Shown: positions 1-64,000 of the stretch, in pieces
Layout: each line of letters begins with the position of its first letter
How positions within the stretch are numbered: the first letter of the stretch is position 1
DNA from: Mizuhopecten yessoensis
Taxonomy: Eukaryota
NCBI RefSeq assembly: GCF_002113885.1
Contig: NW_018407599.1
Coordinates: forward strand, 4,157 to 68,156
DNA length: 64,000 nt
Direction: 5' to 3'
Translations under genes and position numbers: made by a program
The notes under the pieces: generated by a model
The model's database searches: none
What the model was told of the DNA's origin: nothing
Seen by the model: the letters and a program-made list of their open reading frames with translations, nothing else

Positions 1-3000
1 GAACTTGTTGCTATGTTACTGTTGACCTAGAATGTCTAGCATGTTGCTATGTTATTGTTCATCTGTACTATTTAGCTTGTTGCTATGTTACTGTTCACCT
101 GTACTATTAAGCTTGTTGCTATGTTTCTGTTCACCTGTACTATTAAGCTTGTTGCTATGTTACTGTTCTCCTGTACTATTTAGCTTGTTGCTATGTTACT
201 GTTGACCTGTACTATTTAGCTTGTTGCTATATTACTGTTCACCTGTACTATTTATCTTGTTGCTATGTTACTGTTGACCTGTACTATTTAGCTTGTTGCT
301 ATATTACGGTTCATCTGTACTATTTAGCTTGTTGCTATGTTTCTGTTCACCTGTACTATTTAGCTTGTTGCTATGTTTCTGTTCACCTGTACTATTTAGC
401 TTGTTGCTATGTTACTGTTCACCTGTACTATTTAGCTTGTTGCTATATTACTGTTCATCTGTACTATTTAGCTTGTTGCTATGTTACGCTTCACCTGTAC
501 TATTTAGCTTGTTGCTATGTTACTGTTCACCTGTACTATTTAGCTTGTTGCTATGNTGTACTATTTAGCTTGTTGCTATATTCTTGTTGACCTGCACTAT
601 TTAGCTTGTTGCTATGTTAATGTTCACCTGTACTATTTAGCTTGTTGCTATGTTACTGTTCAACTGTACTATTTAGCTTGTTGCTATGCTACTGTTGACC
701 TATACTATTTAGCTTGTTGCTATGTTGCTGTTGACCTGTAATGTCCAACTTGTTGCTATGTTACTGGTGACCTGTAATATCTAGTATGTTGCTATGTTAC
801 TGTTAACTTGTAATGTCCAGCTTGTTGCTATACTACTGTTGTCCTGTAATGTCTAGCTTGTTGCTATGTAACTGTTGACCTGTACTATCTAGCATGTTGC
901 TATGTTACTGTTGACCTGTAATGTCTAGCTTGTTGCTATGTGACCTGTAATGTCTAGCATGTTGCTATGTTACTGTTGCCCTGTAATGTCTAGCTTGTTG
1001 CTATGTTAGTTCACCTGTACTATTTAGCTTGTTGCTATGTTACTGTTGAGCTGTAATGTCTAGCTTGTTGCTATGTAACTGTTGACCTGTACTATCTAGC
1101 ATGTTGCTATGTTACTGTTAACCTGTAATGTCCAATTTGTTGCTATGTTACTGTTGACCTGGAATGTCTAGCATGTTGCTATGTTACTGTTAACCTGTAA
1201 TGTCCAGCTTGTTGCTATATTCCTGTTGACCTGTAATGTCTAGTATGTTGCTATGTTACTGTTAACTTGTAATGTCCAGCTTGTTGCTATGTTCCTGTTG
1301 ACCTGTAATGTCTAGTATGTTGATATGTTACTGTTGACCTGTAATGTACAACTTGTTGCTATGGTATTGTTGACCTGTAATGTCCATCTTGTTGCTATAT
1401 TACTGTTGACCTGTAATGTTTAGCTTGTTTATATGTTACTGTTGACCTGTAATGTATTTAGCTTGTTGCTATGTTACTGTTCACCTGTACTATTAAGCTT
1501 GTTGCTATGTTACTGTTCACCTGTACTATTTAGCTTGTTGCTATATTACTGTTGACCTGTACTATTTAGCTTGTTGCTATGTTACTGTTCACCTGTACTA
1601 TTTAGCTTGTTGCTATGTTACATGTTATTGTTCATCTGTACTATTTAGCTTGTTGCTATGTTACATGTTATTGTTCATCTGTACTATTTAGCTTGTTGCT
1701 ATGTTACATGTTATTGTTCATCTGTACTATTTAGCTTGTTGCTATGTTACATGTTATTGTTCATCTGTACTATTTAGCTTGTTGCTATGTTACATGTTAT
1801 TGTTCATCTGTACTATTTAGCTTGTTGCTATGTTACATGTTATTGTTCATCTGTACTATTTAGCTTGTTGCTATGTTACTGTTCACCTGTACTATTAAGC
1901 TTGTTGCTATGTTACTGTTCACCTGTACTATTTAGCTTGTTGCTATGTTACTGTTGACTTGTAATGTCTCACCTGTACTATTTATCTTGTTGCTATGTTA
2001 CTGTTGACCTCTAATGTCTAGCTTGTTGCTATGTTACTGTTCACCTGTACTATTTAGCTTGTTGCTATATTACTGTTCATCTGTACTATTTAGCTTGTTG
2101 CTATGTTACTGTTCACCTGTACTATTTAGCTTGTTGCTATATTACTGTTCATCTGTACTATTTAGCTTGTTGCTATGTTACATGTTATTGTTCATCTGTA
2201 CTATTTAGCTTGTTGCTATGTTACATGTTATTGTTCATCTGTACTATTTAGCTTGTTGCTATGTTACATGTTATTGTTCATCTGTACTATTTAGCTTGTT
2301 GCTATGTTACTGTTGACATGTAATGTCTAGCTTGTTGCTATGTTACTGTTGACCTGTAATGTTTAGCTTGTTGATATGTTACTGTTGACCTGTAATGTCC
2401 AACTTGTTGCTATGGTATTGTTGACCTGTAATGTCCAGCTTGTTGCTATGTTACTGTTGACCTGTAATGTCTAGTATGTTGCTATGTTACTGTTGACCTG
2501 TAATGTCTAGATTGTTGCTATGTTACTGTTGATCTGTACTATTTAGCTTGTTGCTATGTTACTGTTGACCTGTAATGTCCAACTTGTTGCTATGGTATTG
2601 TTGACCTGTAATGTCCAGCTTGTTGCTATATTACTGTTGACCTGTAATGTCTAGTATGTTGCTATGTTACTGTTGACATGTAATGTCCAGCTTGTTGTTA
2701 TGGTATTGGTATCCTGTAATGTCTAGTATGTTGCTATGTTACTGTTGACCTGTAATGTCTAGTATGTTGCTATGTTACTGTTGACATGTAATGTCCAGCT
2801 TGTTGTTATGGTATTGGTATCCTGTAATGTCTAGTATGTTGCTATGTTACTGTTGACCTGTAATGTCTAGTATGTTGCTATGTTACTGTTGACATGTAAT
2901 GTCCAGCTTGTTGTTATGGTATTGGTATCCTGTAATGTCTAGTATGTTGCTATGTTACTGTTGACCTGTAATGTCTAGTATGTTGCTATGTTACTGTTGA

Positions 3001-3055
3001 CATGTAATGTCCAGCTTGTTGTTATGGTATTGGTATCCTGTAAGGTCCAGCATGC
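1..3055. repeat. Tandem repeat, 36-bp monomer (TTTAGCTTGTTGCTATGTTACTGTTCACCTGTACTA), with 44-bp and CTGTAATGTC variants
   Basis: Periodicity read directly. The 12-aa periodic ORFs (LFSLLLCYCSPV) are a by-product. Runs off the window start. Confidence 0.95.
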
Positions 3056-3499
3056 TACTGGTACCAAGAAGATCCAGCTTATTGTTATGTTTCTGTTTTC
3101 TGGTATTGGACATGTAATTGTAATGTTATAACGATGTTATATCATATACATGTATGATGTGAAACACTTCCATCAATTAGATGTGTCTTTAAATCTTTGA
3201 GTCAACTGCAAATTGTGTTGGTAGACACATCATGCTGCCTTGTTTATTTCTCTAGTTGTCCCTTTATCAGGTCTGGAGAATTCCATGTCAAAGTATCACG
3301 AACCAATTATACTGGCTGTATTACGTATTCAGTGCTTAACCAACATTACCGTAGAAATATGATTACTTCAGGTCTAACACGGCGATTACCAGGCGCTCAC
3401 TAACGGATGATGAGGTACTGGTCAGCATCAGCGCTCGATGGACAATTTCTAGGATTGTCACGCGTACGCAACACCTGTTCACCATTGTGTAACCCAGGA

Positions 3500-4760
3500 G
3501 ACAAATACATTGTACATCACGAGATAAATACATTATCTAATGTACTCCAAGAAATAAATACAGTGTATGATGTACTCCACGAGATAAATACATTGTCTGA
3601 TGTACTCCACGAGATAAATACAGTATCTGATGTACTCCACGAGATAAATACAGTATCTGATGTACATCACGATATAAATACATTGTATGATGTAAACCAC
3701 GAGATAAATTTATACATTGTCTAATGTACACCACGAGATAAATACAGTGTCTGATGTACTCCATTAGGTAAATACATTTTCTGATGTAATCCATGGAATT
3801 AATACATTGTCTAATGTACACCACGAGATAAATACAGTGTCTGATGTACTCCATTAGGTAAATACATTTTCTGATGTAATCCATGGAATTAATACATTGT
3901 CTAATGTACACCACGAGATAAATACAGTGTCTGATGTACTCCATTAGGTAAATACATTTTCTGATGTAATCCATGGAATTAATACATTGTCTAATGTAGA
4001 TCACGACATAAATACATTGTCTGATGTACACCATGGAATGAATACATTGTCTGATGTACACCAAGTGATAAATACATTGTCTGATGTACACCACGAGATA
4101 AAACATTGTCTGATATACACCACGAGATAAAACATTGTTTGATGTACACCACGAGATAAATACATCTTCTGATATACACCACGAGATAAATACATTTTAT
4201 GATGTACTCCACGAAATAAATACATTTTCTGTTATACACCACGCTTTATACATTGTCTGATATACACCTCGACATAAATTCATTGTTTGATATACACCCC
4301 GAGATAAATGCATTGTCTGATATACACCTCGAGATAAATACATTGTATGATAAACACCACGACATATACATTGTCTGATATACACCACGACATAAATACA
4401 TTGTTTGATATACACCTCGACATAAATACATTGTCTGATATACACCTCGACATAAATTCATTGTTTGATATACACTCCGAGATAAATGCATTGTCTGATA
4501 TACACCTCGAGATAAATACTTTGTATGATAAACACCACGACATATACATTGTCTGATATACACCACGACATAAATACATTGTCTGATATACACCACGACA
4601 TAAATACATTGTCTGATATACACCCCGAGATAAATGCATTGTCTGATATACACCACGACATAAATACATTGTCTGATATACACCTCGACATAAATACATT
4701 GTTTGATATACACCCTGAGATAAATGCATTGTCTGATGTACACCACGAGATAAATACATG
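3500..4760. repeat. Tandem repeat, 30-bp monomer (CACCACGAGATAAATACATTGTCTGATGTA)
   Basis: Direct periodicity; 10-aa periodic ORFs. Confidence 0.95.
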
Positions 4761-5221
4761 GTCCTATTACAGACATCGATATTTAAACTCTCTTATAAAA
4801 TGATTGTCTAATTAAGTCAAATCCTCTAAGTACGACGTTTTCTTTCTTTAGGTAAGACGCCTCCTCATTTGTCTAGGATCTACTTGTGAATCTCAGATAT
4901 AATTTGGGCTAATGATGTAGGACATCGTTTAGTAAGACTTTCACGTATCAGTTTGGAAATCACGCAAGAAATAGTAACTGTATTATTGGTATTGTTTAAT
5001 GTATGCTATGGTGTGGAGATAGGCGAGACGGCTCCAGCAAATTGAAACTCCGACTGATTTTGAACTGATGTTGACCTGGGGTCGGTATGTAACGAGCAGG
5101 AGGTTGGTAATGTTGTAGTGTTGATAATTTGGTGTTCGTGTGTCGTCATATATCAATTCGATATTGTGTGGCCCCTTCACATGTGGACACTGTCCTTGTA
5201 AAATGCTAGCTTTTGCGAATA

Positions 5222-5380
5222 CTAAAATAACCTACACAAAGCAGGTAACCCTAACCCTAACACTAACCCTAAAATAACCTACACAAAGCAGGTAACCCTA
5301 ACCCTAACCCTAAAATAACCTACACAAAGCAGGTAACCCTAACCCTAACCCTAACCCTAAAATAACCTACCCAAAGCAGC
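5222..5380. repeat. Interstitial telomere-like (CCCTAA)n tracts alternating with AAATAACCTACACAAAGCAGG, 3-4 units
   Basis: TAACCCTAACCCTAA runs seen at about 5246, 5293 and 5334, separated by an identical spacer. Confidence 0.85.
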
Positions 5381-6044
5381 AAAGAAACAAAAAAATAGTT
5401 CAGACAATATATATTTGAATAAATAAATTGGTGAAATTTGGGCGGAAAGTAATAATGTTTGAAAAAAGAGCTTTTAGTGAAATTTGACTGAAATAAATGA
5501 TAACAGTTTTACCAATTTTCCAGTGATCGATTACAAAAACGATTAGAAAATGGAATCATTTTGGACGATGTAATCACGGCTTTGATTCTTAATGACAAAT
5601 GGATAACATTTTACGAGAAATCGTTTTCTTCTATTCGAGCAAGTTACGTTTAATTCCTTTCATGTTTTATCTCTACCGGCGCAGTAGCCACGGAAACCAC
5701 AAACCTGATGTAGTCATAACCAATACACAGAAATGAAATTGGAAACGATTTTATCTGAAAGCCCGATGAAAAGAATTCACGGGCTTTAACTGAAAAATGC
5801 GATATGACCGTTTCGAAACCTGTAGTGTCTTAGAAGACGGGCTGCATGGTGAGTATCCCCATGCTTGTCACTGGATCCGGTCTCTACAGCTCAAGTGTAG
5901 TGATAACTAATCCAACAATGGTCGATAAACGGTTCAATTTCACATCAATAAATAGGAACTGATAATGTTTTGGAGTTACAGAATTGTCTCCATAGTTACG
6001 GCTACTGGGAAGATTTAAGGAATTACGCCAGTGGTTCTCAAGTT

Positions 6045-6565
6045 ACATGTCAGGAATTAAAACCCGTGTCTCTGTAGTTACGGCTACTGGGTATATGTCA
6101 GGAATTTCAACCCGTGTCTCTGTAGTTACGGCTACTAGGTATATGTCAGGAATTACACCATTGGCTCTGTAGTTACGGCTACTGGGTATATGTCAGGAAT
6201 TACAACCCGTGTCTCTGTAGTTACGGCTATTGGGTATATGTCAGAAATTACAACCCGTGTCTCTGTAGTTAAGGCTACTGGGTATATGTCAGCAATTACA
6301 ACCCTTGTCTCTGTAGTTACGGCTACTGGGTATATGTCAGGAATTACAACCCTTGGCTCTATAGTTACGGCTACTGGGTATATGTCAGGAATTACAACCC
6401 GTGTCTCTGTAGTTACGGCTGTTGGGTATATGTCAGGAATTACATCCCGTGGCTCTGTAGTTACGGCTTCTGGGGATATGTCAGGAATTACAACCCGTGT
6501 CTCTGTAGTTACGGCTACTGGGTATATGTTAGGAATTACACTCTTGGCTCTCCAGTTACGGGTAC
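6045..6565. repeat. Tandem repeat, 48-bp monomer (ATGTCAGGAATTACAACCCGTGTCTCTGTAGTTACGGCTACTGGGTAT); degenerate copies extend to about 5980 and 7100
   Basis: Direct periodicity; 16-aa periodic ORF 6190-6594. Confidence 0.93.
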
Positions 6566-8597
6566 GTGGTATGTTTCAGGAATTACGCCCGTGACTGTCT
6601 AGCTACGGCTTCTGGGTAGATTATAAAAGTTAGGCCGGTGCCACCATCGAAACAGCGACTGGGTATGTTTCCGGGGTTACGTTGGTGTCCCAATAGTATA
6701 GGCTACTTGCAGGTGAATGTTGACCGTAACATGTGTACGGAGGTGCCTTCCTAGTTACGACTACACGGTAGATTTTAGGATTCTGTGCTCAAACCAACTT
6801 TCTTGTAACTCGCTTAATTCATGTCAAATGATCAAAAGTGAATGGAAACATTGAAACCTATATTTTCCTTTAAGTCTCTTTAAAAGCTTTCCAAGTCATT
6901 GCAAAACAATATTTGTTTATTTATTTGTATCCAGAACAAAAAAAAAATGGCTTGAGAACAAAATCCAAGCTGGAGCATGAGAACGGTGTCATAAATACGG
7001 GCCCAGGCGTAACGTCCCTGTCCCAATAGTAAAAGCTACTGGGTATATTTTAGGAGGTAAGCTCGTGTTTCATTAGTTATGTCGACTTGGTAATTTAAAT
7101 GGCTACTATGCATATTTTCTATTCTCTATTATGGTTTAAGGTAGAATTAGGAGCTAGGGACTGTCTCCGTTACGCCTTCTTAGTAGGCTGTAAGAGATTC
7201 GGTAAGGCTATGATTTGTTGTGTGTGATGACGAGAGAGCAGGCGTACGCTGTAACCTCTGCTCCACGATAAATCACGGCAATCCGCGGATACCATCCAGG
7301 AAACACGGCCAGCAGTCGCTCCGGACCGCCACCGAAGGGACAGGTCCGCGCTGAATGGTAAAAACACAGAGCCAGGGGTTAATACGCTCTGCACAGATGG
7401 TGAAGGGTGGGTAGCTGCTTGATCAGAACGACTGCTGTGCAATATGACTGCCCTATCACCGGCACTAGCTGGTCAGGTAGGGTCAAGTGTGACTGAAGCT
7501 GAGTGTTTTGTGATATCGTCTCGGAGTTTCAGTGTAAATAGTTCAATACACAACCGGAAGAGCTGTTAAACACAAGTGAAGGATTAAGTGACACAAAACA
7601 TGTCTGATTTTGAAAGCATTTTGTTTAATGGTGACGTGAATATGGGATTTAAAACTGTTTCGATATGCTCCATTGGACTCCTACCCATCACATTGACACC
7701 GACGGTAAGACAATAGGACCAGCATCATCTAGATTTAGCTCTAATGCATTGCAGCATGGTTAGTGACTGGTATTCAAATTAAATATTTTTTGAACTAAAT
7801 GCACTTTTATGGAAACAAGATATCCTGTACAGAAAGCATGAACGGTGCGCAATATGTTCGTTTTTTGTGTTTTGATTAAAGAAAAAGTAAACGGAGTCAG
7901 AGCCGTTCTGTGTGAGCCGGCTTAGAGTACTGTATACAACACTATTTGGTCACATGGTGCGCGTTTCGGATACTGTCGCATTGGAAACAGTACTCTAACC
8001 GCGCGTCGCTTGTGTCGTTGAGAAGTTATTTAGCGCCGAATTTTGTCATTGACGGGTAAGCTATTATTAAGATGAGGAATTGGGTATTAAAGTTACATGG
8101 GCTAATAGAGCAGACTCTCGTTGCTGTCATTGTGTATTTATACCGGCTCATCAACATCAGCTCGAACACAAGCTGTAGGCCTTCAGGCTTTGGTTTTATA
8201 TTGGGTCTGATTATACACGAGGCATTTATCCCATTGTTTATATCATAGTGTATTAATGGACTAATTTTGAAATAACGGATGTATCGCCATATTCGAAGGC
8301 AAATATTACACAGCGTAAATTTTATGTTACACCCTTTGGAATATACCGAAACAATGACTGTGTGACGTTAGTTGTTGTGACGTGCGTCTGTTTACCTTAA
8401 GTATGGAGCATACAGAACGTTTCCGGTACAGGACGGTGCCTGGATACTCCAAACACATTGACCGTTTTTTGTCATGCTAGGTTCTATCTACCAGAAAACT
8501 GCATTTAAACTCTTTGTATACTAGAACGTGTTGTGTATCGGACAAGTTCAATCTATAGGCATTCGTTTGTAAAGGTAAATACAACCTCTTGTCAACC

Positions 8598-9027
8598 ATG
8601 CCTTTATTCCCGACGTCTAAATGGGAATCAATTTCTTCTGAGGATGAGGAGTCGAAACATTTGTCCTGGACACAACGGATTAAAAAAGGACCGACAAAGA
8701 AACGGAAAAAGAAAGAAAAATCCAAAAGGGACAAACCACGTGAGGATAATGATGAACAAACAAAACTAAAGAACGAATCAAAGGATCCTTTAAAGACGCA
8801 AAGGAATAGATTAGCGTCAATCATTAAATTTAAGGAGAAGGATGTTTTTGAGTCGGAGAAGATGAAGCTGATAGACGGTCGTCCCCGTCCTCAGCTTAGA
8901 ACTTCTCCACAGAAGGTTTGGGAGAGTAAGACGCCATTTGTCTTTACACACGGAACATTCCCGCCCATAGCGGAAGCTGAAGAGACTAGTCTTGTTGGAG
9001 ACCAAGTCCGACACGTCCATCGTAAAG
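8598..9027 (+). CDS. Probable first coding exon of a spliced host gene (Lys/Glu-rich N-terminus with NLS-like KKRKKK), product unknown
   Basis: ATG in ACCATG context at 8598 and a 143-codon open frame in non-repetitive sequence. It ends at a perfect donor AAG|GTAAGT (intron starts 9028, phase 1). Possible acceptor TTTTTGTCATGCTAG at 8480. No recognisable domain. Confidence 0.6.
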
Positions 9028-9139
9028 GTAAGTCGTCCCGGGGTAAGCTACGGGGTTATTGTCGTTATTGATATAGACCACTGGTTAATGGTATGGTATG
9101 GTGATATCGCCTAATGCATGTCAACACAACAACGTCACC

Positions 9140-12100
9140 GAAACGCACGGTAGTAAGCGGTACATGTAACGAGAGAAACACACGGTAGTAAGCGGTACAT
9201 GTAACGAGAGAAACACACGGTAGTAAGCGGTATATGTAACGAGAGACACACACAGTAGTAAGCGGTACAGGTAACGAGAGAGACACACGGTAGTAAGCGG
9301 TACATGTAACGAGAGAAACACACGGTAGTAAACCGTATATGTAACGAGAGAGACACACAGTAGTAAGAGGTACATGTAACGAGAGAAACACACGGTAGTA
9401 AGCGGTATATGTAACGAGAGAAAAACACAGTAGTAAGCGGTACATGTAACGAGAGAAACACATGGTAGTAAGCGGTACATGTAACGAGAGAAACACACGA
9501 TAGTAAGCCGTATATGTAACGAGAGACACACACGGTAGTAAGCGGTATATGTAACGAGAGAAAAACACAGTAGTAAGAGGTACATGTAACGAGAGAAACA
9601 CACGATAGTAAGCTGTATATGTAACGAGAGACACACACGGTAGTAAGCGGGACATGTAACGAGAGACACACAAGGTAGTAAACCGTATATGTAACGAGTG
9701 AAGCACACGGTAGTAAGTGGTACATGTAACGAGAGAAAGGTATATGTAACGAGAGACACACACAGTAGTAAGCGGTACAGGTAACGAGAGAGACACACGG
9801 TAGTAAGCGGTACATGTAACGAGAGACAAGAGACACACACAGTAGTAAGTGGTACATGTAACGAGAGAAACACACGGTAGTAAACCGTATATGTAACGAG
9901 AGAGACACACAGTAGTAAGAGGTACATGTAACGAGAGAAACACATGGTAGCAAGCGGTACATGTAACGAGAGAAACACACGATAGTAAGCTGTATATGTA
10001 ACGAGAGACACACACGGTAGTAAGCGGTATATGTAACGAGAGAAAAACACAGTAGTAAGAGGTACATGTAACGAGAGAAACACATGGTAGCAAGCGGTAC
10101 ATGTAACGAGAGAAACACACGATAGTAAGCCGTATATGTAACGAGAGCCACACACGGTAGTAAGCGGTATATGTAACGAGAGAAAAACACAGTAGTAAGC
10201 GGTAAATGTAACGAGAGAAACACATGGTAGTAAGCGGTATATGTAACGAGAGAAACACACAGTAGTAAGTGGTACATGTAACGAGAGACCCACACGGTAG
10301 TAAACCGTATATGTAACCAGAGACACACACAGTAGTAAGCGGTACATGTAACGAGAGACACACAAGGTAGTAAACCGTATATGTAACGAGTGAAGCACAC
10401 GGTAGTAAGTGGTACATGTAACGAGAGAGACACACGGTAGTAAGCGGTACATGTAACGAGTAAAACACACGGTAGTAAGCGGTACATGTAACGAGTAAAA
10501 CACACGGTAGTAAGCGGTACATGTAACGAGAAAAACACACGGTAGTAAGCGGTACATGTAACGAGTAAAACACACGGTAGTAAGCGGTACATGTAACGAG
10601 TAAAACACACGGTAGTAAGCGGTACATGTAACGAGTAAAACACACGGTAGTAAGCGGTACATGTAACGAGTAAAACACACGGTAGTAAGCGGTACATGTA
10701 ACGAGAAAAACACACGGTAGTAAGCGGTACATGTAACGAGTAAAACACACGGTAGTAAGCGGTACATGTAACGAGAGAAACGCACGGTAGTAAGGGGTAC
10801 ATGTAACGAGAGACACACACGGTCGTAAGCGGAACATGTAACGAGAGACACACACGGTAGTAAGCTGTACAACGAGAGAAACACACGGTAGTAAGCAGTA
10901 CATGTAACGAGAGACACACACAGTAGTAAGCGGTACATGTAACGAGAGACACACACGGTAGTAAACCGTATATGTAACCAGAGACACACACGGTAGTAAG
11001 CGGTACATGTTACGAGAGAAACACACGGTAGTAAGTGGTACATGTAACGAGAGACACACACGGTCGTAAGCGGTACATGTAACGAGAGAAACACACGGTA
11101 GTAAGCGGTACATGTAACGAGAGAAACACACGGTAGTAAGCGGTACATGTAACGAGAGACACACACGGTAGTAAGCGGTACATGTAACGAGAGACACACA
11201 CGGTAGTAAGCGGTACATGTAACGAGAGACACACACGGTAGTAAGCGGTACATGTAACGAGAGACACACACGGTAGTAAGCGGTACATGTAACGAGAGAC
11301 ACACACGGTAGTAAGCGGTACATGTAACGAGAGACACACACGGTAGTAAGCGGTACATGTAACGAGAGACACACACGGTAGTAAGCGGTACATGTAACGA
11401 GAGACACACACGGTAGTAAGCGGTACATGTAACGAGAGACACACACGGTAGTAAGCGGTACATGTAACGAGAGACACACACGGTAGTAAGCGGTACATGT
11501 AACGAGAGACACACACGGTAGTAAGCGGTACATGTAACGAGAGACACACACGGTAGTAAGCGGTACATGTAACGAGAGAAACACACGGTAGTAAGCGGTA
11601 CATGTAACGAGAGAAACACACGGTAGTAAGTGGTACATGTAACGAGAGACACACACGGTAGTAAGCGGTACATGTAACGAGAGACACACAAGGTAGTAAA
11701 TCGTATATGTAACGAGAGAAGCACACGGTAGTAAGTGGTACATGTAACGAGAGAAACACACGGTAGTAAGTGGTACATGTAACGAGAGAAACACACGGTA
11801 GTAAGTGGTACATGTAACGAGAGAAACACACGGTAGTAAGTGGTACATGTAACGAGAGACACACACGGTAGTAAACAGTATATGTAACCAGAGACACACA
11901 CGGTAGTAAGCGGTACATGTTACGAGAGAAACACACGGTAGTAAGCGGTACATGTAACGAGAGAAACACACGGTAGTAAGTGGTACATGTAACGAGAGAT
12001 ACACACGGTAGTAAGTGGTACATGTAACGAGAGATACACACGGTAGTAAGTGGTACATGTAACGAGAGATACACACGGTAGTAAGTGGTACATGTAACGA

Positions 12101-13625
12101 GAGACACACCCGGTAGTAAGCGGTACATGTTACGAGAGAAACACACGGTAGTAAGCGGTACATGTAGCGAGAGACACACACGGTAGTAAGTGGTACATGT
12201 AACGAGAGACACACATGGTAGTAAGCCGTACATGAAACGAGAGACACACACGGTAGTAAGCAGTACAACGAGAGAAACACACGGTAGTAAGCGGTACATG
12301 TAGCGAGAGACACACACGGTAGTAAGTGGTACATGTAACGAGAGACACACACGGTAGTAAACCGTATATGTAACGAGAGAAAGACACGGTAGTAAGTGGT
12401 ACATGTAACGAGAGAAACACACGGTAGTAAGTGGTACATGTAACGAGAGACACGCACGGTAGTAAACCGTATATGTAACGAGAGACACACACGGTAGTAA
12501 GCGGTACATGTAACACACACACGGTAGTAAGCGGTACAACGAGAGAAACACACGCTAGTAAGTGGTACATGTAACGAGAGAAACACACAGTAGTAAGTGG
12601 TACATGTAACGAGAGACACACACAGTAGTAAGTGGTACATGTAACGAGAGAAACACACGGTCGTAAGCGGTACATGTAACGAGAGAAACACACAGTAGTA
12701 AGTGGTACATGTAACGAGAGAAACACACGGTAGTAAGCGGTACATGTAACGAGAGACACACACAGTAGTAAGCAGTACATGTAACGAGAGAAACACACGG
12801 TAGTAAGCGGTACAACGAGAGAAACACACGGTAGTAAGCGGTATATGTAACGAGAGAAACACACGGTAGTAAGTGGTACATGTAACGAGAGACACACACG
12901 GTAGTTAACCGTATATGTAACCAGAGACACACACGGTAGTAAGCGGTACATGTAACGAGAGAAACACACAGTCGTAAGCGGTACATGTAAAGAGAGACAC
13001 ACACAGTAGTAAGCGGTACATGTAACGAGAGACACACACAGTAGTAAGCGGTACATGTAACGAGAGAAACACACGGTAGTAAGTGGTACATGTAACGAGA
13101 GACACACACGGTAGTTATCCGTATATGTAACCAGAGACACACACGGTAGTAAGCGGTACATCTAACGAGAGAAACACACAGTAGTAAGTGGTACATGTAA
13201 CGAGAGACACACACGTTAGTTAACCGTATATGTAACCAGAGACACACACGGTTGTAAGCGGTACATGTAACGAGAGAAACACACAGTAGTGAGCGGTACA
13301 TGTAAAGAGAGACACACACAGTAGTAAGCGGTACATGTAACGAGAGACACACACAGTAGTAAGTGGTACATGTAACGAGAGAAACACACGGTAGTAAGGG
13401 GTACATGTAACGAGAGACACACACGGTAGTAAGCGGGACATGTAACGAGAGACACACACGGTAGTAAGCGGTATATGTAACGAGAGACACACACGGTAGT
13501 AAGCGGTACATGTAACGAGAGACACACACGGTAGTAAGTGGTACAACGAGAGAAACACACGGTAGTAAGCGGTATATGTAACGAGAGACACACACGGTAG
13601 TAAGCGGTACATGTAACGAGAGACA
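9140..13625. repeat. Tandem repeat, 35-bp monomer (GTAACGAGAGACACACACGGTAGTAAGCGGTACAT), about 4.5 kb
   Basis: Direct periodicity; minus-strand ORFs have a 35-aa period (3 monomers). Confidence 0.97.
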
Positions 13626-14534
13626 CCAGGCAGTTTCAATTTTGTACAAGGGTAAAAAGGACCCGATTTATATCTGTAGTGTTGGTGAAGAATATCTATA
13701 TTGTTTTATTCAATGTTCCCTAAGCAGAAGACAGCTTTTTATCAGCAGGACCCTAACCTCATTGTCACAGGGCCACGATAATTACTTACAATATGCTAGG
13801 TTGGAACTCTCCTGATATGTAGGGAGTATATCAGGTCCCTGTGGTAATCGCCTGGTGCTATATATAGCCAGGACACAGCTGGTACATTACTCCGAACCTG
13901 TCAATGAAAAACCATCAACCTGTAACCACCTGTTTGATAATTATTCCAAATACAGGCTGTTTGTCACTTTAGGAGATAGAGTTCGCTGAGTAAAAATATA
14001 TTTCACCTCTCCGTCTAGGCGGTTGTTATACACAGTGCAGACTGAATGGGTATGATGTTAAACAATCTTGCACGGGCGGTCGTTAGGGACGAGTTTGAGT
14101 TGAATTATGATATGTTTTACTTCAATTAGTGAATGCATGTATACTGTTTAACTTCGTTTATGGGATATCGTAAGGAAAAGATTGAGAGATTATATGATGT
14201 CATTTAACTGTCTTTTACCAGTGCAGTCGTTAACCCTGTAGATGCAGTTTCATTTTATATCCCACGGCAGTATCATACATGTAAATCTCATAAACCGATT
14301 AGAATATCATTTCATAGTCATTCAAAGTAAACCACGGACTTAGATAGTTTTATTCCGTGGTGAAACCCTGCCAACAACAAAATCTGATTAGCGTCAGTCA
14401 ATTAAATATAGGTAACCTAATTTCTGAGGATACGAAATTAATACCAAGTCAGCATGGTAATGCGGATTGACATCATACACACCAGACCTGTAATGGTTTA
14501 GGAACAGTATCTAACATGGTTACGTGGACATGGC

Positions 14535-17030
14535 ACCGTGAGGAGAGATAAACTGGAACCGTAGACCTCTGTCATCGTAAGGGGAGATAACATGGTACTA
14601 GACCTCTGTCATCGAAAGGGGAGATAACATGGTACTAGACCTTTGTCATCGTAAGGGGAGATAACATGGTACCGTAGACCTCTGTCATCGTAAGGGGAGA
14701 TAACATGATACCGTAGACCTCTGTCATCGTAAGGGGAGATAACATGGTACCAGACCAACATGGTACCGTAGACCTCTGTCATCGTAAGGGGAGATAACAT
14801 GATACCGTAGACCTCTGTCATCGTAAGGGGAGATAACATGGTACCAGACCTTTGTCATCGTAATGGGTGGTCCTCTGTCGTCGTAAGGGGAGATAACAAG
14901 GTACCGTAGACCTCTGTCATCGTAAGGGGAGATAACATGATACCGTAGACCTCTGTCATCGTAAGGGGAGATAACATGGTACTAGGCCTCTGTCATCGTA
15001 AGGGGAGATAACATGGTACCGTGGACCTATGTCTTCTTAAGGGGAGATAACATGGTACCGTGGACCTCTGTCGTCGTAAGGGGAGATAACAAGGTACCGT
15101 AGACCTCTGTCATCGTAAGGGGAGATAACATGGTACCAGACCTTTGTCATCGTAAGGGGAGATTCCATGGTACCGTGGACCTCTGTCATCGTAAGGAGAG
15201 ATAACATGGTACCGTGGATCTCTGTCATCGTAAGGGGAAATAACATGGTACTAGACCTTTGTCATCGTAAGGGGAAATAACATGGTACCGTGGATCTCTG
15301 TCATCGTAAGGGGAAATAACATGGTACTAGACCTCTGTCATCGAAAGGGGAGATAACATGGTACCGTGGACCTATGTCTTCTTAAGGGGAGATAACATGG
15401 TACCGTGGCCCTCTGTCGTCGTAAGGGGAGATAACAAGATACCGTAGACCTCTGTCATCGTAAGGGGAGATAACATGGTACCGTGGACCTCGGTCGTCGT
15501 AAGGGGAGATAACAAGGTACCGTAGACCTCTGTCATCGTAAGGGGAGATAACATGGTACTAGACCTTTGTCATCGTAAGGGGAGATAACATGGTACCAGA
15601 CCTTTGTCATCGTAAGGGGAGATACCATGGTACCGTGGACCTCTGTCATCGTAAGGAGAGATAACATGGTACCGTGGATCTCTGTTATCGTAAGGGGAGT
15701 TAACAAGGTACCGCGGAACTCTGTCGTCGTAGGGGGAGATTACCTGGTACCGTGGACCTTTGCCATCGTAAGGGAGATGACAAGGTACCTCTGTCTTCAT
15801 AAGAGGAGATAACATGGTACCAGACCTTTGTCATCGTAAGGGGAGATAACATGGTACCGTAGACCGCTGTCATCGTAAGGGGAGATACCATGGCACCGTA
15901 GACCTCTGTCATCGTAAGGGGAGATTACATGGTACCAGACCTTTGTCATCGTAAGGGGAGATACCAAGGTACCGTAGACCTCTGTCATCGTCAGGGGAGA
16001 TAACATTGTACTAGACCTCTGTCATCGTAAGGGGAGATAACATGGTACCGTGGACCTATGTCTTCTTAAGGGGAGATAACATAGTACCGTGGACCTCTGT
16101 CATCGAAAGGGGAGATAACATGGTACCGTAGACCTATGTCTTCTTAAGGGGAGATAACATAGTACCGTGGACCGCTGTCATCGTAAGGAGAGATAACATG
16201 GTACCGTGGATCTCTGTCATCGTAAGGGGCGATAACATGGTACCGTGGATCTCTGTCATCGTAAGGGGAGTTAACAAGGTTCCGTAAAACCCTGTCGTCG
16301 TAGGGGGAGATAACCTGGTACCGTGGACCTTTGCCATCGTAAGGGAGATGACAAGGTACCTTTGTCTTCATAAAAGGAGATAACATGGTACCAGACCTTT
16401 GTCATCGTAAGGGGAGATAACATGGTACTAGACCTCTGTCATCGTAAGGGGAGATAACATGGTACCGTGGATCTCTGTCATCGTAAGGGGAGTTAACAAG
16501 GTACCGTAGAACTCTGTCGTCGTAGGGGGAGATAACCTGGTACCGTGGACCTTTGCCATCGTAAGGGAGATGACAAGGTACCTTTGTCTTCATAAAAGGA
16601 GATAACATGGTACCAGACCTTTGTCATCGTAAGGGGAGATAACAAGGTACCGTAGACCTCTGTCATCGTCAGGAGAGATAACATGGTACTCAGACCTCTG
16701 TCATCGTAAGGGTAGATAACATGGTACTAGACCTCTGTCATCGTAAGGGGAGATAACATGGTACCAGACCTTTGTCATCGTAAGGGGAGATAACATGGTA
16801 CTAGACCTCTGTCATCGTAAGGGGAGATAACATGGTACTAGACCTCTGTCATCGAAAGGGGAGATAACAAGGTACCGTAGACCTCTGTCATCGTAAGGGG
16901 AATACACATGGTACCGTAGACTGCTGTCATCGTAAGGGGAGATAACATGGTACCATACCTCTGCCATCGTAAGGGGAGATAACCTGGTACCGTGGACCTC
17001 TGTCGTCGTAAGGGAGATAACAAGGTACCC
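14535..17030. repeat. Tandem repeat, 39/37-bp monomer (GGGGAGATAACATGGTACCGTAGACCTCTGTCATCGTAA)
   Basis: Direct periodicity; recurring multi-monomer variant blocks near 15700, 16270 and 16500. Confidence 0.95.
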
Positions 17031-17194
17031 GATTCCTCAATACGTGACAGATTTTATGAGATAACTTCTATGAAAAGATTATTCCATACTGTTTCTGTGC
17101 AATTAATATTTGACTATTTACACTCTATTAATCTTTACAATATATTATGACAGATTGGCAGCCAATCTTTTCGATACAGATGTATTTTTTTAAA

Positions 17195-18660
17195 TTCTTT
17201 GTATGATAGAGACACTGACAGAGTTTCTAGACTTTATATTATAGATACACCGACAGAGTTTCTAGACTTTTGATTATAGATACAACTACATAGTTTCTAG
17301 AATTCGTATTATAGATACACCGAGAGAGTTTCTAGACTTTGTATTATAGATACACCGAGAGAGTTTCTAGACTTTTGATTACAGATACAACTACATAGTT
17401 TCTAGACTTTGTATCATAGATACACCGACAGAGTTTCTATACTTTGTTTTATAGATTCACTGACAGAGTTTATAGACTTTGTATTATACACTGTAAATTC
17501 ACCGACATAGTTTCTAGACTTTATATTTTACACTGTAAATTCACCGACATAGTTTCTAGACTTTGTATTAAACACTGTAAATTCACCGAAATAGTTTCTA
17601 GACTTTGTATTATAGATACACCGACAGAGTTTCTAGACTTTTTATTATAGATACACCGACAGAGTTTCTAGACTTTGTATTAAACACTGTAAATTCACCG
17701 AAATAGTTTCTAGACTTTGTATTATAGATACACCAACAGAGTTTCTAGACTTTGTATTATAGATACACCGACAGAGTTTCTAGACTTTGTATTAAACACT
17801 GTAAATTCACCGACAGAGTTTCTAGACTCTGTTTTATACTCTGTAGATTCACCGACAGAGTTTCTAGACTTTATATTATAGATGCACCGACAGAGTTTCT
17901 AGACTTTGTATTATAGATACACCGACAGAGTTTCTAGACTTTGTATTATAGAGACACTGACAGAGTTTCTGGACTTTGTATTATAGATACACCGACAGTG
18001 TTTCTAGACTTTGTTTTATAGATACACTGACAGAGTTTCTAGACTTTGTATGATAGAGACACTGACAGAGTTTCTAGACTTTGTATTATAGATACACCGA
18101 CAGAGTTTCTAGACTTTGTTTTATTCACCAACAGAGTTTCTAGACTTTGTATTGTAGATACACTGACAGAGTTTCTAGACTTCGTATTATAGATACACCG
18201 ACATAGTTTCTAGACTTTGTATTATAGATACACCGACATAGTTTCTAGACTTTGTATTATAGATACACCGAGAGAGTTTCTAGACTTTGTTTTATTTACC
18301 AACAGAGTTTCTAGACTTTGTATTATAGATACACCGACATAGTTTCTAGACTTTGTATCATAGATACACCGACATAGTTTCTAGACTTTGTATTATAGAT
18401 ACACCGACAGAGTTTCTAGACTTTGTATTATAGATACACCGAGAGAGTTTCTAGACTTTGTTTTATTTACCAACAGAGTTTCTAGACTTTGTATTATAGA
18501 TACACCGACAGAGTTTCTAGACTTTGTATTATAGATACACCAACAGAGTTTCTAGACTTTGTAATATAGATACACCGACAGAGTTTCTAGACTTTGTAAT
18601 ATGGATACACCAACAGAGTTTCTAGACTTTGTATTATAGATACACCGACAGAGTTTCTAG
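17195..18660. repeat. Tandem repeat, 35-bp monomer (AGAGTTTCTAGACTTTGTATTATAGATACACCGAC)
   Basis: Direct periodicity. Confidence 0.95.
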
Positions 18661-20709
18661 CCATGTAACGCTAGCTGGTGCTGTATGAGCTTAGTAACTC
18701 AGGCTGATAAGGCAGCGTTTGTCTTGTCCTAGAATTAAATCAAGGAAATCCAAGACATGTAATTGTACCAACTATCGATTTTAAAACAAGATTTTATCAG
18801 ATTGGAACGTAATGAATTCGGATTGAATTAGGGAATGCTACATTTGATTTTGGAATAGGTATTTCGTGCACCAGCTGACGTACATACCAATGATACAATC
18901 ATTCATTGCTTTATTGCCGCTTGTTAATGAGATTGTATTTGATACTGTGATTTGTTTTCAAATTAAAAACTTCATGCATGTGAGAGCGGCGTGTAATTAA
19001 CACAAAGTATGCAGTTGTATTGACTGTAAAGTCAAGGTTACGCCTAAATTGCAATCCATGTACACCAATGACAATATAGATTTTAAATTACGTGCGAGAG
19101 ACGAACGATGTACATTGAATACAAACTAGCTTTGTAGTTGACAGATAGGCAAACCCAATGTTACAATATTCCACGCGATATCATTAAACATATATTGATA
19201 TTTCTCTCCGTTCTATTTTCCATTGGTTTTTTTACCTATGACTCAAATGGCGATACTTTTGATACCGTTGATTAGATTTAGAGTTGATTAATTTTAAACA
19301 CGGGGTTGAAGATTTGTAGTTTGAGTTGGGAGTATTTTTTTTGCAAATTCCTTAGCGGCGCTTCGCTCCGCTGGGTTTGATTGTCAGCTTCTGGTGCTTC
19401 CCCTACCTGAAAGCCTTCTAGGAAATTGAGGCCACATAAAATCTAAAAATTCTAAGATAAACCCCTACGTTACCAACATCTATAACATTTTACCAGTGAA
19501 ACATCAGGAATGCATCCACTTGATACATGTATAAACATTTTCTTCTACGAAATGTTTCATCTTCACAAGTGAAGATATCACATTTTGTTTTGTCTAAACA
19601 GAATGTTACTTTCTGTTCACTACATAGAAGTTCCGATTAAGCGACGGCAGATAAAAGAGTTTGTTTAAATGCGCTTCTGCAACATAAATTATGTTATTTG
19701 CATACATACAGAATTATTTTATTTTCTGTGTGGAAATCTTACCAGATATTAGCATCAAGTCGCAAAAAAGCGTTGAGGGACCCATTGACAAAGGCGCTCT
19801 GCTTTGTTGTCAAGCGTAAGCGTGACGTCATTAGAACGTGATGTCAAATATAACGCTACAATTCCCGCACTTTTCTGTTTCTTTTTAGAAATGTAATGAA
19901 TAGAAAAAAGTTTTCCCGCTAAATATCATTTACATGATTGGTATTAATATACATGTACATCGTAGTATTCCTCGTTAGATCTACACAATATATCTAGTAC
20001 ATGTAGAGGAGAATAGGCTAACAGGACAAATATTAACAAATGTGCATCAATATGCAATACAACAAAACATCAAAACTAACGTTGACATTTAAACGTGTAC
20101 ATTTTCGTGCTTTGGGATAATTATTAAGTGGCAATAGTGCAACATGTGAGGATATTGAGGATGAACAAAATATTTTGAACGATAAAATTTATGTCAAAAT
20201 AATGACAAAATAATGGAGGAATTAATTAAAGTAACCAGGATCCGGTCGCTCGGTTGGCATCTGGTAGGTAGTGACTTTTATCAAAAGATTTCGTGTCCAG
20301 CAATTTTGCTGCATTTTCTTATTAAATACCAGAATGCAAACCTTTGACCGGGTAGAACAGTACATTGTTAATGGAGTAGTAGCTGAGACGTATTTGCAGA
20401 CAAAAATAAGGAAGACGATTCAGAAAAAAAGACAATTTTAAACTTTAATAGCTAGCATGTATCGGAAATCTTACCAGCTACGACTGAGAGGAGGTAAACA
20501 ATACATAGGAATGACAAGCTGGTAAAAAATATGGTGTTTTATGTAATCAGTCGATAAGAATTGTTGACGGTTTCCCTTTAGTACAGGAGTCGACATACCA
20601 TCAAACAGCGTTACGATTCATGCAAACGCTTTCTTTCTCTTTGTTCTATTTAAACTACTTCTTTAATGATAAAAAATAATGTATAAATCATACATGAGAA
20701 CTTTGATCG

Positions 20710-21735
20710 ACAGTATAGATTATTCGTCGAAAAAGATGAGGCCAAACGAACGCGCTCAGTATAGATTATTCGTTGAAAAAGATGAGGCATGACGAACGCC
20801 TCCAGGATAGATCATTCGTCGAGAAAGATGAGTCCTGACAAATGCGCCCAGTATTGATCATTCGTCAAAAAAATTTGAGGCCTGACGACCGCGCCCGGGA
20901 TAGATCATTCGTCGAGAAAGATGAGGCCTGACGAACGCGCTCAGTATAGATTATTCGTTGAAAAAGATGAGGCATGACGAACGCCTCCAGGATAGATCAT
21001 TCGTCAAGAAAGATGAGTCCTGACAAATGCGCCAAGTATAGATCATTCGTCGAAAAAAATTGAGGCCTGACGAACGCGCCCGGGATAGATCATTCGTCGA
21101 AAAAGATGAGGCCTGACGAACACGCCCGGGATAGATCATTCGTCGAAAAAATATGAGGCATGACGTCGCCTCCAGGATAGATTATTTTTCGAGAAAGATG
21201 AGTCCTGACGAATTCGCCCAGTAAAGATCATTCGTCTAAAAAAGATGAGGCCCAACGAACGCGTCCAGGATAGATCACATTCGTCGAGAAAGATGAGTCC
21301 TGACGAATGCACCCAGTATAGAGCATTCGACAAAAAAAAAAAAAAAATGAGGCCTGACGAACGCGCCCATGATAGATCATTCGTCAAAAAAAATGGAGGC
21401 CTGACGAACGCGCCCGGGATAGATCATTCGTCGAAAAAGATGAGGCCTGACGAACGCGCCCAGTATATAGATCATCAGTAAGGGATTGAGATAAGGCTTG
21501 ACGTACACGCCCAATATAGATAATTCGTAAGGGAGTATGAGGCCCTACATACGAACTCGCCGGTATAGTTCATGCCTAAAAGACCTGACGAACTCGCCCA
21601 GTATACAAATGTGGATTATGATGGGGCCCGACGAACTCGCCCTGTAGTATAAGGTCATTTGTAAGGGAGAATAATTAGGCCAGACGAATGCGCCCATTAT
21701 ATATCGTTCGTAAAGGAGTATGATGAAGTCTGACA
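20710..21735. repeat. Tandem repeat, about 46-bp monomer (GATAGATCATTCGTCGAAAAAGATGAGGCCTGACGAACGCGCCCGG), decaying to the right
   Basis: Direct periodicity; internal TTCGTC/GACGAA dyad. Confidence 0.9.
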
Positions 21736-21887
21736 CATGGTGTCAGGGAGGTGAGCAAAGTCCTCTTCTGTTTTCTTATCTTCAAGTTCGAATAATTCCT
21801 AGTGATTAGTGGAAATGTTACTCAATTATTTCTGCCATTTTGTCACCGAAGGAAATACAAGCTTAATATGAAAACAATCCATTCCAA

Positions 21888-22250
21888 AACAGCAGAATGT
21901 TAGCAGCTGCCTGCAAAGTCGCCTGCCTTTCCACTGTAAAAGCCTATTGTCTTGTTTCATTCATAATGCTACGGTATCTCCTGCCCCGATACCCTACGGT
22001 AGTACATGCTATTGGTTCAGGCTGGTCCCATATCTCTATAACTACACCCAAACCCAACGCGTCCCATCAATCTACTACGATATACACACGAGACAGACTC
22101 TAAATCAATGATGAGCACTGTATTGATGTAGTTTAAAGCATTTCCCCCTGTAATACGTTCACACAAAGTAAGATTTAGCCACGGATTGCGGTAATGTGCC
22201 TCTTTACACAACCAATACCAATGTCGGGCAAACAAATGCTCGCAATAAGC
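21888..22250 (+). repeat. Dispersed repeat copy 1 (direct copy at 23681-23975)
   Basis: Near-identical core CCCCGATACCCTACGGTAGTACATGCTATTGGTTCAGGCTGGTCCC...GACTCTAAATCAAT at both sites. Confidence 0.85.
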
Positions 22251-23149
22251 GTATTAACTAGTGCTGCGTGAGTTCTTGCTATTTTTTAATAACAAAACGT
22301 GACTCTATTTCGTATGTTCCGGAAGTTTTTATGTTTCTTAATACCAAACCCTGATTCTATTTTCAGCCTTTTAAAGTTCTATATGTTTCTTGGTACACTG
22401 CATCAAGCGACACCAAAGTGACGCCATTCATTTACACACATGTTGTCTCGATATTGAAATCCAAAAACAAATGCTTACTTTGAAATATCGACAGGCCATT
22501 ACATTTCTAACAAACTCCAAAATGTTAACAAGTAATGAAATTGATGTTGGGAAATGTCAAATGAATTTAGCTTGAAGCGGAAACATAAAAACAAAAAGAG
22601 ATATATTTGGTAACAGGGAAGACATGTGAAGGCGTGAACGACCAATCGTACTGCCATTTCACGTGCGTTACGTGTGATTAGCGCGTAATATCCCACCAAG
22701 TTTATAACCTAACACAGACCCAGAGAAAGGATTCCCGTTTCTCGTTCCCGTTTACTTATTGCTTGGTGGTATTGTAGTGTTTGGGTAACGACTGTATTAT
22801 GCAGGATGAGCTATTGATCTATGACTTGGTGCATGTGGTATATGGGTCGGACCTGGTCGCCCGGGATAGGTCGTCTTACATGGACTTGACGAAGTCATGT
22901 CAGGCTTTCTCTGTCGATCGTATCCGGTTACCTGGTAGTGTAGCAGTAGGCATGCGCAAACCGCTAAAGCCGGATGTGACAAAATGGCACTTCATCGGGA
23001 TGGAACGATCGATACATTTCCGATGAGCCTGTTTATAGACAACACATTTCCCATTACAGTTTTATGTAGCGACTAATAACTAAATCTAAACAATCGCGAC
23101 AGACAGATGTCCCTGGTCGTTTAAGGTTTGATTGATTTGGTATTAACTG

Positions 23150-23365
23150 ATAATGATTGGTATTTACTGGTCACTATTTATGTTTACTGTTCATCATTCA
23201 TGTTTATTGTTCACTATTGTTCTTTACTGTTCACTATTGGTCTTAACTGTTCATCATTGGTGTTTACTGTTCATCATTGATGTTTACTGTTCATTCTCGG
23301 TGTTTATTGTTCATAATTGGTCTGAACTGTTCATCATTGGTGTTTACTGTTCACTATTGGTGTTT
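23150..23365. repeat. Degenerate tandem repeat, 20-bp monomer (TGTTTACTGTTCATCATTGG)
   Basis: Direct periodicity. Confidence 0.8.
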
Positions 23366-23680
23366 GTCACAGATTAACTAATCATTAGTGTTGATTGAAA
23401 TGTCAGTCATACTATTATTATTTAAGTGATTAAAATTTCATGTAATTGTTGATGATTTTATTTCCGGTGATCCCAGGATGACCCGCCTACTGTTTAACAG
23501 TGTTTGTATCCATTGTCCGTAGAATACGCTCCATGGATTTACTTTCCAATATTTGAAAGTGCGCTGTGACTGGTATCTTGAAATGCTTATGTCTTTCACT
23601 GCATTGTAGATTTGGGTACACTTTTGTCTTACAGCGTGCTTTGCTAATACGTGGATTTATTGAAATTAATCTGGTCACAG

Positions 23681-23975
23681 ACAGCAGAATTTCAGCAGAT
23701 GCCTGCAAAGTCCTGTTTTTTTCCATTGTAAAAGGCTATTGTCTTATTTCAGTTACAATATCTCCTACCCCGATACCCTACGGTAGTACATGCTATTGGT
23801 TCAGGCTGGTCCCATATCTCTATAACTACACCCAAACCCAACACGTCCCATTAATCTACTACGATATACACACGAGACAGACTCTAAATCAATTATAGCA
23901 TTTTCCTCTCTAATAGGTTGCGGTAGCATGCCTCTTTGCGCAACCAAAAGCCGGGCAAACAAATGCTTGCAATAA
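23681..23975 (+). repeat. Dispersed repeat copy 2 (direct copy at 21888-22250)
   Basis: Same core as copy 1. Confidence 0.85.
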
Positions 23976-23979
23976 CCAT

Positions 23980-24600
23980 ACACATTTGTCTTACAGTGCC
24001 CTTTGACAATAGATGGGTTGATAGTTGGGCACACATTTGTCTTACAGTGCCCTTTGACAATAGATGGGTTGATAGTTGGGCACACATTTGTCTTACAGTG
24101 CCCTTTGACAATAGATGGGTTGATAGTTGGGCACACATTTGTCTTACAGTGCCCTTTGACAATAGATGGGTTGATAGTTGGGCACACATTTGTCTTACAG
24201 TGCCCTTTGACAATAGATGGGTTGATAGTTGGGCACACATTTGTCTTACAGTGCCCTTTGACAATAGATGGGTTGATAGTTGGGCACACATTTGTCTTAC
24301 AGTATGCTTTTTCTGATAGCCTGTACACTTGTGTCTTAAAGTGCGCTGTTCCTAATAGTTGGGTACACTTTGTCTTACAGAGCCGGTTACACTCAGTGTG
24401 TCTCACAGTGCGCTTTTGCTGACAGTTGTGTACACTTTTGCCTAACAGTGCGCTTTTGCTGACAGTTGTGGACACTTTTGCCTAACAGTGCGCTTTTGCT
24501 GACAGTTGTGTACACTTTTGCCTAACAGTGCGCTTTTGCTGACAGTTGAATGCATTGGTGTCTTACAATGCTGATATGTTGGTACACTTTTGTCTCATCG
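23980..24600. repeat. Six perfect 51-bp repeats (CACATTTGTCTTACAGTGCCCTTTGACAATAGATGGGTTGATAGTTGGGCA) within an older ~40-bp degenerate array that also occurs at ~23560-23650 and 25170-25520
   Basis: Direct periodicity; 17-aa periodic ORFs. Confidence 0.92.
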
Positions 24601-25839
24601 ACATCGTGAGTGCTTTTTTTGGTACAAGGGAGCAAGATTTGGAATAATTTACCGGTGTAAGTACGACTCTCTTCCTCCTTGACAAAATTCAAACAAAATA
24701 TGAGTGGTAACATTAAGAATGCAGTTTAATCGTCTTTTATTTTTACTGTTATACTTTTTGAATACAGCTTTGATTTGTTTTATTTTCGCTATATTAGCGT
24801 GTATTCTGTCAATTTTTAGTTTTTGCTACATTAGCATATATGTAAATTAGACAATTTGTCTTTTAATGAAACCCATAATGGATTAAGCACGGAATATATT
24901 TCGCTGCTTCTGTGATAGTTTTATTGTAATTGTATTGAACGACCGTTTAAATTATGAAATAACTGTGATATGAAATGCTGTTTCAGTAAGACCAACAATT
25001 ATGTCTTAGTAGTAACGGTGATATATATTTATGTACATTTATTTGCTGTGATACTATTTTGTCTTTTTATTAACCAATTTTACTAACAGAGGACCCTGCG
25101 GAAGATTAGCTTTGCTAAACAGGTTTTATATCCTCAATAAATAAAGTTTATTATTATTATTATTATTATTATTTTGCTGATAATTGGGTACACCTTTGTC
25201 TTACAGTGCGCTTCTGCTGATAGCCGATCACAATTGTGTCTTACAGTGCGCTTTTGCTGTTAGCCCGGTACACTTTGTCTCACTGTTAGTGCGCTTTTGA
25301 TAACAGTTGGGTTCACTTTGTCTTACAGTGCGCTTTTGCTGGTAGTTGGGTAGTTTTTGTCTCTCTGTGAGTGCGCTTCTGCTGATAGTTGGGTAGTTTT
25401 TTTTTAAAGTGCGCTGTCGGTGGTGACTCGGCAGGCTTTTGTCTTACAGTGAGTTCCTATTTGTAGTTGAGTACACTTGGGTATTGAATTGCGCTTTCAC
25501 TGGTACATGAGTACACTTTTTTACACAATGAACTATCAGTTGTAAACCCGTATACCTGTATCACAATTAATGTAATCAATGTTGAGAATATGGCTTTTAT
25601 AATGCTATTTTAACCTTAGCCCGATCATATTGCTATATTTAAAAGAATAAAATATATTTAAACTGCACTTGTTTCCATTCAATAAATTTGAATTTCTTTT
25701 TTGTTTAAAGCCAATCTAGTTTAACCTTCCGTTTTACGTTGATCGCACATGTTAAAAAATATATTTGCTGAGGTCAATACACCAATATGTTATCTATGTA
25801 TAATTATCGAGGTAATTTAAGAATAATGTGTGTTATTTA

Positions 25840-26265
25840 CTATATATCTACTGGGGAAATTTATATAAAAAGCGTGTTTTTTATAATATTTTTATGAACT
25901 AGTGTGATGTTTACACTGTATTTACCGAGGAGATTTATATGCTTGTGTGGTATTTACAATATATTTACCGAGGAGAGTTATGTACAAGTGTGGTATTTAC
26001 AATATATTTACCGAGGAGATTTATGAACAAGTGTGGTATTTACAATATATTTACCGAGGAGATTTATGAACAAGTGTGGTATTTACAATATATTTACCGA
26101 GGAGATTTATGAACAAGTGTGGTATTTACAATATATTTACCGAGGAGATTTATGAACAAGTGTGGTATTTACAATATATTTACCGAGGAGATTTATGAAC
26201 AAGTGTGGTATTTACAATATATTTACCGAGGAGATTTATGAACAAGTGTGATATTTACAATTTAT
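25840..26265. repeat. Tandem repeat, 43-bp monomer (ATTTACCGAGGAGATTTATGAACAAGTGTGGTATTTACAATAT)
   Basis: Direct periodicity; degenerate units resume at about 26980. Confidence 0.92.
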
Positions 26266-26807
26266 CATCTATATACTACTTTATACCACCTACCGGTAAC
26301 ATGATACATTCATTATCATTGGTTGTCAGTATGAGAAGAAGTTGAGAACGAATTGAGAACAACTTTAGATGAACTTGAGAACGAATTTTCCCATTCCCAA
26401 GCACTACACGTATTTTCTCAAAAAAGAACGTCTGCTCGCGCCAGATGACGTCCGAAACCGGAAATAGTGTCCACACAAAAGTCATCCGTGTAAGAAAATA
26501 GTCCGTCATAAACATATCAATATAAAGTAACGGAAAAATATTGTGAGAATAATAACACCATTTCATGTGTAAATGTGCATATGGAAAAGCCAATGACGAT
26601 AGGATTGTTTAAAAAATATATTTTCTACGTAGTTTTAAGTTTCATTGTATTTCTCCGCGCAAATCTTATATTTGTTTACATTTGTCACAGGCGATCGTTT
26701 ACCATTGAGCTTAGAAGTCAGTCATTTGTAAACCATGGCGTTTAGTTGAGTTTTTTAAATGGCGAAATATGTGAGTAGTATATAGTTGATACATGGTTTG
26801 TCATACA

Positions 26808-26948
26808 GTATTTTCAGTGATTGTCGTTCGAACAATTTTCTCATTGCTCGCACGTAGATAAAATTTCGAGTCCACCTGTGGTAGCCTCTCGATTTTATCC
26901 GCGTGCTCGCGATGAGAAAATTGTTCTCACGACAATCACTGAAAATAC
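26808..26948. repeat. Long imperfect palindrome/hairpin (arms about 55 bp), probably part of a non-autonomous element inserted in the 43-bp array
   Basis: GTATTTTCAGTGATTGTCGT..GAACAATTTTCTCAT pairs with ATGAGAAAATTGTTC..ACGACAATCACTGAAAATAC. Confidence 0.85.
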
Positions 26949-27929
26949 AGTGCGATAATCTATAAGTAATTACCGGTTAGATTTATGTATAAGTGTGATA
27001 TTTACAATGTTTTCAGCTAGGAGATATACGAACTAGTGTAAATTGTACATTGTTCGAGACGGCTTTGAGATTCTTCTATTACTAGCGTATCAGGACCTTT
27101 CAATGTTTTATATTGACATTCCTTCCAATGAACTCAGGCATATGTTGCTATTTTTACTCAGAACTGCCAGTCTACATCGATCTTCCATTGTACCGTCCAA
27201 ACAGGTCCCCCTTTGTGTGTTAATGTCTGACACAACCAAATATACACACTGAAGCATCCTCATCGTAACAGATCATTGGAGTATTCTTATCCGACATCAC
27301 TCCGCGGCCAAACCCAGGTGAACTTGTTTGATCGTACCAATCGGTAGCTCTTCCGAGGACACAAACTATTAACCGTCCATTATCGAGTGAGCAGGCATAC
27401 ACTTACAGATGGCGGAAGCCATTTAAAAAGATGTTAGATGCACTCGTATAATCTTCAGACAGGGAATCAAGGAATGCTGCCACGAGGAGTGGTACTTTAG
27501 TGTCATTTTCAGTGTCATTGTATGAGGGGTTTCCCCGTCAGGTCGTTTTTGACGTTTCTGGGGAGAGAACAAATAATTTTGCTTACCTGTATTCCGCATC
27601 TAATGCTTCAATGTAACCCAAAAAACGTCAGGGGATATGAAATCAATATTCAAAATATTGCGTTGTTAATTCGAATCATAGTTTCTTTTCATTTAATTTG
27701 TTTTATATTGAATCGTAAAAAACATTCACTCCTTCACTGACTTTGTGTATACACATACTAATCCGCACGAAAAAATAGTCCGATTAAAAGTATAATATAA
27801 ATCAATATTCCATTAAGTTAATTGTTGTTAATACAACAATAGTAACAAAGTGACATAACAGGAGATGTCACGTCAAGAGACCAGACAAACTGAATCTAAC
27901 ACCTAGTAAAACAAGCACGTGCGATGTCC

Positions 27930-28865
27930 TTGTCGGGGCCGCCTGATAACTCTACCCATCAAACAAGCCACCACCAGAGAATCAAACAGAGTCCTATGTC
28001 TGACGATTCATGATTTGTTTTGTAAGTTGACTGCGTCCTCGCAATAGCTACGGCGTCCATAGATGATACCGCCACTAATGGTTCCGTCACATTTGCGCCG
28101 GCGGTCGGCCTTGAAGTAAGAATCGGCTGGCTTCCCGGCGTCCCGGCGTCCCGGGCGCTGGGGACTTTTTTCTGATGTCTGGGATGTGCAGTGAGTACGG
28201 TCATATTAGATACGGGCACCGCACGGACCCAGCAAACAATTTAGCGGATTAAATCGAACGGACATCTGAAGGATACCGCAGGGAACCCGTAGGACTATCG
28301 CAAGGATATTGCAAGGCTATCTGACGTTGGCCGGGCTGTCGTACGGTAGCCGAAGGATGTTCGTGCAATGGGCGGGATACGTACGGAATACGTACGTAGC
28401 CTTTACGATTATAAAGGGAAGCACACAAGTCAACACCACCAAAACGTTTCCAGGAGTTTCAGACTCTGAAACAATTCCGAATCGTTTTGGTTTTATACCT
28501 AGCTCGTCCGTGACAAAATGGCGCCTGTAGATGCCCGTATGTGTGCCGTCCGGGCGCCGGAAGCATCGGCCGATGCCAGTCCGGATATCGGGCGGGCGTA
28601 GGCTGAATATCCCACGGACACCACACAGTTTGAGGACATCGGTCGGCTACCTTACGATTGCGTGCGGCACTCGTCTGTAACATGTAAAATTATACAAAAC
28701 CCCAAGATGACCGTACGATGCCAATGGGTCAGAAAAAAATCCTTTTATATCCGCGCTAAAAGCTCCCGTCGACCTGTGCAGCGTCTAAAAATTCCCTGGC
28801 TTGCCGGCCGATTTTGGCCAAAAAACTCATAACCCGAGCGCCTTTTCCCCACACAGTGACTTGGA
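27930..28865. mobile_element. GC/CpG-rich non-coding interspersed element with internal dyads; putative non-autonomous DNA transposon relic
   Basis: Abrupt GC rise. CGTACGGTAGCCGA (28340) is inverted to TCGGCTACCTTACG (28643). Ends in CACAGTGACTTGG. No convincing ORF and no left TIR found. Confidence 0.4.
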
Positions 28866-29614
28866 AAGCGTTCCCATACGTTGACTGCGATAGCGTCCCG
28901 ACACTTTGGCTTTGATAACTTCCCGGCTCATTGAGTATGAAAGAACGGCTCGACTCAGGATATTTACTGCGATAGCGTATCGACAATGATTTGCATAGCG
29001 TCATATTCTATCACAAGTACAACCGTTTGTCATTTTCTTTTTAATTTGAGTTTATTATTTTTGGATTTACCTGGTTTCATCTGTCGTATTGCAATAGGGT
29101 GAGTGATCACGATACTTTATGAATGCTATATAAAAAACGTACACTCTAAATAGAACCGGAAGTCGACTTTAAAGTGCAAACATGCTGTGTTATTAAAGAT
29201 AAACGACCAGTATACGCATATCTGTAGTAATATATCACAATAATTAGGGTGGACAGAAAATAATGAGGAAACATTACTGTTGGTGGTGTAATGTAGAGAG
29301 TTATGTCCACTGAAGGAGGCAGATAACTGTGAGGTCGGGAATGACCACTAAGTTCTGAACACACGTCCCGGCTAGTCACATCCGGGAGCTAATCTTTCTA
29401 TCAGTCAGTGTCCAGGTCAAAGTCTCACTTAGATTACTTCTGTCACGAATCAGTTACATGTACACTGGGGAGTTACAATCATGACAAATCATATATTGTA
29501 TTTCACTTTCGCGGTGGCGATTTAACTCTCTTCGGTCAACCACCTTTATCGCTCTGGTGTTGAACCATTGTAGTTGTCCTGTAATACCACAGACAGACAC
29601 ACAGTAATTCTATC

Positions 29615-30625
29615 ACGGGTCATACTGGGATATAGACCATTGGGTCCCCGGTCATACTTGGACAGAGACCATTGGGTACCGGGTCATACTGGGATAAAGA
29701 CCATTGGGTACCAGGTCATACTTGGACAGAGACCATTGGGTACCGGGTCATACTTGGACAGAGACCATTGGGTACCGGGTCATACTGGGTTATAGACCAT
29801 TGGGTCCCCGGTCATACTTGGACAGAGACCATTGGGTACCGGGTCATACTGGGATATAGACCATTGGGTCCCCGGTCATACTTGAACAGAGACCATTGGG
29901 TACCGGGTCATACTGGGATATTGACAATTGGGTACCGGGTCATACTTGGACAGAGACCATTAGGCCCCGGGTGATACAAGGGACAGAGAGCATTAATCCC
30001 TGGTTATATCTGCGATAGCGACCATTAGGCTCCGGGTGAGACAAGGGACAGAGAGCATTAGGCCCTGGTTATATCTGCGACAGAGGACATTAGGCCCCGG
30101 GTGATACAAGGGACAGGGAGCATTAGTCCCTGGTTATATATGCGATAGAGACCATTAGGTCCCGGGTAATACAAGGGACAGAGAGCACTAGTCCCTGGTT
30201 ATATCTGCGACAGATGCCATTAGGTCCCGGGTGATACAAGGGACAGAGAGCATTAGTCCCTGGTTATATCTGCGACAGAGGCCATTAGGTCCCGGGTGAT
30301 ACAAGGGACAGAGAGCATTAGTCCCTGGTTATATCTGCGACAGAGACCATTAGGTCCCGGGTGATAAAGGGACAGAGATCATTTGTCCCTGGTTATATCT
30401 GCGACAGAGGCCATTAGGCCCCGGGTGATACAAGGGACAGAGAGCATTAGTCCCTGGTTATATCTGCGATAGAGGCCATTAGGTCCCGGGTAATACAAGG
30501 GACAGAGAGCATTAGTCCCTGGTTATATCTGCGACAGAGACCATTAGGTCCCGGGTAATACAAGGGACAGAGATCATTAGTCCCTGGTTATATCTGCGAC
30601 AGAGGCCATTAGACCCCGGGTGATA
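29615..30625. repeat. 32-bp tandem repeat (GACCATTGGGTACCGGGTCATACTTGGACAGA) switching at about 29960 to a related 65-bp (33+32) dimeric repeat
   Basis: Direct periodicity; period 65 between 30241 and 30306. Confidence 0.92.
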
Positions 30626-32229
30626 GAAAACACATGACAAGCTGTTTTTATTTGTACGATATGTATTTAGCATAGGTTTACTCATTGCTGAATGAGGCGA
30701 TTAATATACATGTAACTTAACACAATATGTGAACAGTTCGGTAAGAATTTACATTTTCATTGCATTTGTTACCAATGTATCAACATTTGATGCTCTCATT
30801 GACCACCAGATGGCGTGTTATCAGCGGCCAGTGGTCAGTCGTATTGAAATTGTTCTTATCGGCATGTCCACTCAGAGAGAACCACGTGACACTCTTAGTG
30901 TATACTCTAGCCCAGTCATATGTCCCCTTCTAAGAAATTCTCGCTAAATAAATCCACAAAATTGTTTGTTTAAATTTCTCGCAATTATATATAAAAACGT
31001 CGTGATCAAGTAGAATAAGGTATGTACGGTACCCTCGGCTTTATCCGGGATTCATTCTAAAGCATAAAATACTCGTGTGGGATTTTAACGTGTAGAAACA
31101 CTGACAAACCAACATGTATACATTCAATTAAAGAATTTAAGTCAATGAAAATAACTATTACCGTTTAGGCGATACTATTCATTTCTGAGTTAGGGGTTCG
31201 GCTTGGTATCACGCTACGTCAAACATTAACACACCAGCTAGGAATCTAACACGTGGACTTCAGCTGTTTAAATTGCCATAAGTTTGAAACACAACAAATT
31301 ACTCAAATAAGCTCAACACTTCATAGCTTTGGCATCCCTGGGCCAGGGCCTTAACTGCCAAGTCACGGTCTTCGATTTGTTGAGCTTCAGAGTAACGGAG
31401 AACGCTGCGTGTGTCCTATATTCCCAGGAGTCTTTTCGCAATCCATTAATTTTACAATAGAAATGCTGCCATGCCTCGCCCTTTTCTACGATGTTACGTG
31501 CTACTGTAATGAGTTAAATCAGACCACAATCTCACCTACCGCGATCTGACGGTTTGTGTAGGTATACCAACAAACATTCGAAGAGAGAAAAAGCTCGGCG
31601 AAAAAAAAAAATTTCCAAATATTTTACTGTTGATGTAGATACTATGATACGAATACCGCAATTTACCAAAGGATTAGAGTAAGGGCTACTTCTATACCGG
31701 TGTTCCATTTATTAGTTTATTGTGGTGGATAAGATGTGCTAGGAAAGAAAGAAGAAACACGTTTCTAGTATTATAAAACATGGTTTATAAACATGTACAT
31801 ACATTGTAAATACATGTATGATATGTCTTACTGTACGAAATTTGTAATAAAGACACATATGTGTTATCACAGTATAATCACACAAACGAATCTAAAACCG
31901 TTATAGCAAATTTTGTAATGAAAATGTAGAAAAATGAGTCAATGCGAAAACAACAAAGTGCACCCTATACAACTTGAAATCCGCGAATGGTACCAAAGCC
32001 ATAGAGGAAGCCGCCGAGCCGAGGTTGTCCATACATAACCCATTCTTATTTATTGAAGCGTGCAGACCAACCTCAGAGCATAGCATGTCACAAACCATTT
32101 ACAGTAAAACACTTGTTACAAGGTGGCATTGACCTTCAGCAAACACGAGAATTTGTTTATTATAACAAATCTCAAATCTCTTTTCAAAACAGGTGTCTTA
32201 CCAAATTTAAACAACGTGAAAGCTATTGG

Positions 32230-32902
32230 TCTGTTCAAGCAGATAGAAATACCCATAGCCACTGTTACTGTTCAAGCAGATAGAACTACCCATAGCCACT
32301 GTTACTGTTGAAGCAGATAGAACTACCCATAACCACGGTTACTGTTCAAGCAGATAGAACTACCCATAGCCACTGTTATTGTTCAAGCAGATAGAACTAC
32401 CCATAGCCACGGTTACTGTTCAAGCACATATAACTACTCATAGCCACTGTTACTGTTCAAGCAGATAGAACTACTCATAATCACTGTTACTGTTCAAGCA
32501 GATAGAACTACTCATAGCCACTGTTATTGTTCAAGCAGATAGAACTACCCGTAGCCACTGTTACTGTTCAAGCAGATATAGCTACCCATAGCCACTGTTA
32601 CTGTTCAAGCAGATATAGCTACCCATAGCCACTATTACTGTTCAAGCAAATAGAACTACCCATAGCCACTGTTACTGTTCAAGCAGATAGAACTACCCGT
32701 AGCCACTGTTACTGTTCAAGCAGATATACCTACCCATAGTCACTGTTACTGTTCAAGCAGATAGAACTACCCATAGCCACTGTTACTGTTTAAGCAGATA
32801 AAACTACCCATAGCCACTGTTATTGTTCAAGCAGATAGAACTACCCATAGTCACTGTTACTGTTCAAGCAGATAAAACTACCCGTAGCCACTGTTACTGT
32901 TT
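32230..32902. repeat. Tandem repeat, 37-bp monomer (CTGTTCAAGCAGATAGAACTACCCATAGCCACTGTTA)
   Basis: Direct periodicity. Confidence 0.95.
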
Positions 32903-33282
32903 AAGTGAATATTTGTCTTTTACTTTACGATTGTTTCATATCATTTCCTTTGACATATTGTATCTACCTTTTATTGGCCCTAACGACCTGTTCTGCATTG
33001 ATTAACCGTTAAGATTCAATAAGGGGATCACGTGACCTCTAATGATTCAGTCCACAGAAAAAATGTCGGAAAAAATCTGCACTTCGGGGAACATGTTAGA
33101 GGTAAACTGACAAATTCCTTTGTTTTAGATATGTATACATATCCTTTTCCATTATGATGAATGGTTTAGTTGATATACTACTGGTTATCCTTTCTCATCA
33201 TTATCCGAATATCAATTGAAATTTTCATCACCATCATAAAAATCATCTTTTTATAATCATCATCTTCATCATTACCCTTGAA

Positions 33283-33357
<75 letters not shown>
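33283..33357. repeat. (CAT)n microsatellite
   Basis: About 25 perfect CAT units. Confidence 0.98.
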
Positions 33358-33360
<3 letters not shown>

Positions 33361-33474
33361 TTGATCATTTTCATTAATCATCATCATCAAGAACACTATT
33401 GTCATAACTTGCGAACAAGCAAAGAAGAAGTCTTATTATGTTTACCTGTACACACACACATACACACACACTAT

Positions 33475-33650
33475 TGTAATGCGGATTTACCTCTTCCGGA
33501 AATCGGGGTCCGGTCCCCGGATTTGATGTTAGACGCGGAAGCACGTTATCCGGTGTTCGTTGAGTTTTACCGCAATTAAAAGGTTGCACTGAAAACTCGG
33601 ACGATCTTTGTGTTGTTATTGAAGAACACAGCCAGCCATCCGGCATAACA
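33475..33650 (+). repeat. 5' LTR (176 bp, TGTAAT...ATAACA), ATTAAA at 33575
   Basis: Matches 40209-40384 except A33574 vs C40308. Confidence 0.98.
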
Positions 33651-33652
33651 AG

Positions 33653-33670
33653 TGGTGTCAGAAGTGGGAT
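33653..33670 (+). promoter_or_regulatory. Primer-binding site TGGTGTCAGAAGTGGGAT, complementary to the 3' end of tRNA-Leu (CAG/CAA)
   Basis: Starts 2 nt after the LTR. It is the reverse complement of ATCCCACTTCTGACACCA, the conserved metazoan tRNA-Leu 3' end. Confidence 0.93.
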
Positions 33671-33928
33671 TTTGCTTATACGCCCTGCAGGGAGTCCAAA
33701 ACCCGTTTCTTTTTGTGTAATATATTGCAATTCGTACCTCAAAGTGGACAGAGGTCTGCTACAGGTAATCGCGCTGCATTTTGTGTTTGTGGGTTGTTAC
33801 TCGTCATTTAAATGATTATTTTGTAATTTGATTACTATAACTCATTTATTACTTTCACAAAGTAAGAGCACAATAACTAATTTACTTGGTTTGGGTAATT
33901 TACTGTTTTGTGTGCCTATATTTAGCCT

Positions 33929-34822
33929 TTGTTCTTGTACTTTCGTTTTACATGTATTTTCGTATTGGTGTTCACTGCGAACACTGGAATTGCTTCCAAA
34001 CGAATCGTTCACTGCGAACGGTCAAACATTATCTTTCAGAGGTCGGAGAAGGATCTCGTAGACTACCTTAAATCACACAACGTGACAATACCACCTCACG
34101 AGGCTGATTTGACCCCCCTGCTAGTATCCGACAGCAAAGGAAAGCGCCTTGCAGTGGTACACAGGGGCAGTAATCCAAAACTTCCGATACAGTTCTCATG
34201 TAAAGGTGGTGCAAACTCATCAACCCTAGTATCCCTACTAAAAGAACAAATTCCCATCCTCAAGCAGAAATTTGGTAAACCTGTTTATGTTTATTTCTGG
34301 GCTGGTACATGCGACATAACCTCAAAGCAAGGCTGTTATATAAACATTTCTGGTACCTGTGTTAACACTATACACAAAATTATCAACTGCTACAAAAGAG
34401 CGAGGGACTACACAATAAAACAGGGGTGCAAAATTCAATTTATTGGAGTACCTGTTTATTCGGTTAGCCTTTACAATGATATCCAAGGTCACCATAATCC
34501 GAGCAAGTTTCTAGAAACAGATGCTGAAGTTGCCAGCCAGGTACACTTCTTGAACTCTCAAATTGAACTTCTCAACACAGAACTTGGTACCACAACACTT
34601 AAATTCAATGCTGATCTTCGTGATTGTCGAAAAAAGGGAAAAGAGCGATATTTCATAGAATTATTGGAGGACGGTCTCCACCCTGGGGAACTCTTGGCGA
34701 GGAAGTGGTTTAGGCGACTTGAATTAAATATTGTGAAAACTTGTTTTGTGGACCAGGACATTTTGGAAGTCCACGTCGACCAACAGGAACTGTTACAGTT
34801 AGCATTTGAACAAAATGTGTGA
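33929..34822 (+). CDS. Retrotransposon-borne SGNH/GDSL hydrolase-like ORF upstream of gag (true start uncertain, possibly 34040)
   Basis: Block I-like LLVSDSKG (S at 34133), block II KGGANS, block III WAGTCD (34304), block V EDGLHP (34670), in the correct order. 297 open codons, no in-frame ATG. Confidence 0.8.
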   Translation: MFLYFRFTCIFVLVFTANTGIASKRIVHCERSNIIFQRSEKDLVDYLKSHNVTIPPHEADLTPLLVSDSKGKRLAVVHRGSNPKLPIQFSCKGGANSSTLVSLLKEQIPILKQKFGKPVYVYFWAGTCDITSKQGCYINISGTCVNTIHKIINCYKRARDYTIKQGCKIQFIGVPVYSVSLYNDIQGHHNPSKFLETDAEVASQVHFLNSQIELLNTELGTTTLKFNADLRDCRKKGKERYFIELLEDGLHPGELLARKWFRRLELNIVKTCFVDQDILEVHVDQQELLQLAFEQNV

Positions 34823-37800
34823 TAAAGAACAAGAAGTCACACCAGGGGAAGGAGAGTCTTCAGTTGACACTGCGTCAGCTGCGGCATATGATATGCTTCA
34901 ATTCGTAATGAAAAGTTTTGATGAGCAGCGTGATACACAAATGAAGATGTTTCGGCAAACTATGGTGGAGTTTGAAGACGAAAAGAAACGAAGCTTCGAG
35001 GCACAAAGTGAAATGATGAAGTCCTTCATGCAAGAGACACGTCATGATATTCAAAATGCCATAGGACATCAAGCACCGCTTGCACAGAGTACATTTTCAT
35101 CTATGGGTCCACAACAGGAATTTGGAAGGTCGACAGACAGAGGATCGTTTGGTGGTTTTGACGAAGAACTCCGGGTGATCCAGGATAGAGAACGCTCATA
35201 TTCAAGTCCAAACTTAAATGGACAGAACTCTGCACTATCCAGTACCCCCTCATTGGAAAGACAGGATATGGGACGTATGCTGAACAGACATCAAGGAAAG
35301 GGTCCTCAAACAAAACTTCCAGTGTTTGAGGGAAAGGAGGATATAGAGGTTTTTATTGTTCCCTTTGAACGGTTAGCAGAGCGTTATAACTGGACAGACA
35401 ATGAGAAAGTGGACAGACTCTACGAATGTCTAAAAGGAAGGGCCATGTGGTACATCTGCTCCTTACCAAGGGAGATGAGAAGAGATTACAGGAATCTAAA
35501 GGATAGTCTGATCAAGCGGTTCGGACGAAGAGACCCACCCACAACAGCGAGATCAAAATTACACGAAGTAAGGCAACGCAGCCTAAGTAATGACGAATTT
35601 GGGGAAGAGGTTTGGCGCCTAGTTACCCTTGCTTATCCTAATGTAGATCTCGACTTGCAAGATCAATTGGCTGCAGAGGCATTCCTCAAGGGGTACAAGA
35701 ACCCCAAGGTATCTTATGATGTGTTGAACAAGAAACCAAAAACTATCAATGAGGCTATTGAAATGGTTACTTCACAAGAACATAACTTCAAAGCCACCAT
35801 CGGTAGGGAGAAAGAGATACGAGACAAGGCTCGGCGCGTTTCATGGGCTGATGGGGCTGGTGTAAAAAATGTCTCCGATGACGAAGAAGCGTTGAATACA
35901 CAGCGTGTTCAACTGCCAAACACTGCCTTAGAGTCGGACAACCTCAGTAAATTAGATGTTCGGATGAAACAGCTTGAGGATCTTGTTCGGAATAGCTCGC
36001 TAGAGTGTCGCGCAAGATTCGACCAGTTAGGGAACGAACGCCAAAGTGGGTTTAGCAAGGAAGGAAAGGAATGTTACAGATGTGGTGGTAAGGGACACTT
36101 CCAAAGAGATTGCAGCTCTAGGAGATCAAGATCGCCCACACCACCGAACAGTCCCCGTTCTCGCTCACCACAGCATGATGTTAAGATCACCCGGACCAAT
36201 AGGACAGAGAAAAGCATTATCGTCCCAGTAACGGTCAATGGAACAACAACTGAAGCGGTTATTGATACTGGGGCCGACGCCACAGTCATCTCTGAGAAAT
36301 GGGCAAATGAAATAAATTTGCTGTATGCTAAGCCAAAGAAAGAAATTCGTCTAATGACAGCTGAGGATGGTGCAGAGATGACAGGATTAGGTGTAGTCAC
36401 TGCGACTCTCCAAATTGGGGAAGAGGTGAGGGAATTACCAGTTGTGATAGCTCCTATCAGAGACAACATACTGGTGGGCATTGATCTACTCCAATCTGTA
36501 CAGGCCATTATCCATACTGGAGAAAAGAACCTGGAAGTCAACGGAAAAGTAATCCCAGGACACTCTCAGTTGAACAGATCTGGGACTGCTATTGCCAGGA
36601 GTATAGTTAGAGTACATGCAGATGTTGTGGTGCCACCAGGAAGTGAGAAAATAATCATCGGAAGATTGGAGACACCATCAGACACTTCTCAAGCAATACT
36701 GGAGGCATTCAATCATCAAAGCGGAATGCGAGTTGGGTCATGTCTTGTCTCTATGAATCAAACTATTCCTGTGAGAGTTCTCAACCTGAAGGATAGCGAG
36801 ATTAAACTCACAAATGGCACATTTCTAGGAAAAGTTGAGGAAGCTGACCTAGCTTGGGACCCAAATATGAGCAGGGAGCCTTCCGTAAACACCAGTGTCG
36901 AGCCAGAACATTTACAAGAGGCCCCTGGGACAAACGGAGAGGTTCCGTTGCATGTACAGGATATTTTTGAAGAGTCCTCAAAAGGACTGTCATCAAATCA
37001 AAAAGAGGATCTCTGTATGCTGCTGAATGACTTTCCTGATATATTTGCTAAGGATGACTACGACCTAGGCAGATTCAGCGGAGTCAGACATAAGATTGAC
37101 ACAGGTGAAAACAAACCTATACGTCAACCCGCAAGAAGGACACCATTGGGTTTTCAAGCTGAGGAGGACGCCCATCTACAAAAACTTCTTGACACTGGTG
37201 TTGTCATTCCATCTAGTTCTGAATGGGCATCACCGGTAGTACTTGTTCGCAAGAAAGATGGTGGTGTGCGTTGGTGCATAGACTATCGAAAGGTGAATGA
37301 GGTCAGTGTAAAAGATGCTTACCCACTTCCAAAAATTGAAGAGTGCCTTGATACGCTTAGTGGTGCGACTCTATTTTCCACCGTAGACTTAATGAGTGGC
37401 TACCACCAAATTGAAGTTGATGAGATGGACAGATCAAAGACCGCCTTTGTCACCAAACAGGGGCTCTTTGAGTACACCAGAATGCCTTTTGGCTTATCCA
37501 ACTCTCCCTCAACTTTCCAGCGTGCAATGGAGCTCGTACTTAGAGGGTTTCAGTGGGTCATACTTCTTATTTATCTGGACGATGTGATAGTGGCATCCAG
37601 GTCTTTTGAAGAACATATGCAACATCTGCGTCAGGTTTTCTCCCGGATCCGTGAACACGGTCTGAAGCTGAAAGCCAAGAAGTGCCGTTTGTTTCGTGAG
37701 GAAGTCCTCTTCCTGGGACACATTATTAACGGTGATGGAATCTCCACCAATCCAAAGTTGGTAGATGACGTCCTGAATTGGCCTGTGCCAAGCAACTGTA

Positions 37801-40178
37801 GGGAGCTTCAGTCTTTTCTAGGACTTACCAACTACTACAGACGGTTCGTTCAAAATTATGCAGAGATCGCTCTGCCACTGCATGACCTCACACGGAAGGA
37901 GGTAAAATTTGTATGGGAAGACCGTCAGTGTGAGGCATTCGAGGCCCTGAAGAAGGCAATTACCACTGCTCCGATATTGTCATACCCGTTGGAGAATTGC
38001 AAATTTGTCATAGATACGGATGCTTCTAACAGGAGTATAGGCGCCGTTCTTTCGCAAGTCCAAGATGGGGAGGAGAAAGTTGTTGCATATGCAAGTAGAA
38101 GACTGACCCCTGCACAGGAGAAATATTGTGTGACACGACGCGAACTTCTTGCAGTTGTTGCTTTCTGCCAGCATTTCAAACATTATCTTCTTGGCCGGAG
38201 GTTCTTATTACGCACAGACCATAGCAGTTTGTCATGGCTTTTCCGATTCAAGTCACCACAGGGACAGCTGGCGAGATGGCTAGAGGAGGTCAGTCAATAC
38301 TCTTTTGACATCGAACACCGTGCTGGGAAGCTGCATGTGAACGCTGATGCCATGTCACGGATTCCGGATCACGATTCGTGCCCTTGCTACTTCGCGGGTG
38401 CCACCGTTGAAACTCTACCCTGTGGAGGATGTATGTACTGTGCAAAACTACAGACTGCGTGGGAAAGATTCGAGGAGGATGTTGACGATATTGTGCCTAT
38501 AGCTGTTCGTTCGGCGGAGGTAACTGCTGTCGAAAAACACTCTGAGACCGGAGAGGACTCTAATACGAAGGACGATATTCCTCAATGTAACTGGCTACAG
38601 ACCAAAAGTCCGATGGAACTTCACGAAGAACAGATGCAAGATGAGGATCTAAAACAACTGTATTCATGTGTGGCCAACAGCGAGACAGTTCCTCTGGGTG
38701 AGGCGCAAGCAAGAAGTCCTGCTCTGCGGAAGTATCTACTAACCCTTCAGCAGTTCAAACTGATACACGATGTTCTCTACTACCAGTGGGAGGCAAATGG
38801 ACAGGAGTCACTGCGACTCCTGGTTCCATTCCAGATGAGAAAAGAGATCATGCAGGCATGTCATGAAGCTGTTTACTCCGGTCATCAAGGGGAGAAGAGA
38901 ACTCTGGAACGAGTGAAGAAGGACTTTCACTGGCACAACATGTCGATGGATGTGAGCATATTTGTTCGGAAATGTCATGTATGTGCCGCTGAAAAGAAGA
39001 GTAGTAGAACTATGAGAGCACCTCTTCAGACCTACATCTGCGGAGCGCCAATGGACAGGATACAATTGGATGTCGTGGGGCCTTTTCCTATTAGTGATGC
39101 TGGGAACAAATACATACTTGTCATCATCGACCAGTTCACGAAGTGGGTCGAGGCTTACCCAATCACACAACAGGACAGTAACACGACAGCAAAAAAACTG
39201 GTCCTGGAGTTCATCTCTAGATTTGGCGTACCCCTGGAGATCCACACGGATCAAGGACGAAACTTCCAAAGCGCCCTGTTCAAGGAAGTATGCCGGTTAC
39301 TCGGAATCGCACAAACCAGGACTACGCCCTATCACCCTTCATCTAATGGTCAGGTTGAGCGGTTTAACCGCACGCTGTTGCAGATGATCAGGTGTTATCT
39401 AGATCATGGCCAGGCGCATTGGGATGAGAACATTCCCCTTCTTCTGTCTGCTTATCGAAGTACGCCACACCCTGCGACAGGATTTACACCAAACCTGTTG
39501 ATGCTGGGTAGGGAGGTCCATTCTCCTCCCGAGCTGATCTACATGGATCCGGATATTTCGCGTTCCTCTGATGACGCACCCACCTACCTCGACCGGATGT
39601 TAGAGGGTATGCACATTACAGAGGAATTAGCTAGGAAAACATTGAGGGCTTCAAAGGTACATCAGAAAAAAGTATATGATCTACGGGCTAGGGGAAGAGA
39701 GTACCACGTCGGGGATCTTGTATACGTGAAGAACCAATCACGATCTGTTGGACAATCTCCGAAACTCCAATCTGTTTGGAATGGTCCTTTTGTGATCACC
39801 AAGAAATTTGGTCCGGTCGTGTATGAGGTCCGTGGCCGCAAGAAGGCTTCAGTTCTTCACCATGACCGGCTAAAACAATATTTGTCTGAGGTCATCCCGG
39901 CCTGGGTTACCAAGATAAAGCATGATCTTGGTACCTCCTCTCTCCCAACGATTGCTGAGGAAGACCATCTTCCAACCATGGATAAGAAGTTCGGGACAGA
40001 GGAAAACCACCACGAGTCGCAGAACAGCCAACAATCGCTGAAAGCCAGTTTACCAGAGGAAGAGCCAAAGACACCTGTGCCAACTGGGATGTGTTCACAG
40101 CGAACCATCTCAGATGAACCATCCCGGTCCTCGCGTTACGGCCGGGCATATAAGCAGCCTACCAAGCTTGACCTTTAG
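34815..40178 (+). CDS. gag-pol: Gag-Pol polyprotein: capsid-like gag, CCHC knuckle, aspartic protease, RT, RNase H, integrase
   Basis: CYRCGGKGHFQRDC (36072), IDTGAD (36261), WASPVVLV/MPFGL/YLDD (37572), DTDAS...RELLAVV, HHCC, D-D-E (QLD/HTD/QVE), WNGPF. Uninterrupted; first ATG at 34815. Confidence 0.98.
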   Translation: MCDKEQEVTPGEGESSVDTASAAAYDMLQFVMKSFDEQRDTQMKMFRQTMVEFEDEKKRSFEAQSEMMKSFMQETRHDIQNAIGHQAPLAQSTFSSMGPQQEFGRSTDRGSFGGFDEELRVIQDRERSYSSPNLNGQNSALSSTPSLERQDMGRMLNRHQGKGPQTKLPVFEGKEDIEVFIVPFERLAERYNWTDNEKVDRLYECLKGRAMWYICSLPREMRRDYRNLKDSLIKRFGRRDPPTTARSKLHEVRQRSLSNDEFGEEVWRLVTLAYPNVDLDLQDQLAAEAFLKGYKNPKVSYDVLNKKPKTINEAIEMVTSQEHNFKATIGREKEIRDKARRVSWADGAGVKNVSDDEEALNTQRVQLPNTALESDNLSKLDVRMKQLEDLVRNSSLECRARFDQLGNERQSGFSKEGKECYRCGGKGHFQRDCSSRRSRSPTPPNSPRSRSPQHDVKITRTNRTEKSIIVPVTVNGTTTEAVIDTGADATVISEKWANEINLLYAKPKKEIRLMTAEDGAEMTGLGVVTATLQIGEEVRELPVVIAPIRDNILVGIDLLQSVQAIIHTGEKNLEVNGKVIPGHSQLNRSGTAIARSIVRVHADVVVPPGSEKIIIGRLETPSDTSQAILEAFNHQSGMRVGSCLVSMNQTIPVRVLNLKDSEIKLTNGTFLGKVEEADLAWDPNMSREPSVNTSVEPEHLQEAPGTNGEVPLHVQDIFEESSKGLSSNQKEDLCMLLNDFPDIFAKDDYDLGRFSGVRHKIDTGENKPIRQPARRTPLGFQAEEDAHLQKLLDTGVVIPSSSEWASPVVLVRKKDGGVRWCIDYRKVNEVSVKDAYPLPKIEECLDTLSGATLFSTVDLMSGYHQIEVDEMDRSKTAFVTKQGLFEYTRMPFGLSNSPSTFQRAMELVLRGFQWVILLIYLDDVIVASRSFEEHMQHLRQVFSRIREHGLKLKAKKCRLFREEVLFLGHIINGDGISTNPKLVDDVLNWPVPSNCRELQSFLGLTNYYRRFVQNYAEIALPLHDLTRKEVKFVWEDRQCEAFEALKKAITTAPILSYPLENCKFVIDTDASNRSIGAVLSQVQDGEEKVVAYASRRLTPAQEKYCVTRRELLAVVAFCQHFKHYLLGRRFLLRTDHSSLSWLFRFKSPQGQLARWLEEVSQYSFDIEHRAGKLHVNADAMSRIPDHDSCPCYFAGATVETLPCGGCMYCAKLQTAWERFEEDVDDIVPIAVRSAEVTAVEKHSETGEDSNTKDDIPQCNWLQTKSPMELHEEQMQDEDLKQLYSCVANSETVPLGEAQARSPALRKYLLTLQQFKLIHDVLYYQWEANGQESLRLLVPFQMRKEIMQACHEAVYSGHQGEKRTLERVKKDFHWHNMSMDVSIFVRKCHVCAAEKKSSRTMRAPLQTYICGAPMDRIQLDVVGPFPISDAGNKYILVIIDQFTKWVEAYPITQQDSNTTAKKLVLEFISRFGVPLEIHTDQGRNFQSALFKEVCRLLGIAQTRTTPYHPSSNGQVERFNRTLLQMIRCYLDHGQAHWDENIPLLLSAYRSTPHPATGFTPNLLMLGREVHSPPELIYMDPDISRSSDDAPTYLDRMLEGMHITEELARKTLRASKVHQKKVYDLRARGREYHVGDLVYVKNQSRSVGQSPKLQSVWNGPFVITKKFGPVVYEVRGRKKASVLHHDRLKQYLSEVIPAWVTKIKHDLGTSSLPTIAEEDHLPTMDKKFGTEENHHESQNSQQSLKASLPEEEPKTPVPTGMCSQRTISDEPSRSSRYGRAYKQPTKLDL

Positions 40179-40196
40179 CAGGAGCTAAAGGAGCCT

Positions 40197-40208
40197 GGAA
40201 GGGGGTGG
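40197..40208 (+). promoter_or_regulatory. Polypurine tract GGAAGGGGGTGG
   Basis: Directly abuts the 3' LTR. Confidence 0.85.
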
Positions 40209-40384
40209 TGTAATGCGGATTTACCTCTTCCGGAAATCGGGGTCCGGTCCCCGGATTTGATGTTAGACGCGGAAGCACGTTATCCGGTGTTCGTTGAGTT
40301 TTACCGCCATTAAAAGGTTGCACTGAAAACTCGGACGATCTTTGTGTTGTTATTGAAGAACACAGCCAGCCATCCGGCATAACA
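40209..40384 (+). repeat. 3' LTR (176 bp)
   Basis: 175/176 identical to the 5' LTR; followed by TSD CTAT. Confidence 0.98.
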
Positions 40385-41689
40385 CTATTCTTACATTTAA
40401 CTTGCACGCTCACACCTACAACTTTACACAAAAAGGAAGAAAACATTAAAAAGGCAGATTGAGAGACAGAAGACGGAGACAGACAGACAGATAGATAGAC
40501 AGACAGACGTAATTATTATGTATTATGTCAGATATATGTCTTATACTGTCATACATTCACTTACGCATACTAATAAATACAGACATACACAAGAGAAAAG
40601 ACGGAAGGCAGAGAAAAAAAGTCCATGTGATGATGAATTTATATTTCTGTGTAATAGATATAATGATCGGCCAGCTCTGTAAAGAAATGTAAGGAGGAAC
40701 AAAGGTGTTTACAAAGTTAAATATCAAGTTTGATAAGATTTTCCCATTTTCTCCTTTTCATTTTCATTATCAACTCAACAAACGAAAAAGATTGTTTGTT
40801 GATAGAAAAAGGTATGAGCAATGCATGAGTGTGTGTCTCTAAACCTTGTAGAAGTGTTTTGACTTCTTGGCATTCCCACAGAATATGAGTGATTGGTTCT
40901 CTTTCCCAGTTACACAAATTACATAATGGACTGGTGACTTACTTTCCTTTAAAAAGTCTGGAATTAGTGGTAAGAATGTGATGAGATATCCTGTACTGAA
41001 GTCACTGAAGTTTAGTATTGTTTGTTTCCTGAAATGGCATTTTAATAGAATATTTCCCAGTCTCTGTTGGTTAGTTAGAACTGTTCCCCCCACTTAGCTT
41101 TACCAGTTGGTTCTCTCAAAGTTTTAGTTAAAATATTATAAAAATCTTTTGATCCTTTGAAATGTTTCAGCAATTCAGATTTAGTCCTTACTCCTTTTGT
41201 ATACTATTGTTTATAAAAGATAGGTTTTCCTGATATAGTAATATTTGTATTGAACCAGAGTGGTATTTCTAACACCCACTTCTCCTTTCTAATAGTCATT
41301 TCTTTTGAAATATGTAATTTATACTATGTTTTAAAAACGTCTTTCCAAAACGTATTTATTGTTACATATACTTAAACATTTTGTAACATACTCACCTCCA
41401 ATGTTAAGTAGAAAATCTGTGTTTACACAAATTTTTAATATTGAGAACCATTAACCTGGTGAATGATAAAGTCTTCTAACCCAATTCAGCTTCAATGAAT
41501 TTGCAAAAGCCCTTATATGAACCATTTTTAATCCACCATTTACATAATCTTGAACAACAATATTTCTTTAAACTTTTTCAACTTAACTATTCCACAAAAA
41601 TTCACATAAGATGGAATTAATTTTGTTAAATGTCTTTTTATCTGGGTTTAGAAAAGCTATACAAATGTGATTAGATTGTGAAATCAACA

Positions 41690-42030
41690 CATTTTGAGAT
41701 CACACTGTAACAATAACACATGTCTGAGATCACACTGTAACAATAACACATGCTTGAGATCACACTGTTACAATAACACATGCTTGAGATCACACTGTAA
41801 CAATAACACATTTTGAGAACATACTGTAACAATAACACATATTTGAAAACATACTGAAAACATTACAGCTGTTTGTTTGAGAACATGCTTTAACAAAAAT
41901 ACATGTTTGAAAACATACTTGAAAAAAAATACATGTTTGAAAACATGCTTGAACAAATATACATGTTTGAAACATACTGACCCAATAAGACATGTTTAGA
42001 AATATACTGCCGCAATATATTTGAAACTGA
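41690..42030. repeat. Insert of ~30-bp repeats within the LINE, inverted relative to 44450-44611
   Basis: TACTGAAAACATTACAGCTGTTTGTTTGAG (41852) is the reverse complement of CTCAAACAAACAGCTGTAATGTTTTCAGTA (44541). Confidence 0.85.
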
Positions 42031-42295
42031 CCCAATATTTCTTTTAACTTTGTCAACTTTACTATTCCACAAAAATTCAAATAAGATGGAATTAATTTTG
42101 TTAAATGTTTTTTTTTTTTATCTGGGTTTAGCAAAGCTTAAATATTTTTATTAAATTTTGAAATCAACAGGGATTTAATTACTGTATTTTCCCTATTGGT
42201 GTAGAATTTTTTCTTTTCCAGAATACAAGAGCTTTCAGTTTTACTTTATTCTTGTCATAATTAATTTTAGGGATAGCCTGTAGGTTTACATCAAA

Positions 42296-42730
42296 TTCTA
42301 CCCCTAGAAGAATGAATCTTTCCCGTCCCCACTGTAAATTCTACCCCTAGAAGATTGAATCTTCCCCGTCCCAACTGTAAATTCTCCCCCTAGAAGAATG
42401 AGTCTTTCCCGTCCCCAACTTTAAATTTTACCCCCCGAAGATTGGATCTTTCCCGTCCCCATCTGTAACTTCTACCCCTAGAAGAATGAATCTTTCCCGT
42501 CCCAACTGTAAATTCTACCACTAGAAGATTGAATCTTTCCCATCCCAACTGTAAATTCTCCCCCTGGAGGATGGAATCTTTCCCGTCCCAACTGTAAATT
42601 CTACCCCGGGAGGATGGAATCTTTCCCGTCCCAACTGTAAAATCTACCCCTAGGAGATTGAATCTTTCCCGTCCCCACTGTAAATTCTACCCCTGGAGGA
42701 TGGAATCTTTCCCGTCCCAACTGTAAATTC
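42296..42730. repeat. ~39-bp tandem repeat (CCCTAGAAGAATGAATCTTTCCCGTCCCAACTGTAAATTCTA) amplified from LINE coding sequence
   Basis: About 11 units; both ends are continuous with the LINE ORF2 frame (LQLGRERFILLGVEF). Confidence 0.88.
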
Positions 42731-44259
42731 AACTCTGGCATAAATGTGTCCTGGCTATACTTCTTAGATCCTATCCATATAACTTGGGTCTTATCAATGT
42801 TTACTTTAAGCCCAGAGATACTTGCATACATATTAAGTTCTTTTAAAGATTCAGATAATGACTTCATGTCCATCTAACATGAGAAAGGTGTCATCAGCGT
42901 ATTGAGAGAGAAGGACAGGAACTTGTACCAATTATTTTTTTGTTATTTCGTATTCTAATAGCTAAGACTTCAGCACAAAGGATAAAGATATAGGGAGCGA
43001 TTTGATTGCCCTGTCGAAAAATGTAGATAGTTTGCCCTCCTGATTTACTGAAGCTGATGCATTCCTATGTAAAGTTTTAAACCAGCACAGCCAAGACAGT
43101 ACAAACATGGGAATATTGGACTTGTTAACTCCCGTCAGTAGACAAACTGTAAAGGCCTTTAACAAACGACGGAGGTCGTCGTTAGTGTGATGTTGTAAGT
43201 TGAATTGTCGAAACAAAAACAACTAACAGGTGTTATTCCAAGGAATCTAAAGAATCATCCCGACCTGGGAAATATTTGATTGGAATTCAGCAAGTCACAC
43301 CCTTTTATAAGCTCTTCTCGTTTTGTTATTAAAGTCCAACCATCTTCGAATTAGAGAAGGTCGATGTCATCCATAACATTGTCAATGCAGCAAATAGCTC
43401 TGCTACATGCGGTAACAAGTTTATGATTACTTGTGTTATCTTTGCCTGCATCCTCCTCCATCTTCTTCCCGTCCTGATCAATATCCTGAAATCAAAAGTC
43501 ATACCTTGTTATACTATGTCCCGTAATCGTGCCTGACTGAAGAGCACAGCTGAATCCGTTCGGTCCTTGATGATTTGTATGGTGACTGATATACTGATGA
43601 TCCTTGTACCGGCGAGTGTTAAAGGAAGGCAGACTGATTGATTGGTTGGTTTAGCTCGGTTATCCAGGAAACGAAGAAGGAGAAAAGACGCGGACAGTTT
43701 CTTTTTTATATCCACATGGTTGACTGCACATTTTTCACGTTAAGTGATATCTCCTCATTTTTAAATCGTAACGTGTTCTGAAAACAGAAAGTAGGAAATT
43801 GATAGTAGAAATAACAATATACGCAACATTATAGTTTGTTATCCATAGAAAGGAATCATCTGTCATGTCACCCGTGTTTGGTATCATTTCGGGTAAAGAT
43901 TAGAGGCTCTAGCATACGACCGTTGTACTAAATGGAGATGTTCGACAGACGTGATAAATAGGCGATATTATCAAATTATGGTGTTTTTACAAATAATTGT
44001 TTTTTTCTGTGGATATGATTATTACACACAAAAGTTTGTAAAATCCGGACAATTTTAAACGACACTGGAGCCAGTTCCATTCCACAATTGTCTGCGATGT
44101 AATAGGCTAAGTAACAGTTATATCAAAAAGGCAATTGTCAGTTTATCTTAAAATGTGCCTTGAGGTGCATTTTTCTGTCATTTTTTATTAGTAGACATAA
44201 TCAGTAGAAGTCACGTGATCTCCTACATTGAATAATGTAATATCTAAATAACTAAATAG

Positions 44260-44611
44260 TCAAATATGTGTTATTGTAGTAGCATGGTCTCAGACATGTG
44301 TTATTTAGACAGTATGTTCTCGAATGGCAGAATATTTTCAAACATGTGTTATTATTGAAGTATGTTTTCAAATGCATTCTTGCAGTATATTTTCAAACAT
44401 AATTATGTTATTTTGCCAGTATGCTCACAAACATGTGTTCTTGTTGCAGTATGTTTTCAAATATATTGCGGCAGTGTGTTTCTAAATATGTATTTTTGTT
44501 AAAGTATGTTTTCAAACATGTGTTTTTGTTAAAGTATGTCCTCAAACAAACAGCTGTAATGTTTTCAGTATTTTTTCAAGCATGTGTTATTGTTACAGTG
44601 TGATCTCAAAA
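44260..44611. repeat. Degenerate ~30-bp repeat (AACATGTGTTATTGTTACAGTATGTTTTCA-like)
   Basis: Loose periodicity; inverted homolog at 41690-42030. Confidence 0.75.
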
Positions 44612-44739
44612 GTTTTATGAATTTAAAATAATCTTCATAATGACAATAACCATTTATTGATGAAAACATACGGTATTCTTACACACCTGAACGTAATGAT
44701 CAGAACCAGCTTACACACATGAACGTAATGATCAGAACC

Positions 44740-47700
44740 AGATTACGACAATATTACTACCCAAACACCTGGATCACGACAATATTACTACCCTTACACA
44801 TGAATTACGACCATATTACTACCCTAACACATAGATTATGACATTATTACTACCCTAACACCTGAATCACGACAATATTACTACCCTAACACATGGATTA
44901 CAACAATATTACTACCCTAACACATGGATCACGACAATATTAATACCCTAACACCTGGATCACGACAATATTACTACCCTAACACATGGATTACGACATT
45001 ATTACTACCCTAACACATGGATCACGACATTATTACTACCCTAACACCTGGATCACGACAACATTACTACCCTAACACATGGAACACGACAATATTACTA
45101 TCCTAACACATGTATCACGACAAAATTACTACACTAACACCTGGATCACGACAATATTACTACACTAACACCTGGATCACGACAATATTACTATCCTAAC
45201 ACATTGATTACCACCATATTACTACCTTAACACCTGGACCACGACAATATTACTACCCTAACACATGGATCACGACAATATTACTACCCTAACAAATGGA
45301 CTACGACCACATTACTACCCTAACACATGGATTACGAAAATATCACTACCCTAACACATGGATTACGACAATATCACTACCCTAACACATGGATAACGAC
45401 AATATTACTACCCTAACACCTGGATCACGACAATATTACTACCCTAACACATTGATTACAACCATATTACTACCCTAACACATTGATTACCACCATATTA
45501 CTACCCTAACACATCGATTACGACCATATTACTACCCTAACATATGGATTACGACAATATTACTACCCTAACACATTGATTACCACCATATTACTACCCT
45601 AACACATCGATTACGACCATATTACTACCCTAACACATGGATTACGACAATATTACTACCCTAACACATTGATTACCACCATATTACTACCCTAACACAT
45701 CGATTACGACCATATTACTACCCTAACACATGGATTACGACAATATTACTACCCTAACACATTGATTACCACCATATTACTACCCTAACACATCGATTAC
45801 GACCATATTACTACCCTAACACATGGATTACGACAATATTACTACCCTAACACATTGATTACCACCATATTACTACCCTAACACATCGATTACGACCATA
45901 TTACTACCCTAACACATGGATTACGACAATATTACTACCCTAACACATTGATTACCACCATATTACTACCCTAACACATCGATTACGACCATATTACTAC
46001 CCTAACACATGGATTACGACAATATTACTACCCTAACACATTGATTACCACCATATTACTACCCTAACACATCGATTACGACCATATTACTACCCTAACA
46101 CATGGATTACGACAATATTACTACCCTAACACATTGATTACCACCATATTACTACCCTAACACATCGATTACGACCATATTACTACCCTAACACATGGAT
46201 TACGACAATATTACTACCCTAACACATTGATTACCACCATATTACTACCCTAACACATCGATTACGACCATATTACTACCCTAACACATGGATTACGACA
46301 ATATTACTACCCTAACACATTGATTACCACCATATTACTACCCTAACACATCGATTACGACCATATTACTACCCTAACACATGGATTACGACAATATTAC
46401 TACCCTAACACATTGATTACCACCATATTACTACCCTAACACATCGATTACGACCATATTACTACCCTAACACATGGATTACGACAATATTACTACCCTA
46501 ACACATTGATTACCACCATATTACTACCCTAACACATCGATTACGACCATATTACTACCCTAACACATGGATTACGACAATATTACTACCCTAACACATT
46601 GATTACCACCATATTACTACCCTAACACATCGATTACGACCATATTACTACCCTAACACATGGATTACGACAATATTACTACCCTAACACATTGATTACC
46701 ACCATATTACTACCCTAACACATCGATTACGACCATATTACTACCCTAACACATGGATTACGACAATATTACTACCCTAACACATTGATTACCACCATAT
46801 TACTACCCTAACACATCGATTACGACCATATTACTACCCTAACACATGGATTACGACAATATTACTACCCTAACACATTGATTACCACCATATTACTACC
46901 CTAACACATCGATTACGACCATATTACTACCCTAACACATGGATTACGACAATATTACTACCCTAACACATTGATTACCACCATATTACTACCCTAACAC
47001 ATCGATTACGACCATATTACTACCCTAACACATGGATTACGACAATATTACTACCCTAACACATTGATTACCACCATATTACTACCCTAACACATCGATT
47101 ACGACCATATTACTACCCTAACACATGGATTACGACAATATTACTACCCTAACACATTGATTACCACCATATTACTACCCTAACACATCGATTACGACCA
47201 TATTACTACCCTAACACATGGATTACGACAATATTACTACCCTAACACATTGATTACCACCATATTACTACCCTAACACATCGATTACGACCATATTACT
47301 ACCCTAACACATGGATTACGACAATATTACTACCCTAACACATTGATTACCACCATATTACTACCCTAACACATCGATTACGACCATATTACTACCCTAA
47401 CACATGGATTACGACAATATTACTACCCTAACACATTGATTACCACCATATTACTACCCTAACACATCGATTACGACCATATTACTACCCTAACACATGG
47501 ATTACGACAATATTACTACCCTAACACATTGATTACCACCATATTACTACCCTAACACATCGATTACGACCATATTACTACCCTAACACATGGATTACGA
47601 CAATATTACTACCCTAACACATTGATTACCACCATATTACTACCCTAACACATCGATTACGACCATATTACTACCCTAACATATGGATTACGACAATATT

Positions 47701-49555
47701 ACTACCCTAACACATTGATTACCACCATATTACTACCCTAACACATCGATTACGACCATATTACTACCCTAACACATCGATTACGACAATATTACTACCC
47801 TAACACATTGATTACCACCATATTACTACACTAACACCTGGATCACGACAATATTACTACACTAACACCTGGATCACGACAATATTACTATCCTAACACA
47901 TTGATTACGACAATATCACTACCTTAACACATGGATTACGACAATATTACTACCCTAACACCTGGATCACGACAATATTACTACCCTAAAACATTGATTA
48001 CCACCATATTACTACCCTGACACATTGATTACCACCATATTACTACCCTAACACATAGATTACGACCATATTACTACCCTAACTCATGGATCACGACAAT
48101 ATTACTACTCTAACACATGGATCACGACAATATTACTCCCCCAACACATTGATTACCACTGTATTACTACCCTAACACATCGATTATGACCATATTACTA
48201 CCCTAACACATAGATTACGACCATATTAGTACCCTAACACATGGATCACGATCATATTACTACCCTAACACATTGATTACCAACATATTACTACCCTAAC
48301 ATATGGATTACGACAATATTACTACCTTAACACATTGATTACCACCATATTACTACACTAACACCTGCATCACGACAATATTACTACACTAACACCTGGA
48401 TCCCGACAATATTACTATCCTAACACATTGATTACGACAATATCACTACCTTAACACATGGATTACGACAGTATTACTACCCTAACACATGGATTACAAC
48501 AATATTACTACCCTAACACATGAATTACGACCATATTACTACTCTAACACATTGATTACGACCATATTACTACCCTACCACATCGATTACGACCATATTA
48601 CTCCCCTAACATATGGATTACGACAATATTACTACCTTAACACATTGATTACCACCATATTACTACCCCCACACATCGATTACGACCATATTAGTACCCT
48701 AACACATGGATCACGATCATATATTTTTGTAACTTCCTAACACCTGGTTTAACGATTACGACCATATTACTACCCTACCACATCGATTACGACCATATTA
48801 CTTCCCTAACATATGGATTACGACAATATTACTTCCCTAACACATTTATTACCACCATATTACTACCCTGACACATTGATTACAACCATATTACTACCCT
48901 AACAAATGGACTACCACCATATTGCTACCCTAACACATGGATCACGATCATATATTTTTGTAACTTCCTAACACCTGGTTTAACGATTACGACCATATTA
49001 CTACCCTAACTCATGGATCACGACAATATTACTACTCTAACACATGTATTACGACAATATTACTACCCTAACTCCTGGATCACGACAATATTACTATCCT
49101 AACACATTGATTACAACAATATCACTACCTTAACACATGGATTACGACAGTATTACTACCCTAACACATGGATCACGACCATATTACTACCCTAACATAT
49201 GGATTACGGCAATATTACTACCCTAACACATTGATTCCCACCATATTACTACCCTAACACATCGATTATGACCATATTACTACCCTAACACATAGATTAT
49301 GACATTATTACTACCCTAACACCTGAATCACGACAATATTACTACTCTAACACATGGATTATGACAATATTACTACCCTAACACATAGATTACGACCATA
49401 TTACTACCCTAACACATGGATTACGACATTATTACTACCCTAACACATGGACCACGACAATATTACTACACTAACACATGGATCACGACATTATTACTAC
49501 CCTAACACATGGATCACGATCATATATTTTTGTAACTTCCTAACACCTGGTTTAA
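44740..49555. repeat. 31-bp satellite (ATATTACTACCCTAACACATGGATTACGACA) with a homogeneous 93-bp trimeric higher-order core at about 45470-47760
   Basis: Strict cycling of GGATTACGACA / TGATTACCACC / CGATTACGACC variants. Confidence 0.97.
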
Positions 49556-49904
49556 CGACGTAATTTCCTACGAATTGTTTGGCAAACAAATGTTGAAAAG
49601 TAACGTCTATCTCCACTTAGTTTCAATGAAGTTAAATGTAAATGGTACTTACACGTTAACTTTTTCTTTTTTTTAATCATTACATATTTTTTCCTCGTAT
49701 AGTTTCCTTTACAGATAAAGAGATTCTCAGGAAAATAATGATAAAATAACTTTGTTCAAGTGAGTGCTCCACTGTAGTGCAGCTAGGTTAATGGTGATCA
49801 TACCTATATGTAGAATGTTTCTTCATCTCTCTAAAGTATTGATGGTGAACATGAAGATATTATAGGAAGCACATATCTGTGTCAGTGCTTTACTAAGACT
49901 ACAA

Positions 49905-50312
49905 CAGTTCACACAGGTATTGGTTGTTAGATGTGTTCACACAGGTAATGGTTGTTAGATGTGCTCACACAGGTATTGGTTGTTAGATATGTTCACACAG
50001 GTATTGGTTGTTAGATGTGTTCACACAGGTATTGGCTGTTACATGTGTTCACACAGGTTTTGGTTGTTAGATGTGTTCACACAGGTATTGGTTGTTAGAT
50101 GTGTTCACACAGGTATTGGTTGTTAGATATGTTCACACAGGTATTGATTGTTCGATGTGTGCACACAGGTATTGGTTGTTAGATGTGTTCACACAGGCAT
50201 TGGTTGTTAGATGTGTGCACACAGGTATTGGTTGTTAGATGTGTTCACACAGGTATTGGTTGTTAGATGTGTTCACACATGTATTGGTTGTTAGATGGGA
50301 TCATGTTCACAC
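49905..50312. repeat. Tandem repeat, 28-bp monomer (CACACAGGTATTGGTTGTTAGATGTGTT)
   Basis: Direct periodicity. Confidence 0.95.
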
Positions 50313-50529
50313 AACACGTTGGTCTTCTAATGGTATTATAATAAACACATACTAACACGATTCAACCTTTACTCTCCACATTTAAACTCTACACGTTAAA
50401 TTTGTTTTTACTAATGTCACTTTTCAAAAGAAGTATTGTTTAAAGAGCACATGCTGCGATGCATTTAAAAGAATGATTCAGTAGTTCCTTCAATAAGATT
50501 CAATAGTTTGGAAATATGTGATATCCAAG

Positions 50530-51603
50530 TTTTACTTTCCGCACAAATAATGTGCGTGTTAAACGTGTCGCATCGTATCTATGACTGACTGGTCCCTTTG
50601 TCAAGCTATAACTGACTGGTCCCTTTGTCAAGCTACATGTATGACCGACTGGTCCCTTTGTCAAGCTATGACCGACTGGTCCCTTTGTCAAGCTATGACT
50701 GTCTGGTTCCTTTGTCAAGCTATGACTGAGTGAGACTGACTGGTCCCTTTGTCAAGCTATGACCGACTGTCTCTTTGTCAAGCTATGACCGACTGGTCCC
50801 TTTGTCAAGCTATGACCGACTGGTTCCTTTGTCAAGCTATGACTGACTGGTTCCTTTGTCAAGCTATTACTGACTGGTTCCTTTGTCAAGCTATGACTGA
50901 CTGGTCCCTTTGTCAAGCTATTACTGACTGGTTCCTTTGTCAAGCTATTACTGACTGGTCCCTTTGTCAAGCTATGACTGACTGGTCCCTTTGTCAAGCT
51001 ATTACTGACTGGTTCCTTTGTCAAGCTATTACTGACTGGTCCCTTTGTCAAGCTATGACCGACTGGTCCCTTTGTCAAGATATGACTGATTGGTCCCTTT
51101 GTCAAGCTATGACTGACTGGTTCCTTTGTCAAGCTGTGACTGACTGGTCCCTTTGTCAAGCTATGACTGAATGGTTCCTTTGTCAAGCTATGACTGACTG
51201 GTTCCTTTGTCAAGCTGTGACTGACTGGTCCCTTTGTCAAGCTATGACTGACTGGTCCCGTTGTCAAGCTATGACCGACTGGTCCCTTTGTCAAGATATG
51301 ACTGACTGGTCCCTTTGTCAAGCTATGCCTGACTGGTCCCTTTGTCAAGCTATGACTGAATGGTTCCTTTGTCAAGCTATGACTGACTGGTTCCTTTGTC
51401 AAGCTATGACTGACTGGTCCCTTTGTCAAGTTATGACTGACTGGTCCCTTTGTCAAGCTATGACTGACTGGTCCCGTTGTCAAGCTATGCCTGACTAGTT
51501 CCTTTGTCAAGCTAACAAAGCTTGATAGCTTGACAAAGGAACCAGTCGGTCTTGAAACGTTGCGACACGTTTAACATGTACATTTCTTGTGTAGAAAGTA
51601 AAA
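50530..51603. mobile_element. Inverted-repeat element (arms about 78 bp: 50530-50608 and 51526-51603) enclosing a 27-bp satellite (TGTCAAGCTATGACTGACTGGTCCCTT); possibly Penelope-derived
   Basis: TTTTACTTTCCGCACAA...GTTAAACGTGTCGCA is inverted to TGCGACACGTTTAAC...TTGTGTAGAAAGTAAAA. The right arm contains one inverted monomer. Confidence 0.7.
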
Positions 51604-52361
51604 TTGTTTTACGATACAGTAGTTGTTCGATATATGAATGTTTTTATATGACAATAGAACAATAGCTCGTATCAAACCGAGAACTTTCACAGTGCAAAGT
51701 CTACACTTTATAATTTTGCAATACCTGACTTATAAATGCACCATACAACAAGCTTCTAATTTATGGGACGCATACCTATATAGTCACGATCAAGAAGCCA
51801 GAGAAGCCTAAAGTTTGACTCCTTATGTTTTATAAAGAAGGATGAATACATCAAGTAAAATAAAAACTCCGAGCGGACTCTTATTTGTGATGATAACTGA
51901 TGCGGTGGTACATTTACCTTAATTATGGTAATCTAACCACCGCTAACGTCCGGCTTTAACCAAAACTGATAACTATGATGGCTGATTTCTGCCATCTCCT
52001 AATTTCGGTGAAAGCAATTATTAGCTGCTTTAAAAAGTTTTTTTTATCGTTTTATCGATGCTAAAATACAAAAACACGATATAACCGCGCAAAAATAAGA
52101 ACAGATTATGTGTAAATTATCGAACTACAAATCAATTTGTTTTTGTGCTTGATATTAAATGTGTATAAACTGGCGTCACAGCGAACATTCCGATGCTGTA
52201 ACCTAAACAGCGTCAGGATTGTTTCTGATGTGGGCACGTAAGATCCTTCATGGAATCCTTGATTGACTGCTCAAAGTAATTTCCTGTCAACTTCTGCCTC
52301 CACCCTCTCAGTTCCCTCCCATCTTACCTCTCACCACCTCTTCTCCATACATCTTCTGTTA

Positions 52362-52670
52362 CCCATTGTAAGTATCGTAAGAGGCGACTAATTGGGACAC
52401 CCCTGCTCAATTGGGGATTTCCGTTTGTGCCCTCAAAATAGATTTGCACCCATCGCACTGTTTGGGATCTGAATATTTCTCTCTAGTTCTAACTACCTTT
52501 CATTTCCTAGTGCCTTTTATGACAACACCTCACTTTCTGCCTTAATGTTGAACGTTCGCCCTGATGATGAAGGCAATTGGTTCTGTACCCAGGACGGGAC
52601 ATAGCAAAGTCCTTAAAAATAGTAGTTGTAGCATATATTCCCTGCTTAACGTTCATCATTTAGGGAAAAT
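52362..52670 (+). mobile_element. Degenerate SINE-type interspersed repeat of a kind typical of bivalves
   Basis: CGTAAGAGGCGACTAA motif, a tRNA-like segment (GTTCGCCC...GGTTCTGTACCC), and AAAGTCCTTAAAAATAGTAGTTG...CCTGCTTAACGTTCATCAT resembling the mollusc SINE central (Meta/MESC-like) domain. Recognised from memory, not aligned. Confidence 0.55.
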
Positions 52671-52779
52671 GACAACACACGGAAATTTCCACACGAATAT
52701 TTCTGCTATTGAATGAATCTAGTATTACAATGTAAGTCTAGTGTACACTACGGGTTTATTTTACTTTATTACTTATAAT

Positions 52780-54210
52780 CTCCCCACCCCCTTCTGTATA
52801 CATCCCCCTCCCCCGTCTTACATATATCTCTCCCCACCCCCTTCTGTATACATCCCCCCTCCCCNNNNNNNNNNNNNNNNNNNNNNNNNNNNNNNNNNNN
52901 NNNNNNNNNNNNNNNNNNNNNNNNNNNNNNNNNNNNNNNNNNNNNNNNNNNNNNNNNNNNNNNNNNNNNNNNNNNNNNNNNNNNNNNNNNNNNNNNNNNN
53001 NNNNNNNNNNNNNNNNNNNNNNNNNNNNNNNNNNNNNNNNNNNNNNNNNNNNNNNNNNNNNNNNNNNNNNNNNNNNNNNNNNNNNNNNNNNNNNNNNNNN
53101 NNNNNNNNNNNNNNNNNNNNNNNNNNNNNNNNNNNNNNNNNNNNNNNNNNNNNNNNNNNNNNNNNNNNNNNNNNNNNNNNNNNNNNNNNNNNNNNNNNNN
53201 NNNNNNNNNNNNNNNNNNNNNNNNNNNNNNNNNNNNNNNNNNNNNNNNNNNNNNNNNNNNNNNNNNNNNNNNNNNNNNNNNNNNNNNNNNNNNNNNNNNN
53301 NNNNNNNNNNNNNNNNNNNNNNNNNNNNNNNNNNNNNNNNNNNNNNNNNNNNNNNNNNNNNNNNNNNNNNNNNNNNNNNNNNCCCCGTCTTACATATACC
53401 TCTCCCCACCCCTTCTCTATACATCCACACAGTCCCCCCATCTTACATATATCTCTCTCCACTCCTTCTGTATACATCCCCCCGTCTTACATATACCTCT
53501 CCCCACCCCTTCTCTATACATCCACACANNNNNNNNNNNNNNNNNNNNNNNNNNNNNNNNNNNNNNNNNNNNNNNNNNNNNNNNNNNNNNNNNNNNNNNN
53601 NNNNNNNNNNNNNNNNNNNNNNNNNNNNNNNNNNNNNNNNNNNNNNNNNNNNNNNNNNNNNNNNNNNNNNNNNNNNNNNNNNNNNNNNNNNNNNNNNNNN
53701 NNNNNNNNNNNNNNNNNNNNNNNNNNNNNNNNNNNNNNNNNNNNNNNNNNNNNNNNNNNNNNNNNNNNNNNNNNNNNNNNNNNNNNNNNNNNNNNNNNNN
53801 NNNNNNNNNNNNNNNNNNNNNNNNNNNNNNNNNNNNNNNNNNNNNNNNNNNNNNNNNNNNNNNNNNNNNNNNNNNNNNNNNNNNNNNNNNNNNNNNNNNN
53901 NNNNNNNNNNNNNNNNNNNNNNNNNNNNNNNNNNNNNNNNNNNNNNNNNNNNNNNNNNNNNNNNNNNNNNNNNNNNNNNNNNNNNNNNNNNNNNNNNNNN
54001 NNNNNNNNNNNNNNNNNNNNNNNNNNNNNNNNNNNNNNNNNNNNNNNNNNNNNNNNNNNNNNNNNNNNNNNNNNNNNNNNNNNNNNNNNNNNNNNNNNNN
54101 NNNNNNNNNNNNNNNNNNNNNNNNNNNNNNNNNNNNNNNNNNNNNNNNNNNNNNNNNNNNNNCCCCCCCCCCCCCCCCCCGTCTTACATATACCTCTCCC
54201 CACCTCTTCG
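52780..54210. repeat. C-rich ~50-bp tandem repeat (CCCCGTCTTACATATACCTCTCCCCACCCCTTCTGTATACAT) broken by two N gaps
   Basis: The same unit lies on all gap flanks; gaps at about 52865-53382 and 53529-54161. Confidence 0.85.
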
Positions 54211-54568
54211 CCATACACCTACCTAATGTTCTTCCATGTTGTTTAGAAATTAAAGTTATACATAATAATGACTTGTCCTCTTCTGCTGTTTGTGGTTTTG
54301 TATTACTGTGTCTGTCTGCAATACATTTGATCATTTGAACAAGCGTACATTTCCGTGTATGGATTGGATATTTAGCATAGGATAGGAACCATCGTGATAG
54401 CTGATGCAAAGCCCGGCTTCCTAATTAGAACCACCGCCAGCTGTTGTAAGTAATCTATAAATATGTGCGCCAAATAAAGACTGAATACAATCAATCCAGT
54501 CATTATTAATGTATTGTTGTCTTATTAATGGCGTGATTAAACCGCCAGCCTGTCTTAATTTCTGAAGT

Positions 54569-54721
54569 CGGTGTTCCGATCGATGCCTCCACGGAAATGA
54601 GGGATACGTAGAGATATATATGGCGACTGACGAAGGAATCCTCGCCACATTTACTGCCGAAACAGTGGTGCACCACGTCGCCCTCTCAAGTCCTTTTGTA
54701 ATTGCTCGGGTGAACTCTGAG
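54569..54721 (+). CDS. Candidate coding exon (…LHGNEGYVEIYMATDEGILATFTAETVVHHVALSSPFVIARVNSE)
   Basis: GC-richer open frame ending at GAG|GTAATT. The acceptor is weak and no domain is recognised. Confidence 0.25.
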
Positions 54722-55469
54722 GTAATTAATGTTTAAATAATATTCCATCGCACACACAATATAGACACACAAAATATTCTCTCATTTGTACAGGATTTTA
54801 AAACGCTATTATAAACGTTTCATGAAAAAAAAACATTTTACATATATATTGACTTCTCATAATCAGTTTCTCTCTTGCCTTGTAAATAATACTATGTCAG
54901 AGTGATTGTAACATTAATATGATATCGTATAGGTTATGAATGCCATGGACCGATTGTTGACGTCATCATTATTATGACGTGATAGTTGTTACGTTTGATA
55001 CCACTGACCCTCCCTGGGCGATGGCTGTTCTATTCATTGAACAAGCATACACGATGCATACACTATTTAAACTGAATACTGAATTATATCAAATGTAATT
55101 GAATTTTCTATGAGATGAACAGATTCCAAAAATGGTAAATATAAATATTGAACTGCTTTAAGTTCAATGCTTAAGAATAGTATATTATGTTTGCACGAAT
55201 AGTATAATGATTGTATAGTATATAATACTTAGTGCTGGATCAGACGCCAGTGAGATCCATACAAATGAATGCATCCAGCTATCAAAGGAGTGCCTTATAA
55301 TGTGCCTTGTGGTCTTGAATCGCTTCAACAAATACTCATGTGTTTTACCACTAGTGAGAACATTTAGGGATCCATGTCCCCCTGGCAAAACACTAAAGAG
55401 TTCCTCTGTAGTGTATAAACACCCACCTCACCCAGACTTCCTTTAGAACTGTAGGAGGACTGCATACTG

Positions 55470-55535
55470 ATCAGGTAGCCAAGTTGATTAGGGCGACCGT
55501 ATATTGTAGTCGGAGGGCCGGAGTTCGAGTCTGTC
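55470..55535 (+). other. tRNA-like (SINE head or tRNA pseudogene) fragment
   Basis: A-box-like TAGCCAAGTTGATTAG and B-box-like GAGTTCGAGTC at tRNA spacing; no intact cloverleaf. Confidence 0.4.
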
Positions 55536-55562
55536 CCGTTGGGGGTTTGCTTTCAAAACACG

Positions 55563-55563
55563 G

Positions 55564-55604
<41 letters not shown>
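55563..55604. repeat. (GTT)n microsatellite
   Basis: About 14 units. Confidence 0.97.
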
Positions 55605-55606
<2 letters not shown>

Positions 55607-57149
55607 CTCCAATGTTAATGCTCAAAGGTTTAGCTTGGTATGACATTCATTTAAAAAATGATCTGTTACAGTTTTTGTAATGCCTTATTAACTGGTTGGT
55701 ATATCTACTACCAAAACTATTTTGTCTTGATTTTCACAATTTTATCTTTCTATTTGTGCTAAACTCCCTGATAGAAAACATATCATTGGTCAATTTAAAC
55801 TGTTTAAAAGAACGTATTTTATCGGAAAATATTAACTTCGGTATTCTACTAAAATAAATCAGTAATGAAATAATGAGTTGACCTGACGGAAATCATATTT
55901 GTTGATGTTTAACATCATTAAATGTAGCAGTTTAACGAAATTAAATTTAACTGTTTGAATTAGATTAATGAGCCCCTTACAAACTTCAGGTAACCGATCA
56001 TTGCTTGTCTCTATTCCAAGGTCCGGGGATTTCATTGATTTAAAATATCTATAGCTGTGATCGGTAACAAATGTAGGTCAGCCGTCAACAATTAGGTAGA
56101 GATCACCTGATTGGTTAACAGGGGTGACGAAGTATCCACTTTCGTACTAAATAATAAGACATGAACCGTTCGACTAAGTCATTTAGACATAAACTGTAAA
56201 AGTAGGATTGTGTACAAGGAGCTGTTCAGACCGTGTACAACAAAACCATATCAGAGAACTTCCATATTCTGTACACCAATGTGTCCTATCAGTTTAAAAC
56301 CCCGTACAATGAGACGCTGATACTATAACTTGGTACGTTCCAACCAACAGAAAGAGTCTAATTAAGAGTTAAGCAATAAATTGAAAATGTATTCCCAAAC
56401 AATAGGACCAACACGCAATGTGTGCATACAGGCATTTGTAGGTTTGAAGGTGACCTCGGAGAGTTAGCTTGCTAGTCCGTCGTAAATTCTAGAGTAAAGT
56501 CAGACAGAGGAAAACGTACTGAAATAAAAGAGTTTGTGCTTGGTATTTTTCTTGCCACCCCTCCGCCGTTTCCTGTTTGAGTTGTGTTTTAGTGTCTCGT
56601 TGTTGATAGATATCAGCTCCAGACAGCGCGAGAGTACTATTTACAAACCAGCTGTACGCTTCTGCTGCCCATTGCAACATATTTATATCCACTTGGTTAA
56701 TATTGCCAGCTACCGAAAGTCTAGACCGCAACAGGAGCTGCTTCGGGACCCGCTCAACGCTGCACATAGATGGCAACGTCAGGTTACAATATATGGCCCT
56801 GTCGGGTTTTATACATTGTAGGTATCATTTGCCAAAACGTTAAGAAGATTCGGAACGGGCATGTACGCGTGTATTTGGAATATTTGCACATACTAACAGA
56901 TGAAAGTCGATATATTTACTATTCTTTTTTAGAAAACGCTCATACCGACGTCCATAAAACGATTGTGGTTCCATCGGGAAAAGATTCGATAACTCCGGAA
57001 GTACCACGTTTACAATAATACCGCGTACATTTCATTGCTAAACAACACTCGTCTCAAGTTTCGATAGAAAACTTGTCCTTACAATTGAATTGTGTTGGTG
57101 AGCCTGTAGGGTTTACATAAGTAGAAATCATCCGTACGGCTTCTACGTC

Positions 57150-57412
57150 ACACAGCAACGCATTGTTCGTGTTTTAGCCATTATTATTTACTTCACACAG
57201 CCACGCATTGTTCGTGTTTTAGCCATTACTATTTACTTCACATAGCCACGCATTGTTCGTGTTTTAGCCATTATTATTTTTTTCTTTACACAGCCACACA
57301 TTGTTCGTGTTTTAGCCATTATTATTTACTTCACATAGCCACGCATTGTTCGTGTTTTAGCCATTATTTTCTTCACACAGCCACGCATTGTTCGTGTTTA
57401 GCCATTATTATT
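57150..57412. repeat. Tandem repeat, ~45-bp monomer (CACAGCCACGCATTGTTCGTGTTTTAGCCATTATTATTTACTTCA)
   Basis: About 6 units. Confidence 0.92.
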
Positions 57413-57694
57413 GACGCAAATAGATATGACAACAAAGTCAAAGGTTACATTTCTAAAAAAAATCATCATAATTATTTAATACGGTGAGTTGTACGTGCAT
57501 GTTTAATGGACAAACGTGCACAACACTAACTGATGAGGTGTGTTACAATATAGACCCTGTATTACACCTTGCTCAAAATCCAATTTATATGTTGTGAATT
57601 ATCTATTTACGTACATAACTCAACCTTAGTTCCATCTCGAATACCGATTGCATCTAGTATCTAGTAATTGTAATATCAAAATCAATTCCAGGCA

Positions 57695-59195
57695 TCCATC
57701 AGTCCTAGCGCTGGACAAACTATATAACGTCAGTATCCCTCAGTCCTAGCGCTGGACAAACTATATAATGTCAGTATCCATCAGTCCTAGCGCTGGACAA
57801 CCTATATAACGTCAGTATCCCTCAGTCCTAGCACTGGACAACCTATATAATGTCAGTATCCCTCAGTCCTAGCGCTGGACAAACTATATAATGTCAGTAT
57901 CCCTCAGTCCTAGCACTGGACAAACTATATAATGTCAGTATCTCTCAGTCCTAGCGTTGGACAAACTATATAATGTCAGTTTTCCTCAGTCCTAGCGCTG
58001 GACAAACTATATAATGTCAGTATCCCTCAGTCCTAGCGCTGGACAAAGGATATAATGTCAGTATCCCTCAGTCCTAGCACTGGACAAACTATATAATGTC
58101 AGTATCCCTCAGTCCTAGTGTTGGACAAANNNNNNNNNNNNNNNNNNNNNNNNNNNNNNNNNNNNTATATAATGTCAGTATCCCTCAGTCCTAGCGCTGG
58201 ACAAACTATATAATGTCAGTATCCCTCAGTCCTTGCGTTGGACAAACTATATAATGTCATTTTTCCTCAGTCCTAGCGCTGGACAAACTATATAATGTCA
58301 GTATCACTCAGTCCTAGCGCTGGACAAACTATATGATGTCAGTATCCCTCAGTCCTAGCGCTTGACAAACTATATAATGTCAGTATCCCTCAGTCCTAGC
58401 GCTGGACAAACTATATAATGTCAGTATCCATCAGTCCTAGCGCTGGGCAAACTATATGATGTCAGTATCCCTCAGTCCTAGCGCTGGACAAACTATATAA
58501 CGTCAGTATCCCTCAGTCCTAGCGCTGGACAAAGTATATAATGTCAGTATCCCTCAGTCCTAGCACTGGACAAACTATATAATGTCAGTATCTCTCAGTC
58601 CTAGCGCTGGACAAAGTATATAATGTCAGTATCCCTCAGTCCTAGCGTTGGACAAACTATATAATGTCAGTTTTCCTCAGTCCTAGCGCTGGACAAACTA
58701 TATAATATCAGTATCCCTCAGTCCTAGCGCTGGACAAACTATATAATGTCAGAATCCCTCAGTCCTAGCGCTGGACAATCTATATAATGTCAGTATCCCT
58801 CAGTCTTAGCGTTGGACAAAATATATAATGTCAGTATCCCTCAGTCTTAGCGCTGGACAAACTATATAATGTCAGTATCACTCAGTCCTAGCGCTGGACA
58901 AACTATATTATGTCAGTATCCCTCAGTCCTAGCGTTGGACAAAACATATAATGTCAGTAACCCTCAGTCCTAGCGCTGGCCAAACTATATAATGTCAGTA
59001 TCCCTCCCTCAGTCCTAGCGCTGGACAAAGTATATAATGTCAGTATCCCTCAGTCCGAGCGCTGGACAAACTATATAATGTCAGAATCCCTCAGTCCTAG
59101 CGCTGGACAAAATATATAATGTCAGTATCCCTCAGTCCTAGCGCTGGACAAACTATATATTGTCAGTATCCCTCAGTCCTAGCGCTGGACAAAAT
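57695..59195. repeat. Tandem repeat, 41-bp monomer (CAGTCCTAGCGCTGGACAAACTATATAATGTCAGTATCCCT); old degenerate relatives at about 59925-60310
   Basis: Direct periodicity; small N gap at about 58130-58165. Confidence 0.95.
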
Positions 59196-60759
59196 GGATC
59201 ATGCTAGTATTCCTCTACCCTACAGTAGCATTGGACATTGCATATACACACTTTTTATTAACTTTTTGAACATTTTCAACGATGTATACTTTCATTTTAA
59301 CTGTTTCAGTTATTTTTATAGACCACTTGGTTCAAAGAAATTATAATTGATTTCAACTGATAACTAATGTCTACCTGAAACACGTCTCAGGGACAATATT
59401 TCGTTCTGGTCAAATCTGAACCATATTAATATTGTTCGATGTTTTTATTTCATTACCTTATAAATATTATCTTCCTGCTGACCTTAAGCTAGTGGTATAA
59501 ATACCTGCACATGTAACTTGAATAGGAATATCTATCATTGATGTATAAGCTTTAAGCTATCTGCCATGTTACAATGGTACAGATTTATGTAATATTTCAT
59601 AATTAATGACACTTGCTACACCCAGCAACGTGGACACCTATCATACGTAAGTATAAAATTGAAGTATGAATAGCTGGAAAATACATTCGGCCGAGTCAGG
59701 TCTCCGACTAGAAAGGTTTCACTCGGACTACCGGTGTACTGCTCTAGGAAATGTATATGTACCATCTGTATTACAATTTGTTTTATTGTAATTATCTGTG
59801 GAATTCCTGAATACAAAATAATCCATTTGAACAACAACAACAAGCATCTCTGTGTCATCATTCCGACTCCGAGAACCCAGACGATTATTACAAAAAAAAC
59901 AAAATCAAAACAATCGTCGTTATACTACCACTGGACATAACATATTATGTCAGTATCCCTCGGCCCTATCACTGGACATTGTATCTAGTCTCAGTGCTCC
60001 TCGGCCTTACCACTGGATATCATACATATAATATAGCTAGTTTCAGTAAGTACCCCACAGCCCTACCATTTGACAATATATCTAATATCAGTACTCCTGG
60101 GCTCTACTATTGGATACTCAGTACCCCCTCGGCCCCACCACTGGACATTGTACTTAATCTAAGTATACCTTGGCCCTACCGTTGGACATTGCATGTAGTT
60201 TTAGGAATCCCTCGTCCTTACCATTGAATACTGTTTCTAGTGTGTGTATTCGTCAGCCCTTCAACAGGACGTCATATTGGGTTTGATTATCTGCCCCTAC
60301 ACCTGACATTGTATCGAGCCTAAGATGATACTGGACTTAATGATTCACTGAGATGTCAGTTTTTGCCTTATGATGCAGGTCTAATCCATTCCCTGCATTG
60401 CACGTGCAGTTAACCCAATCCATCAGTTCAGGGTCGATGTCTATAGGGAGTAAAGCTTGGTGATTTCAATAGTAAGAGAATAATTCAACCCTGCTGAAAT
60501 ATGCATGACAACGAACAACACATTTCAGATAGAAAGACAATTTCGTGACTTTACAATATAAATTGAAATAGAATGTCTTTCCAAGCGCACATCCAATCAG
60601 CGTTTATACTCTACACGACAAAAATGGAAGGCTTTATCTTGTCTGTGGGATTTAAACAACACAAAGGGCAGTTATCTGTTAGCCGCCGTGCAATTGAACA
60701 TTTACTACAAAATCCTAATATCATTTGATAATTTATCTTATCCTCATTTTCATGCACGT

Positions 60760-63485
60760 GTATAGACACGAATAGACACGTGGACATATTGGACACGAAT
60801 AGACACGTGGCCATTTTGAACACGAATAGACACGTGGACATATTGGACATGGATAGAGACGTGGACATATTGGACAAGGATAGACATGTGGACATATTGG
60901 ACACAGATAGACAGGTGGACATATTGAGCACGTATAGACACGTGGACATATTGGACAGAGAGAGACACGTGGACATATTGGACATGGATAGACACGTTGA
61001 CATATTGGACATGGATAGACACGTGGACATATTGGACATGGATAGACACATGGACATATTGGACACGGATAGACGCGTGAACTTATTGGACACAGATAGA
61101 CATGTGGACATATTGGACACAGAGAGACACTAGGACATATTGGACATGGATAGACACGTGGACATATTGGACACGGATAGACACGTGGACATATTAGACA
61201 TGGATAGACCCATGGACATATTGGACACGGATAGACACGTGGACATATTGGCCACGGATAGACACGTGAACTTATTGGACACAGATAGACACGTGGACAT
61301 ATTGGACACAGAGAGACACTAGGACATATTGGACATGGATAGACACTAGGACATATTGGACACGGATAGACACGTGGACATATTGGACACGAATAGACAA
61401 TAGGACATATTGGACATGGATAAAGACGTGGACATATTGGACACGGATAGACACGTGGACATATTGGACACGAATAGACAATAGGACATATTGGACATGG
61501 ATAAAGACGTGGACATATTGGACACGGATAGACACGTGGACATATTGGACACGGAAAGACACTAGGACATATTGGACACGGATAGACACTAGGACATATT
61601 GGACACGGATAGACAAGTGGACATATTGGACACAGAGAGACACTAGGACATATTGGCCATGGATAGTTACGTGGACATATTGGACACGGATAGACACGTG
61701 GACATATTGGACACGGTAAACACGTGGACCTATTTGACACGGATAGACACGTGGACATATTGGACACAGAGAGACACTAGGACATATTGGACACGAATAG
61801 ACACGTGGACATATTGGACACGGATAGACACGTGGACATATTGGACACGGATAGTCATGTGGACATATTGTACACGGATAGTCACCTTGACATATTGGAC
61901 ACAGAGAGACACGTGGACATATTGGACACGGATAGACACGTGGACATATTGTACACGGATAGACACTAGGACATATTGGACATGGATAGGGACATATTGG
62001 ACACGAATAGACACGTGGACATATTGGACACGGATAGACCCTAGGACATATTGGACACGGATAGACAAGGGGACATATTGGACACAGAGAGACACTAGGA
62101 CATATTTGACATGGATAGACACATGGACATATTGGACACGGATAGACACGTGAACATATTGGCCATGGATAGACACGTGGACATATTGGACACGGCTAGA
62201 CACGTGAACATATTGGACATGGATAGACACGTGGACATATTTAACACGGATAGACACGTGGACATATTGGAAACAGATAGACACGTGGACCTATTGGACA
62301 CGGCTAGACACGTGGACATATTGGACACGGATAGACGCGTGGACATATTGGACACGGATAGACACTAGGACATATTGGACACGGATAGACAAGGGGACAT
62401 ATTGGACACAGAGAGACACTAGGACATATTGGACATGGATAGGGACATATTGGACACGAATAGACACGTGGACATATTGAACACGGATAGACACGTGGAC
62501 ATATTGGACATGGATAGACACGTGGACATATTGAACCCGGATAGACACGTGGACATATTGGACACAGATAGACACTAGGACATATTGGACACGGATAGTC
62601 ATGTGGACATATTGGACACGGATAGTCACCTTGACATATTGGACACAAAGAGACACGTGGACATATTGGACACGGATAGACCCTAGGACATATTGGACAC
62701 GGATAGACAAGGGGACATATTGGACACAGAGAGACACTAGGACATATTGGACATGGATAGACACGTGGACATATTGAACACGGATAGACACGTGGACATA
62801 TTGGACACAGATAGACACGTGGACAGATTGGACATGGATAACACGTGGACATATTAGACACGGATAGACACGTGGACATATTGGACACGAATAGACACTA
62901 GGACATATTGGACATGGATAGAGACGTGGACATATTGGACACAGAGAGACACTAGGACATAGTGGACACGAATAGACACGTGGACATATTGGACACGGAT
63001 AGACACCTGGACATATTGGACACGGATAGACACGTGGACATAATGGACACGGATAGACACGTGAACTTAATGGACACGGATAGACACGTCGACATATTGG
63101 ACACGGATAGACACATGGACTTATTGGACACGGATAGACACGTGGACATATTGGACACGGATAGTCATGTGGACATATTGTACACGGATAGTCACCTTAA
63201 CATATTGGACACGGATAGACACGTGGACATAATGGACACGGATAGACACGTGGACTTAATGGACACGGATAGACACGTGAACTTAATGGACACGGATAGA
63301 CACGTGGACATATTGGACACGGATAGACACATGGACTTATTGGACACGGATAGACACGTGGACATAATGGACACGGATAGACATGTGGACATAATGGACA
63401 CGGATAGTCCACTGGACATATTGGACACATAGAGACATATGGACTTATTGGACACGGATAGACACCTGGACATATTGGACACATA
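60760..63485. repeat. Tandem repeat, 27-bp monomer (GGACACGGATAGACACGTGGACATATT)
   Basis: Direct periodicity; 9-aa periodic ORFs (DTDRHVDIL / CPICPRVYP). Confidence 0.97.
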
Positions 63486-64000
63486 GCAATGTCATTGAAA
63501 ATGTTTTCTTCGGCTTACGCTGGCCGAGGTTTATTGTATTTAAATATTACTGTTATATCTTATAATGTTAATATTTTTTTCTAATGCATATTAAGTGTTC
63601 CGTGTTTTTTGTCTCGATAAATAAGCGGATTGCTCCAGAAATTTGGCAATCTTATACCTTTGTTACATATAAGTATATAGTACCGATAGGGACATATCTA
63701 CAGTGGTGAATTCAACTCAGGTCAATTTTGTTTTCAAAGGCTAGAGGACAAATTGACCTGGGTAACCCGTTACGGTATTGGTCCACATTAGCTTTTAATG
63801 GATATTTTTATGGTCAACCTCGTTGCATGATGACTTTCCAACAGATATACGTAAGTGTTGAGGTTCAGGAGCCCGGATGTAGCATTCGATAACGTTCAAA
63901 CAAAACTTGAATATATAGTGATTCAGTAGTTCACGGCTATAATTAAAATACCTTCTAGACATGGATGATGTGTTGGAAACCTCGACATACTTTAATCACG

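What the first reader, a model, noticed from the sequence alone, without database searches (positions are those of the whole stretch)
33929..34822. Gypsy LTR retrotransposon carrying an SGNH/GDSL hydrolase gene upstream of gag-pol
Seen: between the PBS and gag, inside the LTRs, is a stop-free frame of about 260-297 codons. It has all four SGNH blocks in order: LLVSDSKG (nucleophile Ser), KGG, WAGTCD (GxND with Asn replaced by Cys), and DGLHP (catalytic Asp/His). The Ser-Asp-His triad looks intact. Established: SGNH esterase domains occur in ORF1p of some non-LTR elements (CR1/L2 group, e.g. zebrafish ZfL2-1), in Oskar and in viral haemagglutinin-esterases. Extra Gypsy ORFs are normally env-like and lie 3' of pol. 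Inference: this is an LTR lineage with a dedicated 5' lipid-, membrane- or RNA-interacting accessory enzyme. It could target particles to membranes or germ plasm, substitute for env, or counter host defence. I cannot confirm that it is undescribed.
Basis: partly seen in the sequence, partly recalled or inferred. Interest (0 to 1): 0.92.

Follow-up and report, generated by a model that had tools for sequence, protein, structure and literature searches.

The report
Scallop Gypsy retrotransposon with 5' esterase gene
A young Gypsy-type jumping gene in a scallop genome carries, in front of its usual gag-pol gene, a conserved esterase gene of the same family that LINE-type jumping genes of bivalves also carry, so two unrelated classes of mobile element share one accessory enzyme.

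Summary
Window 33475-40384 is a 6.9-kb Ty3/Gypsy element with 176-nt LTRs (1 mismatch), a CTAT target duplication and an intact 1787-codon gag-pol.

- **The extra frame is a real gene.** It lies between the primer site and gag. An AlphaFold model (pLDDT 82.5) matches only SGNH/GDSL hydrolases in the PDB.
- **Catalytic residues.** In 80 relatives Ser and His are invariant and Asp is 79/80. The oxyanion Asn is replaced by Cys in 76/80.
- **Not a one-off.** The same gene sits directly 5' of gag in at least 10 other Gypsy lineages. It tracks RT and integrase phylogeny and evolves under constraint, like gag.

New points:
- The family is also the first ORF of CR1-like LINEs (esterase, PHD ORF, APE-RT).
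- In the window's subclade the gene body has no ATG. A 275-nt GT-AG leader intron joins it to an 11-15-codon ATG mini-exon.
- The esterase stop overlaps the gag ATG, which suggests stop-start coupling.
- This copy lacks the initiator (one break).

SGNH genes are already known in LINE ORF1, bdelloid Vesta ORF3, Ngaro and Athena elements. This is therefore a new variant of a known kind. Substrate and role are untested.

The parts
33471..33474 (+). Target-site duplication, left copy (CTAT)
   Evidence: The same four bases flank the 3' LTR at 40385-40388.
33475..33650 (+). 5' LTR, 176 nt, TG...CA
   Evidence: Direct repeat of 40209-40384 with 1 mismatch.
33653..33670 (+). Primer-binding-like site, starts TGG 2 nt after the LTR
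   Evidence: Read from the sequence. A similar string lies at the start of relative L002. It was not assigned to a tRNA; the window has no tRNA gene.
33651..34822 (+). Leader plus accessory SGNH esterase gene, given as one part because the gene is broken once (initiator absent). It comprises a mini-exon ending at 33764, a GT-AG intron at 33765-34039, and a body exon at 34040-34822 (260 codons plus stop).
   Evidence: Splice model from NCBI's gene model of the 99.8% identical sister copy (P0001/L001). The model is shared by L002 and L055-58. Fold. Catalytic columns. The first base of the mini-exon is not given because it coincides with the break.
34815..40178 (+). gag-pol, a single intact ORF of 1787 codons from its first ATG. 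Domains: gag capsid-like 35430-35693, CCHC knuckle 36069-36116, protease 36219-36512, RT 37245-37727, RNase H 37914-38300, integrase 38823-39338, integrase C-terminal SH3-like 39711-39875.
   Evidence: Pfam hits; no stops. The ATG lies 7 nt before the last base of the esterase stop, in the +1 frame.
40197..40208 (+). Polypurine-like tract next to the 3' LTR
   Evidence: Read from the sequence.
40209..40384 (+). 3' LTR
40385..40388 (+). Target-site duplication, right copy (CTAT)

Best explanation
This is a recently inserted, autonomous-type Ty3/Gypsy LTR retrotransposon of the Yesso scallop or a very close relative. Its first gene, 5' of gag-pol, encodes a soluble protein of about 260 residues with the SGNH/GDSL hydrolase fold. 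The protein has a conserved Ser-Asp-His triad and a family-wide Cys in place of the oxyanion Asn. Shown: the gene is an integral, vertically inherited part of a clade of bivalve Gypsy elements. Shown: it belongs to the same protein family as the first ORF of CR1-like LINEs (esterase, then a PHD ORF, then APE-RT), so the module has moved between retroelement classes. Shown for gene structure, inferred for use: in the window's subclade the gene body has no ATG, and its start is supplied by an 11-15-codon ATG mini-exon in the leader, joined by removal of a GT-AG intron (275 nt here). The esterase would then be made only from spliced RNA, while the unspliced RNA stays the genome. Inferred: the gag-pol ATG overlaps or abuts the esterase stop in most lineages, so gag-pol is probably translated by termination-reinitiation on the same mRNA. 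Inferred by analogy with the ZfL2-1 LINE ORF1p esterase: the enzyme acts in the cytoplasm on an ester or lipid substrate and helps particle or RNP assembly or localisation at membranes. It is not an envelope protein. In this copy the esterase gene is broken once (initiator absent); gag-pol is unbroken.
For: Element anatomy. Fold: the AlphaFold2 core at residues 40-297 is modelled at pLDDT mostly above 85. Foldseek against the PDB gives 133 matches at E<=1e-3; every listed natural-protein match is an SGNH/GDSL-type hydrolase or acyltransferase (a few are designed scaffolds). The BFVD library gives 91 matches at E<=1e-3; those that carry a name are mostly phage SGNH/GDSL esterases or tail proteins. 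Catalytic columns in 80 relatives: Ser 80, His 80, Asp 79, block II Gly 76, block III Cys 76 plus Asn 4. The signature is the same in Gypsy-linked and LINE-linked members. Position 5' of gag in other Gypsy elements: L002, L003, L004, L006/L012, L011, L028, L047, L052, L053/54, L055-58 and the P0027 contig. LINE context: L007-10, L014, L017, L023, L024, L030, L032, L040, L043, L050. The window protein matches LINE-linked P0064 at E=3.9e-24. The main Gypsy-linked clade has 91% NJ bootstrap. Esterase, RT and integrase trees are congruent, and pairwise identities correlate at r=0.90-0.91. Esterase pN is 0.14-0.33 against saturated pS of 0.82-0.92, like gag. Splice design. Stop-start overlap. No hydrophobic segment.
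Against: The window's protein has no Pfam GDSL hit, and only 16 of 80 relatives have sub-threshold ones. The PDB sequence search is negative. The canonical oxyanion Asn is missing, so catalysis may differ or be weak. No RNA or protein data were available, so the splice rests on one NCBI gene model plus conserved signals. Stop-start coupling is inferred from geometry alone and is absent in some lineages, which have gaps of 140-200 nt (L006, L028, L047). This copy lacks the esterase initiator. dS is saturated, so no proper dN/dS ratio could be computed. The trees are neighbour-joining on few sequences and are unrooted. The metagenome loci were picked with a pattern that contains GTC, which biases but not.
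Confidence: 0.78

Rival explanations
1. The protein keeps the SGNH fold, but hydrolysis is not what matters. It would serve as a structural or nucleic-acid/lipid-binding partner of Gag, a LINE-ORF1p-like role, with the conserved pocket used for binding only.
For: The canonical oxyanion Asn is replaced by Cys in 76/80 members. A 2026 preprint, citing earlier work, says that L2/CR1 transposition does not seem to depend on the esterase activity (10.64898/2026.01.13.699120). A conserved acidic C-terminal helix lies beyond the fold.
Against: Ser and His are invariant and Asp is 79/80 across about 25-50% identity, which is what catalytic constraint looks like. The only alternative residue at the Cys column is Asn, the canonical catalytic residue.
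Confidence: 0.15
2. The esterase is not a separate protein. It would be the N-terminal part of an esterase-Gag-Pol polyprotein made by a +1 ribosomal frameshift in the short overlap.
For: gag-pol is in the +1 frame relative to the esterase in the window, L002, L004, L011 and L052, and the two frames overlap. I know +1 frameshifting from Ty1 and Ty3; this is from my own knowledge.
Against: The overlap is only 20 nt in the window. An ATG lies within 10 nt of the stop in five lineages. Other lineages have the two genes in other relative frames or 140-200 nt apart.
Confidence: 0.07
3. The frame is a one-off: a fragment of a LINE 5' end nested in the leader of this Gypsy copy, or a chance open frame.
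For: The family also occurs as the first ORF of LINEs.
Against: The same gene is in the same place in at least 10 other Gypsy lineages with no LINE remains around it. It shares a stop-start junction with gag and has a phylogeny matching RT and integrase. A sister copy in the same genome is 99.8% identical.
Confidence: 0.01

Closest known systems
Esterase (ES) domain of ORF1p in CR1/L2/RTEX non-LTR retrotransposons (ZfL2-1 ORF1p esterase, PDB 4c1b; PMC3905857)
   Same: Both are SGNH folds with a Ser-Asp-His triad, encoded 5' of the replication genes of a retroelement. Here there is direct homology (E about 1e-24) to esterase ORFs that head bivalve or marine LINEs with a PHD ORF and APE-RT.
   Different: The host element is an LTR/Gypsy element with its own gag. 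The esterase is a stand-alone protein of about 260 residues without the coiled-coil part. Cys replaces the oxyanion Asn (N195 in ZfL2-1). No sequence-level match to 4c1b was returned, and it was not among the listed Foldseek matches.
GDSL esterase/lipase ORF3 of bdelloid rotifer Vesta LTR retrotransposons (PMC5408684)
   Same: An LTR retrotransposon carrying a GDSL/SGNH gene with intact catalytic residues and no membrane or coiled-coil segment. The gene type is shared with a different class of retroelement.
   Different: In Vesta the gene is 3' of pol (ORF3), is shared with Penelope-like Athena elements, and is reported not to cluster with LINE esterases. Here it is 5' of gag, shared with LINEs, splice-dependent in one subclade and stop-start linked to gag. 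The sequence relationship to Vesta ORF3 was not tested, as no sequence was on hand.
SGNH hydrolase ORF of amphibian Ngaro (DIRS-order) elements (PMC9210276) and GDSL ORFs of Athena/Terminon elements (PMC5408684)
   Same: Another retroelement class with an added SGNH ORF of unknown role.
   Different: In Ngaro the ORF is downstream of the tyrosine recombinase. The element classes and hosts differ.
Stop-start coupled bicistronic translation, such as the UAAUG junction of the silkworm LINE SART1, and calicivirus or influenza B reinitiation (from my own knowledge, not tested here)
   Same: The upstream ORF's stop overlaps or abuts the downstream ORF's ATG.
   Different: Here only the geometry is seen. 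No upstream rRNA-binding motif or expression data were examined.

Membership tests
SGNH/GDSL hydrolase superfamily | Three-layer alpha/beta/alpha SGNH fold | tested here: met
   AlphaFold2 pLDDT 82.5, pTM 0.77. Foldseek against the PDB gives 133 matches at E<=1e-3. The listed natural-protein matches are GDSL lipases, acylhydrolases, PatB and PAF-AH (a few designed scaffolds also appear), with TM 0.6-0.74 on the target.
SGNH/GDSL hydrolase superfamily | Block I nucleophile Ser in a GDS-like motif after strand 1 | tested here: met
   The motif is SDSK. Ser is 80/80 and the preceding Asp is 77/80. It follows strand 62-67 of the model.
SGNH/GDSL hydrolase superfamily | Block II oxyanion Gly | tested here: met
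   Gly94 is 76/80.
SGNH/GDSL hydrolase superfamily | Block III GxND with oxyanion Asn | tested here: not met
   The motif is G-T-C-D. At the Asn column, Cys is 76/80 and Asn only 4/80. This is a conserved departure, not decay.
SGNH/GDSL hydrolase superfamily | Block V DxxH (catalytic Asp and His) | tested here: met
   The motif is DGxHP. Asp is 79/80 and His 80/80.
SGNH/GDSL hydrolase superfamily | Pfam Lipase_GDSL / Lipase_GDSL_2 above the gathering score | tested here: not met
   The window's protein has no hit. Sub-threshold hits occur in 16/80 and 12/80 relatives, best E 1.3e-4.
SGNH/GDSL hydrolase superfamily | Ester hydrolysis or acyl transfer activity | not testable with these tools
   No biochemical data were available.
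Ty3/Gypsy (Metaviridae-type) LTR retrotransposon | LTRs with TG..CA ends and a target-site duplication | tested here: met
   176-nt LTRs, 175/176 identical, with a CTAT duplication.
Ty3/Gypsy (Metaviridae-type) LTR retrotransposon | pol domain order protease-RT-RNase H-integrase, and gag with a CCHC knuckle | tested here: met
   Pfam hits in that order in one 1790-codon frame.
Ty3/Gypsy (Metaviridae-type) LTR retrotransposon | Primer-binding site complementary to a tRNA 3' end, and a polypurine tract | tested here: inconclusive
   A TGG-initiated site lies 2 nt after the 5' LTR, and a purine run lies before the 3' LTR. No tRNA sequence was on hand to pair with it.
CR1-like LINE ORF1 esterase | Homology to esterase ORFs at the 5' end of APE+RT elements that also carry a PHD finger | tested here: met
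   P0064 matches at E=3.9e-24. Its four contigs read esterase, then an 873-aa PHD ORF, then APE-RT. Nine further LINE-linked loci were found.
CR1-like LINE ORF1 esterase | Resides in a non-LTR element, with a coiled-coil or other ORF1p parts in the same protein | tested here: not met
   Here the gene lies inside LTRs, upstream of gag. The model shows only the SGNH core plus short terminal helices.
CR1-like LINE ORF1 esterase | Detectable similarity to the solved ZfL2-1 esterase (4c1b) | tested here: inconclusive
   It was not returned by the profile search of PDB sequences at E<=10. It was not among the listed Foldseek rows, but only part of the 133 matches is listed.
Bdelloid Vesta-type GDSL ORF3 | GDSL ORF located 3' of pol | tested here: not met
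   The gene is 5' of gag in the window and in all Gypsy relatives seen.

The most novel reading that the evidence does not exclude
A single esterase module with an unusual Cys-for-Asn active site circulates between LINEs and Gypsy elements of bivalves. In one Gypsy subclade it has been put under splice control: its start codon sits upstream of the leader splice donor, so only spliced RNA makes the enzyme, while gag-pol follows by stop-start reinitiation. That would be a retrovirus-like division of labour between genomic and subgenomic RNA, but for a 5' accessory enzyme rather than env. The Cys variant might mark a changed chemistry, such as acyl transfer or a thioester-related substrate, common to both element classes.
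Probability: 0.3. Interest if true: 0.78.

Novelty: new variant of a known kind. Interest (0 to 1): 0.62.

Why it matters
Accessory esterases are among the least understood genes of retroelements. Here one recognisable family serves both a capsid-forming LTR element and capsid-less LINEs in the same group of animals. Whatever it does must therefore be useful to both replication styles, which narrows the possible roles. The elements give a natural series for comparison: with and without the leader intron, and with overlapping or separated gag starts. The conserved Cys at the oxyanion site marks the family in sequence searches. The finding also shows that standard domain scans miss this gene, so it is probably under-annotated in mollusc genomes.

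Tried and rejected
- **Pfam and PDB sequence searches** with the window's protein gave nothing useful. The PDB profile search aligned only the DGxHP block weakly.
- **dN/dS** could not be computed as a ratio because synonymous sites are saturated even in the closest pairs. Raw pN and pS are reported instead.
- **Leaky scanning to gag** is rejected. The esterase body holds six out-of-frame ATGs.
- **Env substitute** is rejected. No 19-residue window exceeds Kyte-Doolittle 1.3 and there is no N-terminal hydrophobic stretch.
- **Nested LINE fragment and chance ORF** are rejected.
- **Apparent truncation of sister copy L001** is an assembly gap (N run). It was not filled.
- **The 'M' at the start of several database proteins** (for example P0004) is a gene-caller's non-ATG start, not a real Met.
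- **Missing DNA and paper.** The contigs of P0007 and P0027 gave no DNA. The Kapitonov and Jurka 2003 paper was not held.
- **Literature.** Five full-text searches found no description of a 5' esterase in a Gypsy element. Repbase, Dfam and GyDB could not be consulted.
- **Gypsy sub-clade.** The element could not be assigned to a named Gypsy sub-clade because no reference set was available.

Full report
**1. What is at the coordinates**

The frame at 33926-34822 (+) is open for 298 codons.
- SDSK, with Ser69
- KGG, with Gly94
- GTCD, with Cys128 where Asn is expected
- DGLHP, with Asp248 and His251

The frame lies inside a complete LTR element:
- The LTRs are 176 nt, at 33475-33650 and 40209-40384. 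They have TG..CA ends, one mismatch, and a CTAT duplication on both sides.
- A TGG-initiated primer-binding-like site starts 2 nt after the 5' LTR.
- A purine run lies before the 3' LTR.
- One uninterrupted gag-pol frame carries capsid-like, CCHC, protease, RT, RNase H and integrase domains in the Ty3/Gypsy order.

The near-identical LTRs indicate a recent insertion. A second copy, 99.8% identical over 1291 nt, lies in Mizuhopecten yessoensis contig NEDP02001908.1 (L001). The window is therefore from that scallop or a very close relative. L001 runs into an assembly gap after that stretch. I did not fill it.

**2. Is it an SGNH protein?**

Sequence libraries do not say so for this protein. Among 80 relatives, only 16 and 12 have sub-threshold hits to the two Pfam GDSL families.

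The fold evidence is clear:
- With a 20-sequence alignment, AlphaFold2 gives mean pLDDT 82.5, with the core at residues 40-297 mostly above 85.
- Foldseek against the PDB returns 133 matches at E<=1e-3.
- Apart from a few designed scaffold proteins, every listed match is an SGNH/GDSL-type enzyme: GDSL lipases, acylhydrolases, peptidoglycan O-acetyltransferase PatB, sialic-acid esterase and PAF acetylhydrolase.
- The viral library returns 91 matches at E<=1e-3. Those that carry a name are mostly phage SGNH/GDSL esterases or tail proteins.
- Each motif sits after the strand where the SGNH blocks are expected.

Counts in the 80-sequence alignment drawn from an unbiased HMMER search:

| Column | Count |
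|---|---|
| Nucleophile Ser | 80/80 |
| His | 80/80 |
| Block V Asp | 79/80 |
| Block II Gly | 76/80 |
| Block III Asn column | Cys 76, Asn 4 |

Asn is the only alternative at that column. This supports the alignment of the column and shows a conserved substitution, not decay. The protein has no membrane helix or signal-like N-terminus.

**3. Is it part of the element?**

The protein family is large: 419 representative clusters at E<=1e-3, nearly all stand-alone proteins of 230-270 residues. All named sources are bivalves (Mizuhopecten, Pinctada, three Mytilus species) or bins of bivalve symbionts.

In every relative with enough flanking DNA, the gene heads a retroelement. It lies directly 5' of Gypsy gag or gag-pol in these loci:
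- L002, L003, L004, L006/L012, L011
- L028, L047, L052, L053/54, L055-58
- the contig of P0027

Evidence that the gene is inherited with the element:
- The main Gypsy-linked group is monophyletic (91% NJ bootstrap).
- Its esterase tree has the same topology as the RT and integrase trees of the same elements.
- Pairwise identities correlate at r=0.90-0.91 over 45 pairs. The pairs are not independent.
- Non-synonymous differences in the esterase (pN 0.14-0.33) are far below the saturated synonymous ones (pS 0.82-0.92). They are about equal to those of gag in the same pairs.

The gene is therefore an old, constrained, vertically inherited gene of this element lineage.

**4. The link to LINEs**

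The same family is the first ORF of non-LTR elements.
- P0064 (33% identical, E=3.9e-24) lies on four contigs that read esterase, then an 873-residue ORF with a PHD finger, then APE endonuclease plus RT.
- Nine further metagenome loci show the esterase upstream of LINE-type APE or RT.
- A Mytilus edulis gene model joins the esterase to a PHD domain.

Esterase plus PHD is the combination described for CR1-like elements (Kapitonov and Jurka 2003, as cited in PMC5408684). The catalytic signature, including the Cys, is the same in both contexts. Those loci were picked with a pattern containing GTC, so one search is the unbiased count.

The module has therefore been exchanged between LINEs and Gypsy elements. 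L028, L047 and L046 are Gypsy-linked but fall outside the main clade, which may mean more than one transfer. Support there is weak.

**5. How the gene is expressed**

*Gene structure is shown; its use is inferred.*

The window's frame has no in-frame ATG. NCBI's model of the sister copy (P0001) has three parts:
- a 15-codon ATG mini-exon in the leader;
- a GT-AG intron, which corresponds to window 33765-34039 (275 nt);
- a body that begins at 34040 with RSEKDL.

The same design recurs in relatives that are only 50-55% identical in protein.
- L002 and L055-58 have an 11-codon ATG mini-exon with a conserved peptide.
- They also have a phase-0 GT donor and a pyrimidine-rich AG acceptor exactly before RSEKDL.
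- They have no ATG anywhere in the body. L053/54 also lack one.

The other subclades (L003, L052, L004, L006, L011, L028, L047) instead have their single ATG at that very position and need no splice. The intron persists in copies with near-identical LTRs, so the RNA that is copied must be unspliced. The esterase would then be made only from spliced RNA.

Position of the first gag-pol ATG relative to the last base of the esterase stop:

| Locus | Position |
|---|---|
| Window | 7 nt before |
| L004 | 10 nt before |
| L052 | 10 nt before |
| L053 (ATG of the next ORF) | 10 nt before |
| L011 | 2 nt after |

This geometry is typical of termination-reinitiation. That is an inference, and the lineages with 140-200-nt gaps must use another route. 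Leaky scanning is unlikely because the body contains out-of-frame ATGs.

**6. State of this copy**

gag-pol has no breaks. The esterase gene has one break: the initiator present in the sister copy is absent here. It has no stops, frameshifts, insertions or deletions. The window and L001 differ at 2 of 1291 positions.

**7. Function (inferred)**

The nearest studied analogue is the ZfL2-1 ORF1p esterase. [quoted passage not shown]

By analogy, I take the scallop protein to be a cytoplasmic esterase or acyl-transferring enzyme. It would help particle or RNP assembly or localisation at membranes. The Cys may change the chemistry. A purely structural role is the main rival.

**8. Comparison with what is known**

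SGNH/GDSL genes are already described in:
- LINE ORF1 (CR1, L2, RTEX);
- ORF3 of bdelloid Vesta LTR elements and Athena/Terminon elements (PMC5408684);
- Ngaro elements (PMC9210276).

As far as five full-text searches show, the following are new here:
- the 5' position ahead of gag in Gypsy elements;
- the bivalve hosts;
- direct homology to LINE esterases;
- the splice-supplied start;
- the stop-start junction;
- the family-wide Cys.

Repbase, Dfam and GyDB could not be checked, so prior annotation there cannot be excluded. Verdict: real, and a new variant of a known kind.

**9. Steps left out, and a slip**

- The joined (spliced) product was not built, searched or folded. Exon 2 was used alone by reference (window:34040-34819). 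P0001, NCBI's own joined model, was used only as a tool returned it.
- N runs in the window and in L001 were left as they are.
- Slip: while working out the gene's start, I identified in my reasoning the place and nature of the single difference that removes the initiator in the window copy. One search printed the sister copy's exon start together with a yes/no for the window. For the same reason the first base of the mini-exon is not given in parts.

Noticed in passing
window 4-3051, 3511-4763, 9140-13623, 14537-17029, 17197-18660, 32231-32905, 44741-49525, 60765-63482 and others: The window is largely a patchwork of unrelated minisatellite arrays with periods of 27-48 nt and up to 153 copies. 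The element is inserted between arrays. The 35-nt array at 9140-13623 produces spurious long ORFs on the minus strand.
   Followed up: partly
window 5222-5379: A 41/47-nt repeat unit contains (CCCTAA)n-like telomeric hexamers. Together with the satellite-rich setting, this hints at a subtelomeric or heterochromatic location.
   Followed up: no
window about 33285-33360: A long (CAT)n microsatellite lies just upstream of the 5' LTR.
   Followed up: no
window 556, 52865-53382, 53529-54162, 58130-58165; L001 9044-13560: These are runs of N (assembly gaps or masked stretches). They were left untouched. The L001 gap cuts the sister copy after the esterase gene and explains the odd 3' end of NCBI's gene model P0001.
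   Followed up: no
L003, L052 (GCA_040505915.1, 'Sedimenticola sp.' MAG); P0039 ('Candidatus Thiodiazotropha sp.' MAG): Complete animal Gypsy retrotransposons sit in bacterial metagenome-assembled genomes of bivalve symbionts. This is most likely host DNA binned by mistake.
   Followed up: partly
L003 1-91 and 8575-8665; L003 5484-6143; L011 4025-4336: In L003 the contig ends repeat each other, which suggests tandem copies or circular assembly. L003 and L011 carry 178-nt and 78-nt tandem repeats between pol and the next esterase gene.
   Followed up: no
L005 8001-9672 (Mytilus edulis CAJPWZ010000276.1): A gene model joins an esterase-family domain to a PHD finger, with Ser and Asn in place of the block V Asp and His. 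No RT lies within 8 kb. It may be a decayed LINE 5' end or a domesticated copy.
   Followed up: partly
esterase ORFs of all lineages: Internal Met codons are almost absent from the esterase: 0 in the spliced subclade, and 1 (the initiator) in most others, in about 250 codons. This is unexplained.
   Followed up: no
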